A stretch of DNA of 58,540 nt, counting the filler, from Perkinsus olseni (lineage: Eukaryota): the NCBI GenBank assembly GCA_013115125.1. It is 3 parts of 3 records of this genome, joined end to end, with 100 filler letters (N's around TTAATTAATTAA, not from the genome) between each part and the next. Parts side by side here need not be neighbours in the genome. Positions count along the whole stretch, not along the records: positions 1 to 19,523 come from JABANN010000597.1; 2 more parts are not named here. One strand, 5' to 3'. The notes beneath the pieces were generated by a model. That model was not told the DNA's origin. It worked only from the letters and a program-made list of their open reading frames with translations, and made no database searches. Positions 1-58,540 of this stretch are shown one piece after another. The translations under genes and the position numbers were made by a program. Each line of letters starts with the position of its first letter. Position 1 is the stretch's first letter.

Positions 1-305
1 AAGTAGAAGCCGCAGAAGTCGCGGTCCAAAACGAAAGGCTGAGGGGCATCATGGCAAGGGTTGTAGTGCATCGTGACGGCCTTCAACCCGCGCTTGTTCC
101 TCCAGAAAGGGACGAACCAACGCCAATTATACTGCTGGTACTCCATGATGGTCTCGTTCCAGAAAGTAACCTCATGGCGAACATAAAGTTTCTTGAGAGA
201 GTGACCGTAGGAGACCTCGATGCAGTACTTGCTGGGAAGCTGGTCAGTGAGCAGACTGACCACGGAGATGATGAGAAGAGCGAATGAAAGGACGCGGGAA
301 ACCAT
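1..305 (-). CDS. Putative secreted hypothetical protein, 3'-partial (runs off window)
   Basis: ATG at 305 opens a frame with no stop before the window edge: MVSRVLSFALLIISVVSLLTDQLPSKYCIEVSYGHSLKKLYVRHEVTFWNETIMEY... Hydrophobic signal-peptide-like N-terminus. Not in the ORF track because it has no stop. Confidence 0.6.
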   Translation of the reverse strand, partial: MVSRVLSFALLIISVVSLLTDQLPSKYCIEVSYGHSLKKLYVRHEVTFWNETIMEYQQYNWRWFVPFWRNKRGLKAVTMHYNPCHDAPQPFVLDRDFCGFY

Positions 306-2428
306 GTGAAACTCGCTAGGAAACCTGAGCACAGAAGCATTAGAAGGATCAACACCAAGACACCCCGCTCGGGTAAGCCGAGTCGACACTATAGGTTCCC
401 TCTACGCATGCAAGGACCTCAAGCTTGACCTCAGAATGGAAAGGCCCACCTTGATATCCCGAGATCAAAATTATCCCAACATTTCCAGGGGGTTTGAGTT
501 GTGCGGAGCACGCGGTCACGTCACGATTTCTCGCCGCCACGCGTGACGAGATGCCGCTGTCCCGGTGGTAGGCAGCAATCCATCAAAATACGAGGAGCAT
601 CTGCCACTGTGTAGTCACTGCTCGAACGCTCACCAACAATGACACAATGCCGCTCCGCTTGGGAGCAACGCGAGCAGTTCTAACGCCCTACACGAGGAAA
701 TAACGATCCGAACAGAACGGATGCGCGGCGCGGCGAAGGGCTCCATGGACGATGCCATTGAAAGCATGAGAATAGACCGGACGATCGATAAACGAAACTC
801 ATTATCGCTCTACGAGAGTGCGATCGATCTCTCGCGCTGTTACCATCCACAACTTTCCGTCGATGCGGTTCGTTCATCAAGAGAAACGCTTCAAACGCTT
901 TGGAGAGAAGCAGGCAAATGCAGGCGTGACAGCTGGTCGCCGTCACCGTGCCGATTGGGGTCGGAACCTTTCCTGTCAGCCTTTCAACGACTGAACAAGA
1001 GCAGTCCCTACTCTCGAGAGGCTAGCCTCAGTCGATGTATCCTGACTCTGGATTCTCGAGCTCTACTGGGAACACTCACATTGCGGGTGCACGCTGCCGA
1101 CCTGCGCATGGGGCGTCTGGAGCCTCAGGAATGTGGAGGGCTGAACAGTGTTTAATGGAGGCCTCGAAGAAGCTCCACGAAGACTTTACCGATCAACGCA
1201 GGTGAATCGCCCACGAGAATAACGCGTTCAATATAGTGACAACTGCCTCCATTGCTGCTGCATACCATAAATCCTAAGTTTGCCGGCAGCAACTTGCTAC
1301 CCATATTTGCTTTCCGTGCGTGTTCCTCTTTGTGCTGTTACGCTCCGTCTATTTTTATGCGTGCAGAGTAGTCTGGGCAATAGCTCTTTCATAAGATCCA
1401 TCTCACAAGCTCCCTTTGGCCTTGTGTTCCACGTATGAGTAAGAAGAATACAACATGTGCGTCCAATCGCTCCGGCAATCGCGTGCATTCCTCGTCACGC
1501 GAGTGAACACACGTTTTCCCCGAACTCCTCTCGAGTCCGGTTTTACCAGTCTTTGAGCCCTGTCTCCAATAGCCTTACTGTACTAAGTTATGGTGTACCC
1601 GGCAAGGCTCTCAATGAAGCCCTATTATACGTATCAATATTCTTTTGTTGCTGTTGGAGCCTGGTTGCCAGTACTGCGACGTGGTGTTGAACCTTCGTAC
1701 GCTCGGACAGTCCGTGTCCGCCCCATCGTGGCAACAGCTCTCCCGTCTGCTGCTTTCCATACATATGGTGGAGAAGCCAACAGTAGATGTCACTGACCTG
1801 GCCCTTGATGGCGTCGTGACGACGCCGTCGTCCACAGACGTCATCTCACAGTTCCGTTGACCAACGCCATCACCATCTTCCCACTCTTCCGGAGAGAACG
1901 CGATTCAGGAATCGCGTGGCAAAAGGGAATTCTCTGGAGTGTTGAAGACTGTGCATCATGGTTTCACGTTCTTTACCATGGTCCCACTCGAATTACTCTG
2001 AGACCCAACAATCCGCGCCGTCGGCGAGGTCCTGTGCGTCCGGATCCCCACAAGGCTGTGCCACCGTCACTGCGGCACCATGCAGCGTCAAGTTGGTGCA
2101 TCACAAGTGTCGTGAGGACCTTGTGGAGCAAGTGCAACCCAACCAGTAACAAGCCGTGCTTCCACAGAGGGCTGGCACGTGCCTTGAAGAGCTTGAAACG
2201 GGCCGGTCGGTTGTTTGTTGGGTCGTGATTCATGAGTCCCTTCCATTGAACATCCCAGATTGTAAGAGGAGAGCGAACATTTGCCTCGGCGACATATTGC
2301 CCATGTCATCGTGGCTTTAGACGGAAGCATTCCGGGGTGGGAGTTTATACAGTATGAGTCCAACCCCGTGGTGAGATTACACTACCCTGAACTTTTACGA
2401 ACGCAAAACTACAGGGGAGGCTCACTGC

Positions 2429-4678
2429 TCACCCGCCTTGGGGGCCTGTTAAATTTACACGTGTAATGACCGATATCTCTCCTCGTTTAGTATCTCTGAC
2501 TAGCAGACTGCTGCCGTTACCACACCAGGATATCACTCCCGCCGCTGAGTGACGGGGGAGCTTGAAGCACAACTCTTCCTCGGAAAGGGGGCCGTCTTGT
2601 GAGATCATACAGCTATATACGTGGTGCTGCCCCAAGGTAACTACAGTGACAAGGAACGATGATAGGAGCACCTCGCTTCGAATCACTGAGACAAGGGCCG
2701 GGGCAGCAGCGTTCCACATCACTGGTAAGACGAGCCCGATTTTCGATATTGGCTGCTGGATGAGGGTCCCATTTGAAGTCTCTAACTTCTCTTGAGTGAT
2801 GCAGCACTGCGAGCAGGCACCGGGTCGCAAGGCACCAGATGTAGATGGCAGATGGCTGCCCTTCTGAAGCAAAGAAATGCTCAGTAAAGGAATCCGCCTC
2901 GAACCCATCCAGTAGGGGACTGACGGAAGCAGTACACGACACTCTGATGTAGGGCTTACCATCCCGAGTTGACAGGTATCGCCCTGAAGGGCTCCATTCT
3001 AGCCTCCTTATGCCTGTGAGACCCTGCATGCCTCGATTCTTTCGTATGATAAGTCGAGAGTGGTGACTGAGCTCCGTGGGCAGGGCAGAGTCTTCACGGA
3101 AGCTCTCATAGGCCCTGTTTTCGACTTTATCTGAACCATCCGACCCCTAAAAGCCTCGCTCGTGATGCAGTACGGGGTTCTCTCGGCGACACACAACAAC
3201 ATGATAGTAATGCCGTGACGTGGCCCTCAGAGTAGCAACAGGAAATCCACCGTTACGAGAGATAGTATGCCACGCACACTCCAGAGAAACTCTGACTCGT
3301 ATTCAACGATCATGACATCTCTCGTTGACGTGACGGCTGCTGGTAGAGCCACTGAGACCGGTGTGGCCTCTCACATCTCGCTTGTTTCCTGTCGGTGTCT
3401 TCCAGTCTGTAGATGAAGCATGGTCCCCCATTGGCAGTAGTACTGACAGGAAGCGGGTCGCCATGCGAGAAGGATGCAAGCAGCGACCAAGTACCTGATG
3501 GGAGCTCATCGAGTATGGATCTGGTGCCTGCCTCACTCGCGCTTAGGATATGTGCCTGCCCTCCAGCTGTGCCAACAGCTATCAGGCCCTCTTGCGGGAA
3601 TAGCGCCAAGCCGGTCAGACACACGGCGTCAGATTGCAAAGCACCGCTCGGAGGCATCACGGCATGTAATTGCTCCCCAGCTATCGAGTACACGTAGAGA
3701 AGCACGAAGGCCGTCGAGGATGCTGACGGATTCTCCCACACGAGGAGTTGCGAATCTTTGAATGAAGGCCAGGCGACACCGTATGCATCGACCGTCGGCA
3801 GTCCGAAATGAGAGACCTGATCTCCGAGAGGCCAGTAGCCAAGGATTTCCCTGGAACGGCTGAGCCTCGCCTGTTTAAATCCCTCCTGTGGGTCGTGTAT
3901 CGAGATGTAGTCTTTGCATTCCTGACAGAGGAATGGCGATGCCCGCTGCACTCACGAAGGAAGGGCCTACTCGTCTCCTAATGACTGCCAGATTCTGGCA
4001 TGTGTTACTGAAGGCAACAGTGGGGACGGCAGACGCCACGACCGCCGGTCCTAAAATTGCAATATGCGTGCCAGAGCGGGCTGGTGCGTCCGACCAGAGT
4101 GGTTGGTTGGTGACTTGGCGTACTCGATGCGCTCAATGCTTGACTGGGTAGTGAGGCTCCACACGTCAAGCCTCAACGAGAAGTCGGCTATCGCGAGTAC
4201 GTGCCTGCGAGAGCTTTCAGCGCCAGTTCAGGTCAGAGTACCCACCGACTATCGGGTGACCAGAGAGATGCAGCCAAGCCTGCGGAGCCCTGCTCAATAG
4301 TGCATCTCCAGTCAGGATGGTCAATCGGCGACAAGACAACAATAGAGCCACATTCGTTATGGGATGCCAGCAGAAGTCTCGAGTCCGGGGACCAAGCGAG
4401 CGCGGAGAGGCCGCTGCTACTGCTGCCTGTCAGCGTTGGTATCGGGATGGTAGCGATTACAGGATCACCGGAACTCTGGCAGCATAGCTTCCGGACGACA
4501 ACACGCGATCCAGAGCAACCTGTGGGCGTGCGAAGAGCGTTTCGGAGCTTTGAACAGACTAGAGCCCACCAGTCTTCACTGCTGTGGCTAGGTGGTTGCC
4601 ATCAGGCGATATCGCGGCTAGGTGCACCGGGATGCATTCGTAACCTGTGACGGTCGTAGTTGGGCCTGGCCGCAGCAT
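2429..4678 (-). CDS. WRAP73: WD40-repeat protein WRAP73/WDR8-like (centriole/cilium), multi-exon
   Basis: Exon peptides AAISPDGNHLATAV, CKDYISIHDP, YGVAW..LLVWEN..LYVYSIAG, LIAVGTAGGQAHILS..TWSLLASFSH, LEWSPSGRYLSTRD, PSAIYIWCLATRCLLAVLHHSREVRDFKWDP follow the order of motifs I recall for WRAP73. GT-AG introns lie between them. Confidence 0.82.
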
Positions 4679-4931
4679 ACAGAGGAGAAGCGATTCTGTC
4701 CATTCAGCCGAGCCGTGGATACGCTGGCTGAGGATTGACAAACACAACACGGTAGAAGGTGGTTCAATTAGAATATAAAGAAGCGTGCATTTAACAACTC
4801 TGTACTGTACATCGCTCCCTTATGAATACGTAGCAACAGCAGCGACAACAATGGACGCGGAGAAGACACCACAACAAAAGCAGATATCGAGCAGCCGAAT
4901 CCCTCCTGAGCCGACAACAGCAAGGCAGCTG

Positions 4932-7900
4932 CTATTGTTGGAAGAGGAATCGGAGGTCTTCGACTGCTAATTTCTGAAGAGCGCCTTGTTCATTGCCACC
5001 AACCGTGCCATCGAACACCAACTGCTTCTTCTCCTGAATAAGCACCGCTGCCAGCCGTCCTGAATGGCAACCTTCGCCTACTTGCAGAGCCAGGATCCTT
5101 TCCTCGACGGTGTCCTTAGTGATGAATCGCACAGCATTCACGGGCTTGGTCTGGCCCAGGCGATGGGCCCTCTGGATTGCCTGCTGCTCATAAGCTGGAT
5201 TCCACCAGGGATCTGAGGAAAGCGCCGAATAAAGAACGAAACGTTTCGAAAAATATCCTCGACGAGATTCCATCTAAAGGGCAATGAAGATACGCATCGA
5301 GAGCCTCGCGTGCCGACATGCCGCTACGACCATTCAATGAGAGATGATACCAAAACAACGCTGTTAAAAGGGCTGAGGGACTCGGGGTGGCTCACTAGGT
5401 GCACGAACAGCCGAGAATGGGTCAATGGGAGACGCATCGAGGCGGGTTCACCATTGGAAAACTGATAAAGGTTGGCTTACCGAGGAGGAACACGCTGCTG
5501 GCAGCCTGCAGGTTCAAACCCTCTCCTCCTGCCTTGAGGGAGATCAGCAGCAGGGAGAACTCGGGATCCTGAAGGATAATGTACAATTGAGAATGCGGTC
5601 TTGAGGAGAATGCTGATCGCAATACTACTTGACGGAAAGACAGGAGAATGTTCGATCGCTGCGTCATTGGGATGCCGCCGTGGAGCACCTAGCAAGGAGC
5701 CCTCCACAGCGAGCAGCCCTCGAACGACGATCCTTACCAGACAGGATATGCCCTCCCTTCGCAATTTGAAGTCCACAAGCTCGAGCATGCGGCTGAACTG
5801 CGAGAAGACCAACCTGACACAGAGTCCTGTCTTAGCTCATCCGCTGCCCGGTCGTCACATACCCCTTGGCGGCGGGATCTTTCTCCTTCATTTTCCTGAT
5901 CTCATCCAGCAGAGCATCAATCTTAGCCGAAGACTCGAACTCATCAGCTTTGATACGATTGAGGATGCTATTCCTCGTCCGCCCGCCGATGGGTGCGCTC
6001 TCCTTCACTTTCTCAGCCGACGGTGAGCCCTGCTGGCTCTCGTCCTCCTCGTCGACGGCCTAACGAAAGAGCCGTCCTATGAACTGGACCGTCGGAAGCT
6101 GCCTGAGGCCCTCCGCTCCGCTCTGAGACTCCTCCCTTACCTGGCCGAATGTAACTGTTATGGGAGCAAAGCACGCCGGGCATCCGATCCCTCCGTTCAA
6201 CGGCAGCTGCGGCGCTTCTCGAAGGAAGTCTCGCACGCACTCACTGAGACACAGTAGGCAGTAGAGGGGAAGCAGACGGCCTCGGCACTCACTTATGGAA
6301 GCTATGCCCACATGTAGCCTTAGCCTGAGCCTCATTCTCGTTGGTGGTTCGGGCCGGGATGTCGTCTTGGCACAGCACCTGCCGAGGAGCAGAACATCGG
6401 CTCCTAACAGCTGTGATAAACCCTACACAAATATCAGCCCTATCCTTCCCAGCAGCGCTCTTAGCAGGGATCGAACCGCAGTCCATGCCATGGACGATGA
6501 GATAGGGGTGATCTACTGCCTGAAGGAGCACCTCGATCACGCTTAGGGCGGCGAGAGAGAAATCCTACCTGCCTCAACCTCGTCAAGAGGTCGAAGATAT
6601 GAGCATAGTTGTTAAGTACAGTCCCTTCATCCGCGTAGACGTTGAACCGTAGCTGACTCTGCATGGCCAGGCTTTCATAGAAGTCCTTCTCGCTGTCCGT
6701 CAGTTCCGTTCTCCTAATGCTCACAGTCATCGACGGCAACTGTAAATCGTCAGCACGCTCCTCTTTGGTGCGCCGCAGCAACAGACGATCCAACACCCGC
6801 TCGCGGAGCTCCTTCAGGGCGTCCTTGCCAACACCCGCGAAACCGTGCCTGAAAAACTAACGCATCAAAGAGCTGCGGCGGGGGGACTGGTGAGGCTGCC
6901 CGGCAATCCTCACTTGAGAATCGGCTTGCTGATGGTTTGGTTGAAGTAGGAGTAGTGCTGCATCTTCGTGTGGCCGCATCGTTTGCAGTATCGATTGTCC
7001 TCGAAGCGATAGGCCATCGACTTGCAGTCACAGTCCTTAGCCTTGCAGAAGTAGAAAGCGTACGGATCGTTCTTCAAGAACCTTCAACATCACCACCATC
7101 CTCAGCCGAGCGGCAAGGTTCCATCCGACCCACCGTATCAGGGAGTAGAGCTCTCCCACTCGGTTCTGCAGTGGCGTGCCGCTGAGGCCCCATCTGTATT
7201 CAGCCCTCAACGCGTACCTTCCCATCAGCCCTGGGAATGCCGAAATGCAGAGGAGCGAGGAACTTACGTTCCGAGGGCGGTGGTGGTTGTCCGGCCCTTG
7301 ATACGGTGGGCTTCATCCAGAATGACCCTCCCCCACCGAACGCTATGGAGAGCTGACTTCGACAGATCCAAATCGCTCCGCTCGCAATCTGACCAACGAC
7401 GCTCTCCAGCTGACATGAGCCTGCATATTACCGGAGGTGTCATCACCAGCATCTTCATCCCCTCCCTCCTCATCCCGCAACTTCCTCGCTGTCGCTCTGG
7501 TAACCCGCCCAGCACGCATCGACGCCGAGGCCCGCGGCTTAGCTTTCTTTCCCCTACCCTTCACCACCTCAAGCTCGCTATCACTGGACTCGCTAGAACC
7601 ATCGGTAGCATCACTCTCATTTTCCCTACTACTGCTGCTCGCGGAGGCATCGCTTGGCTCATAGTCGTCGTCGGCGGACGCCTTGGCTCGTTTGGAAGGA
7701 GCAGGGCCTCTGCCTGCCTGAGGCTTCACAGTCTGTCGGAGCCGGGCAACCACGGCACGCTTGTTTGAGGCGCTCATTCTCCGCTTCTTGCTGGGAGGGG
7801 ACGGTGAGCTCTCCGACTCGGGCGATGAAGAGCCGGAGGAGGAGGAGGAGGAGGAGGACTCCGATACCGACAGTGTGGCGCCCTCCTTAACATCGCTAGA

Positions 7901-9990
7901 GTCGGGGCTACTACCGAGGCTGACCGGTGACGACCGGCTGCCTTTGACGGTTCGAGGCGCTATTGTACTTGAGCTGGAAGGGCTTGCCTTCACCTTGCAG
8001 CGACGGGAGGGCGCCCTTCGTGGCGCAGTGTCAACCTCCATCGATATTGGCTCTTCCAACTTCACCTGTTTCTTCACTTTCCGTCGTTCGGGAGTGCCAA
8101 CACTGGCCTCGGATTTTCCCACATCTTTAGTAGCAGCTTTCGAGGTCTTCCTCATCCTAGCGATACGTTCGCTGTCCACCGCCTCCCGAACCCTCGCCAC
8201 CAATGCCGCCTTCAGCCCGGACGTGTCAAGCCCCATCTCCTGACACTTGGCGCGCAGCTCCGCCACTTTCAGCTTCCCAATGTCCGTCGAGGAGAGCCGT
8301 TCAACTTTATGCTCCTCTTCCGCGACCTTCTCTTCAGTCGACTCGCCATTCATCTTCTTCTGGTCTTCCTCCATCTCCAAGATCAACGACACCAGCTCCG
8401 CACGTCTCATCTGATTAGGTATCTCCATGCCGGGATACCTAGGATACGGAACATCGAGGGACGCCACTACAAGGCTCCTTCTACCTGTCCATGATGACCT
8501 CCTTCAGCTGCCGCATCGTCATCCGCCGGATACTGGCTTCATCTATCTCAGCTCGCTCCTCAGTCTCGTCATGTTTGGCTCGTTGCTTAGCCCAATAATA
8601 TTCCTTCACCTTCCAAATACTTGCCTTCTCGGCATTCTCCATGCCCGCCTTGGCCATCACTTCCCGCAGGACATTCCCCACAGTGGGGGGCTTGTAATCA
8701 CTCTCAGCCTTCCTCTTCGATCGACTCCCAACCGATTCAGGGCTGCCCGATGTTTCCTCTCCGCCAGCCGTCGGGATTCCCAAAGTCTTCTTAGCGGCCT
8801 CCGCTGCCTCTCGGAATTTCCTATGAGTTTTACTCTGCTTTGCCGTCTTCTCCGCGTCCGGCCCGCACATGTACTTTTGATGCCAGATAAGCTTGTCGGG
8901 CAGGAAGGCTCTATGGCAGTACTGACAGATCGACTTCAACCTGTTCAGCTGGTTCCTGTACTCATACTCCATCGTTTGATAGGTCGTCAAGACCACATCG
9001 AACTTAAGGAGGTCCTCGCCTTTCAACCGCTTGTTGCCGTGGTAGACGTGGACCTTCAAGGAGTCCGGCTTGAGGTAGCGATGGATTTCGCTGTACCACT
9101 GCATCACCGCCGCCACCGGGCACACTACCAAAGTCGGGCCCTTGGTATCTTCTCGGCGTTTCACGATCAAAGCGACAGCCTGGATGGTCTTGCCCATGCC
9201 CATCTCATCGGCCAACACCCCGCCCCTGCACTCCTTGGTGAGCTCCTGGTTACACATCCAGGCGAGGCCTTCTCTTTGGAAGGCTAGGAGCGGTATGACG
9301 AGCTGACACCACCACGGAATATCGACATTCTCGACATTCTGCGACCTACTTCGTCGGGAGGGGTGAATTTGTCCACGAGCAGCTGGGAGACCATCTGTTT
9401 CATTCCCCCTATGTCCAGATCTTCCATCCTCTTCTTCTCGTGCCGCTCTCGGAACACTTCTAAAAGCGATTCCTTGTTCTCATCCGTCAGGCCTTCGAAG
9501 CCCATCATGTTCTCAGCGAACCATTTCGATGTATCGCATACAGCACCTCCAGAGGGTGCTTCGGAGTCCCTGAGGAGAACAGATAGGCAAGCTGAGCCTG
9601 ATCGGAATCATCGGCTTACCCATCTACTAGGCCTTCGAGGCAGCCATTTATCTCCAAAAATTTGAATGGTGCACACTCTGCATGGAACCAAATGATAATC
9701 GCACCAAGATTTCCTCGAGGATCCTCTACAGGATATCCGAACCGCAACGATGACTTCGGTATCTTATGTCCGCACCGCCGGCAGGTGCTCAATCCTGACT
9801 TCGCCAGATCAGTTTCGAGCCTCCAGTCCTCCAGAGCGTCGGCCTGCTTCTTCTTTAACTTCCCTTGCATATCTTCGGTGATCCAGTTTTTGGTGGTAGG
9901 ATCCCACTTTACCCTAGGCGCCGGTCTTTTCAGTTGGGAGCTCTCCGCGGATAAGAAATTCTCGAGATCGAACGACGCGGGTATATCCAT
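4932..9990 (-). CDS. RAD16: RAD16-like SNF2-family helicase/RING E3 ligase with N-terminal PARP-type zinc finger and SAP/HeH modules, multi-exon
   Basis: Motif [16 protein letters not shown]; motif [11 protein letters not shown]; motif [25 protein letters not shown] ([18 protein letters not shown]); helicase C ([37 protein letters not shown]). N-terminal [21 protein letters not shown] (zf-PARP). [32 protein letters not shown]. Confidence 0.92.
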
Positions 9991-10455
9991 TGGAGAGAAG
10001 AGTGGGGTGAGCTGCCACCACTGATGACAACAAAGTGAACTACTCGTACGCGGATGACTAACGTTGCGGAAGATCTTAACTGGTTCTCACAGCTTCATCG
10101 AAACCAAGAGACATCCCCAGACCAGTGCGCTCATTGTCTAACAGAACGATAGACAGGAAAAATCACGAGGGACAGTGCTCCCTCAGCGGCAGCAGGACTG
10201 GCATGTCACTGACCAATACGCACTATCGAGGGACGGTCCGGCCACACACTAGCGCTACTCAACAAATGCTAGACTAGCCGTGCTACGTTCCTACCCGTGC
10301 TAGCCTTATACACGTTTGTGTGCGAGTACTCTGCGGAGAGTGTCTCAGTTCTCCATCTGCTCCAAACATCTCCATATATGTAGTACCAATATCATTGGGT
10401 GCAGCAATCATCCCTCAGGAGAGGTCACGACATCAAGCTACGAACATGAAAAGCC

Positions 10456-10535
10456 TGACAGCTGTGGGGTTCGAACCCACGCCCTTTCGGACTGGCGCCT
10501 TAAGCCAGCGCCTTAGACCACTCGGCCAAACTGTC
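10456..10535 (-). tRNA. tRNA-Leu(AAG)
   Basis: Reverse complement GACAGTTTGGCCGAGTGGTCTAAGGCGCTGGCTTAAGGCGCCAGTCCGAAAGGGCGTGGGTTCGAACCCCACAGCTGTCA folds into a full cloverleaf with a long variable arm; anticodon AAG. Confidence 0.95.
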
Positions 10536-10964
10536 GATAAAAGACCATATTATTTCAGAGCAGCAAGCATACGCATCACAGCATCCAGCCAAAATTCGGT
10601 CCACAGCAATGTGCTTCGGGTTGATTTTATAAAACAAAGCGAAATTCCTCGCGATATCTGAAGTTATTCATTCCGCTGCCCACGACTTCAACGTATATCT
10701 AGTGATGATAAGCATGCGCATGTGGCCCACATGATGTGGGAAATTCGATATGACTACGAGCATCACAGAAACCGAAACCGTGTACCAACAGAAACGTGAG
10801 AGCCGCCAGAAACCGTCCCCTCTCAAGCTAACGCTTCTAACAGGACGAAATTCAACACAAGTCGGTGACTGTGACCAGTCAAGAAAAAACCTTTACGTGA
10901 TTACTATGGGGTCTAACGAGCATCTCTGTCATACCGGTAACGTCGCGATCTGAGTAACATGCCT

Positions 10965-12079
10965 TTACCTGCTTGAGATCGATCTGCGTTGATTCGCTGA
11001 AGCGCGCCTACCATGAGTATTCCCCCTACCCCAGTAGGGCTTGCTGTGGTATCCCTTCCCCTTCGACCTGTAGCTTGGGACAAGTCGAACGGGTGCTCCG
11101 ACAGGGTATCGGCTACTGATAGGAGATGGCGCCCCCTCTGTCCGCCAAGATCCCAGATATTTCGTTTCTTGCCGTCCGCCGGTAGCTGTTATGTAATGGT
11201 ATTCACGATCAGCTGCTGCAGAATTAGCCGAAGACGGTCCATCCGAATTCAATCTCCATGCCCCAAGGTACTTAGAACTTCGGTCTTTCAGAGACGTTCC
11301 GATATTGCCACAGTCTGGCAATCCGGGCGTCTCTACCGTCAGCTCCCTCAGTACATCCCCCGCCACCCGGTCCACGGGCGTGAGCTCAGTGGTAGGCTCA
11401 CATACATCCGCATACGAGAGATTCACCCTATCTTGGCTGCTGCCTCGCTTGCTGAGCTCATCATCTCGACAGCTGGCTGGTTGCTCGTCACTTTCCATAA
11501 CGGCTGGGGTCTTCTTAGGAGACTTGTTGACTGCAGGGGGCTGACATGATGGCCCCAAAACCCAGTGTTCTGCACCGCTATCAGAACCGATCTTGCTTAC
11601 CAGCGTCTCACAGAAGCCTTGCACCAGCATGGCCTTCTTTTTCTTGGCCAGACTTTCAAAGCCGACCACGTGTCCAGCAAGCCAGGCCTGGACTCCGGTG
11701 GAGCTGCAGCAAGACAGCGAGTAAGGGGACCCTGGGGTGCCAGTACTTACTCTCGGTCACGGCACAGCTCAGCGAGCGTTGCATCATTCGACACGAGCTC
11801 CTCAGGCAGACAGTGTACGTGCAGGAATAGCGAACGCACCCCGTCCGCGCTGAACTTGTCCTCTGCTGGGAACCCCACCCTCAAGTCATTCTCCAAGATT
11901 TTCCTCTCGCAAGCGATACAGTGTGTTCTGCTGTGCGCTGATGAATCAACGTTAAACCTCCATGTTTCGGTCGCCCCAACCGGGACCTCAGCAGGTAGGG
12001 TCCAGCACTGACGGGGCCGGTCCCACGTCGCACCCGCAGCCGCAACGACGCTCACTGAATTGCTCCGCTCCGCGGTCAT
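10965..12079 (-). CDS. PARP-type zinc-finger protein, paralog 1 (two exons, disordered C-terminus)
   Basis: Exon 1 MTAERS..WDRPRQCW..SRTHCIACERKILENDLRVGF..FLHVHC. An intron at ~11704-11750 (GTAAGT..CTGCAG) joins in frame to WLAGHVVGFESL, the zf-PARP C-terminal helix, and on into ORF 10965-11669. Confidence 0.78.
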
Positions 12080-12367
12080 GAACCAAGCCAGAAACCCTAC
12101 AAAGGTGATCGGGCATATAATGACAGACACTATCTAAAGACCCTCTGAGGAGGACTCGCAGGGCCGAGAACCGGTTGGAGGGCACTGAATGGAAGAAAGA
12201 AAGCGAAGGCCCATATTGATAAGCTGACCGCGAACCTACGGAGGCCCCACTGTATTCCCACAGCCGTCACAAAAAGTCATCCTTGCTTCCCAAGAAACGT
12301 TCATTCACATCTTATTCTACTCAACTTACATCTCCATTACATTAAAGGACTTCATCTAATAACAGCA

Positions 12368-15300
12368 TCAACTCCTAGACGGGTAGGCTCTCTCTGGTGA
12401 GGAATAGTAATAGCATGCGGGTCGGCCAGTATGAAGCCCTGAGGGAAGAGCCAATCTGGTAATAGCAGCCTCAGAGCGACGCCCCAGTACACCAGCCCAT
12501 CTACAGCTCACACCTTCAAGAGACTTACCGGAGGCTCCACGCGGTGGTGGTGGCCAGCGGTCCCTCCCAGGCATTGGAGGGGCATTTGGTGGGGGAGGGA
12601 CAGGACAGCTGGCCGGGGTGGCATAGCGACCAAAGTTGGAGCCCATAGGAGGCGGGGGAGCACTTCCACTGCATGTGTAATAGCTCGACGGTGGGCGCGG
12701 TGTGAGTATCGCATACGAGCCGCCTTGGGATGACCAGCCTCTTTGGTACTCATCAGACCATTGCCCCGTATTGGTCCCCTCGGAATCTCGCCAAGCTGGG
12801 ATCCGGTTGTCCACCACGGGATGTGCCGTCGATCGGGACCAGCCACCACTGTGATAATAGCTCTTCGTTGAGGCCCCCCTACCACTACTGGGTGTATTCC
12901 CCTCGCCGCGATCCGCCATCGGGGTTGGCTGGTCCCGAGGGGGCGGCGGAGCCCCGGCCGGTGAGGTACTGGGCTGGAGGACAACCTTGCCATCGCCACC
13001 TCCGACGGATTGTGGACCGGTCCTGTCCTCACTCGCTGTGCCAGAGCTCTCCATAGGGACAGGGGCCGGAGGGGCGGGCAGGATCTTCTTCGGCGACAAT
13101 ACAGGTGTAGCTGAAGCCCCGCTTCGTCTGCTGGTCGACCCCGCCCGGCTACTAGTATGACAAGACCGTGATCTGTGTCGTCTGGTGCGCTGGTGATTGC
13201 TGCGGTGGTGAGAGGAGGAACCCCTCGAGGAGCGATGCCTTCGACTCCGTTCTCGGGAAGACCGTCTGTCGTGGCGCCTAGAGGATGAGGATCGTCGACC
13301 CCGGCGGCTGCGGCTCCTCCCTCGAGCGTGCGGTGATGCTCTGTTCGACCGGCTGCGCTTCGGCGACTGAGAAGTTGGTCCAGCTCCTCTGCCGACAACT
13401 TTCTCAGAAGCTGAGGGCTCGCCAGTGGAAGCTACAGCAGTAGGCTGTCCGCTTGTGGGCCGGAGCGAGCTCGATGGCGCTTCCGCAGGCGGCTCTGCAT
13501 TGCCACCTGGCGGTTCATCCCTCGGCTCCTCAACTGCCTCCATTTCCTCGCTCACAGCGTTCCCTTCATCCCTCGGCTCCTCAACTGCCTCCATGTCCTC
13601 ATTCACAGCGTTCCCTTCATCCCTCGGCTCCTCAACTGCCTCCATGTCCTCATTCACAGCGTTCCCTTCATCCCTCGGCTCCTCAACTGCCTCCATCTCC
13701 TCATTCACAGCGTTCCCTTCATCCCTCGGCTCCTCGACACCCTCAATGTCCTCATTCACAGCGTTCCCTTCATCCCTCGGCTCCTCGACACCCTCCATGT
13801 CCTCGCTCAACGCGTTGCCGCCGCTCTGTACTACAGGTTGACACCGGGGGTCATCAACTTTCTCGGTCGTGCACAGAGTCGACTCGCCGGTGGAAGCCGA
13901 TAAAAACGGCTCAGCAGCAGTACTCTCCTCGGCCTGGTGGAGGTGGCTAGGTGGAGCAGGACTCGAGGACTGTGCGGCATCCACTCCAGGTTCCATCTTT
14001 ACTCTCCATGGTCTATCAACCCTCTCGAGCTTACATCCAGTGAGAGCACGCCTAGCACGCCCCAATCCACGGCATGCCGAAGTCGATGCCACGGGCTCGC
14101 GTTTCACAAGTGGAGCCCTCGCCTGCGCTCTCCGGGATACCTCTTCCTTGACCATCGCCGTAGAGGAGCCCTGATCGCCGACCGTTGTCCCCCTCACCTG
14201 GGAGGGTTTTTCCCTCGTCGCCCGAATGCTGGTGCCCCCTGCGAATGGGGATTCTCCTTCAGAATGCTGCTCAGCCTCAGTTGACTCGTTTGCGTTTGAC
14301 GGAGATGCCGGAAGGATCCGAGCTACGGCCGGTGGAAGGAAGGGAGGCTCATCCTCGTGTGCACCATGCTCTCCCGTGGAGGCAGTGCTACCAGTAGTAC
14401 TCGAAGCCTCGACCGGCCTCAGTGCCGCTGCCCGCTTGGATTTCTTTCGAGGACCTCTCGCCCTCTCCTCCGGTTCCGGGGAACGGCGCCGTCTCCGTTT
14501 CCTGGGTCTGCTAGAGCCCTTTCCGCCCTTCTTTGAGTCCCCGCCTTCTCCCGCAGGCTGTGGCGCTGGCTTCGACGCTTTCACTTTCTCTCGGCGTCGG
14601 GTCTCTTTTTCCACCTCACCATCGCTAGGCGACTCTTGCTGCGGATGCCGCTTTTGATACTTCATTATGCGGCTTACAATAAATCCTCTTTTACCCGTCG
14701 AACTGACACCAACCTCCTCACAGCACTTCCGCAGCTGCGGCAAACTCAGCTCGTCCAGCTGCTGCCTCGTGAAAGGCCGTACGAGATCCTCTGAGGGCGC
14801 CGGCGACGCTGGAGGGGACGTCTGGATCCCCGCCGACCTCTGCGGGGCCTCTTCCTGAGGAGCCTCTGTCGTCAACGGCAGGTCCTCAGCGTTGTAGGTC
14901 TGCCGAAGAAACCAACGTCCCTGTCTAACGGCCGCCCCCTCCACCTTGATACCAGCATGGACTCTCGAAACCCAACGGCGAGCTTCATCTGCTTTTTGTC
15001 CTTCAACGAATCAAAGCCGTGGACGTGCTTCCCCAACCACACGCTAAGATGCCGGATACTGAGAAAAGATACCTGCCGGAGCGCATCCAACCAGCTGCCC
15101 ACCTCCTCTGGCCACACAAATCCTTCACAGCCGGACAGCCAATAAAGACGTCCTCCGCTAAGCAGTGCTCATGCACGTACAAGGTTCGGACACCGTCAGC
15201 GCTGAAGACATCCGAGGTCGGGTAACCGAGCCTCAGACTGTGCTCCAGGATCTTCCGCCCGCATCCGCAGCAGCGAGTGTTACTGTGCTCCGGCTGGTCC

Positions 15301-15437
15301 ACTGTGAAATACCATTTTTCTCGACCACCGTCATCTGGCGACTCATAAAGAGTCCAGCATTCACGCCGGTCATCCCACTCGGCGTTGAAGACCGGCGAGG
15401 GCCTGGAAGGCCCCACGGGGGCCTCAATGGCCGACAT
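12368..15437 (-). CDS. PARP-type zinc-finger + SAP domain protein, paralog 2, with acidic tandem repeat and RS/Pro-rich tail
   Basis: WDDRRECW..SNTRCCGCGRKILEHSLRLGY..YVHEHC; second exon WLGKHVHGFDSL; SAP-like LDELSLPQLRKCCEEVGVSSTGKRGFIVSRIM; long 858-aa terminal ORF. Confidence 0.8.
13514..13816. repeat. Coding 51-bp tandem repeat, about 6 copies (17 aa EDMEAVEEPRDEGNAVN)
   Basis: TTCATCCCTCGGCTCCTC recurs at 13514, 13565, 13616, 13667, 13718 and 13769. Confidence 0.95.
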
Positions 15438-15987
15438 TGACTAAGTCAATCAACTTTGCAAACGGGCGGCATTGGTTTATGCCACGATCCTCCTTCACGA
15501 TGCATCACTTCTTAGGCGCTGATTCCAACGAGAAGCATCAACTTTGATGATGAAAATGAGTTACCGAGCAACGCTGAGTTGCTGTCGCCTGTGGCCGTGC
15601 GCCAACTCGGAGGTCCTCCGGCTGAGATCACCAGATCGGGTCCGGCTGATCCTCAAGAAGCCTTGCAAAGTAGAGGCTATAAACAGAAGCTTTCACTGCT
15701 CACAAGACAAGCATCGGACGCAGCCATCTACCGTACGACCCCACAGCCAGCAGAACCACTGGGCTTATTGCGAACACACAGTCAAGCCTCTTGGTTTCAT
15801 AGAAACATTCACTACTCTCGACATGACTTCCTTTATTCTAATCAGCAGAAGCTTCCTCACATCAGAAAATAGTCAAATTACGATATCACTTCCCAAACCG
15901 ATGGGTTCTCCGCGCCGGGTAGTATGGCCGTGGGATTTCTCGATGGCCTGAAGGATCAAAGCAGACGAATATGGAATGGCCCGAGAA

Positions 15988-17943
15988 TCATTCCGACAGA
16001 ATCTTCCGATGTAGCATGAGAGGCATCACAACAGCACCCTCACCTGAGCTCCCACGTGAGTACGGCGTACGACCCTTCCCAGGCAGCGATGCCGGGAGGC
16101 TGGCGTTGGGCGCAGGAGGAGGCAGGCGAGGAGGAGGAGGAGGCCGGTGAGAGGCAGATGGGCAGCCGCCGAGGTACGGAGTCGTGGGGGGCGGCAGAAA
16201 ACTTCCTCCGCCAGAGTAATGCGGGTAATTAGACATGAATCTTGGAAGAGCCATACGCGGGTTCATCGGAGCTGGCCATCTCCCTTGGTGACTATCAGGC
16301 GGCTGCATGATGTGACCAATAGCCGGCGTCTGGCACGGGCACCTCACACCCGCAGAAACTGTGGCGTGAGGGCCACATCCAGAGGGGCTGGCATTCCCCA
16401 CCGGTGCCACCCCAGCATCCGATACCCTCCCGAGTTCCGCATTCACCATGTTGCCCTCAGTCTGTGTGGCACGTTCCTCTACGCCTCTCCTCACTCTGCG
16501 GGCCGAACAGCCTGTCGACTTCCTCCCGAGACTCGCCCCAGTTCGCTCAGCCGCCGCGGCTCTCCCGGGTGAATCAGCCTCTGCATCGCGGTTTGCTGGT
16601 CGCCCCGCTCCAAACCCAGCTCTCCTCCGTCCCATTCCATTGCCCCTCGACCTCACTTCGCGCTTCACTCGAGCCGCCTCCGCCTGAGCAACTCGATCCT
16701 CCTCCTCCTTGGGCGTCTCATCAGAAGGTGCCGGGGAGTCTTCGAGGTCTATCACCTCAGTGGAAGTGGGTTTATGTGCCCTCCTCACCGGGGCGCCTCC
16801 TTCCAGACCCTTACTTGACACTCTAGCTCGCCGCTCGATGTCCGCGTACGATTTCGGAGAGACTCGAGCCTCGGCGGAGCGAGGACCACGCCCCTCAGTC
16901 GATGCAGTGCTGCCAGTAGAACTCGAGCCCTCGGCCAGTCCTGACGACACCCTTCTGGCTCTCTTGCGAGGAGCCGTCGAATCAACTCCCGGTGGCAGCG
17001 AAGAGAAACGCTTATCAAGGCCTCCCTTAGCCGCTGCTGAGGAAGCCTTACCTCCACGCCTGAGTGGCGCCGAAGACTCCCGAGCGGCTCCTCTTCTATC
17101 CCTTGCTCGGGTCGATCTTTCTCTTCGATTGCTGGACGACCCTTTCTGCCTAGATTCCTGTGCCTGCTGCTGCAGTGATCGGCCGGCGAGATTCGAGTTC
17201 TTGCTAGCAGCCCGCGTACCAGTCTTTTTGCTACGCATTCGTCCCTGAGAAGAGTGGAGCATCTTTAGTCACCGCTCCAGAAGAGGACGGGTGAGGAGAC
17301 TCACTGTGATTTCAGGATCGGTCGGTCGGGCCCCAGAGGAGTCCTTCCTCGACATAGCTCTTAGCGAGCCTTTCCTCCTAGGTTCTTCTGCTACCGCTGG
17401 ATCGAATGCCTAGAGGACATAACGCCGTCCACTAGCGATGGATGTCTTTCTCCTTACGAAGGAAGCTCTGAATCCATCGGCCAGCTGAGCTCTCTCCTCC
17501 TCAGCCAACTTCTCGCTTCCATGCACATGTGCAGCCAGCCATAGGACCAGTTTCCGGCCGCTAGAAGGAGATGCCTGCAGACAACTGAGGCGGAGCGAAA
17601 TCCCACCTCCGGCTACGACAGGCATCCCTGAGGTCCCCGAGAGCTGTAAAGACATCGCTCGGCAGGCAGTGCTCATGATGGTACGCCGTCCTCACTCCAT
17701 AAGCACTGTAGCTGTCCAGTACTGGATATCCCACCCTCAGATGATGCGCCAAGATGATCCTCCCACAGCCAGAGCAGCGAGTCTCATTGTGCCGCGGCTT
17801 CTCCACCAAGAGAAACTATCGCCTTCATCACTGCTGACAGATGACGACTCGAAAAGAGCCCAGCAATTGCGCTGGTCGTCCCAATCGGCGTGAAACGCCG
17901 GTCGAGACCTTGAAGGCCCCGAGTGACCCTCGGTCACTGACAT
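15988..17943 (-). pseudogene. PARP-type zinc-finger protein, paralog 3; apparent frameshift/stop in exon 1
   Basis: MSVTEGHSGPSRSRPAFHADWDDQRNCW in one frame; VEKPRHNETRCSGCGRIILAHHLRVGY..YHHEHC in another, preceded by TAG where the paralogs have Trp. Later WLAAHVHGSEKL and a 424-aa tail sharing SSxTGSTAST with paralog 2. Confidence 0.65.
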
Positions 17944-18151
17944 AAACGAAGTCAACTGAGACAATTGTCGACAGTCGATAAGAGACGGCGCGGGATGAGT
18001 CGATCGCCACCCGGCCGTGATGAGTAACACAGAGCGGTGCTGAATGATGATAAACTAGCATGACACCATGATACTCTACGGTCTGTACAGCGACAGACGA
18101 CTAAGACATCATAACTACTCTATTTCTGCTCAGGAGATGATGATGATGAAT

Positions 18152-19437
18152 TCACAGCTGGAATAAGAACTTGAGGTCAGCGATGGTGAGCTTCTCAAGG
18201 CCACCGTTGAAGTTACCACCAATGGTTCCATCGAAGATCAGCTGCTTCTTCTCCTACCACAAGGAAATGATGAGTATGCTATTGTCCTAATCTGTCGGAG
18301 ACAGCTCGAGAAGAGCACAGCATATGAAGCACGAATAGAGATAACGCAGCAGCTCGCTCGATCCCTGGCGGTGTTAGAAAATGACTTTGAGGTGGCCTTA
18401 CTTGCAGTGCCTTGATCTGCTCCTCGATGATGTTCTCAGAGATGAGGTGATGACTTCTCACAGCTTGCTGTTGTCCCAGGCGATGGCAGCGCTGGATGGC
18501 TTGCTTCTCCAAGGCCGGGTTCCACCACGGGTCTGAGCAGTGCCACCTGATCCACTTGCCGGCATATCGGGCTCACCAAGCACGAAGACGTGGCTGGCCC
18601 TCTGGAGATTGAGGCCTTCCCCACCAGCGGAGATCGATACCAACAGGAGGCTGCAGTCGGACGCCGACGACTGAAACACGAAGGTGAAGGATCATCGCTA
18701 GAGATGACGGTGGCCCACCTCCACGAAGGCCTTGATGATTCTGGTGCGGACGGCGAGAGGTATCGAACCGTGGATGATCTGACGACATGGGAGGGCATAC
18801 ACAGAAGCACATGACAGAAACATATAGCATGACGTCGATCGCCCTTGCTCGAAGCGACAGTCTCACGAAGGTGGTGATCCCTCTAGCCTTGAGATGGTAC
18901 TGGCACAGCTCAAGAAGCTTCACGAAGCAGGAGAATACTAACCTGAGAAAGTGAGTCGATACTTTCCCGACAATCAATGGGCTTGCATTTTCGCTGTCAA
19001 GGATGATCGGAGCTGAGTTCTGCATACTACTATACTACGTATAGCATATTCAGTGCGCATGGGGTCGGGCGGAGCGAAGCAAAGAACGGTGTGACGCGGA
19101 TTTCGAGCCAAATTTGCACGCAGGCGACCTCACGAGTCGTGAGGTCACGACGTCGAGAATCAGCGAGATTGAGCCAGATGCTCAAGTCACTGAGTAGGCC
19201 AGTGGAATTGTCGGACGAACTGTCTCACCCTTTAGCCTGCGGATTCTCTCGGCGCATCTCCAAGACCTTGGAAATGAGAACATCGATCTTGGACGATGAT
19301 GGTATGGCGGGCCCGTGCATGCCCTGTAGTTGGGTGATGACACTGTTCCTTGGAGCCAGGCTCGACAGGGAAAGGAGGGCCCTGACTTCCTCCGAGGATG
19401 TGCCCTTCATCCCTTCCGGTGCCATAGTCGTTTGAAC
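18152..19437 (-). CDS. Second RAD16-like SNF2 helicase, C-terminal exons only (5' part beyond contig end)
   Basis: [90 protein letters not shown]. Intron positions parallel those of the first helicase. Confidence 0.88.
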
Positions 19438-19523
19438 CTGAACTCATAGATATCGTGAGTCATTGATAACCAAACCCCACTCTAGTGGATTCTTAGAGGA
19501 ATCTGTAATTAATATTATTGAGC

Positions 19524-19623
19524 NNNNNNNNNNNNNNNNNNNNNNNNNNNNNNNNNNNNNNNNNNNNTTAATTAATTAANNNNNNNNNNNNNNNNNNNNN
19601 NNNNNNNNNNNNNNNNNNNNNNN
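19524..19623. other. Artificial contig-joining spacer N44-TTAATTAATTAA-N44
   Basis: Exactly 100 nt with a six-frame-stop linker; an identical spacer is at 39144. Confidence 0.97.
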
Positions 19624-20002
19624 CCGAAGTGGTAGAACTGTGAGGGCCCTGCGTAGAGCTAGTGTTGGTAGTACTAGACGATGATGGCACTGCTGTAGAT
19701 GAGGGGCCAGTGGAAGGAAAACCAGTAGTGGTTCCACTGGAAGTAGACGATGTGGTCCCGGTGGTTGACGACAGCAGCGTTGGTCCAACAACAGCGGTGG
19801 ACGAGGGAGGTACATCGGCTCCACCACAGGGAACTGATGAGCCTTCACAGAGCCCAACGGTGAAGTTACACTTGCTTCCAGTTATTCGGGCTGTGTTCTC
19901 ACAATAGTCATCCCAAGCTTGCTGACTTGGCACAGCCCCTCCCACTTGTACGATTACAGAGGCCATAAGGACGGCATAGGCGATGTGGAAGCAGCAAGCC
20001 AT
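19624..20002 (-). CDS. Secreted Cys-module + Thr/Ser-rich (mucin-like) protein, 3'-truncated by gap
   Basis: MACCFHIAYAVLMASVIVQVGG signal-like start; module AWDDYCENTARITGSKCNFTVGLCEGSSVPC; then a S/T-rich linker. Confidence 0.7.
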
Positions 20003-20551
20003 CAAGGAGCTCGGTAAAATGCTTAAAAGCTGACAGATAGGGGTTAATCGTCCACATTCGAGGAGTGTCCAGGCGGCATGATTGAACTTGCACGCGCGTG
20101 CACATCCAACCGTTTTGTCCCTGGGCGCATCCCTTCTCGGCGTGTCTCCACTTTCGTGCTGACGGAAAGCTCCTGAGACCGTCATAGGTGACACTGTAGG
20201 GCCCCTTGAGTGCTATAGCCCATGTAGGGTACACAACTTCCTGTTTGCAACGCCTTGGTACACGCGTGCCCCCTCCGGCAGTGAAACGGCTCGGCGCGCG
20301 CAGGTGACCGCTGGCGGGTTGCCGGTCGAATCACAGCCACTCAAAACCAAACTGGGAGCAGCTACTAAGCAATCGAATAGAGTTCAGCGTAGCGCATTCC
20401 CGGATCGCAGCGAGGGTCTGCCGGGCAGACTCTGCCGCCGATGATAGAGTTACGAGCGATGGAGGACTCAGAAGACACGCCAAAGGCCCTCCCACTAAGT
20501 GTTTGCATTTAGTAATTAACACCCTTCCCAACCACTCCCCGCTGACTCGCC

Positions 20552-21580
20552 ATGTACTCGTCAGGCATACCTGCCCTGTTATCACTAACAGCAGCCACCC
20601 ACCGCGGGCTACATAGGCTACCCGAGTGGGACAGCTACTGCAGGGCCGTCAACGGCGCGGCGAGTTTCTGTATCAGAACCCAATTACTGGGAGATTTCTG
20701 CGCTTTCGGCAATGAGGAATGCGGCAGTGGCACCATTCCGCCGTACACTACTACGCCATCTACCACACAACAGCCGACAACCCCGGAATCTTCTACTCTT
20801 CCACCTGCTTCTACCACTACGACTATTACGGTGACGACCCTCCCACCGAATGCGTGGGACGACTTTTGTAGGGGTCTGAACGGTCCCTCCAGTTTCTGTC
20901 TTTCAACTACCCTCCTCGGAAGCTTCTGTGCCTTCGGTAATCAACCCTGCGCGAGTGGCGATCCCTCGACCATCACACCCGAGGCCTCCACGAGCTCCTC
21001 AACTACAGCCACGGTGTCCCCTTCCACAACGACGGCAACGCCATCCACAACTCGCACTTCTACTAAGCCCGTTTCCGTCTCTAATACACCAACGGCAATG
21101 CGGCCTGAAACTCAGCCAGTAGATTTCCGACCCGCATGCGATAGTTTCTGCGAGAAACTGAACGGCCCCGCCTCCTACTGTAAGGATTGGTCATCCTTCC
21201 CTGTCTGCCAGTTCGGCAATCAGCCGTGCGGATCTCTCGTGGATTGTCAGCTAAGTACCCCTATACCAACGCCCGCAGTGCTGAGCACTTCTCCCATTCC
21301 AACAGCGAGGAGTCGTGGCTGTGACGAGATGTGTAGAGATCTCAATGGTGCCTGGTCGTACTGTAAATCTTGGGCTACCAACCCGGTGTGCCAAGGGGGC
21401 AACCAGCCCTGTGACGGCCTTTCCTGCTCAGCGACTGTTGGTGGTGACGCGGCCGTCCGCGAGGACTGCTCCTCGATGTGTATCAGGCTCAGCGGGCCAG
21501 GCTCGTATTGCAAGGTTTGGAAGGACCCCCCGACCTGCCAAGGAGGGAATCAGCCATGCGGCGTTCCCCACTGTGACTAG
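20552..21580 (+). CDS. Secreted protein with five Cys-rich ~35-aa repeats and Thr/Pro-rich linkers (intronless)
   Basis: 342-aa ORF with a short hydrophobic N-terminus and a repeated module close to [WC]DxxCxxLNGxxS[FY]C-x8/9-CxxGNQPC. Confidence 0.85.
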   Translation: MYSSGIPALLSLTAATHRGLHRLPEWDSYCRAVNGAASFCIRTQLLGDFCAFGNEECGSGTIPPYTTTPSTTQQPTTPESSTLPPASTTTTITVTTLPPNAWDDFCRGLNGPSSFCLSTTLLGSFCAFGNQPCASGDPSTITPEASTSSSTTATVSPSTTTATPSTTRTSTKPVSVSNTPTAMRPETQPVDFRPACDSFCEKLNGPASYCKDWSSFPVCQFGNQPCGSLVDCQLSTPIPTPAVLSTSPIPTARSRGCDEMCRDLNGAWSYCKSWATNPVCQGGNQPCDGLSCSATVGGDAAVREDCSSMCIRLSGPGSYCKVWKDPPTCQGGNQPCGVPHCD

Positions 21581-22025
21581 CCGGCTAGTAACTGTACTCG
21601 TGATGTTATTCACGTGATTTTGTAAGCAGCTCCGCAAGCGTATTCTCATCTTCATCGCGAAGGCGCTGAGCCAATAAACCCAAGCATAAGTGAGTCATCG
21701 GCAACCGATTTCACATTCATTATTTTCGTGATGCATGTTAGTGTTATTATTAAAGTACTGCTACTGTGCGGTTGAGTTGTCGCAGAGTACAATTGAGGAT
21801 AGTTGGAAACGAACGTGGAGTCCAGGAAGTTGAGGGCTTCGTGGCATACTGCTGATAACAGAATAAGTTTGATGAACGACTAGTAATTAACCAGTCGTTC
21901 CCTTTCGGCTGTGCTCGAATCCCTGAAGAATATCGCAACATCCAAAGATATCTCCAAGTTGCCAAGCGATCAATTTCTTCATCCGTCCGTTGCGCTCGCT
22001 AACTCATAATCGCAAGAATTGCAAC

Positions 22026-23732
22026 CTAAAATGCCCCACAGTGGCTACAAGCCCCTGCATAACCATCTCTAACCATGGGAAGGGCCTGGACGAGTTCACC
22101 TTGCGGATTGATACTTCGAGATGGATTAACTTTCATGCAACTACGAAGTCCGCGAACGATGAAGGGAAGCCTAAAGTGTGTTTCTTTAAGGTTGTTCATA
22201 CCCGCCGACTGGGATGCAGAGAGTGCTTGCCCTCTCACACAGGCTTCTACTACGCTCACGACGTTCATCTCGATGACATAGAAGTGACTTCACCCTTTTC
22301 CCCATGAACTCGCCACCTGTGGTGTCTTCGGAGTGATGGCGGATTGGGTTAGAACAATTAAACGGCCTGAGCCGCTCACACTCAACTAGGGCAGCGCCAC
22401 CTTGGTCGAGGGCAGATGGAAACAGTCGCGATCCAATCCGCTGCCTTCAATCACCAGAGAACTGTTCAAGAACTCAATCTCCTATCTATCAGAAACACAT
22501 CGAAACGTTAATAACATGCGGTGGCTCTCATTGTGAACGCCCCTCCAACCACGTGCCAACCTGGCCGAGATCTTCCAATTGGAAGTCGGGACTGAAAAGA
22601 TACGCCATGCAACTACTTCGCTTGAAGGATACGAAACGCTCGGGCAGTGCGGCTCTCAGCAACAGCCACCCCCGCGCTCACAAAATCGATAGAATATACG
22701 TCACGAGGATCACCGAATGACGCAGCCTGTCTGAATCAGATCTCTGAACATTCTACGATCTTTCTCAATAGCCTAATTTCTCCATGCATCTCCCTTTAAA
22801 CGCTCTCGAGGTTGCCTCTGATTCTCCCACTTACTCTGGTAGCAGGTGTCTTCTCAAGGCGGTCTCGTAATCTTCATCGCCCTCGAGTATAGCCGGATGA
22901 CCGGTGGCATGAATGGCATTCAACAGGAGGAGTCTCTCGCCCTAAAAAATGGAGAACCCTTCAGGTGCTTGCACCGCGAATCGAACCCGCAACTTCACCT
23001 GTGGGAGACTGTCAACAACCTCCTTGCACCGTCTCCACAAAGTCTCCAAGACTGCAAGCTCCTTCTTACTCAATGGCTCTCGTGAGAAGTGAACCCTCGC
23101 AAGAATCACCGACCCCGCCGCTACAGCCACGTCCTGAACCCATCATAGATTCATCCAGTTCTGCCATTCACGCTGTGTCGTTGCGGTGGCCAGGTGGGAG
23201 ACCCAACCAAAACGGCCTACCCGTTGACTCGTCCCTTCTTCCCTCCACCGATCGACGCTTTGGAGTAGCTGGCCTATAAGGGCTGTATCGTTAAGCTCGG
23301 CTCGCAACAGCAGCCTTGCCGCCATCCCTGCTGATTCAACCCTAACCGTCTTCGCCGACTTCAAGCTCTTGCTCAATAGCTGGCACAACTTCTGGAAGAA
23401 AGAGAGCTGGTCGATCACAATAGCACAGCAAAGTGACGGACATCAATATCGGTCACCGTTCGGGGGACGAAGCCTGACTGAACGAGCGCTCTGAGGACGA
23501 GCACGGCGAGGTCGAATTCACCACACTCGGAGCCATCCACTCGGAGATGAGGGGGAAGAACCGCCTGAAATGGCAGCAGGAAAAATGTCCTTCTCGCTGA
23601 GATCAGTTGGCATACTTGCTTGGCGAGATCCCTCGTCTTGAGGCTTCTGATCGCCGGTAGTAGCACTGAGTCCCAGGCCTTGTGCACATCAGCAGTGAGG
23701 GTGAGACGAGATAAGGACTGATCACGATACAC
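22026..23732 (-). CDS. Hypothetical multi-exon helical protein (possibly degenerate)
   Basis: Successive minus-strand ORFs with protein-like, Leu-rich composition (VHKAWDSVLLPAIRSL, FDLAVLVLRALVQSG, FFQKLCQLLSKSL, LAVLETLWRRCKEVV). No recognised domain; boundaries uncertain. Confidence 0.4.
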
Positions 23733-24069
23733 TAGATATCACCCGGCGGTCGAAGTGGGTCATCATCATGATGGATTTTACTTTATTCACCACAGCTGGT
23801 GATGGAATTCGTAAGAAAGTAAGACGGTGAAGATTGGAAAAATTCAAGATTTAGCGGTGGCCCAGAACAAAATTTCGAAATTTTGCAATCCAAGTTCATA
23901 ATACGTCGGACTACAACACGCTGTAACGACACCATTCGAATCAAAGCAAGTATGCCTATCCTTGGCAGCAAACGCGGCAGATATAGAGCTGTTAGAAAGC
24001 AAGAAGGGAATACAGAATCGCCCGCTAGTTTGTATGTCCGAGGCCTGCTCGTAATCCCTGCTCGCCGTT

Positions 24070-24930
24070 AGTCATAACTGCCGGCAGTCCCGGCAACTCC
24101 GCCCTCCACCTCATATATTGAAACAATTGACCTATATCCGGTCACAGTTTCATCGTTACAGAGAAGCCAGCCACCAGTTGTGCCTCTAAAGTCAGCTGCA
24201 TAGCGCGCATGACTAGTTTCGGAGCCATGGTGTGTGACACCACCTCTCCAGATCAGGATGCTTGTTCCATCCGAATCGATCCAGAAAGGTACTTACAGAG
24301 TTAACTCCGTTCGGCCCTCGAAATCTGCTGTGACAGCAGTAACCTCTGGCTCACAGTGTGGACGTTCCACACAATCTGGAAAGGCTTGGCTTCGAGACGG
24401 GTCTTGCGATTGCTCCCATGTGGGCGAGTTGGCATGCCTGTGGCCGGCTACTTGTCGTTGTTTCGGGTGATATAAATTGCTACGCAACCACCACATCAGA
24501 AGGTGAACACATACGATTCTCGCCTTTCAAACTTTTGGCCAACTTCAGATGGTAAGTTCGACTGTCGAACTTCGACAGGTAAATTTGATACACATCCGTA
24601 GCTGGAGAAGAATGCTGAGGGGGTCGTAGACCTTGGAGACTAGTGGGCGCAGCTGTCCACGATTACTGGGTACTCCATGCCGATAAGCGTCGAGAAGCTT
24701 CCTGATAGATTCCAGAAGGGCCACATCTTGTCCAGGGAAGAGTGGTAGCCGAGAAGGTTACCTTCTTGTCGGAGCCACCGACGATGTCGTCCATGTAGCC
24801 TACATGATGTAGGCACCAACGGCTCCATACTGTGATTGTGCTGATCCGAGAACCGCTGTAATGGACGGCTAGGGGTACACGATGAGTCTGCAGCGGCGAC
24901 TAGATCGGGCATTGAGGATGCTGTCACAGC
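24070..24930 (-). pseudogene. Degenerate ubiquitin-specific protease (USP/UCH)-like sequence
   Basis: 24140-24243 reads GVTHHGSETSHARYAADFRGTTGGWLLCNDETVT, resembling the USP His-box (VxHxG..GHY..W..ND..V) but with GHY replaced by ARY. Upstream frames are broken by stops. Confidence 0.45.
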
Positions 24931-25422
24931 ATTGCTGTGGCATTGCCGTTGTCAAGAATAAGGTGTGACCGTAAGGTATGTAGATGGGCAGACATATAAA
25001 GTGTGTGGATAAGCGATCAGGTGTGACCAAACAGGGGGGCTCGGGGAGAGGCTCGATCAGCCTAGGGTCTCCCCCCATGGCGGCCATGGCATGCCCCAAC
25101 ACATGCACTTCACATGGCTGGACTCACGAACATGCGTTGGCTGCGCTCCAACGCGAGACGGTAGGTGGTGGCCATCGATGAACGAGTAAAGGTAGAAGCC
25201 ACTCATGTCCAAGCACCGCTCAATTCGAGTGATGACTGTAAATAGACTGCCTCTCGGAAAGGCTGTTTGATTCACTGTCGAATTTGGAAAGATGATTACG
25301 AGAATCACTTTCTTGCAAGCGAGCTCCCGTGTTCAATCACCTGCGCAATAACCACTATACAAGATTCGATTTTCTTCTTCCGCAATCTCATAACCGCGCT
25401 AGCACATACATCCGCAGCTGCT

Positions 25423-25494
25423 GCCTTGTAGTCCCCACGGAATAGGGCATGTCTGGAAGGTAGTAGGTCCCGAGTTCGACCCCGGCACCCGGCA
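25423..25494 (+). pseudogene. Degenerate tRNA-derived sequence
   Basis: GGTCCCGAGTTCGACCCCGG is T-arm/B-box-like; the D and anticodon arms do not fold. Confidence 0.45.
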
Positions 25495-25869
25495 CTTACT
25501 CTCCAACGTAACAGAACAGTGACATCAAATGTGCCAAAGCGACGACGTTATCGCTCTTCTCGATGAGCTCGGTCAGCTGAACCCCCAGGGCAGGCCGTAA
25601 CCTGAAACAACGAAGAATCACAATGCACCGCGATCACTCGGATTAAAGATCCAATACGAGCCCGCCTAAAAGCAGGAGCATCTCTATTACACTAAATTTG
25701 TGTAGTAGAGATGCGCCTGGTTGAATTTGTGTCACAATTCTTGGCTACTTTGCCATCCGCTCGAGCAAAAGATGGAAGAGAGCAAGACCCTACCTATTCC
25801 CGGGGCGCATCTTCCACTTCTTCACGTCAGCCTCCACATGCCTCATTCTTTTGAAGGGAATCTGGGCCT

Positions 25870-27111
25870 TCAAGAACCTATCTCGCTCCCACGCCTGAAA
25901 TGCGTACGTACCTCCTTAGCATCAGGCACAGCAACCTGTCGTGCCGTGCTCAAACACACGAGAGATTTCCTAGTCGTGGAATTGCCCCCCCTCACCTCCA
26001 TGTCCACGGGATCCATAGTTTTCCATCGCTTAGTGACCTTCTCTTTCGACGGCACTGTCGATTTCGGACGCTAAGATGAACCACTTCTCAACCGGTAGGC
26101 GTTGTTGTCAGCCATCGGCCAAAGTCTCACGGTTTTGACAGGATCCTTATACTCGTCTTTAAAACGGAAGTCATCTGCTATGATGAGCTTGGCTAGTTGA
26201 TCAGGTCGCATGAATGATATGAAGTCCGGGAACGACTGGAATTCGCCTGGCATGAAGAATACCGACAGTGGGGATCGAACTCGAGACCTCAAGAAAGTTA
26301 CCATGGACTCCTCCCTGCGAACCCAGCATACTCCGTACCCATTCAGCTTGTCTAGGGTCGGCATCTCGCGGCGGAAAGAAGGTCTCAGACGAGAAGTACC
26401 TATTGAATACGATAGAACGAGGCCAAAGAATCCCGACCTTCCCGCAATCAACCGGCATGCCAAGAAGATGCTCACCTGTTCTCAACGGCCTCGAGTATCT
26501 TCTCTCCCATCACTCGATTCGCGCTTCCCACATCTTGCATCAGCACCAACAACACCAATGCATGGTGAGCCGACAGAGAGTGATGTTCGTTAATTAAGGG
26601 TATCAGCCTCTGATCATTACGCAGGTCCCCTGTTCGATCCCAGCAACAGGCAATTTTCAGCGTTTTCTCCCCCAATTCCGGTCGCAACGCCGAATACCTA
26701 CTTTTTCGAAAATCTTCTTCCCGTTGTCCTTATCCTCCCTTGCCATAACATAGGCCGTATTGATGATGTTGTCCAAGGAATCATACTCGACCTCAGCCAC
26801 CCAATCACGTCCCTCCGCCACCGACTGCGACTGCGACACTGCTGCTGCTTCTTGTCGCAGTACTCGGCTGAATAAACGATCGCCCGAGGGCATGTGGGAG
26901 GAGACAGTCGAGGTCAAAGACGTGTAGGGAGAACCATGCACGTGACGAGTAGGGTGACGGCCACACTGAGCTCGGGGACTACCTCAACTGCATCGCTCCA
27001 CAAACTCTCCGCGCTGGCCGAATGGACTTCCAAGGCAGTTTGGACAGCATAATCGGGCAAACTGTCCAACAAAAATCGCCCGAGCGCAGGTTCAATTCCC
27101 ACGCCCTCCAT
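25870..27111 (-). CDS. Hypothetical multi-exon protein
   Basis: Protein-like exons (MEGVGIEPALGRFLLDSLPDY, EYDSLDNIINTAYVMARED, HALVLLVLMQDVG, FQSFPDFISFMRPDQLAKLII) separated by GT-AG introns. 3' end uncertain. Confidence 0.5.
26260..26290 (-). pseudogene. tRNA 3'-half-like fragment in a predicted intron
   Basis: GAGGTCTCGAGTTCGATCCCCACTGTCGGTA on the minus strand. Confidence 0.4.
26610..26652 (+). pseudogene. tRNA 3'-half-like fragment antisense in a predicted intron
   Basis: CAGGTCCCCTGTTCGATCCCAG is T-arm/B-box-like. Confidence 0.35.
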
Positions 27112-27164
27112 TTCTAATTAAACCAAACCAAACGCTATCTCCAGCACAGAAGATACCCCCGTTT

Positions 27165-28796
27165 TTATTCTACTAAAGATACAACAACGTGCCACTTAGA
27201 ACTGTTGTCTTCCACCCTAGCCCTCATCTTCTCCCCCATCAGATCAGTCCGAACCTCCGGCACGATCACCTTCGTATAGCGCTTAGTGTGACCAACAGTC
27301 TGGCCTCGCTTCTCATCGACCTCGTCGAACCACACATCCACCAAATCACCAATACCATACAATTTGTCAGTCAACGAGTAGGACATAATGATGTTAGTCA
27401 CCTCAGTACTGCGTTCCTTGATCACCTTGCCGGGCAGTCTCGGTCGGATCCGGGCCGCCGCTGTGCCCGGTCTGGCGTAGAACTGACTGATATTAATAAC
27501 AGGGAACCGATGCCGCTTGATAAGGTCGAGGGTCTCCTGATGATTCTCATCAGACTCTGTCGGGAACCCGCAAATGATGTCGGTGGCCACGGTCAAGTTG
27601 GGCACGCGTGCACGTAAGATACCCACAAGACGGTCAAAATCTTCTACAGTGTATTCCCGTATCATGTGCCTCAACACGTCGTTGCTCCCCGATTGAATGG
27701 GGATGTGGATAAACTCGAAAACTTGCGGGTGCGAGAGTATCTTCGCGACCTCCTCGGCATGCTGCAGGATGTACGGCGGGTTCGTCATGCCCAATCTCAT
27801 CATCGACCTTGGATACTTCTCTAGCTCCACCACGATCTCCCTGAGTAGCTCCGCTATGTTGGTCCCGATGTCCAAACCATAGGCGCCCAAATCCTCAGAG
27901 GTCAGCCAAATCTGCTGGACCCCTTCCGCCAAGGCCATGCGCACGCGTGCAAGGATATCTTCTTTGCTGTAGGACCCCAGGGAACCTCTAGCATACTTGG
28001 TCTTGCAATAAGAGCACTTGCCGAGGCAACCCGTATTGACCGCCACGATCTCGACCAGCGGGTTCCGGCGTATCTTCGGTAGCTGTCGCAGCTCGGGCAA
28101 CTTCTTGTTCTGCAACAACGATACTCGGTTGCCCTTCAGCGTCTCCTCCACCACCTCCACAATTCGATCGATCTGACTCGTTCCAACCAAACTAGAATTC
28201 CTCAACGCCCGACTCTTCCGATCAGCCTGAGGTACGCAGCCGCAAACAACCGTCGGAAGCCCCTCAGACTCAGCCGTCTTCACCAAAGTTGCCAAAGCAT
28301 CTTCGCTAGGATTCTTCACCGTGCATGAGTTCAGCACAACAACATCAGCATCAGAAATCTCCTTAGCGAAGGCGTATCCGTAGCTCGACAGCAGCCCCAT
28401 CATGTACTCAGAGTCACTGGTGTTGTGACTGCACCCGAAAGTTTTAAAGAATATCTTCTGGCCCGCACCCGGAAGATTTCCATCTCCGCTACCAGTCAAA
28501 GGTTCCCTCTGAGGTATCTTTCGAGCAACCTCAACCTTCCTCGACCGTATCGAGGTCGGCGCAACCTCAGCCGACAAATCCAAATCCTCGAGCTCAGGCA
28601 TGCCGGTCGTAGTGGTACAAGATTCGCTCCCGCACCCGCAAGATTCCCCATCATCTGCGCAACAAGAAGCAGCTTCCCTCGGCAACGGTCGAGTGGACCA
28701 CAAATAATAAAGATACGCCGAGGTCGCCAGCATCGCTCCGCTAACCGCAACCACTTTCGTGACCGCCGAAGCTGTCGGGGCTGAACTCTCGGCCAT
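27165..28796 (-). CDS. CDKAL1: Threonylcarbamoyladenosine tRNA methylthiotransferase (CDKAL1/e-MtaB), intronless
   Basis: UPF0004 motifs KTFGCSHNTSDSEYM, LNSCTVK, VCGCVPQ; radical-SAM CxxxCxxC GCLGKCSYCKTKYARG; RLGMTNPPYI; ATDIICGFPTE; NISQFYARPGT; C-terminal TRAM-like VGHTKRYTKVIV. First ATG at 28796. Confidence 0.96.
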   Translation of the reverse strand: MAESSAPTASAVTKVVAVSGAMLATSAYLYYLWSTRPLPREAASCCADDGESCGCGSESCTTTTGMPELEDLDLSAEVAPTSIRSRKVEVARKIPQREPLTGSGDGNLPGAGQKIFFKTFGCSHNTSDSEYMMGLLSSYGYAFAKEISDADVVVLNSCTVKNPSEDALATLVKTAESEGLPTVVCGCVPQADRKSRALRNSSLVGTSQIDRIVEVVEETLKGNRVSLLQNKKLPELRQLPKIRRNPLVEIVAVNTGCLGKCSYCKTKYARGSLGSYSKEDILARVRMALAEGVQQIWLTSEDLGAYGLDIGTNIAELLREIVVELEKYPRSMMRLGMTNPPYILQHAEEVAKILSHPQVFEFIHIPIQSGSNDVLRHMIREYTVEDFDRLVGILRARVPNLTVATDIICGFPTESDENHQETLDLIKRHRFPVINISQFYARPGTAAARIRPRLPGKVIKERSTEVTNIIMSYSLTDKLYGIGDLVDVWFDEVDEKRGQTVGHTKRYTKVIVPEVRTDLMGEKMRARVEDNSSKWHVVVSLVE

Positions 28797-30067
28797 GGGA
28801 GGAGTAGTAACAAGAACTTCCGAAAATCTGGAATGAGAGCCCCTCCGACTCAAGAGTGTGAGATTGGAAAATCCGCAGCATCATCTTCTCAGTGCGCCCT
28901 TTCAAGGTGATTTTATTGGCGCAACGCTCCGCTAAGAATAGCAGCAAATTTGATGAATTACTAATCCGCCCATCCCTAGACAGAAAAAGGTAGCGGCTGG
29001 AAGAGTTTTGAAGAGCTAGTGTGTAGAATTGGCGTGACAGCTGCCGGGCGGCGCCCTTTTGTGCTGAGAGACGTGGTGACTGTACCATGTACAGCACGAT
29101 GTATAAGAAAAGCATTCACCGATGCCGTCCCTAGGCGAGGCCTCAGTCCCTCGAAAATCGCCACAGGGAGACCGCCCATCCCTCTGGGTTGATCGTGGAA
29201 AGGGGGCCATTGCCAGGGGCACTCAACACGACAAAGGCACGGTCGTTGACAGCATGATTGACCATGAACTTTCAATTGTACCGGATAGCTCTCCTCCAGC
29301 GCACAAAAGCCGCACCGCACAGACGCCTGTGGTGATGAAACGTAGCCTAGCAAGGAGATGTTGAGAATGAAGACAAAGTAGACAACTTTATACAATTCAA
29401 TACTCTTCACCGCGCGACGATGGAAGAATCTATGGTTGGACATAGGTCATTGCACGTCATAGCGTCTGAGTCGCTTCCTTCTTTCGGTAACTCACCTCGA
29501 ACACTCCTGATTGCACTGCCATACCCAGCAGTTCGACCAGCCATCTCAGCTCAGCGTCCCCAACATCAAAAATGCTCAACCGGGGATAATCCTCATCTGA
29601 CAGGAAGACGACTCAGGTTAAATGTCAGCACCGCAATTGAAGATGGTTTTTTGGGTTCGCGAAAGCACTATAAGGGGGCGTCTAGATGCTGCCACGAAAA
29701 CGAGCCCAAACAACGCCGCAGAGAACAATCTGAGCGACCCACATCAACAAAACCATCACCTATTCTGTGCACCCTATGGTGTATCGATCAACTGGGCGAG
29801 CGCTAATCTAACAGTAACAACCCACCAAGAAGAATTGCGGAGCGAGCGAAGCGAGCGGAGCATATACTGTCACTTCTGCGCTTTTTTGTGCGTTCGTTCG
29901 TTCGTTCAAATTATTTCTCCGCGACCATGTCGATTCAACTCGCAAGACACATACCATTCGAAAGCTCGCGGTTTGTGTATTCTATAAAAAATACGAAATC
30001 GCCATTATCCCGGTTCTACCGAGCAAAACCGTCGTGGACCGTTGTAGATGAACCCGAAAAAATACGG

Positions 30068-30136
30068 AAAAAAGCCCGGGCTGGGGTTCGAACCCGAGAC
30101 TTTGTGCCGAGGTCCGCTTTTTCCGTTACGAAGGCC
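30068..30136 (-). pseudogene. Degenerate tRNA-derived sequence with T6 terminator-like run
   Basis: Minus strand ...GTCTCGGGTTCGAACCCCAGCCCGGGC-TTTTTT. Confidence 0.45.
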
Positions 30137-33100
30137 TAGTAGATATCTCTCCCGGAACGTTCCCAGAGCACCCCACTACCGAAAGCCAGCTTCTCCTCCT
30201 CATAAGCGGTCAGAAATTCAAAAATGGTGTCCGTCAAATCTTGATCACCCTGCAACAACTTGGCCCAAGCCTGGCAGAGGACAACAAGGCATCTTCTCTG
30301 AATTTCCTGGCGCGAGACAAAACAGACGACTTTGGTACTCTTATGATGAGCGAATTCGTTAAAGCTGAGCTCGACACCATAACCGACCTCAGATCTCGGA
30401 TCGCTACGCATCGACATTCATGCAGCAAACAGAATAAAAGATACTCTATGAAGTCTCTCCCGCTACCAAATGGCCATTAAGGAGTCTCACGAAAGGAATG
30501 AAGGATATTGATGCTTCGTATGATCAAGACGCACCTTCCGCGTCATCCCATAGTCGACCTAAGATTCCCTCCTTACCTTCCCCCGAACATCCCTGGCTGC
30601 ATCATAGACCCCCTCGTCTCCCCCAAACGCCCCCTTGGGACCTATCCAAGTATCTCAGACACCAGACACAGCTGCCCCAAAAGCGACTCCGCCTGAGCGG
30701 TGCCATGAGCATCTCCAATCCGCTGCTCTCGCCTACGAACAAGCAACCATCGCCAAACCCCACCGTATACAATTCAACGTGTGGCCACTGGTCACATTGT
30801 ACTAGCTTTATCAGCACTCATCACCTCGATGACTCACTACCTTTATCTGTTCTAAATCGCTCACTCTGAGCCCAATCTACTCAAGTTCTACTACTACAAC
30901 AAGTTGGTACAACCCTCCGATAGCAAACCTTCGACTGGATAACAAAGTCGACACTCATCCGAACCGCACTCGCCTAAGATACGCCTAATGCGCCGCGCGC
31001 ACTATACCACAACTTCCCCGTAAATCAACTGAAGACGAAGGGACTCCCTCACCCCCTAAAAGTCCTCACCGCTTCGCTGATCCCTACCTTCTCTTCATCT
31101 TCTCCCGAGCCACAACATAATCGTACAGGAACAGACGGCTCACTGCTGACCGCGTTGAGTCCATCACGCGTGACAAGCTCAGCCTGAGCAGCTCATCATC
31201 TCGCACGAATCTTTACTTCTGACAACTCCCCCCTTCAACCTTAGATCCCAAACAAGCCATCGACGGAACGCTACGAAGTTTCGGAGTATCCCACTAAAGC
31301 ACATATAACAGAAAAAATTCCCCCAAAACCGTTCTCCTTTTCGGCGATAAAAAACACATCCTACGGTGAATTTTTCACTCGTTAGTAATCGGCGGTGTGT
31401 TTGGGAATTCATCCAATATTATAATAATATTCATTTGAGCCGGAATATCTGGATCAGAAAGCCTGTAATTGGGTCGCCTATTACCCGACCCTGCATGAGC
31501 ATGCCCGTACTGGCTGTGGCCAGGTATACGGAGAGTTCATAATACAAAACCTGTCTGCCATTCCTCCAACCACAGATGCCCAAATTCACTGCGGCCTGAG
31601 GTGGAGGTGCTATTTCATTTTCCAGGTCCAGCACGGTACAGATTTTCCAAAACCACAACCGTCTTAGAAACCTCTCCAAAGTAAAAAATTTTCCAACACT
31701 ACAGCAAGGTCAGTATGTTCAGCAAATTTCAAAGAGGGATAATTCCGAACGCAGTGCCCTCCCGCGAGACAACATGGAACAGAAAACGCCCTGGTAAGCC
31801 GTTACTCCGTAACCAGCAGTTCTCTCCGTACTACTCTTCTTCTCCTTTCCTCGTCAACGGCAGGTCGATGATAGATTCAAAAAAGGCCGAGGATACCCTT
31901 TCCTGTCCAACCATGGGCCAGCCTTCTTCAGAGCGACGCCGATCCCCCCGCTGCGCCTGAGAAATACACCCACCGAATAAACTTGACCAAAACTTGCGCC
32001 ACTTGGCCTCACTTGCTTTTCCTCAACGACGGCCATCCTCTCAATACGCCGTCGCAAAACCTCAACTCGGGCCCTTCTCCGGGCTAAAACTCCACGCCAT
32101 CGCTTCTGCAATAACCTCACCTAAAAGAGACCAACCGGTCCACCTAAAACTGTAAGAGGGGACAGAAGGCACTGAAGGTTATAATGAATCACTAATTCAC
32201 ACTACAATAACAAGCCTACATTGTACCATATCCTGTCTGATTATGGCGAAATGTGGTATACAAATTATCAATATTCTACCGTTGATTTATCATAATGAGC
32301 TATCATACATACTCAGTACACGACAAAGCTGTATACACTACGCCGAAATTACGTAATAATAAATACTACACTACGCGTATTGATTCATTATAAATAAATA
32401 CACAATTTCCAGTTAATACATCATCGATGTTCTTTCCTGAGCAGACGTCCCGGCCACGTGGGCCCCATAGCCGCCTTAGTTCTTTCCAAGAGACAGCAAA
32501 CATCATCGATATCGAAAACTGAGATTGTCCAACTATTTCGTTGATGAATCCTCTCCTTTAAGCAAACGGCTGTCCCACGAGATGTTTGTCAACCCATAAC
32601 GAAAATAACTGAAATGCTCCCAGATTTTATTACCCTCGCCAAGAACAACCGAATCACCCTCGTGTACTTCCTTCGATGCGTCGCTCCACTTCTCCCGAGG
32701 TTCTTCATCAGAAACGACCTCACAATTCTTGCACTCTTGATCTTCCTTGCATTTCCTCCAACCACCTCAGCGGCTCCACAATCAACTCGTAAGGTTGACC
32801 CAACCCTGCATGTGCGAATCCATCGCCTGTAGTATCTCTGAATTCTCGAAGCTGCTTCGCTCCGCTCGACCTCCGATTTATCCTTCATTCTCTTTTCCTT
32901 CAACAGCTCTCTCATTCTCGCTAACCCCACCAGACAGTAGACCACCGTCAAAGTCTTCTGGCGGGCGGAATCCACAGACCCCTCCCACATGCTTCGCCTT
33001 TGGTCATCCGCTACTCTCCTAGGCTTTTCGGTTGGTGATCTTACGACTGACAAAAAAAAGACAATCGTCATTTCCTCACTACTAGTACCTCGCTACATCA

Positions 33101-35158
33101 AATTTCCTCCAGTATCAAATTTTACATGAGGAGAAATTAACGAATGGATACAAACAGGAAGAAAATTATCAGCACTCAAAATCGAACCTAGGCCTTTACA
33201 TGCCAAAGCGAAGAAGGTAACCATTAGACCACGCATCCCCACCAGAATACTACCAGCATTTTTGTTATCCACAGCCTCCTTCGCCTTCTCATCACCGAGA
33301 CGCTGCATCTCCAACCGCCTTTTTCGATTCTCCTCATGCCTGCATAACCATCTCAATCCTCCGCAAGAAGAAGAACCTTCACACAGCTTACGGACCGAAA
33401 TTCCTCCAAAAAACCATACCATAATTCGCCCAAATCACAGTACTGATCTTCAATTCCAGCGCCGTCGATATCTAGGTCCTTCTCGCTCACAGGTCACAGG
33501 TCCGCAAAAATATGCTATTGATTATTCAACGAACAAAAATACCGCCAGTACTGTTTTTCATTTTACATTTCTGCAGTGTTGAAAAATTAGGCGAAATTTG
33601 ACTTCAGGCGAAATCGGAAACGAATGCCTTAATATTGCGACACTATTCAAAGTGGGAATTCTTGTAAAAAACATATTCCAACCGTAAAAAACCCAGCTGC
33701 CCCATCCCACAGCAGGGGCCCGAAATGATTCCATTCTTCCACCATCACCGACAAACGGCACCCAGCGAACCCTCACCCCACCATCACTACCTCATCTCCC
33801 TGTGGATCGTCTGCAGACACTGAGCCATCCATTTAGCCCTGGAAGTGCGACTAGGATTCGACCGAACATTCCTGCTGATTCTGTCCCCTCCCCTGCGCCG
33901 GGCCTCCTTGAACCTTCTCCTCTTCTCCGCAACGATCGCTGCCACGCGTTGCTGAATCTGCAGATGACAGCCTGATTGAATCTCATACTTTTTTCGAGTG
34001 GAACCGGAATTACATGACGCCTGCCATGGTAAGTTATACGAGTCACAAGCGAAACGTTTATCAACTGGAATCTCATACATGCAGCGAGAGCGCAAGACTG
34101 AGTCCATCATTGTCCTCGAACAGATGCTCGCGGATTCGCTATTGAAAGACTGCGTCCCCCGGCCCCGCGAGGACCACAACTCCCGAGGCCGACCCCAGTT
34201 CGATGGGTCACAAACTAATGATTCAAATTGGAAGTGAAACACAGATGGTACAGAATCACACTACGGTATTGAATATGAGTTTATATTATTACATTATACA
34301 GTCCTGTCGAAGACAATTGCCCAGAGAGCGTGTGAAGCGTTATCTGCCGAGTAACTACTATATTGCAATTTCGTCGCTCTTTCAAACGATCCGGGGGTAC
34401 TGGAAATACTCACCAGGTTGGACAGGACTGTGCATCATAACTGCTTATAAACCAGATTCCCGGAAGACCAGAGAGCAATAATAGCGGTCATAACAAATCG
34501 GCCCCGCATTACCCACCTCACCATCGAGTACCACACCAGCAGCAATCTCCCTAACTTTCTTAGTCATACCAACATGAACCTCATCCACTCGCGTGACCAC
34601 CGCTATCCTTCGGCGGCCCTCTTGCGAAGACCCTCCCTTCACAACAACCGACACTCCAAATACCCCTTCTCCTGCCTGGCCCGTCCAAGTCCACACAAGC
34701 ACTCCTGAAGGTCTATTCTCAATCGAACAGCAACTATTTTTGGCGCATGGCCTCGTACTCGACACGCTACCATACGACCAGATGCGACAGTCTTTACTCA
34801 AGCACCTCACGGCAACCTTCAACCTCCTTACAAATCCCCTTTTCCTCTCAGTCGCCGCTGGTAACCTTATCGAAAAGTACTTGGGCACGCCCACGAGAGT
34901 ATCGCATTCTCGCTCCTCCGGGCACCCCAGGATCGAGACAGCCATGCTCCCTTCCCTGAGGGAGGGGTCCTGAGGAGCCCTCGCCAACGCGAACTTCAGC
35001 CGACTCTCTTTAATGAGCCTTTCAACATTTACCATCATCTCATCGAAACTAGCGTCGTCCCGAGCAGCCCCAGCGAGCGCTTTCTCTACACACTCTGGAC
35101 TCCACTGACTCATCCCTAGCACCTCCCGACAACTCGCTGCCGGGTTGCTGCTCATCAC
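30136..35158 (-). CDS. Multi-exon basic IQ-motif (calmodulin-binding) hypothetical protein; may be more than one gene
   Basis: IQ-like segments AASRIQRYYRRW, SARIVRSFLMK and RLLQKRWRGVLARRR; coiled-coil-like exons; a 237-aa 5' ORF ending at a GT donor. Exon linkage is inferred. Confidence 0.5.
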
Positions 35159-36017
35159 ACTATCATGAAAACAATACAGTTCACTGAGAGTCTATCAGTG
35201 AGAGAATGCGCCCGATCCACGACGCACGCATCGAGCAAGCTGGTTCAACTCTTTTTTGGTAGAAAGTAACAGAACCCTCACGCTCTGAGACTTATACCAC
35301 ATGACCTTCAATAACCTTAAGTAGCCACTTAAGGGCCGCTTCAAGTGTTAGTGAGTTTCACATGGCCCCCCTAAAGTGGCCATTCAGCAGGGGATCCCCT
35401 AACTCGGAGACTCTCGATGATCATTCTATCACAAAGTGGTCACTAGACCCTAAGTAACCTCTCACATCTCGTTTAGGGCACTGAGGGATAAGTGGTTCTC
35501 TGAGAACCATGTGAGTCACATACGTGACAGCGTCACTGAGTGGGAGCTGAAATCATTTCAGTGAAATGTCCACCACTTTGAGCGAATTCTAAAGGGACCT
35601 GCTCGTCCATCGCACCAGATGTGCGGAGACAGCGCGAAAACAATAGCGCGCGCAGTTTTTCAAGTTGGAGACTGAGAAAGTCAAATTGGCTGAGAAGAAA
35701 TAGACTCTGTGGGATGGATCCGAACGCGCGTCGAAAAGGGCCCCTTAGGGACCACTCTAAGTGGCCCCCCGAAGTATCCGGCCATGAGTGGCCGATTTAT
35801 CTGAAGGGTCCTAAGCAGTAAGTTATTGCCAATAAGTGGTACTTCACAACCTAAGTGTTAGTGCCCAGTTATCAGCGCACGCTGAATCTCGATTGCCGTT
35901 AACTCGCCGTGTGGACTGGTGAAACCGCGAAAGTCTCTGCTATGGTTCTCTCCATTTGTCCAGCGGAGGGGACAGTGTGAGCGTGGAAGCAAGTATGTTC
36001 ACGCATCAGAGGTTTCA

Positions 36018-36073
36018 CAGCATGTGGACAGCATGTGGACAGCCGCCTCTGTCAGCATGTGGACAGAGGCGGC
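36018..36073. repeat. Three CAGCATGTGGA direct repeats overlapping a perfect 12-bp hairpin
   Basis: GCCGCCTCTGTC (36042-36053) pairs with GACAGAGGCGGC (36062-36073); 8-nt loop. Confidence 0.85.
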
Positions 36074-38297
36074 CACAGCTAGACAGTAACTGGTACTTAC
36101 AATAATTAATAGCTACTATCTTGCTGCGGGAAAATCATTAAATTATTCCTGTACGGATAAAGCGAGTCACAGGACAAGGGACTTTAGAGAGGGCTAGGCT
36201 GTCCGCCGGAAGTTGAACGCTTCATCTCGACGAACTCGAGAACGTATCATGATTGGTGGAATTCTGAGATTCTTCTTAACTCCAATCCCAAGTGGCGCGA
36301 CTATCTAGCGAGGTCGCCGAGTTGATTTGGGGTTCAATATTCGAGCTTCTGCACGACTGTTCAATTACACGCTAGCCTCAGATGGGTTAGTTTATACTAT
36401 AAAGTTGTTGGTGACACCAACAACTCGAGCAAGCAGCCAAGGAGACAGACGGCGCCCGCGAGAAGCACTGCCCGATCAGTCATGGGCAGCATAGACACCA
36501 TTCCTCATCACTTCCTTGCGCAGATCGGATACCGTCGTGATTCCCGACTTGAAACTACAATGTAGTTTCTCCCGCGGTATGGAAAATACATCTCACATGG
36601 CAAAATTCACATTTGGAAGGTGGAAAACGCGATTGACAATGTGAATTTCACGGGAAATTCACATCCCATTTTTCGCACTAAAACTGTTTTTCCGCGAAGT
36701 TCTCAACGTGTTTTCGCGAAATACTCGACATGTTTTTCGCGAAATGGCCTCCATTGCCAAGAAGTGCGGTCAAAAATCCGAGCTTTTTTCAGAGGTCGGA
36801 AGTCGTATTACGCGGCTCCGAGCTAGGCCATTCCTCGACGTTCGATTAAAGTGTTGGGCTCTCCGAGTTCCGAGTTCGAAAAACTTTCAGAGTCTTTCGA
36901 CTATCGGAAATCCTGAGCCGAGCTCGGAAAACCCACAAAACCACTCGCCAATAACAAGCGCTCACTGAGTGAGCCTCACTCGTAAAAAAGCGTCGAGTCT
37001 TCACCACGAAACCCCGAAAGGAAGAAACGCTTCTCGCACGCAAGGATTCGCGGCGTTCCACTCTCTCCGAGTTACTCAGAAAACAACTAAATATTGAGTG
37101 TTTCCGAGATCGAGCTGATATCAGGGGTGAGCACTTTTATGCGGGGAAAGTGACTCGGTCCGAGTTCTCAGGTGAAGGTCTGGGGAAATAGCCTTTTCCG
37201 AGGGATTGCACTTCATTCTATGGACTCTCGGATTGGGATCTGTAAGGCTCGGAACTCGTTCACCGAGTACTTGGACTCGGAACTCGGAACGCCCAATCAC
37301 CTCAATCGGCTCCTGAAGAGACCACAACTATCACAGTTGAACTGCGGATAAGACGAACCGCAGACCTTTGCAAGACTTGCATTCTACGACAGCTTCGGAT
37401 ATCTCCGTTCGTTTCGCCCTAATGAAACGCTCCTAATGGCGGCCATCCTCAGTTGCTCGACGACGGATATATGAACTGCTCGGATCATCGTTATTGTACT
37501 GTCACTATGCTGGTTGGACTTACCGGTGTTTTAACCGACTATGCAGTTGAGACCCCGGTTGCTGTTGTGCCTGTAGTCAGTCTGTCTGTTGCTCTACAGT
37601 CAGCACTGTGTTGACATTGTCAACACAGGTCTATAAACTTTATAGTTCAACGCCGGTCGTATCGGTCCAGTATTCACCAATGATATTCCCGGTTCGTATG
37701 GGCTGAGTACACGTACCGGTGTAAAGTGATCATCAGATGGGTTATCAAAAGTCCTGTTCGAGCCCGCAAGTTTTGTTCGAGGACAGCAGACAGCAGTGGA
37801 CGGCAATGGAGAGGGGGGCGACGGGACGCATTGAATGGAAGTGATTCACACTACATCATTTCCCTCTTCAGTTCTCGGCTTGGTGGGCCACCGCACTTCT
37901 GCTGCTCCACGAAAGAGGGTTTATGCATTGTACTGAATAGCTTGCCTGGAATAATCCGTCGAGAGCCGCGTTTGAGTACTTCAGATCATCCATGAATTGC
38001 AGGAAGTAGCGCACAGAAGGATCGACTTAGTCGAATCAATCTCAATACACAACACATTCAGACGACGGAGAAGGAAAATATAGCAGCCCAAAGGCCCAGT
38101 GTCACTTGGCGACACTAACTGGATTAGACTAAATGGACTCGTTGATGCTTTGGCCAGGAGGACACTTCAAAAGTGACCCGAACGCCTATTGTATTGTCGG
38201 GCCAGACCCTAGGTGGAAAGAAGACGAGTACCTGATTGAGGTGAAGTAAGAGCAGGATATCGCTGTTCTTGCCCTACATGGTTATCCAGCCCTACAC

Positions 38298-38498
38298 TTA
38301 GCAGTCACAACAATACATATACCATCCTGACGGCACAGCGCAGCAGCGGCAGGTCGGGCTTGGGCAGGGGTCGGGGCATCCAGTGCCCAACAGCTCGTCA
38401 TTCTGGACTACGACCTCGTTGAAAGAAGGTTCCTCTTTTATACTTGAGCACTGCAAGAAGCAGTACACGGCGAGGAAGAGTCCAGCAAAGTAGCGCAT
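38298..38498 (-). CDS. Small secreted Cys-rich peptide precursor (signal, acidic pro region, 8-Cys mature peptide)
   Basis: MRYFAGLFLAVYCFLQCSS | IKEEPSFNEVVVQNDELLGTG | CPDPCPSPTCRCCAVPSGWYMYCCDC*. Confidence 0.72.
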   Translation of the reverse strand: MRYFAGLFLAVYCFLQCSSIKEEPSFNEVVVQNDELLGTGCPDPCPSPTCRCCAVPSGWYMYCCDC

Positions 38499-38944
38499 TG
38501 ACGACGAAAGAATTCTCCAAAAGAATCAGCGCTGCGAGAGATCCTGCGCGCACTGCGGTGGCAACCAGGCTACGGCGAGTTTTCTCAAAACTGAGGCTTT
38601 CCTTGCGCGCAGTACACGGGTCACGGTGACCGTCATTCAGCACGCTAGCCGCTAGCTTAGACTCTCGTCACTTGATTAGGGTCATGGTGTACAAGTTGTA
38701 CAGTACAACGTAGTGCATTGTACAGTGTACACCATAACCCTCATTGAATGCATACTGTGCATGTTACATGTCCCGAGCGCACTTAGGTTTCCTTGGGAAT
38801 CGCCGTACCAAATGAACACATCTCATGCAATCTTACCGCGGAGGACAGCCAGAATGCTTGATTCTAGAGAAGATAGCGAGAGAGACATCCCGACAGTGAC
38901 GCTCCACGGCAGTTACTTACGACGGTTGCGACGGTATATGGCAG

Positions 38945-39143
38945 CTATATGGGGCCCCCATATAGGCTACGGCCCCCCCTATCCCCCCATATAGGCTACG
39001 GCCCCCCCTATCCCCCCATATAGGCTACGGCCCCCCCATATAGGCTACGGCCCCCTATATAGGCTACGGCCCCCCCATATAGGCTACGGCCCCCCCTATC
39101 CCCCCATATAGGCTACGGCCCCCCCATATAGGCTACGGCCCCC
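38945..39143. repeat. C-rich minisatellite (19-20 bp unit with 29-bp variant), 8 copies, running into contig end
   Basis: Core ATAGGCTACGG flanked by C-runs; the variant unit carries an extra CTATCCCCCC. The array starts with the palindrome CTATATGGGG-C-CCCCATATAG. Confidence 0.95.
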
Positions 39144-39243
39144 NNNNNNNNNNNNNNNNNNNNNNNNNNNNNNNNNNNNNNNNNNNNTTAATTAATTAAN
39201 NNNNNNNNNNNNNNNNNNNNNNNNNNNNNNNNNNNNNNNNNNN
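39144..39243. other. Artificial contig-joining spacer N44-TTAATTAATTAA-N44
   Basis: Same 100-nt construct as 19524-19623. Confidence 0.97.
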
Positions 39244-39597
39244 GGCTTTATTAAATTGCTCTGGGGTTTTACTAATTTGGGCTGGGGTTTTACTAAGTAG
39301 GTCTGGAAATGGTGTAATAGTACATAGTAATTTACTATACAACTCTGTATACGGTGCTACAATCACGCTCAACCATTGTACCCTGGTTGCTCTGCTACAG
39401 AAAACATGCACGTATGCAGACAATTGTGAGTTTTCTCGTATTTCTTGGTGATTTTGTTGAGCTCAACTAAATTGGTCTTTCATGAAATTAAGTAGCTCTG
39501 GGTTTATACTAATTTGGTTTGGGCTTCAATAAATTGCTTTGGGGTTATACTAATTTGGTCTGGGCTTTATTAAATTGATCTGGGGGTTTACTAATTT
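39244..39597. repeat. Degenerate 21-bp AT-rich minisatellite blocks at contig start
   Basis: Units like GGGGTTTTACTAATTTGGGCT and GGGCTTTATTAAATTGCTCTG at 39244-39305 and ~39497-39597. Confidence 0.75.
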
Positions 39598-40219
39598 TCT
39601 CTTGAAATGGTGCAGTTGTAATCGATCACTGGATGATAACTGATCAACCTGGTCTAAGGAGGTTCACCACGTACCATCTATGTAGGAAGAAGAATGACGG
39701 TAGGCATTCGCTGTTTACAGCGCGTACGTGAAACTGTCAGACTTCTACCGCTGGGCCACGGTGGTTCTTCCTCTCGACCTACCAGAACTGTTCCACTCCG
39801 ACTCTTCGGCATACGCTGCTGGGTTGGAGAACGACCACTATCTGTCTTCTCATCGCAACGTGGCATCGACCTTTGCGTTACATGGCAGGGAGCACTGCCC
39901 CCGGGACACTTATATTCGCAATGAAGACGGTCTCCTTCAAGCAGGTCGACGTAGCGTCCTCGTTCATCAGGAGAAGGTCGCAGTCCATGACCACACATCG
40001 TCCGGATTCTCCTGTCTAAGGGTGAGGCTTCGCCGTCGGGGTCCGCGTATTAGCAGGCTTAGCATGCAAATCTCGACCTTGATTATCCTAGTAACATGAA
40101 TATTAAGATTTTGATTTCTCTGTTGGAACGATGAAAGTTTGAACGTTGGCTACGCGATTAGGACAAGTCCAGAATGAAGGCAAAATGTTGGGACGGAGGC
40201 TTGAACCTCCGCGTGAAAC

Positions 40220-40327
40220 GTGTGTGTGAGTTTATAGTCCAACGCCTACGGTTCCGGCTTAGTTAGACTCTTGCCAATGCGCACAGTTGGAGACTTTCTG
40301 TAGCACTGACATGCGGTGCAATCAGAC
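40220..40327. repeat. Copy A of a ~110-bp dispersed repeat
   Basis: GTGTGAGTTTATAGTCCAACGC..TTAGACTC..CTTTCTGTAGCACTGACATGCGGTGCAATCAGAC aligns with 56286-56395 and, inverted, with 58171-58284. Confidence 0.8.
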
Positions 40328-41640
40328 AGATTGCCGAGAAGCTATTCTCAGGGGTACATTCAACCAGAGTGGCTTCCTTTCCTCCTGGCAGGATCCGCTT
40401 ACATATCCGGCGGGATGTGCCCACGACGGTCACACAAAGCCTCGCCCCGGTGTACCACGATAAGCATCATCTCCAGGACTCGAAAAGTCCGCCAATCAAC
40501 TTGTTTTCCCCCCGTTCAGTTAGCGTGAAATGTACTCACTGGCTTGTTCGCCGATCCCAAATGTCAGACGAACCGAACACGCGGCGTGGTTGGTTTAGTT
40601 CAATCTGCAGCGAAGAATGTTATTTAAGTTGGCTATAAGCGGTCTTGTGGATTCTTGTGAGAGGCATGAAACGCCTCCGGGAAGTGCTTTCATCATAGAA
40701 AGTTAGCCTTGTGTGTTCTCGCCTTGCACCCGCCTTGCACCAGCCGTCATCGGCCCTCAGTGTGCTTCATACACTGAGGACACCCTACAACTAGAGAGGC
40801 CCATCTCAGCTCGTCTGATGAACCCAAGTCCCTACGGCGTGAACATACTAACGGAGTAGCATTGGGAAAGCTTTGTGGCTTCTGCACCGCGGGGTGGCCC
40901 TGAATACCCTTTAAATTAGGCGAGGCCATTTCGACTTAGCATTTCTGACCACGCTCTCCGTTCTCGCACATTAGACGGTTTGATTTGTGAGCTACACGGC
41001 TGGCGGTGGTCCACATCATCATAGGATATTTCTCACAAATCCGATATCGCGGCAATGATGGTGGACTCGAAGATTTTTCTTAAGAACGTTATGTATCATA
41101 ACATAACAGTAGCAGTAGCGAAGCAGGAGTGTACTCTTGCAATTGAATGGCTCTTGCTGACGGGCGGTTTCATTTGCCTGACCAGTTGTCGAGGTTGATA
41201 GAGGTTTGACCGATGACTCGTATGCTTTACCATGTTCGGCGTGTAAGATTCCATTTCCACTCAGCCGACGTCGTTTAATGCGTACAGTGCCCTGCTCGGG
41301 CTTCACTCTGGTACTGCGTGACGCCTTCTCAGTTCCTTAACCTCTTACACCTTTCCATCTGAAGAAAGAGGCAGGCGTTAACGGATTCTGAGAGCGGTGA
41401 TCAGCACGCAAGCGCGTAGCTTTCATTGCCGACTCAGTCGACTCGACTGAGACCGTCTGCCCAACTGCGGACAACAAGTTGTGTTTCCCGATCCAATCTC
41501 CGGGTTGTAGCCGACAATCCGGTGAAAAGATCAGAAACTTGGACGACATTAACAGTTTTTGGTTGCCATTATCGTCGTGGATGGTCGATTTCTGATCTTC
41601 GGGCGATTGTAATCAGTTTGTTCGTCTGACCACTGATTTC

Positions 41641-44600
41641 ATGTCTAAGAGCCCCGATCGGAAAGCTTCGAGATACACCACTCTTAATCGAGGCACGACC
41701 CGGCATTTTGCCGACCACTCGGAGGGATACAACCCGCTGAGCTCAACCAGCGACTTTTACCAGGATAGCCAGCTTATCCTCCCGCCGTCGCAATTGGCTG
41801 GTGCTATTCCCGGCTTCGACGGTCTCGGCGTCACCGAGGCTAAGGTCGGAGACATCCTTCTCGAGCTCCACAAGTTCCGTATAGAGCTAGCCCAGGGCAT
41901 CGCCCAGGACTTGGCGGCCCATCATGAAAGTATCGTGGATGAGATCAAGACCTTCGTGGCGAAGCTGTTCTCAAGCCTGTGTCCGTCTGGGAAGAGCTTA
42001 ACGGCCGACCCTGCAGGCCCAACGGTGACTGCACCGGCCAAGGTCGATGCTCCTCCACCTGCAGGAGACCCTGTGGTCATTCCTGTTGGCCAGGAAGTGA
42101 ATGCTGGGGCATCCGAGAAGGGCGTCGTCGCGATGCAACAGCGGACGACGCTAAGTAAGAGTGAAGAAATTCTATCGCCAAGAGCGTCGCCGAGCGAGAG
42201 GCATCTGAAGGAAGCACAAAGGAGCAGCTCTGATGCCGACAAGGTTGGCGGTTCGCCGTCCGTGTGATATTCACATTCACTCGAGTGTAGTTACCCAGCC
42301 TTCTTCCCGGAAGCCCGACGTCTGAGGAGAATGACGGGGCCGACGCCTCCGTCGCGGGCGACGTGAGAAGAGGGAAGTCATCGTCACACATGCTGATCGT
42401 GCCGCCGATGGAAATGCTTGGCACTGGCAGCGAGGTGTGGGCACTCCCCGAAACTTGCTGTTGATATTTTACCTTCAGCAGTGCTCCTCGGACTCGTCCA
42501 GTCCGGATCACCGGGAGGAGAAGGCTCAGAAGAGGTCCCCTCGAGGGAAGAAGGCCGGCAGGTTGTCCGACGGAGCCAGCCGTAAGCTTGTGTCGTTTCT
42601 TGCATGAGAAGGCTCGAGCTGGCAGTATGAGCATGATTGCACCATGCACCATCCCGCCCAGCTCTGGGTCCTCAGCCTTCCGAAACCTGAGGCCCTACCC
42701 GTCCTCGTATGGACCGCTACAATGGGAGGGCCTTTACGGTGAATGGTGGCCGAGTCAGGTTCTTCATCCGTCGACATGATGAGGGCAAAACAGTTCACAA
42801 GCTTCGACGAGACCACCCAGATGTTCCAATCAAATTTATCAGAACCTCCTCCTCCTGCTGCTGCTGTCCATAGACCTCTGGGAGGGTCCCAATCATCCCT
42901 GCCGGCCGAGGGTGGCGTGGTGGAGGGAGGACCATCGAAGTCACTTGTCGCATTCGGTCCGCCACAGGTTGTCGAGGTTGCCGAAGAAGGTGTGTTCCGT
43001 CATTCCGGATGATACACCGCATCTGTGTATTTCCTAGAAACTTTCTCGCTTCGGATTCCTGTTTAGCCTGCGTTCTCCTTCAGAGATGGATGCTAACGAA
43101 AAGCCGTTTCCGGTGAAGTCGGCGTTGGAGTCTCTGGCGGCTGCCTACACTGTGGCCCTTCAGCCAAAGCAAAGTGGGATGATGTCACACAGCGCCGATT
43201 CTATTGACTTTCAGCGACTTCAACGGGAGCATCATCTTCACGCTACGGACAGAGAGGCACTGTGAGAAGCACTGGCGGTAAATCATTGGTGAGGACATGA
43301 CAATTAACGTTGGTGGGACTTTCTCATCAGCAGGTCGACCGAGGACAGACTCTGACGCAGCTTAACGTGGAGGCCCACGCCAAGAGCCTCAGCCTGGACG
43401 ATACTTCCTCCAAGCCTGTGCTGGGTAACGCTCCCTTCGGCAGCCCTTAGGAGCGTCATCCAGCAGGTTCTGGCCGCTGGGTGGTCTATCCCGACGGCCG
43501 CTTCCGACTCACTTGGGACGTCGCGGGCCTCCTCTTCATCGTCTATCAAGGCTTCGTGGTAGGACTTTTCCGCTGTGGCCGTCCGCCTCTACAATGCCTG
43601 TCTAGGTGCCTTATACGCTCAGTTTCGAGACCGAGCTTCGGGGATTCCTGGCGGACATGGATAAGTGCATCGACCTTTACTTTATGTCTGATATCGCTCT
43701 CAACTTTGTCACTGGTTATTGGAATCGGGGGGTGAGTAGGGATGCCGATCTGGCACAGTCGGCCTGGCTCCGGCAGAGTGGATTCTTTCGTGCATGATGG
43801 GCTCATCGACGAGGGGTGGAATAGCCCTGACGCGGAAGTGAGGGTCATAGATCCTCAGAAGACTGGCATTAGAATTTGTTCAACCGCTGCGCTCATGGTG
43901 AGGTCGCTTGCCAGGTGTTGAGCCTGAAGCACCGCGATATTGCTCGCTACTACGCCCAGACTTGGCTGCTGGTTGATCTACTAGCTTCCATCCCCTTCAG
44001 TTGGTTCATAAGCCCTGGTAAGGGTACACTCGAGCTGCCATCCTCGCGGTTTTTTTCTTCTTTTTCTATCAGATACAGAGGGTCCCTCTCAGTCCGTCAG
44101 TAAGCTCCTCAGGGTCATCAGGATAGTCAAATTCATCCGTGAGATCCATACCACTTTTCGCCCTCCTCTCACTATTCTCTGTTACAGGAATAGCCCGACT
44201 GTTGCGTCTGATGCGACTAAAGACATTATTATCGAAGTTGGAGGAGCACATCGACTCTGATATCTGGCTGGCGGGCTTTACCATGACCAAGATGTTCCTC
44301 GGCCTCTTCGTGCTCAGCCACTGGATTGCGTGTATTTGGTGGTCTATCGGAGTCGCCACGGAAGGCTCCGAGACCAACTGGATAAGGGACAATGATTTGG
44401 AAAAGGAAGGCCTTCTGGCGAACAAGTAGGAATCGATCACTCGGGCGTAGCGAGATTTACTTAGGTATTTGCGATCCTTATTCTATGCTATTTCTATTGT
44501 GTCAACGATGTATGGAGATATTATCGCCTCGAATGACGGAGAAAGAATCTTCACGATGTTCGCGATGCTCGCTGCCGGGGTTATTTTCGCCGTCGTTGTT

Positions 44601-47600
44601 GGTGAGAATTTCGTGGCGCGTGACGCTAGAAGCCGACCTCCTTGCAGGTTCGGTGACTAACTTGGTGGTATCATTCGGTGAGTATAAGACAGAATATCGT
44701 CAGCGTATGAAAAGGGCTATGAGGTTCATGCGGGCCAATAATGTTGAAGTCGATCTGCAGGTGGGCCAGCGGGTGGTGGTGAGGGGTGGTCATCGTTCTT
44801 GGCGTTTATTTCTGTGCGCTGTGGTGTGTCCGCACGCATTGAACTTGTCATACCGCTTGAAATAGGAAAAGTTTTATTCTCTTTCCTTCGTGTTTTTATG
44901 AATGTCGTAGTTGATACTGCCATGGAAAATGGCCTGTTGACTTGATCTTTAGGGGCTGTGAGGAAGAGGAGGAGCCACAGGATTATTTTTCGATCAAAAT
45001 TGACGGGCCTATCGAACATTCCTCAGAGTGACCCACGCCGCGGATGGCGCTCATCGTGATACACCACAGGGTGGTCCATTTCTCAATGTTGCGCATGTCC
45101 CAGTAACGCCTTATGTCGCGCGCCACGAAATTCAAGTCCCTTTGCAGAATCCGCGGTGCAGATGCGGCTCACTGAGCCGAAGGAGCCATGCCCTCGTTTA
45201 GGTGAGGATCAGAAGATACATCGAGCATTTGCTAGACAACCAATTCGAATTCAAGGCGAAGTCCGAACTCATGACGATGGTGCCACGGTCATCGCGACTT
45301 TCCCTCCTCCCTTGCCTCGGTCTAATTTTCAGCTTTCGGACTCCCTTCAAAATGAAGTTCAACTAACACTTATGGGGAAGCTGCTAAAGAGGTGCGGTTT
45401 GCAAGGACGATTGGCCAATTCCGTTGCCGCGGCAGATATAAGTTTTTCTCGACCATCAGAGAGGAACTTGTGGGCCGTATCTGTATGATATGCAAACCGA
45501 TCTTCTGCGCTCCGGGAGATGTCGTATTCTACCAAGGCGACAGCGCGGACGGGATGTAAGGTGGACTGCCGTTTGGCAAGCGACGTCTGTGTGGGGAGTG
45601 TGAAAGATGCGTCGCAAAGCAACACCCGGCGATGAGGAGAAAACTCTTCAGCGTGACCAGTGTGGCTCGCCGCCACTGGCGCTTTCACAGCATGGGGCAG
45701 TTTTATGCTAATTGTCTGGGCTTTTGCAATGTCCTCATGTGAGGGAATGCTCGGAGAGGCCGTGACTACCTAAGCTGACGGTCTTCTGAGGGGTGAGGAA
45801 GCTTCTGTGAAAGCCTGATGGCCAGGATAAGGGTGCAGTATCTTGAGTCATCTTGCAGTCTTGGAATTTCCTCACTTTCGACAATCCAAAGTGCAGGCGG
45901 AGGAAGCCAGCACGATCATCAGTCGTCAGTAGAGCTCGCGTCCCCGCTGGTCATGCAGAGGGAGGACGAGAAAGTTTTTTTCGCTTCGCTCATGCATACC
46001 GCAACTTCCGCAACTCCCCTCACTCCTCGAGGCATTTTGAACGCGCGTGTCATCGGAAAAAGACGTTCCTCTGCGTGTGGTCCGTTCATACCCTCGTCAC
46101 AGCCAAAACAGGTATTTCGTCCGAAAGGGTGCTCTCACCATCATCACCCTAGTAGGCCCAGCCACATCGGACGCCGACTCATCAGCGGCAAAAGGCCGTT
46201 TAACGAGGTGCAAGTTGTTCACTCGTGCTTTACCTGTCCTTGCTGCGAACAGCAATGTCCCCACAGGAGGAGCATTTGATTTAGGTCGAGGTCGTTAAGT
46301 GGCGTGAGCGCTCTGGCCACCAGCCGTCGGAGCATGCTCTCGCCTACCTCGAGTTCAGCAGCCCTGCCGTGCCCCTCAGCGGCTACCAAGCTCAACACCA
46401 TTGGCCCGCAGGAATACGTGGGAGAGCATTCCCTGTTTATTGAGGTCACTCTCGAGTGCTCCCAAGTCCAATTTTCTGGCGACGCTCGCGTTTCTCAGGA
46501 AAATCACGATTCAACAGGCGTTTGCAACAGCTTCACTGAGTTGATGTACCTCAAGCGAGATGACCTCCGTGAAAAGATCTCGGCGGCGGCCGATGCACTC
46601 TCGTTCTACCTCGAAACCAAGGCCGTCATTTGCCTGGAGAAGGACCACCTGGATGTAGACGGCGTCCTGCATCTGTTAGTAATGGTGAAGTTGCAGATTC
46701 TTTACAACATGATAGACGACGATGAGGTTTCCCCTGACGCGGTCGACCATCTTCGTACGAAGGACACTCTACTGGTATTGGCGGTTCGAAGGAACATGGA
46801 TGATATTATTGAATTTCTCCTCAACTCGGACGCGTCTGTAAACGTGCTCAGTCCAGTGGACCGGTGTAATCACGCTTCGGCCGAACTGCGAGTTGACGAT
46901 GGTCTAGTTGGTCGTCAGGCACGCCGCTTCATGTCGCGACGCGAGAGTTGAACGTGAAGGCTGCCTCGATGCTCCTGACTGCCGGAGCTTGTCCACTTCT
47001 GACGGACTCCTACGGGGACACCCCGATCACCTATTCAACGGCAACCCTTCCGACCGGTGTTGTTCGCCGGAAATCGCTACTAGTGCCAGCCGGGACAGGT
47101 TAGTCTACCTGCGTTGAGGAAATCCAAGATTGCAAGATTACTTTGATCATGACTGCAGGCGCGGTGGCGTCCTTACCGGATGATCACAGCCCGAATGGCC
47201 ATTGGGCGAAAAGTCCTTTGCATTTGCCGAACTCGGCCCCGAAGATATTCAGGCGGAGGACGTCGGGGGAAGTGTCGGGCATTCAAGGTCTGATCTTGGA
47301 AGGTGGGCTCGGCCAGGGCGCTGCGTCCGTCGAATATCGTATAGTGTTAAGGCTCGATGGAGATGGATGACGAGGAGCTCCTCTCTAAAGCTCAGGAGTT
47401 GCGGAATATGTTTGCGGTTGCACTGTGCAAGTGGGTGGAGGTCCCGGGTTCGAATCCCAGCTGGACCATTTCTGATTATTTTTCTCACTGACAGACATGG
47501 AAGGCTTTATGAAGAGGACGATAACGGGCAAACTCGCGAGGAATCGGAGGAGTGAGTATCTAAGCCGGGTGCAAGTCTCGTGCGTAGTGGTTCGGTGACC

Positions 47601-50600
47601 TTGCCGATGCCACACGCCCAGGTCCGAATCGCCGAGGTTCCTGAAGCGGGCCACACCCATGGTGCTATCACAGTTCACAGAGAGGTGGATGCCGGTGAGT
47701 AGAATGAGGGTCTAAGCGAACTTACTGGCTCGAAGACAAGGTCTGATGAGGTTCATCCAATTTTAGACTTGTCAGACGCTCAGTAATACCTTACCCGAGG
47801 ATCGAACTCGGGACCTCACCCGTGTATGATCGGCCCCTTATCCATAGGGCCTGAAGCGTCTCCGTTGTTGAACAGGAAGTCCACTCTCGTATGATCGTCG
47901 CCTACCGTGAATAGTGTACTTCGTGACACTAGGGATTAGTCAGCATGACTATTGGAGATTCGGATTGGGCTCTTCCTTAGCGCCGCACAGTGTCGTTTCT
48001 CCTGGGTGACGAGAGCAGCGACGACATTCCGAGAAAGAAGGACGCTTGTCAGAGCATGCAAGAGCTGCTCAACAGCAGAGGCGTGGAAGCCACTTACGTA
48101 GATCCGGAGACGCAAGAAAGCTTGCTACTCTTGGTGAGGACGAAGCTGCCAAAAGAACGATTAAAGCGACTCTTTCCCCCCGGAGGGTTCCACTATCCGC
48201 TCCGGTCCACATCTATTCGCCTGAGATTGGTTCTCCGGAATCCACGAATTGAGGCTATAGGATCCAGGTGTATTTGCCTGCGCTAGCTGCGACCTTACCC
48301 GATCGCGGGAACACTAAGCTCGGCGAACCCGCGGTGTTAGCTAGAGTGCCCAGTCTGTATTCGGTTGCCATTTTTGGTGGTTTAGGCGGTAGGAAGCTCA
48401 TGTAGCGTCGATCTGGTGTCACTACTTATCGAGAACTCCGCCAACCCTAATGACGTCAGTCATGTTGGGGGATTAACTCCGCTGATGCTTGCAGTGATTA
48501 ACAATGACAGAGATATGGTGAGCAGTCACCGTCACGCGCCACGAAATTACTTCGACAGTGGCGATCAGGTTAAGTGCTTGACAACCCATGGAGCGCAGCT
48601 TTGCGTCACGGACTCGATTGGTCGAACTCCGTTTGATTTGACGGCAGATAAGGAGATGCTCGCCCTTCTCCAAGCGATGGACTTGCACACTGCCACAAGG
48701 TCGTTCATTGTTAGCGGAGCGAAGCGATTCACGAATATACAATTTCGCCCACCTCAGAAACAACGACCTCGCTGCTTGTCAAGCTGCTATTGACGCGGGA
48801 ATTGATCTTAATTGGGTCCATCCCAAGACCGGCACTACCGCCCTGTACGGCGCAGTTGATAAGCTGCATGAAGAGATGGTCGTCCTACTTCTCAATGGTG
48901 GGGTCCGATGGTCTCCCTTGATCGTTCGAGTCAGTACACTAGTTAGTTTTGTCTCTGTGGAACGTCCGCCGGCTTCAGTAGTCAACATGGACAGTCTCGG
49001 CATTGTACTGTGAACCCGCTGGCTCGCGAGAAACTACTCAGCTCGGTATGAGAAAAACTATACCAAATTTTCAACAACTGTGGTTAACCTTTCCCCATTT
49101 TTGGATGATTCCCCTTATCCCGTTGGGCACGTTACCCAGGTAAAGCAGACCCAAACACTGCTCCGACGACAGGCTTCAGTCCGCTGTATGCGGCGGCTAA
49201 CAGGGGTGTCCCCAAGTTGTCTAAGATCCTGTTGGAATACAACGCAGACCCTAACAAGAAAATCGGAAACGGCGAAACGCCGCTGTTCGCCGCGCTGAAG
49301 AAGGCGAAGGCGCGGGGCGAGATGGTGGAGCTGCTTGTAAAGGCTGGGGCGGACGTAGAGACGAAGGGAAGGGTATCTTTGGAATCTTCGCTGTGCGTGA
49401 TGATGCAGGTGAACGTGTACTCGAATCAACAATTGAGTCCTTTCCGAGTGGCATTGGAGAAAAATTGCGATCAGAAGTTACTGAATATTTTGCTGGAATT
49501 TGGAGCGCTGCCGGATGCTCCCAACCCGGAGACAGGCGACACGATCCTTCAACAAGTAAGGTTGGCGCAGGAGGTGGAATCTGAAGTGCGCTCCTCAGGT
49601 GTGCCAGAAACCGCACGACAAAAATGCCCTACCAGTATTGAGAAAACTGGTTGATAATTTTCATTGTGACGTGAATTTGGCGAACCCGAGGACGGGGGCG
49701 ACCGCGCTGCATTACGCTGCTGTCTCGAGGAACCCAACGGCGGTGATAGAGTTCCTATTCGGTAGGGGGTAGGGTGGATTCCGTGGTTCTGAGAACTGTC
49801 ATGTCTTCTTAACGAGACCCGCCATCACGGAATTTGCGGAATTTATGGTATTCCAAAAATTGAATCCTTTGGAGAAGATAAGTTTCGCAGGCTTCCAGCG
49901 GAACTTCCTCCTCCGGCCAGAATGAGCCTGCAGGAACTATTTCAGATCGTGGTGCGGACCCGCTGAAGACGGACCTCGAGGAGAGAACGCCGCTCTACTG
50001 GGCTATAGACAAAATGAAGATCGACAACGCAAAGCTCCTCATCGATAAGGCAAGGGGAGTTGTTCTGGAAAGTCCGTCGCTAAGGCGAGTTGGAGTCAGA
50101 TACGGTCGAAGTACGGCGAGGCTGTGCTCGAGGAGATCGTGAATCTGCCGGACGAACTTAATAGTACTGCTTCCGTTCGGACAGGCGGCTTGCGGGCCCG
50201 CTCAGGTACTTGTCTGTCTGTGTGTCTGGCGGAGTTGAATCTTGAGATGAGCGAGCTGCTAGTGCATGAATGCCATGCGGAGGTGCGGGCGAGATGCGGG
50301 ATAGGGAAGTGGAGTCTTGCTGAGTTGTTGGTGAGATGGTATGGGACCGGTGCTGGCAGGTGTGCCGTGGGGAATCAGTTTACTCATCTCATGGTAGCAT
50401 TCGAGACTGGCGGTGGCGAGAGTGTTGGTAGACAGGACGCGGATGGAATCTCAGGTTGATGCTTGGACTGACCACATCAAGGACCGTGGTAGGGAAGATC
50501 CGAGAGCCCTCAGCATCAGTCCTGAGGACGAGAGACTAGTTGCCCTTTGGAGCAGCCTGTTTGGCCTCGACGGGGAGGTGGGTTCGGGTGAAGGGATGGG

Positions 50601-50894
50601 CATCAAGCCCAGGGATGGAATCTTTCAGGAGACGTTGGGCAAGATACGTGATGTTGTCGAATCCCAAAAGCTCAAAGAAGCCAAGAGTGACACTGCGATC
50701 GAGGGCGTCCACAGTCCGGTGAGAGCTGCTCTTATGTCCTTCTGTGTTCTTAGTCTCCGGCGTTGCAGTCGCCCGGCTCGCGGCGATCACAAGATGCCAC
50801 CTCCCCACCAGCCTTGAGACGCGGACGATCGGGACATAAATTCGGCTGCGTTGAAGTCGACTATTATGCTGATCATGGCCGCAGCGGCGTCTAG
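41641..50894 (+). CDS. Voltage-gated cyclic-nucleotide-binding-domain cation channel (KCNH/HCN/AKT-like) with C-terminal ankyrin repeats, many exons
   Basis: S1 YPDGRFRLTWD; S2 DIALNFVTGY; S3 IARYYAQTWLLVDLLASIPF; S4 KLLRVIRIVKFIRIARLLRLMRLK; S5 SHWIACIWWSI; pore STMYGD; C-linker LSDSLQNEV; CNBD APGDVVFYQGDSADGMYFVRKG..YVGE; ankyrins GLTPLMLAV, GTTALYGAV, GETPLFAAL. Probable stop at 50894. A single-gene model is inferred. Confidence 0.85.
47385..47468 (+). pseudogene. Degenerate tRNA-derived sequence in channel intron
   Basis: GGAGGTCCCGGGTTCGAATCCCAGCTGGACCA; the 5' half is decayed. Confidence 0.5.
47786..47857 (-). pseudogene. tRNA-Arg-derived pseudogene antisense in channel intron
   Basis: GGCCCTATGGATAAGG..CCGAGTTCGATCCTCGGGTAAGGTATT; 26 of 27 nt identical to 52390-52416. 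Confidence 0.65.
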
Positions 50895-52341
50895 GTGGCT
50901 CCCATGTATTAATTCACGGGCTCGTCTCAATCCTGCCAGTGGTGTTTAGTTATCGCATCTCTTTCCCAGCCGGGCCAGTCGGGCGCCAACCGCCGCACGG
51001 CAGGCGAAGCGGAATGCCTGCCTAGCTGTCCTGCCGAACCAATCGACGCTGACTTCCGCTTGAAAACCACCCGCAAGTCAGACCGAGTTCCATCGCTGAC
51101 TAGGTGTTCTCGCTGGGCTGCAAAGTTGTTGGTACACGCTTGAGATCGCTTGAATGGTCTAACGTCCTTTTGTGGATACCACAATGAATTCGAGGCTTTT
51201 GAAGGGGTCGAACGCATCAGGAAAACGGCGAGGTCTCAGTGGTAGTTTCTTAGTAGCATGCCATCACCACGCAAGATCGGAGGAGGATCATTAACGACGT
51301 CTGGTAGGGGTTACGGCATGCAGGTGCAGTAACATCGGTAGTGGAATTTATGGTAGACAATAGCGACGAGCCGAGATGTCGAAGGGGCTATGCTGAATTT
51401 TTGTGGGATAATATAACATTCAGTGTGGAAGTGATTTGCGATTGGTGTGGTATCATGCCCGGCACAGAGAGAAACTCGGACTATGAGGTAACAAGTATGA
51501 CTACATGTTGCCGCTGAAGGCTTTCCCTCTGGGTACTTCAGGACCTCATCTTGGAGGGTAAACTGAAGCGGAAAATCGAGAAGGCCATTGAACGATATCC
51601 TTCCGAATTTGGGGTGGCTGATGACCGTAGTAGTAGCAGGGAGTAGAGATTCCTCGTGTATGATGACAAGGAAAGAAGGCTGCGCCCTCGAGCATTGAGT
51701 AACCCAGATGGCATGAGTTGTCATGTTGATGATGGTTGCACGATGGATCACAACCGCCCTCTCGTTGTCTTTCGTAACAGTGGTGTTAAAAAAGTTGGCG
51801 CTCCTGGAGCTTCGGGTTCCTAGGACGACTCCGCAACATCATCTACAAGGGTCGAGAAGAGAGGCATCATGCACAGAGAATCTGCTCCCCGGGAAAATGC
51901 CACATCAGCCGGGAAAGACCGTTTTATTGACTTCTTCGGGCCGCGGGACTCAACCCCGAGCGGATACTCTGCCTATGGCTCGAGTGCTCTCTCGTTAAGA
52001 CTGAGCTAGCGGCGAAAGCTGCTGGTATCCACCAACAAATCCTGTTGTTGCTCTTCTTCGGTTGAGTCTATTCTGATGACCAGACTGGCTTTCCTAGAGC
52101 CCTGGGCCGTCACACTCCACTGAACATAACCTTGATCGCTCCTTCCTCTGAATAGGTTGATCCAAACGTCATTTGTCGTCTGACTAATCCGTTTCTTCCT
52201 TCCTAGAGTAGTAGTGTCTTCCCCGCGGGCCCTTCAGCGATTAGCTTCGAACCACGGCCTTTGAAGTTTGCACACGTCAATTAGCAGGTCCTCGAAATGG
52301 ATGTGAACTGATGTTGAAATGAAAAGTGTTTTGTGCGCGAA

Positions 52342-52414
52342 GACCTGTTGTCCCAATAGATGAGGCGCCACCCTACTAAGGTGCAGATTCCGAGTTCGAT
52401 CCTCGGGTAGGGTA
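52342..52414 (+). pseudogene. tRNA-Arg(CCT)-derived pseudogene, anticodon altered to ACT
   Basis: 73-nt tRNA layout with mismatches in the acceptor, D and anticodon stems; paralog of 52702-52774. Confidence 0.7.
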
Positions 52415-52519
52415 TTGTTGAGTGTGGTTGCAAGGCATTCGATCGATTCGAAATATTATCTTCAGTCGGATATCTTTGAATGTTAAATAACTAAATGGCT
52501 ACATTGAAGGGCTTTTGTA

Positions 52520-52591
52520 GGGTGTGTAGCTCAGTGGTAGAGCGGCTGACTGCAGATCAGCAGGTCCTCGGTTCAAATCCGGGCGCGCCCT
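52520..52591 (+). tRNA. tRNA-Cys(GCA)
   Basis: GGGTGTGTAGCTCAGTGGTAGAGCGGCTGACTGCAGATCAGCAGGTCCTCGGTTCAAATCCGGGCGCGCCCT; intact cloverleaf with some G-U pairs. Confidence 0.9.
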
Positions 52592-52701
52592 TACCTCAAT
52601 CATGGATTGCTGTCACAGAGAGATGGGTGTGGGCTACATGGAAGTTCCAGGCACAGATAAGCAGGTCCCTATTTCGAAGTGGATAGCGATGAGCTGTTTA
52701 A

Positions 52702-52774
52702 GTCCTGCTGGCCCAATGGCCAAGGCGCCACCCTCCTAGAGTGGAACTAGCGAGTTCGATGCTCGGGTAGGGTG
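52702..52774 (+). pseudogene. tRNA-Arg(CCT)-like, probably pseudogene
   Basis: GTCCTGCTGGCCCAATGGCCAAGGCGCCACCCTCCTAGAGTGG..GAGTTCGATGCTC; mismatches in the anticodon and T stems. Confidence 0.7.
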
Positions 52775-52881
52775 CTGCTGAGTACCGTTTCTAGCCGTTC
52801 AAACAATTCCGCAGGTCGGGGATAGTTCGAGTGGTGCCAGCAGTCGAGGCGCGAAGTAGGTCATGTTACATAGTTTGTGTA

Positions 52882-52953
52882 GAGTGTGCAGTTTAGTGGT
52901 AGAGAGGCTGACTGCAAATCGGCAGATCTCCAGTTCAAATCCGGGCGCGCCCT
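52882..52953 (+). pseudogene. tRNA-Cys(GCA) pseudogene
   Basis: Diverged copy of 52520-52591 with broken acceptor, D and T pairing. Confidence 0.75.
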
Positions 52954-53606
52954 TATGCAATTCATGAAGCGGCGCCTTTAAAGTGTTGCCAAGGCTTTCC
53001 AGCGTGCCACAGGCCAAGCATTGCCTCTGGCCTTGAAAGAGTCGAGAGTCTGGCACTACATAAACAGCGAAACGCGCGCTCGTCGGTTTTCTCGTCGGCG
53101 TAGAGATGGTTTCAGGCGCCCGCGTGTCCCTCCAGTTATCGCGGCGCGTCGTGTATTGATACTGCCGCCATCTCAGGTCCTCACGTAAGCCGAGATTCTC
53201 TACATCCACGTTCCTGAAGCCAGAGGTTCTCAAATCTTTGTGAGAACTTCACGAGTGACCTTGATCGGAGATGGAATCTTGAGTGAATACGAGTCGCCTT
53301 ATACGACCAAAATCATGGAGAACGCTAGTGTCAAAAGTAGGGCCTTCGATCGGCCACTGCAGCCGCTGAGTGATACTGTAGCTGAAAGCTAACCTGACGT
53401 CTGAGACAGTAGGTTGCAGTGAGGAGTTACAATGCCTCTCACTTACCGAGGTTCTGAAGCACCCTTATAGTTTATAGTTTAGATAACTAGTAAGTCAACG
53501 CGTGGGCGAGATCTTGAACACCAAATTCGCGTCTCGAAGACCAGCCAGGACAGCAGCTAATACGACATCATCTCGCCTTCTCCTGCTTCGACTCAGGAGG
53601 AGGATC

Positions 53607-54560
53607 TCAGCTCGATTGAATTGCATCCGAACTGAAGCACAATAACGTATCCTCGTGCCCGTATCCTTTCACAAGAAGCTGGTCATCATCCAACTGGCAA
53701 ATGCGGATGTCGAGTCCCTCCAGCTTGGAACAATTCGCATCATGTAGGACCAAAATATTTTCGAGCGTTCCAAACTTCCACTTGTCAACCCGTGAGGTGA
53801 ACGTTGCACGTTGACTCCCATCGCTTCCAGTTTCGAGATATAATATAGACAGCTCGTTGAAGTGAGTACCATCTTTCACGTTCTTCTCACCAGTGACGGG
53901 GGATGCCCAAGGCCGTTCATTAAAGGGGTTATCATCAGTCATATAAGCTTCCCTGAAAGAAGTCCAAGCTTGGTCACTCCTACGGGTTCCTTCTATCGTC
54001 AAATCAACCGGCAGGTTGAGCTCCTTATATGCTCTCCGGCTTCCGTGGACAGCATCCGAGTAAAGTGTTAATTCTGGTTTGCTTCTGGTGGATGTGCTCT
54101 TCGTACACAAGATCGCGTTACCGTGATCCTCGTTCCACCGCGTAACGCCTTCGAACGCGGAGGCCCTCCAAAGCTTGATTGGCAAGGGAGGTAGGAAATA
54201 ATAACATTTAGCGATGCCGAGCTTTCGTGGATCTCCCATCCCCATCATGGAGGGCCTCAGCTGATAAAACGAGTGCCACGTAGACGTGTTCGCACCGACA
54301 TAGGAAACGCGCACCAGCGCCGAGCCTGCACGGTACTTGAACTGCATGCCGGCCAAGTTGATAGTCTCGAGCTCGGGTGGCACTGAGCACGGAACGTACA
54401 TGCCCGGCGGGATGTCCTCTGGGGAGGGCGGAGGGCGTCTTTGACCCGTCCTTGGCTTCGTGGCAGCCGAGCAAAAGGGAGTGTCGAGAAGTGGACCGGA
54501 TGCTAGAAGGTATCTAACGATGATGTGATGGTAGGGGGGCATTGAGAGATGGGAGAACAA
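53607..54560 (-). CDS. Lineage-specific hypothetical protein (317-aa ORF; 5' exon uncertain)
   Basis: Long uninterrupted ORF with protein-like composition (PEDIPPGMYVP.., CYYF, DIRICQ); no recognised domain. Confidence 0.55.
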   Translation of the reverse strand: MFSHLSMPPYHHIIVRYLLASGPLLDTPFCSAATKPRTGQRRPPPSPEDIPPGMYVPCSVPPELETINLAGMQFKYRAGSALVRVSYVGANTSTWHSFYQLRPSMMGMGDPRKLGIAKCYYFLPPLPIKLWRASAFEGVTRWNEDHGNAILCTKSTSTRSKPELTLYSDAVHGSRRAYKELNLPVDLTIEGTRRSDQAWTSFREAYMTDDNPFNERPWASPVTGEKNVKDGTHFNELSILYLETGSDGSQRATFTSRVDKWKFGTLENILVLHDANCSKLEGLDIRICQLDDDQLLVKGYGHEDTLLCFSSDAIQSS

Positions 54561-55331
54561 CTGCTCGACAATTCTTGTGCGGAAGGTCTACCTCCGGGAT
54601 GTGACCATCGCCTGAGCTTCGTTGACTATAGCAAACGATCAGGCATGCTCGAGGGGTGCTCGGTGCCTCTGTCCTCCATGACTTCCCTGTCGGCACACGC
54701 CTATGGTTGCAGCGACACTCCGATCAAGACAGTCTCTTTATAGCTCTCGAAGAGCTATAAAGCTCTGTCACACTTGAGTTCTGGTCCGACAAGAGGTGGA
54801 AAGGAAGAGGGTTCTTCCGACACAGTCACGCAGCTCATGAGCGGCTGTTTGGGACTCTCAGCTGGAGCGGCGAGGAGGCTAGCTGAGATGACCGATAACG
54901 GGCGGTAAGTTCGAACGAAGTGGATGTGGCCGCCGCACACCCCGTGCGAGAATGGTATCGAAAGCCACTTATTAAGAACGATAAGACGTTAGATGCAGCC
55001 AGATGGACAACGGAATGGCAGCTAGCCACTGCTGGCAACAACGGTCATTCTAGTGCGACTGATATAATGGTGTTAACGGTAAACCATCGAGCCCTCCGAG
55101 TATTGGTGAGCCGGGAAAAAGGCGATAAATAGAAACCCAGAGGCCCCTTCGAAGTGCCTGAGTGAGTCCAAGAATGATGAGGCGTAATAACTAGCAATAA
55201 GGTGAGCATCCTTCGCAACTCCTTCGTGACTGAGAATGGACGAATCGTAACTCAGACATTGGGGATGATCTTCTCTGCCTGGTACTAGTCATAGCCAGAC
55301 AACCGATAGAGCCCTACATCTGGTCGAGCAA

Positions 55332-55688
55332 TCAACGACGACGGTAGACGAAGTTGCCCGGCGTCTCCCCCCAAAAGGTATGGATATCATCCCAGGTGGT
55401 AAAGCCCTTGTAATAGTAGCAGGTCAACGGGACGTCGAAGTCAGAAATCTTGATCTTCGCATTAGAACAACTCTCAACAGCATTCGTCAGGGACGTGCCG
55501 TTGTAGCTGATGGGCATGTTGTATATCATCACCATATCCGGCACAAAGACGGGGCTCGAGAACGTCAAGCCATCGACAGAAATCTTACATCCACGCAAGA
55601 CGATGTCGATATCGAAGGTGTAGTCTGGGTGGAAGATGAGGTCCCCTGATATCAAGGGGGACTGGCTGGAGTAAATACGGTCCGCCAA
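55332..55688 (-). CDS. Small beta-rich hypothetical protein exon
   Basis: 118-aa ORF with protein-like composition (DLIFHPDYTFDIDIVLRGCKI..AVESC..); the true start is probably in an upstream exon. Confidence 0.5.
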   Translation of the reverse strand: MADRIYSSQSPLISGDLIFHPDYTFDIDIVLRGCKISVDGLTFSSPVFVPDMVMIYNMPISYNGTSLTNAVESCSNAKIKISDFDVPLTCYYYKGFTTWDDIHTFWGETPGNFVYRRR

Positions 55689-56285
55689 GGAGTAGGGTGG
55701 GGTGCTTCATCAGAGCTCACAACGTTTGAACTGAGGGTTTAAGACAGTAGCGATTTCTGATTAGCGAAGCCCAAGGGCCTATCAGACCTGCAGCGCTGAA
55801 GAGAGCCCGCAGCGCTTTAGAAACAGTGACCTCGGGTTTCTGGTACTGGTCAGTGTTTGCCCGTTCGAAGTCCAACGCCGTCGGCGGCTTGGAGTTGATC
55901 CCGACGTCCTAGCTTCTTAACGATGGGCTCATTGTTGCGTTGATGTTCAGCTACACGCCCGAACGCTGCCATGAGGAGCGGGAGGAAGAGACTTGTTCCC
56001 CTCTGGACAGGATCCACCGCGGGGCTGTGTCTGACTAGCGGAACACTAGCACTGCCGTGGAACAGCTGTTACTGGGCTCGCTACAACAGTGTTACGAAAC
56101 TCAAGTTGTCTTCCAGTAGCTGGAAATTTCCTCGCTCGAAAAAACGGAGACAAGACTTGCGTGTATAGAAGGGAGACGGAAACTCAGGCAGACCGCAACA
56201 CTATGCCTCGTCGCTGAATAAGGGCGAGTTCAACCGTCGTGCATCGCACCGTCGGGAATCTCCCTTCATCATACCGAAACCACCA

Positions 56286-56407
56286 GTGTGAGTGAGTTTA
56301 CAGTCCAACGCTTGCGCTTCCCTTTTCGTTAGACTCGAGGCCGGTGTGCTCAGGGGCTTTCTGTAGCGTTGACATGCAGTGCAATCAGACGGTTCGTCAG
56401 CAAGCTT
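56286..56407. repeat. Copy B of the ~110-bp dispersed repeat
   Basis: Near-complete inverted match to 58171-58284 and partial match to 58051-58117. Confidence 0.85.
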
Positions 56408-56754
56408 CTTTAGGTGGTGAATGATAACGATGTGTCCCTCGCTTCGGAAACTTCGGGCCCTCGTCTTCAACGCCGTGGTGAAGAGACTGGCGGATAGAGA
56501 ATCCAACACCCGGGTTTTGCCATCTGTAATTCGATCTTTCATCTGCTGTCTTCTTATCGGATAAGACTTATCATCCGCCACTCAGCTTTAGCGTAGCTTC
56601 TTATCGGAGCAAGATGGGATCAGCGATATAACCCCAACACCGTTGGGTTAACGGAAAGGTCACTCCCCCATCCGCGATGAGCTATCACTAGTCTTGTGAA
56701 CCTCCCCGTTTTCGATATTCGTTGCTTCCGGTCTTCAATAACGGTAGCAATTCA

Positions 56755-56940
56755 CGTCTGATCGCACTGCGTATCAATCGCTACAGGAAGTCTCTGAAGA
56801 CAACCGTTGTCACAAAGTTGCTTTATCGCTGTTACTATGATACTAGCTGTTCTGTCTGAACCATTCTGTCCTTGTCATGATGCAGGATGAGTCTGACTAA
56901 GCCGGACCAACCGCTGTTGGACTATGAACTCACACACACG
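56755..56940. repeat. Copy C of the dispersed repeat, inverted and split by an ~85-bp insertion
   Basis: CGTCTGATCGCACTGCG..GCTACAGGAAG at 56755 and GAGTCTGACTAAGCCGG..GTTGGACTATGAACTCACACACACG at 56889-56940. Confidence 0.7.
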
Positions 56941-58050
56941 CGTCGTGAGTAAACCTCAGATCTCCTTAGTACCACTCGTTGACAACAACAGACAAAAGCA
57001 ATGGTGGCTATCAAGCTAAGGCTAATATATCAACACGATCAATAATACAACTTGGGAGTGCTCACGAAAGGCGCCTCTTCCGTCCTCGTAGATGGCGTTG
57101 TCGCTCTCGCCGCTTCTCATCAGCCTGTCTCTGCATGTGTCTTATCATGCTCACAAAACCGTTAGTTCTCTGCGGCGTCAACGAGTGGGCCAGGCCAAAA
57201 TGCTCGACGAGCTCTTCACCGTCAACCGCCAACACTTCCTGAAAACAACAGGTAAAATAACATCTCCTGAAAATCGTCCCAGTGTCACCTCTGGGGTCTT
57301 GCCGTTTAATTTTGACGTCAACAACTTCGCCAGACCCCTCGTTAAGGGCGAATCTTCAGCACGAACGGTGTAGAGCAAACGGTCTCGAGGTTGAACTCGG
57401 CCACTGTCAGTTTTACTCTCGTTTTCGGGCATCCAATCGCACGCTACGTAAACACGACTGACGCAACCGGAAACCCGATCGTCATCAGTGTAATGGTAAT
57501 TACCGTTATCATCGTTATGGCGGCCCAACCAGATGAGTTGGCGATATAACTGGGCCGGAGAGGATGGTGATGATGACAAAGACAGCATCGGCTGTTGATG
57601 TGAGAAACGTGCAGTTATCGTTATGATGAGGATCATCGTCACTATCATGATGAGGATAAATGATGATGGTGAAAGTCTGGCTCGCCGTCCTCGTCGTCCT
57701 TGCCCGTCGTCTTTAATTACACCGCCGCTACTTCGATACAACCTGGGCCTCATCGAACAGCGAGGCCCGGCCATGCATGAGTATTGTAAGTAATTCACTA
57801 ATACTGACAACGGTGATTGTGATGATGTTAGAATTATGAGGACTAGACTTTCTCAGGGCCAACCCGACCTCCCCCACGATGAGCATGGATCGACCTAAGA
57901 TACGCCTCAGTTGAATCACTAGTAATCAATATGAGTAATTCCCTAATACTGACAACCGTTACGATGTTGTTGAAATTATGATAAGGTTTCCAACACTGGA
58001 CTGCCTCTCGCCGACCTCATGAGTTCTCCGATCGGATGTACCCCCGGGAA

Positions 58051-58284
58051 AAGCTCCTTGACGAATCATCTGGTTGCACTGCATGCCAACGCTACAGAGA
58101 GCCCCTGAGCACATCGGCAAGGACCGGCGTTGGTCTATAAAATAACACACAAATTACACGGGGTCTTCATGAACCGTCTTATTGCACCGCGTGCCAACGT
58201 TACAGAGAGCCACTAACCGAGCACACCGGCTTCGAGTCAAACGAAGCGGGAAGCGTAAGCGTTGGACTGTAAACTCACTCACAC
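58051..58284. repeat. Copies D (partial) and E of the dispersed repeat
   Basis: TGCAC.GC.TGCCAACG.TACAGAGAGCC occurs twice; GAGTCAAACGAAGCGGGAAGCGTAAGCGTTGGACTGTAAACTCACTCACAC at 58234-58284. Confidence 0.85.
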
Positions 58285-58540
58285 TTCGGAAAGCGGTTTT
58301 TGGGAGCGCTCTCAAAATTCAGGCGGCAAGGTGCCGACCCAACCTCTCCCATAACGAGCATGGGTGAAACTAAGATACGCCTCAGTAAACGGAACATCGT
58401 TAGTGCCCGGGAATCAACTCCAAAGTAGCGAAATCACTTCCACCGACTTTCAGATCACATTTTTTGGGGCCGGTACTTTCGCGCGCCCGAAAAACACTTT
58501 CGGCTCCCAAAAAATCCTTTCAGTGCCCGAAAAGTTCTTT

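Follow-up and report, generated by a model that had tools for sequence, protein, structure and literature searches.

The stretch of DNA analyzed here (the window) spans 58,540 nucleotides of Perkinsus olseni and carries five minus-strand gene units in the order H1-P1-P2-P3-H2 (Table 1), as expected from an earlier note that had described a co-oriented cluster. RNA support comes from contigs of four runs (X1, X2, X13, and X15), with 15 of 32 RNA joints listed; contig depth was higher for P1, which we give no weight as evidence. The tRNA between H1 and P1 was the sole match in an Rfam scan of 4000-19523. The linker beyond H2 is artificial, the matching NCBI protein deriving from a contig 19523 bases long; the DNA past it need not be contiguous with the cluster. 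Public protein models fuse neighboring genes at this locus, P0002 combining H2, P3, and P2, and P0006 combining P1, H1, and WD40; the gene models given here correct these chimeric annotations. Gene order is kept in other strains and species, with P1, H1, and WD40 together in P0006, H1 and WD40 together in P. chesapeaki (P0010), and P2-type followed by P1-type sequence in P0011.

Table 1. Features of the cluster and its surroundings
Feature	Position	Strand	Description	Evidence
Cluster	4932..19437	-	Five co-oriented gene units, H1-P1-P2-P3-H2	Cluster RNA and gene models
H1	4932..9990	-	RAD16-like gene, 1334 aa, 16 introns	Gene model, Pfam, RNA joints
tRNA-Leu(AAG)	10456..10535	-	Between H1 and P1	ARAGORN, Rfam RF00005
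P1	10913..12079	-	zf-PARP gene, 338 aa, 3 introns	Gene model, RNA joints
P2	12368..15437	-	zf-PARP gene, 960 aa, 3 introns	Gene model, RNA joints
P3	15988..17943	-	P2 duplicate without SAP	Gene model, RNA
H2	18045..19437	-	HELICc segment, 223 codons, stop 18152, poly(A) near 18045	Introns, RNA
Linker	19524..19623	.	Artificial contig linker, 44 N + TTAATTAATTAA + 44 N	Same linker at 39144-39243

H1 is a complete gene encoding, in order, a WD hairpin with a zf-PARP finger, an SNF2 ATPase interrupted by a C2HC finger, a SAP domain with a Ser-rich linker, a RING, and HELICc (Pfam E values of 4e-9 for zf-PARP, 6e-29 for SNF2, and 1.9e-12 for SAP). It has the RAD16/Rhp16 build, an SNF2 N-lobe with the RING inserted ahead of HELICc, as judged by Pfam across exons, alleles, and orthologs, and UniRef names both P0006 and P0010 "DNA repair protein rad16." At least 9 of the 16 introns are confirmed among the 15 RNA joints listed, and exon lengths agree with RNA coverage to within 2 nt in eight internal bins. 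The zf-PARP score of a spliced H1 allele (45.8 bits) lies above the gathering score of 39.3; that of the P. chesapeaki ortholog is 37.0. This architecture is common among protists and not peculiar to the cluster: H1 shares the order PF00645, PF00176, RING, PF00271 with proteins of Vitrella brassicaformis (P0163), Hondaea fermentalgiana (P0182), and P. chesapeaki (P0010), and its SAP is also found in the Vitrella RAD16. For the plant RAD16 matches, no PF00645 is listed. RAD16-type and stand-alone architectures may, reportedly, already be included in a survey of PARP-like finger families published in FEBS J in 2008. In yeast, RAD16 works with a Rad7-type partner in global-genome excision repair; for the role of the finger in protist RAD16, our literature search turned up no paper.

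At the other end of the cluster, what had been taken for a second RAD16-like helicase is a C-terminal HELICc segment only (19437-18152), ending 86 bases short of the linker, and no SNF2 N-lobe, RING, or finger was found for it within its contig. Its five introns match the last five of H1 in position and phase, and it is about 54% identical to H1, suggesting that H2 is the 3′ end of another old RAD16 duplicate. Of 34 matches shorter than 826 aa, the only close ones are two incomplete proteins of P. olseni, and among 54 matches of 826-2631 aa, none was more than 54% identical, the window's own model aside. RNA contigs at H2 include a poly(T) loose end and are almost confined to run X1; absent coverage in X15, X13, and X2 was not counted as evidence. 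A longer gene truncated by the assembly seems a somewhat better account of H2 than a true HELICc-only gene.

Both P1 and P2 are intact, spliced, and have orthologs beyond P. olseni. All three P1 introns appear as RNA joints in all four runs, as do two of the P2 introns, the third being seen in three of four. P1 is 62% identical to its P. marinus ortholog over 310 aa (75% within the finger module), and the finger module of P2 is 68% identical to that of its ortholog P0011. P2 also has a trans-splice site near 15453, where run X15 shows an SL-like loose end at 15456. The view that disordered tails replace the ATPase and RING holds in that neither domain is present and the P1 tail has AlphaFold pLDDT values below 50, but the motifs of that tail (two YLG[AS]WR repeats and VGAPVRLVPSYR) are kept in P. 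marinus. In the ESM Atlas, the P1 tail had no matches, and the P1 finger gave zf-PARP-like clusters only. P2 is laid out as a finger, a degenerate SAP, an acidic tandem repeat (51-nt unit, 13463-13870), and an Arg/Ser-rich and Pro-rich tail. It had been proposed that one paralog keeps a SAP domain; the region does align with the H1 SAP (pairwise E of 0.002) and is predicted by AlphaFold to form a helix-loop-helix, but its match to PF02037 is weak (12.7 bits, E of 0.1, not reaching the gathering score of 23.9), and we regard it as a degenerate, SAP-like sequence.

P3 had been read as a single module. Its WD motif and finger lie in different frames, separated by a break at about 17816-17838, upstream of the finger, and the finger frame is interrupted by a stop at 17816-17818; in addition, its final motif reads W-x5-G-S-E-K-L, with the Phe missing. 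P3 is transcribed and is trans-spliced near 17955, with an SL-like loose end at 17957 (X1 and X15), and no indels or substitutions are listed for its RNA contigs relative to the window. Rescue of the frame by a 23-nt GT-AG intron (17838-17816) or a 44-nt GC-AG intron is disfavored by coverage, an indirect indication given that 15 of the 32 joints are listed: coverage sums to 343-348 nt, where 351 would be expected unspliced and 328 with the 23-nt intron. The shortest introns modeled in the cluster are 43 nt. The window contains 12 transposon scars (14 nt), none of them at the break. An RNA piece begins at a joint at 16043, and the 3′ end of P3 may thus differ from the model. The frame break is probably kept in the mRNA, and P3 is probably a transcribed pseudogene.

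The WD-x5-W motif and the CxxC..LRxG[YF]P..HxxC finger described earlier are present in all four genes. First exons match zf-PARP with E values of 4e-9 (H1), 1.1e-4 (P1), 2.9e-3 (P2), and 4.9e-4 (P3), all below 39.3 bits, and spliced homologs of P1 and P2 score 22.8-26.8 bits against PF00645, also under that gathering score. The modules (about 135 aa, slightly net acidic) are nonetheless confidently modeled, with a mean pLDDT of 83 for the P2 N terminus and mostly 85-97 for the finger models, and Foldseek places PARP1 and ligase III fingers at the top (E of 6e-6, probability 1.0) and throughout the ranks listed, to 28. In these models, the paralog fingers adopt the fold of the PARP1 Zn1/Zn2 and DNA ligase III fingers (PDB 2dmj, 2n8a, 3od8, 4av1, and 1uw0). 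The hairpin is not private to the cluster but on sequence grounds a RAD16-family trait, since 10 of the 31 RAD16 fingers from outside Perkinsus carry a relaxed WD-x5-W; its match to DUF5710 is weak (E of 0.003-0.008) and below threshold.

With PARP1 and ligase III the paralogs have in common the zinc ligands (Cys-x2-Cys...His-x2-Cys) and an Arg equivalent to PARP1 R34, both invariant, the ligands across H1, P1, P2, P3, and the orthologs. They differ from PARP1 in having a single finger, an extra N-terminal hairpin, no catalytic domain, and [FYH]xHxH in place of WxH. They have also lost the PARP1 "AKSGR" DNA grip (K15/S16), the loop reading xH[SCN]x; given this loss and the slightly acidic modules, the fingers may bind DNA weakly or not at all. 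R18 is part of the phosphate-backbone grip of PARP1 (PMC8150716). Among the paralogs, Arg at this position is confined to P1 and the P. marinus ortholog of P1 (P0007), with Asn, Glu, and Glu in P2, P3, and P0011, respectively, and Leu in H1. Its loss does not exclude DNA binding, because Arg occurs here in just 15 of 34 helicase-linked fingers, compared to 195 of 247 non-helicase fingers.

How did these fingers arise? They share the N-terminal hairpin and the RxGYP finger type with protist RAD16, from which they differ in lacking the ATPase, RING, and HELICc and in His/Cys changes unseen in the fingers of the Vitrella, Hondaea, and P. chesapeaki proteins. When 274 fingers were scored with a paralog-only HMM, the top two were those of Perkinsus RAD16, at 50.8 and 49.7 bits against 40.3 for the third; the reference set derived from a search seeded with the four cluster fingers. 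Reciprocally, an HMM of RAD16 fingers without Perkinsus gave the five paralog fingers 44-55 bits, and one of 233 other zf-PARP fingers gave 28-39. H1, P1, P2, and P3 all have a phase-2 intron after the second helix, at positions agreeing to about two codons; the match is inexact and sits in a loop with indels. In the finger phylogeny called for earlier, the paralogs form a single clade (100/100 in both trees) and are sister to Perkinsus H1 in a maximum-likelihood tree of 33 fingers, but with support of just 39/53, and their placement relative to H1 is not settled by a tree of 74 rows. The earlier idea of a partial duplication of the RAD16 5′ end is therefore borne out by profile rank, intron, SAP likeness, and adjacency, although the tree alone does not decide it. 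An unrelated zf-PARP protein (of the PARP1, ligase III, or PNKP type) that came to lie near RAD16 by chance would fit the low identity to H1 (only 24-27%), and the AU test (2,000 replicates, short search) does not reject grouping with canonical fingers (P = 0.20). Such a source is nevertheless highly unlikely in view of the profile scores, the RAD16-type hairpin and RxGYP motif, the shared intron, and the location between two RAD16 copies. Taken as a whole, the sequence comparisons make it likely that the paralogs arose from the 5′ end of H1.

We imagine that a tandem duplication older than the divergence of P. olseni and P. marinus copied the 5′ end of the Perkinsus RAD16 gene and left out the ATPase, taking along the hairpin, the PARP-type finger with its intron, and probably the SAP region. 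The duplicate would have diverged fast, fixed a remodeled finger, and yielded both P1 and P2; P3, now seemingly decaying, would have come later from P2. The paralog stem branch is long (1.4-1.6 changes per site) and is followed by strong conservation. Transcription and neutrality had both been raised as possible weak points; RNA contigs show that the paralog genes are transcribed and spliced, and finger dN/dS of about 0.3 or less in paralog comparisons indicates purifying selection (0.44/1.48 for P2-P3 and 0.67/2.72 for P1-P3, with dS saturated for P1-P2). That all three are nonfunctional debris of a broken tandem duplication has next to no chance of being correct. The P3 frame break and long branch (0.5-0.67, versus 0.12-0.22), the partial H2, and the failure to find a P3 protein among seven matches, other P. 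olseni strains included, are in keeping with decay, but the intact, spliced P1 and P2 are also conserved between species, and dN/dS lies well under 1; this refutes the debris reading for them and leaves it fitting P3 alone.

What P1 and P2 do can be envisioned from their build. We suspect, with moderate confidence, that they bind nucleic acid in the nucleus: they would be enzyme-free proteins gripping DNA or chromatin via the folded finger (in P2, with the SAP as well), and their disordered tails would recruit partners. P1, which retains the R18-equivalent Arg, is the likelier of the two to bind DNA ends or distortions; P2, without it, seems closer to a general DNA/RNA scaffold. The full account, an old tandem 5′ copy of RAD16 yielding enzyme-free P1 and P2 that bind DNA or chromatin, has in our judgment slightly better than even odds.

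The earlier note went further, proposing that P1-P3, as sensors of breaks, decoys, or adaptors, make up a repair module together with the helicases on either side. The fold predicted for the paralogs is that of a DNA-break sensor, P1 retains the equivalents of both R18 and R34, and linkage to RAD16 is retained across strains and species. However, tandem origin explains this linkage: P1 and P2 would adjoin RAD16 because they arose there, not through a need to cooperate. The grip loop is altered, with His at the S16 position in all paralogs and Asn or Glu at R18 in P2, P3, and P0011; P3 is probably broken, and H2 is a fragment. We found no direct support for this proposal and consider it unlikely. 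A parallel, fission yeast Hpz1, cuts both ways: this stand-alone finger protein influences UV resistance and, in other fungi, occurs as a fusion to Rad3, but its authors judged its function to be probably not major DNA repair (PMC3435320).

Alternatively, the finger may have been converted, with a His in the DNA-grip loop and four further Cys/His forming a second metal or redox-switched site, the domain now binding not DNA breaks but protein, RNA, or some other ligand. Five extra Cys/His (C27, H51, H91, C108, and H123 in P2 numbering) are invariant in the paralogs and absent from H1, making up 5 of 34 invariant nonligand columns. Of 281 fingers, 7 have His at the S16 position, each a Perkinsus paralog copy; the long stem followed by conservation and the Arg/Ser-rich and Pro-rich tails of P2 would also fit. 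On the other hand, the comparison covers just five related sequences, the enrichment is marginal (binomial P of 0.01-0.13, depending on background), and R34 is retained, with R18 too in P1. Such a two-metal or redox-switched finger strikes us as a rather doubtful prospect.

Stand-alone PARP fingers are already represented by Hpz1, which resembles the paralogs in being enzyme free and in joining a single PARP-type finger to a low-complexity tail, and whose homolog in related species is fused to a genome maintenance enzyme (PMC3435320). Hpz1 relates to the fungal Rad3/ATR C-terminal fusions, whereas the paralogs relate to the RAD16 N terminus, occur alongside the fused parent, and make up a tandem family. 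The two would probably have independent origins. What is new here is the remodeled finger, with its lost grip and extra Cys/His.

On present evidence, the cluster reveals no new repair pathway. The paralogs are a small, unstudied family of probable DNA- or chromatin-binding proteins, with two genes intact and one probably broken. They provide a fairly clean, datable case in which a DNA-sensing domain left its enzyme by partial duplication and was remodeled while the parent stayed adjacent. The small, soluble, confidently modeled modules permit direct comparison of parent and offspring, which bears on the role of the finger in protist RAD16. If the conversion of the finger were true, P1 and P2 would found a subfamily of zf-PARP proteins responding to a different signal, for instance oxidative stress or RNA, and regulating chromatin via long disordered tails.

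Spliced gene models were derived from the window sequence (see the table) and compared over 4700-19520 with four public sequencing runs (X1, X2, X13 and X15), of which one is recorded as RNA, two were guessed to be RNA, and one is unlabelled; all match the window at >99% and may represent one lineage rather than independent genotypes. Contigs of the four runs skip GT-AG introns, and among the 15 of 32 RNA joints listed are 9 of the 16 introns of the full RAD16-like gene H1 and all three introns in each of P1 and P2, two genes that carry a zf-PARP finger (PF00645) and no helicase. The first exon of P2 is 100% identical to a stretch of the annotated P. olseni protein FOL46_007910. At 15456 (X15) and 17957 (X1 and X15), contigs have loose ends whose gene-strand sequence equals the 3′-terminal part of the spliced leader known from Perkinsus and contained in the primers of PMC3101222. 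The loose ends thus mark P2 and P3, the third such gene, as separate trans-spliced mRNAs, which contradicts the public models fusing H2 (a second RAD16-like segment), P3 and P2 (P0002) or P1, H1 and a WD40 gene (P0006). Contig depth was far higher for P1 than for H1 in X1 (390 versus 47) and X15 (252 versus 36), about twofold so in X2, and equal in X13, a lead only, given that contig depth cannot rank genes.

Features of the window, with strand and content
Feature	Position	Strand	Detail
H1	9990-4932	-	1334 aa; zf-PARP, SNF2, C2HC finger, SAP, RING, HELICc
P1	10913-12079	-	338 aa
P2	12368-15437	-	960 aa
P3	15988-17943	-	
H2	19437-18045	-	HELICc segment
Thr-rich Cys-repeat protein gene	19568-20212	-	signal-like N-terminus
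Thr-rich Cys-repeat protein gene	20546-21580	+	signal-like N-terminus
Radical-SAM methylthiotransferase-like gene	27165-28880	-	intronless; UPF0004 + Radical_SAM
Ankyrin-repeat gene	48386-49654	+	
tRNA-Cys and tRNA-Arg	52519-52775		
SufE-like gene	57178-57852	-	
22-base scars	1811, 10719, 20416, 24556, 24792, 24918, 25075, 35547, 36960, 38688, 41428, 56552		

Both gaps (19524-19623 and 39144-39243) are the same 44N-TTAATTAATTAA-44N linker, so that sequence past 19523 is uninformative on the neighbourhood of the cluster. The twelve scars consist of bases 1-7 of a unit, its reverse complement, and its bases 2-8 (eight exact, four with one mismatch); one lies between P1 and the tRNA-Leu(AAG) that separates P1 from H1. 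The two Thr-rich proteins, from divergently oriented genes, had no Pfam match and are probably secreted or surface proteins.

It had been proposed in the earlier note that the three paralogues arose by partial duplication of the neighbouring RAD16 gene, and we consider it likely that they do derive from RAD16. P1, P2, P3, P. marinus P0007 and the protein P0011 form a single clade (SH 100; 100/100 in a 33-row tree), with finger identities of 37-75% among the five, compared to 24-27% with H1. When 274 fingers were ranked on a profile of these five, the two from Perkinsus RAD16 took the top two places (50.8 and 49.7; next, 40.3), with medians of 28.5 for helicase-linked fingers and 16.0 for others; reciprocally, each of the five scores higher with a RAD16-finger profile built without Perkinsus than with a canonical one. 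In H1, P1, P2 and P3 alike, the second helix is followed by a phase-2 intron, which in H1 is shifted by some two codons, and a SAP-like (PF02037) segment of P2 resembles the SAP of H1 (E 0.002). Three phylogenetic results count against this origin: the 33-row tree places the paralogues next to H1, but with support of only 39/53, a 74-row tree that included 30 of the 232 canonical fingers did not resolve their placement, and a canonical origin survived an AU test (p=0.20).

On the sequence comparisons made here, P1 and P2 are old, maintained genes, given that finger dN is below dS, that P1 is conserved in P. marinus (62% identity over 310 aa, tail motifs included), and that gene order is retained. 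Nei-Gojobori estimates on 134-136 finger codons gave dN 0.44 and dS 1.48 for P2-P3, 0.67 and 2.72 for P1-P3, and 0.55 with saturated dS for P1-P2; together with splicing in the runs, these bear out the expectation of transcribed, non-neutrally evolving genes. The order P1-H1-WD40 is seen in a fused gene model from a different P. olseni strain and H1-WD40 in one from P. chesapeaki; in P0011, P1-type sequence comes after P2-type sequence. The WD40-like gene (about 2400-4820) lies directly downstream of H1 and is fused to RAD16 in models P0006 and P0010; the H1 RNA contigs (about 4230 nt) exclude it.

The cluster described earlier as DNA-repair-like stands only in part. Its second flanking helicase, H2, is a fragment of 223 codons with HELICc only. 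Its five introns match the last five of H1 in position and phase, its first exon begins at an acceptor in the phase of the matching internal H1 exon, and its motif VI region is intact; the acceptor phase and motif VI suggest a longer gene truncated by the contig end; in run X1, a repeat is present at this end from 19450 onward. Identity to H1 is about 54% (dN 0.44, dS saturated), compared to 90% between H1 and its P. chesapeaki orthologue (C-terminal half), which points to either an old duplication or rapid evolution of H2. Word-based searches, which may miss a full-length H2, returned none among 54 matches of 826-2631 aa or among 34 shorter than 826 aa, the latter including two partial P. olseni copies. 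A perfect 21-base palindrome with a one-base centre (19126-19146) lies within the long first intron of H2.

P3 is a finger gene with a trans-spliced mRNA, but the frame of its WD motif is not that of its finger, a stop lies immediately ahead of the finger frame, and the runs list no indel or substitution at the break. A 23-nt GT-AG intron would bring P3 back in frame. Covered lengths in bin 17570-18064 were 343, 348 and 347 nt in three runs, with 351 expected unspliced and 328 spliced; applied to exons of H1, the same arithmetic came within 2 nt of the exon length for eight internal bins and was 4-13 nt off in a ninth. Because this presumes a single contig depth over two bins, and a joint may be unlisted (15 of 32 are listed), we go no further than calling a frameshifted P3 mRNA likely. 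The remaining frame is open for about 550 codons, which implies either a recent break or a region still in use. The P3 branch is long (0.5-0.67 in finger trees), and no P3 protein is among the seven matches of a protein search.

The architecture of H1 is ordinary: 24 of 156 proteins from the profile search match its helicase part (three are Perkinsus models), and named proteins with zf-PARP, SNF2 and HELICc include those of Vitrella and Hondaea; plant RAD16 matches had no finger listed. The WD-x5-W extension is present as noted earlier, but as a RAD16-family hairpin, not a private mark of the cluster. Among helicase-linked fingers, its relaxed form occurs in 10 of 31 from outside Perkinsus (13 of 34 once Perkinsus models are included), compared to 14 of 247 other fingers, six of these 14 being paralogue copies; it forms two strands in both predicted structures (P1 and P2). 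The W-x5-G-F-xx-L segment falls within the Pfam zf-PARP domain.

The predicted fold of the P2 N-terminus (mean pLDDT 83) matches the PARP1 and ligase III fingers; the P1 finger also folds in prediction, with tail 209-335 unfolded (shallow alignment). With PARP1 numbering from the solved-structure alignment, the paralogues retain the four zinc ligands and the equivalent of R34, a DNA-contact residue. Their phosphate grip is altered. K15 is lost and S16 is His in all; of 281 fingers, 7 have this His, and each is a copy of a Perkinsus paralogue. P1 and P0007 keep R18; P2, P3 and P0011 carry Asn or Glu instead. Since this position is Leu in H1 and Arg in only 15 of 34 helicase-linked fingers, the RAD16-type family may grip DNA differently from PARP1, where a phosphate grip with R18 is described as key to binding (PMC8150716). 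C27, H51, H91, C108 and H123 (P2 numbering), invariant in the paralogues and all absent from H1, account for 5 of 34 invariant columns (p 0.01-0.13) and could form a second metal site.

The P1 tail (10913-11400) has two YLG[AS]WR repeats and a VGAPVRLVPSYR...EPYW motif, kept in P. marinus; it had low pLDDT and no ESM Atlas match, and its motifs are candidate short binding motifs. P2 contains an acidic 51-nt (17-aa) tandem repeat (13463-13870), at the start of which allele P0003 differs in sequence.

That leaves the function of P1 and P2. A dedicated repair module, as proposed earlier, is unsupported, with no observation here linking them to RAD16 activity. A literature search of papers outside subscription found neither an account of these Perkinsus genes nor one of the RAD16 finger. 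The closest studied case is Hpz1, likewise a finger without an enzyme; according to PMC3435320, its loss causes modest UV sensitivity, the case is made that it has no major role in repair, and other small finger-only proteins are noted in several eukaryotes. We read P1 and P2 as, most likely, enzyme-free nuclear proteins whose remodelled finger would bind DNA or chromatin and whose disordered tails would recruit partners; of the two, P1 would be better suited to ends or distortions, with P2 as a broader scaffold.
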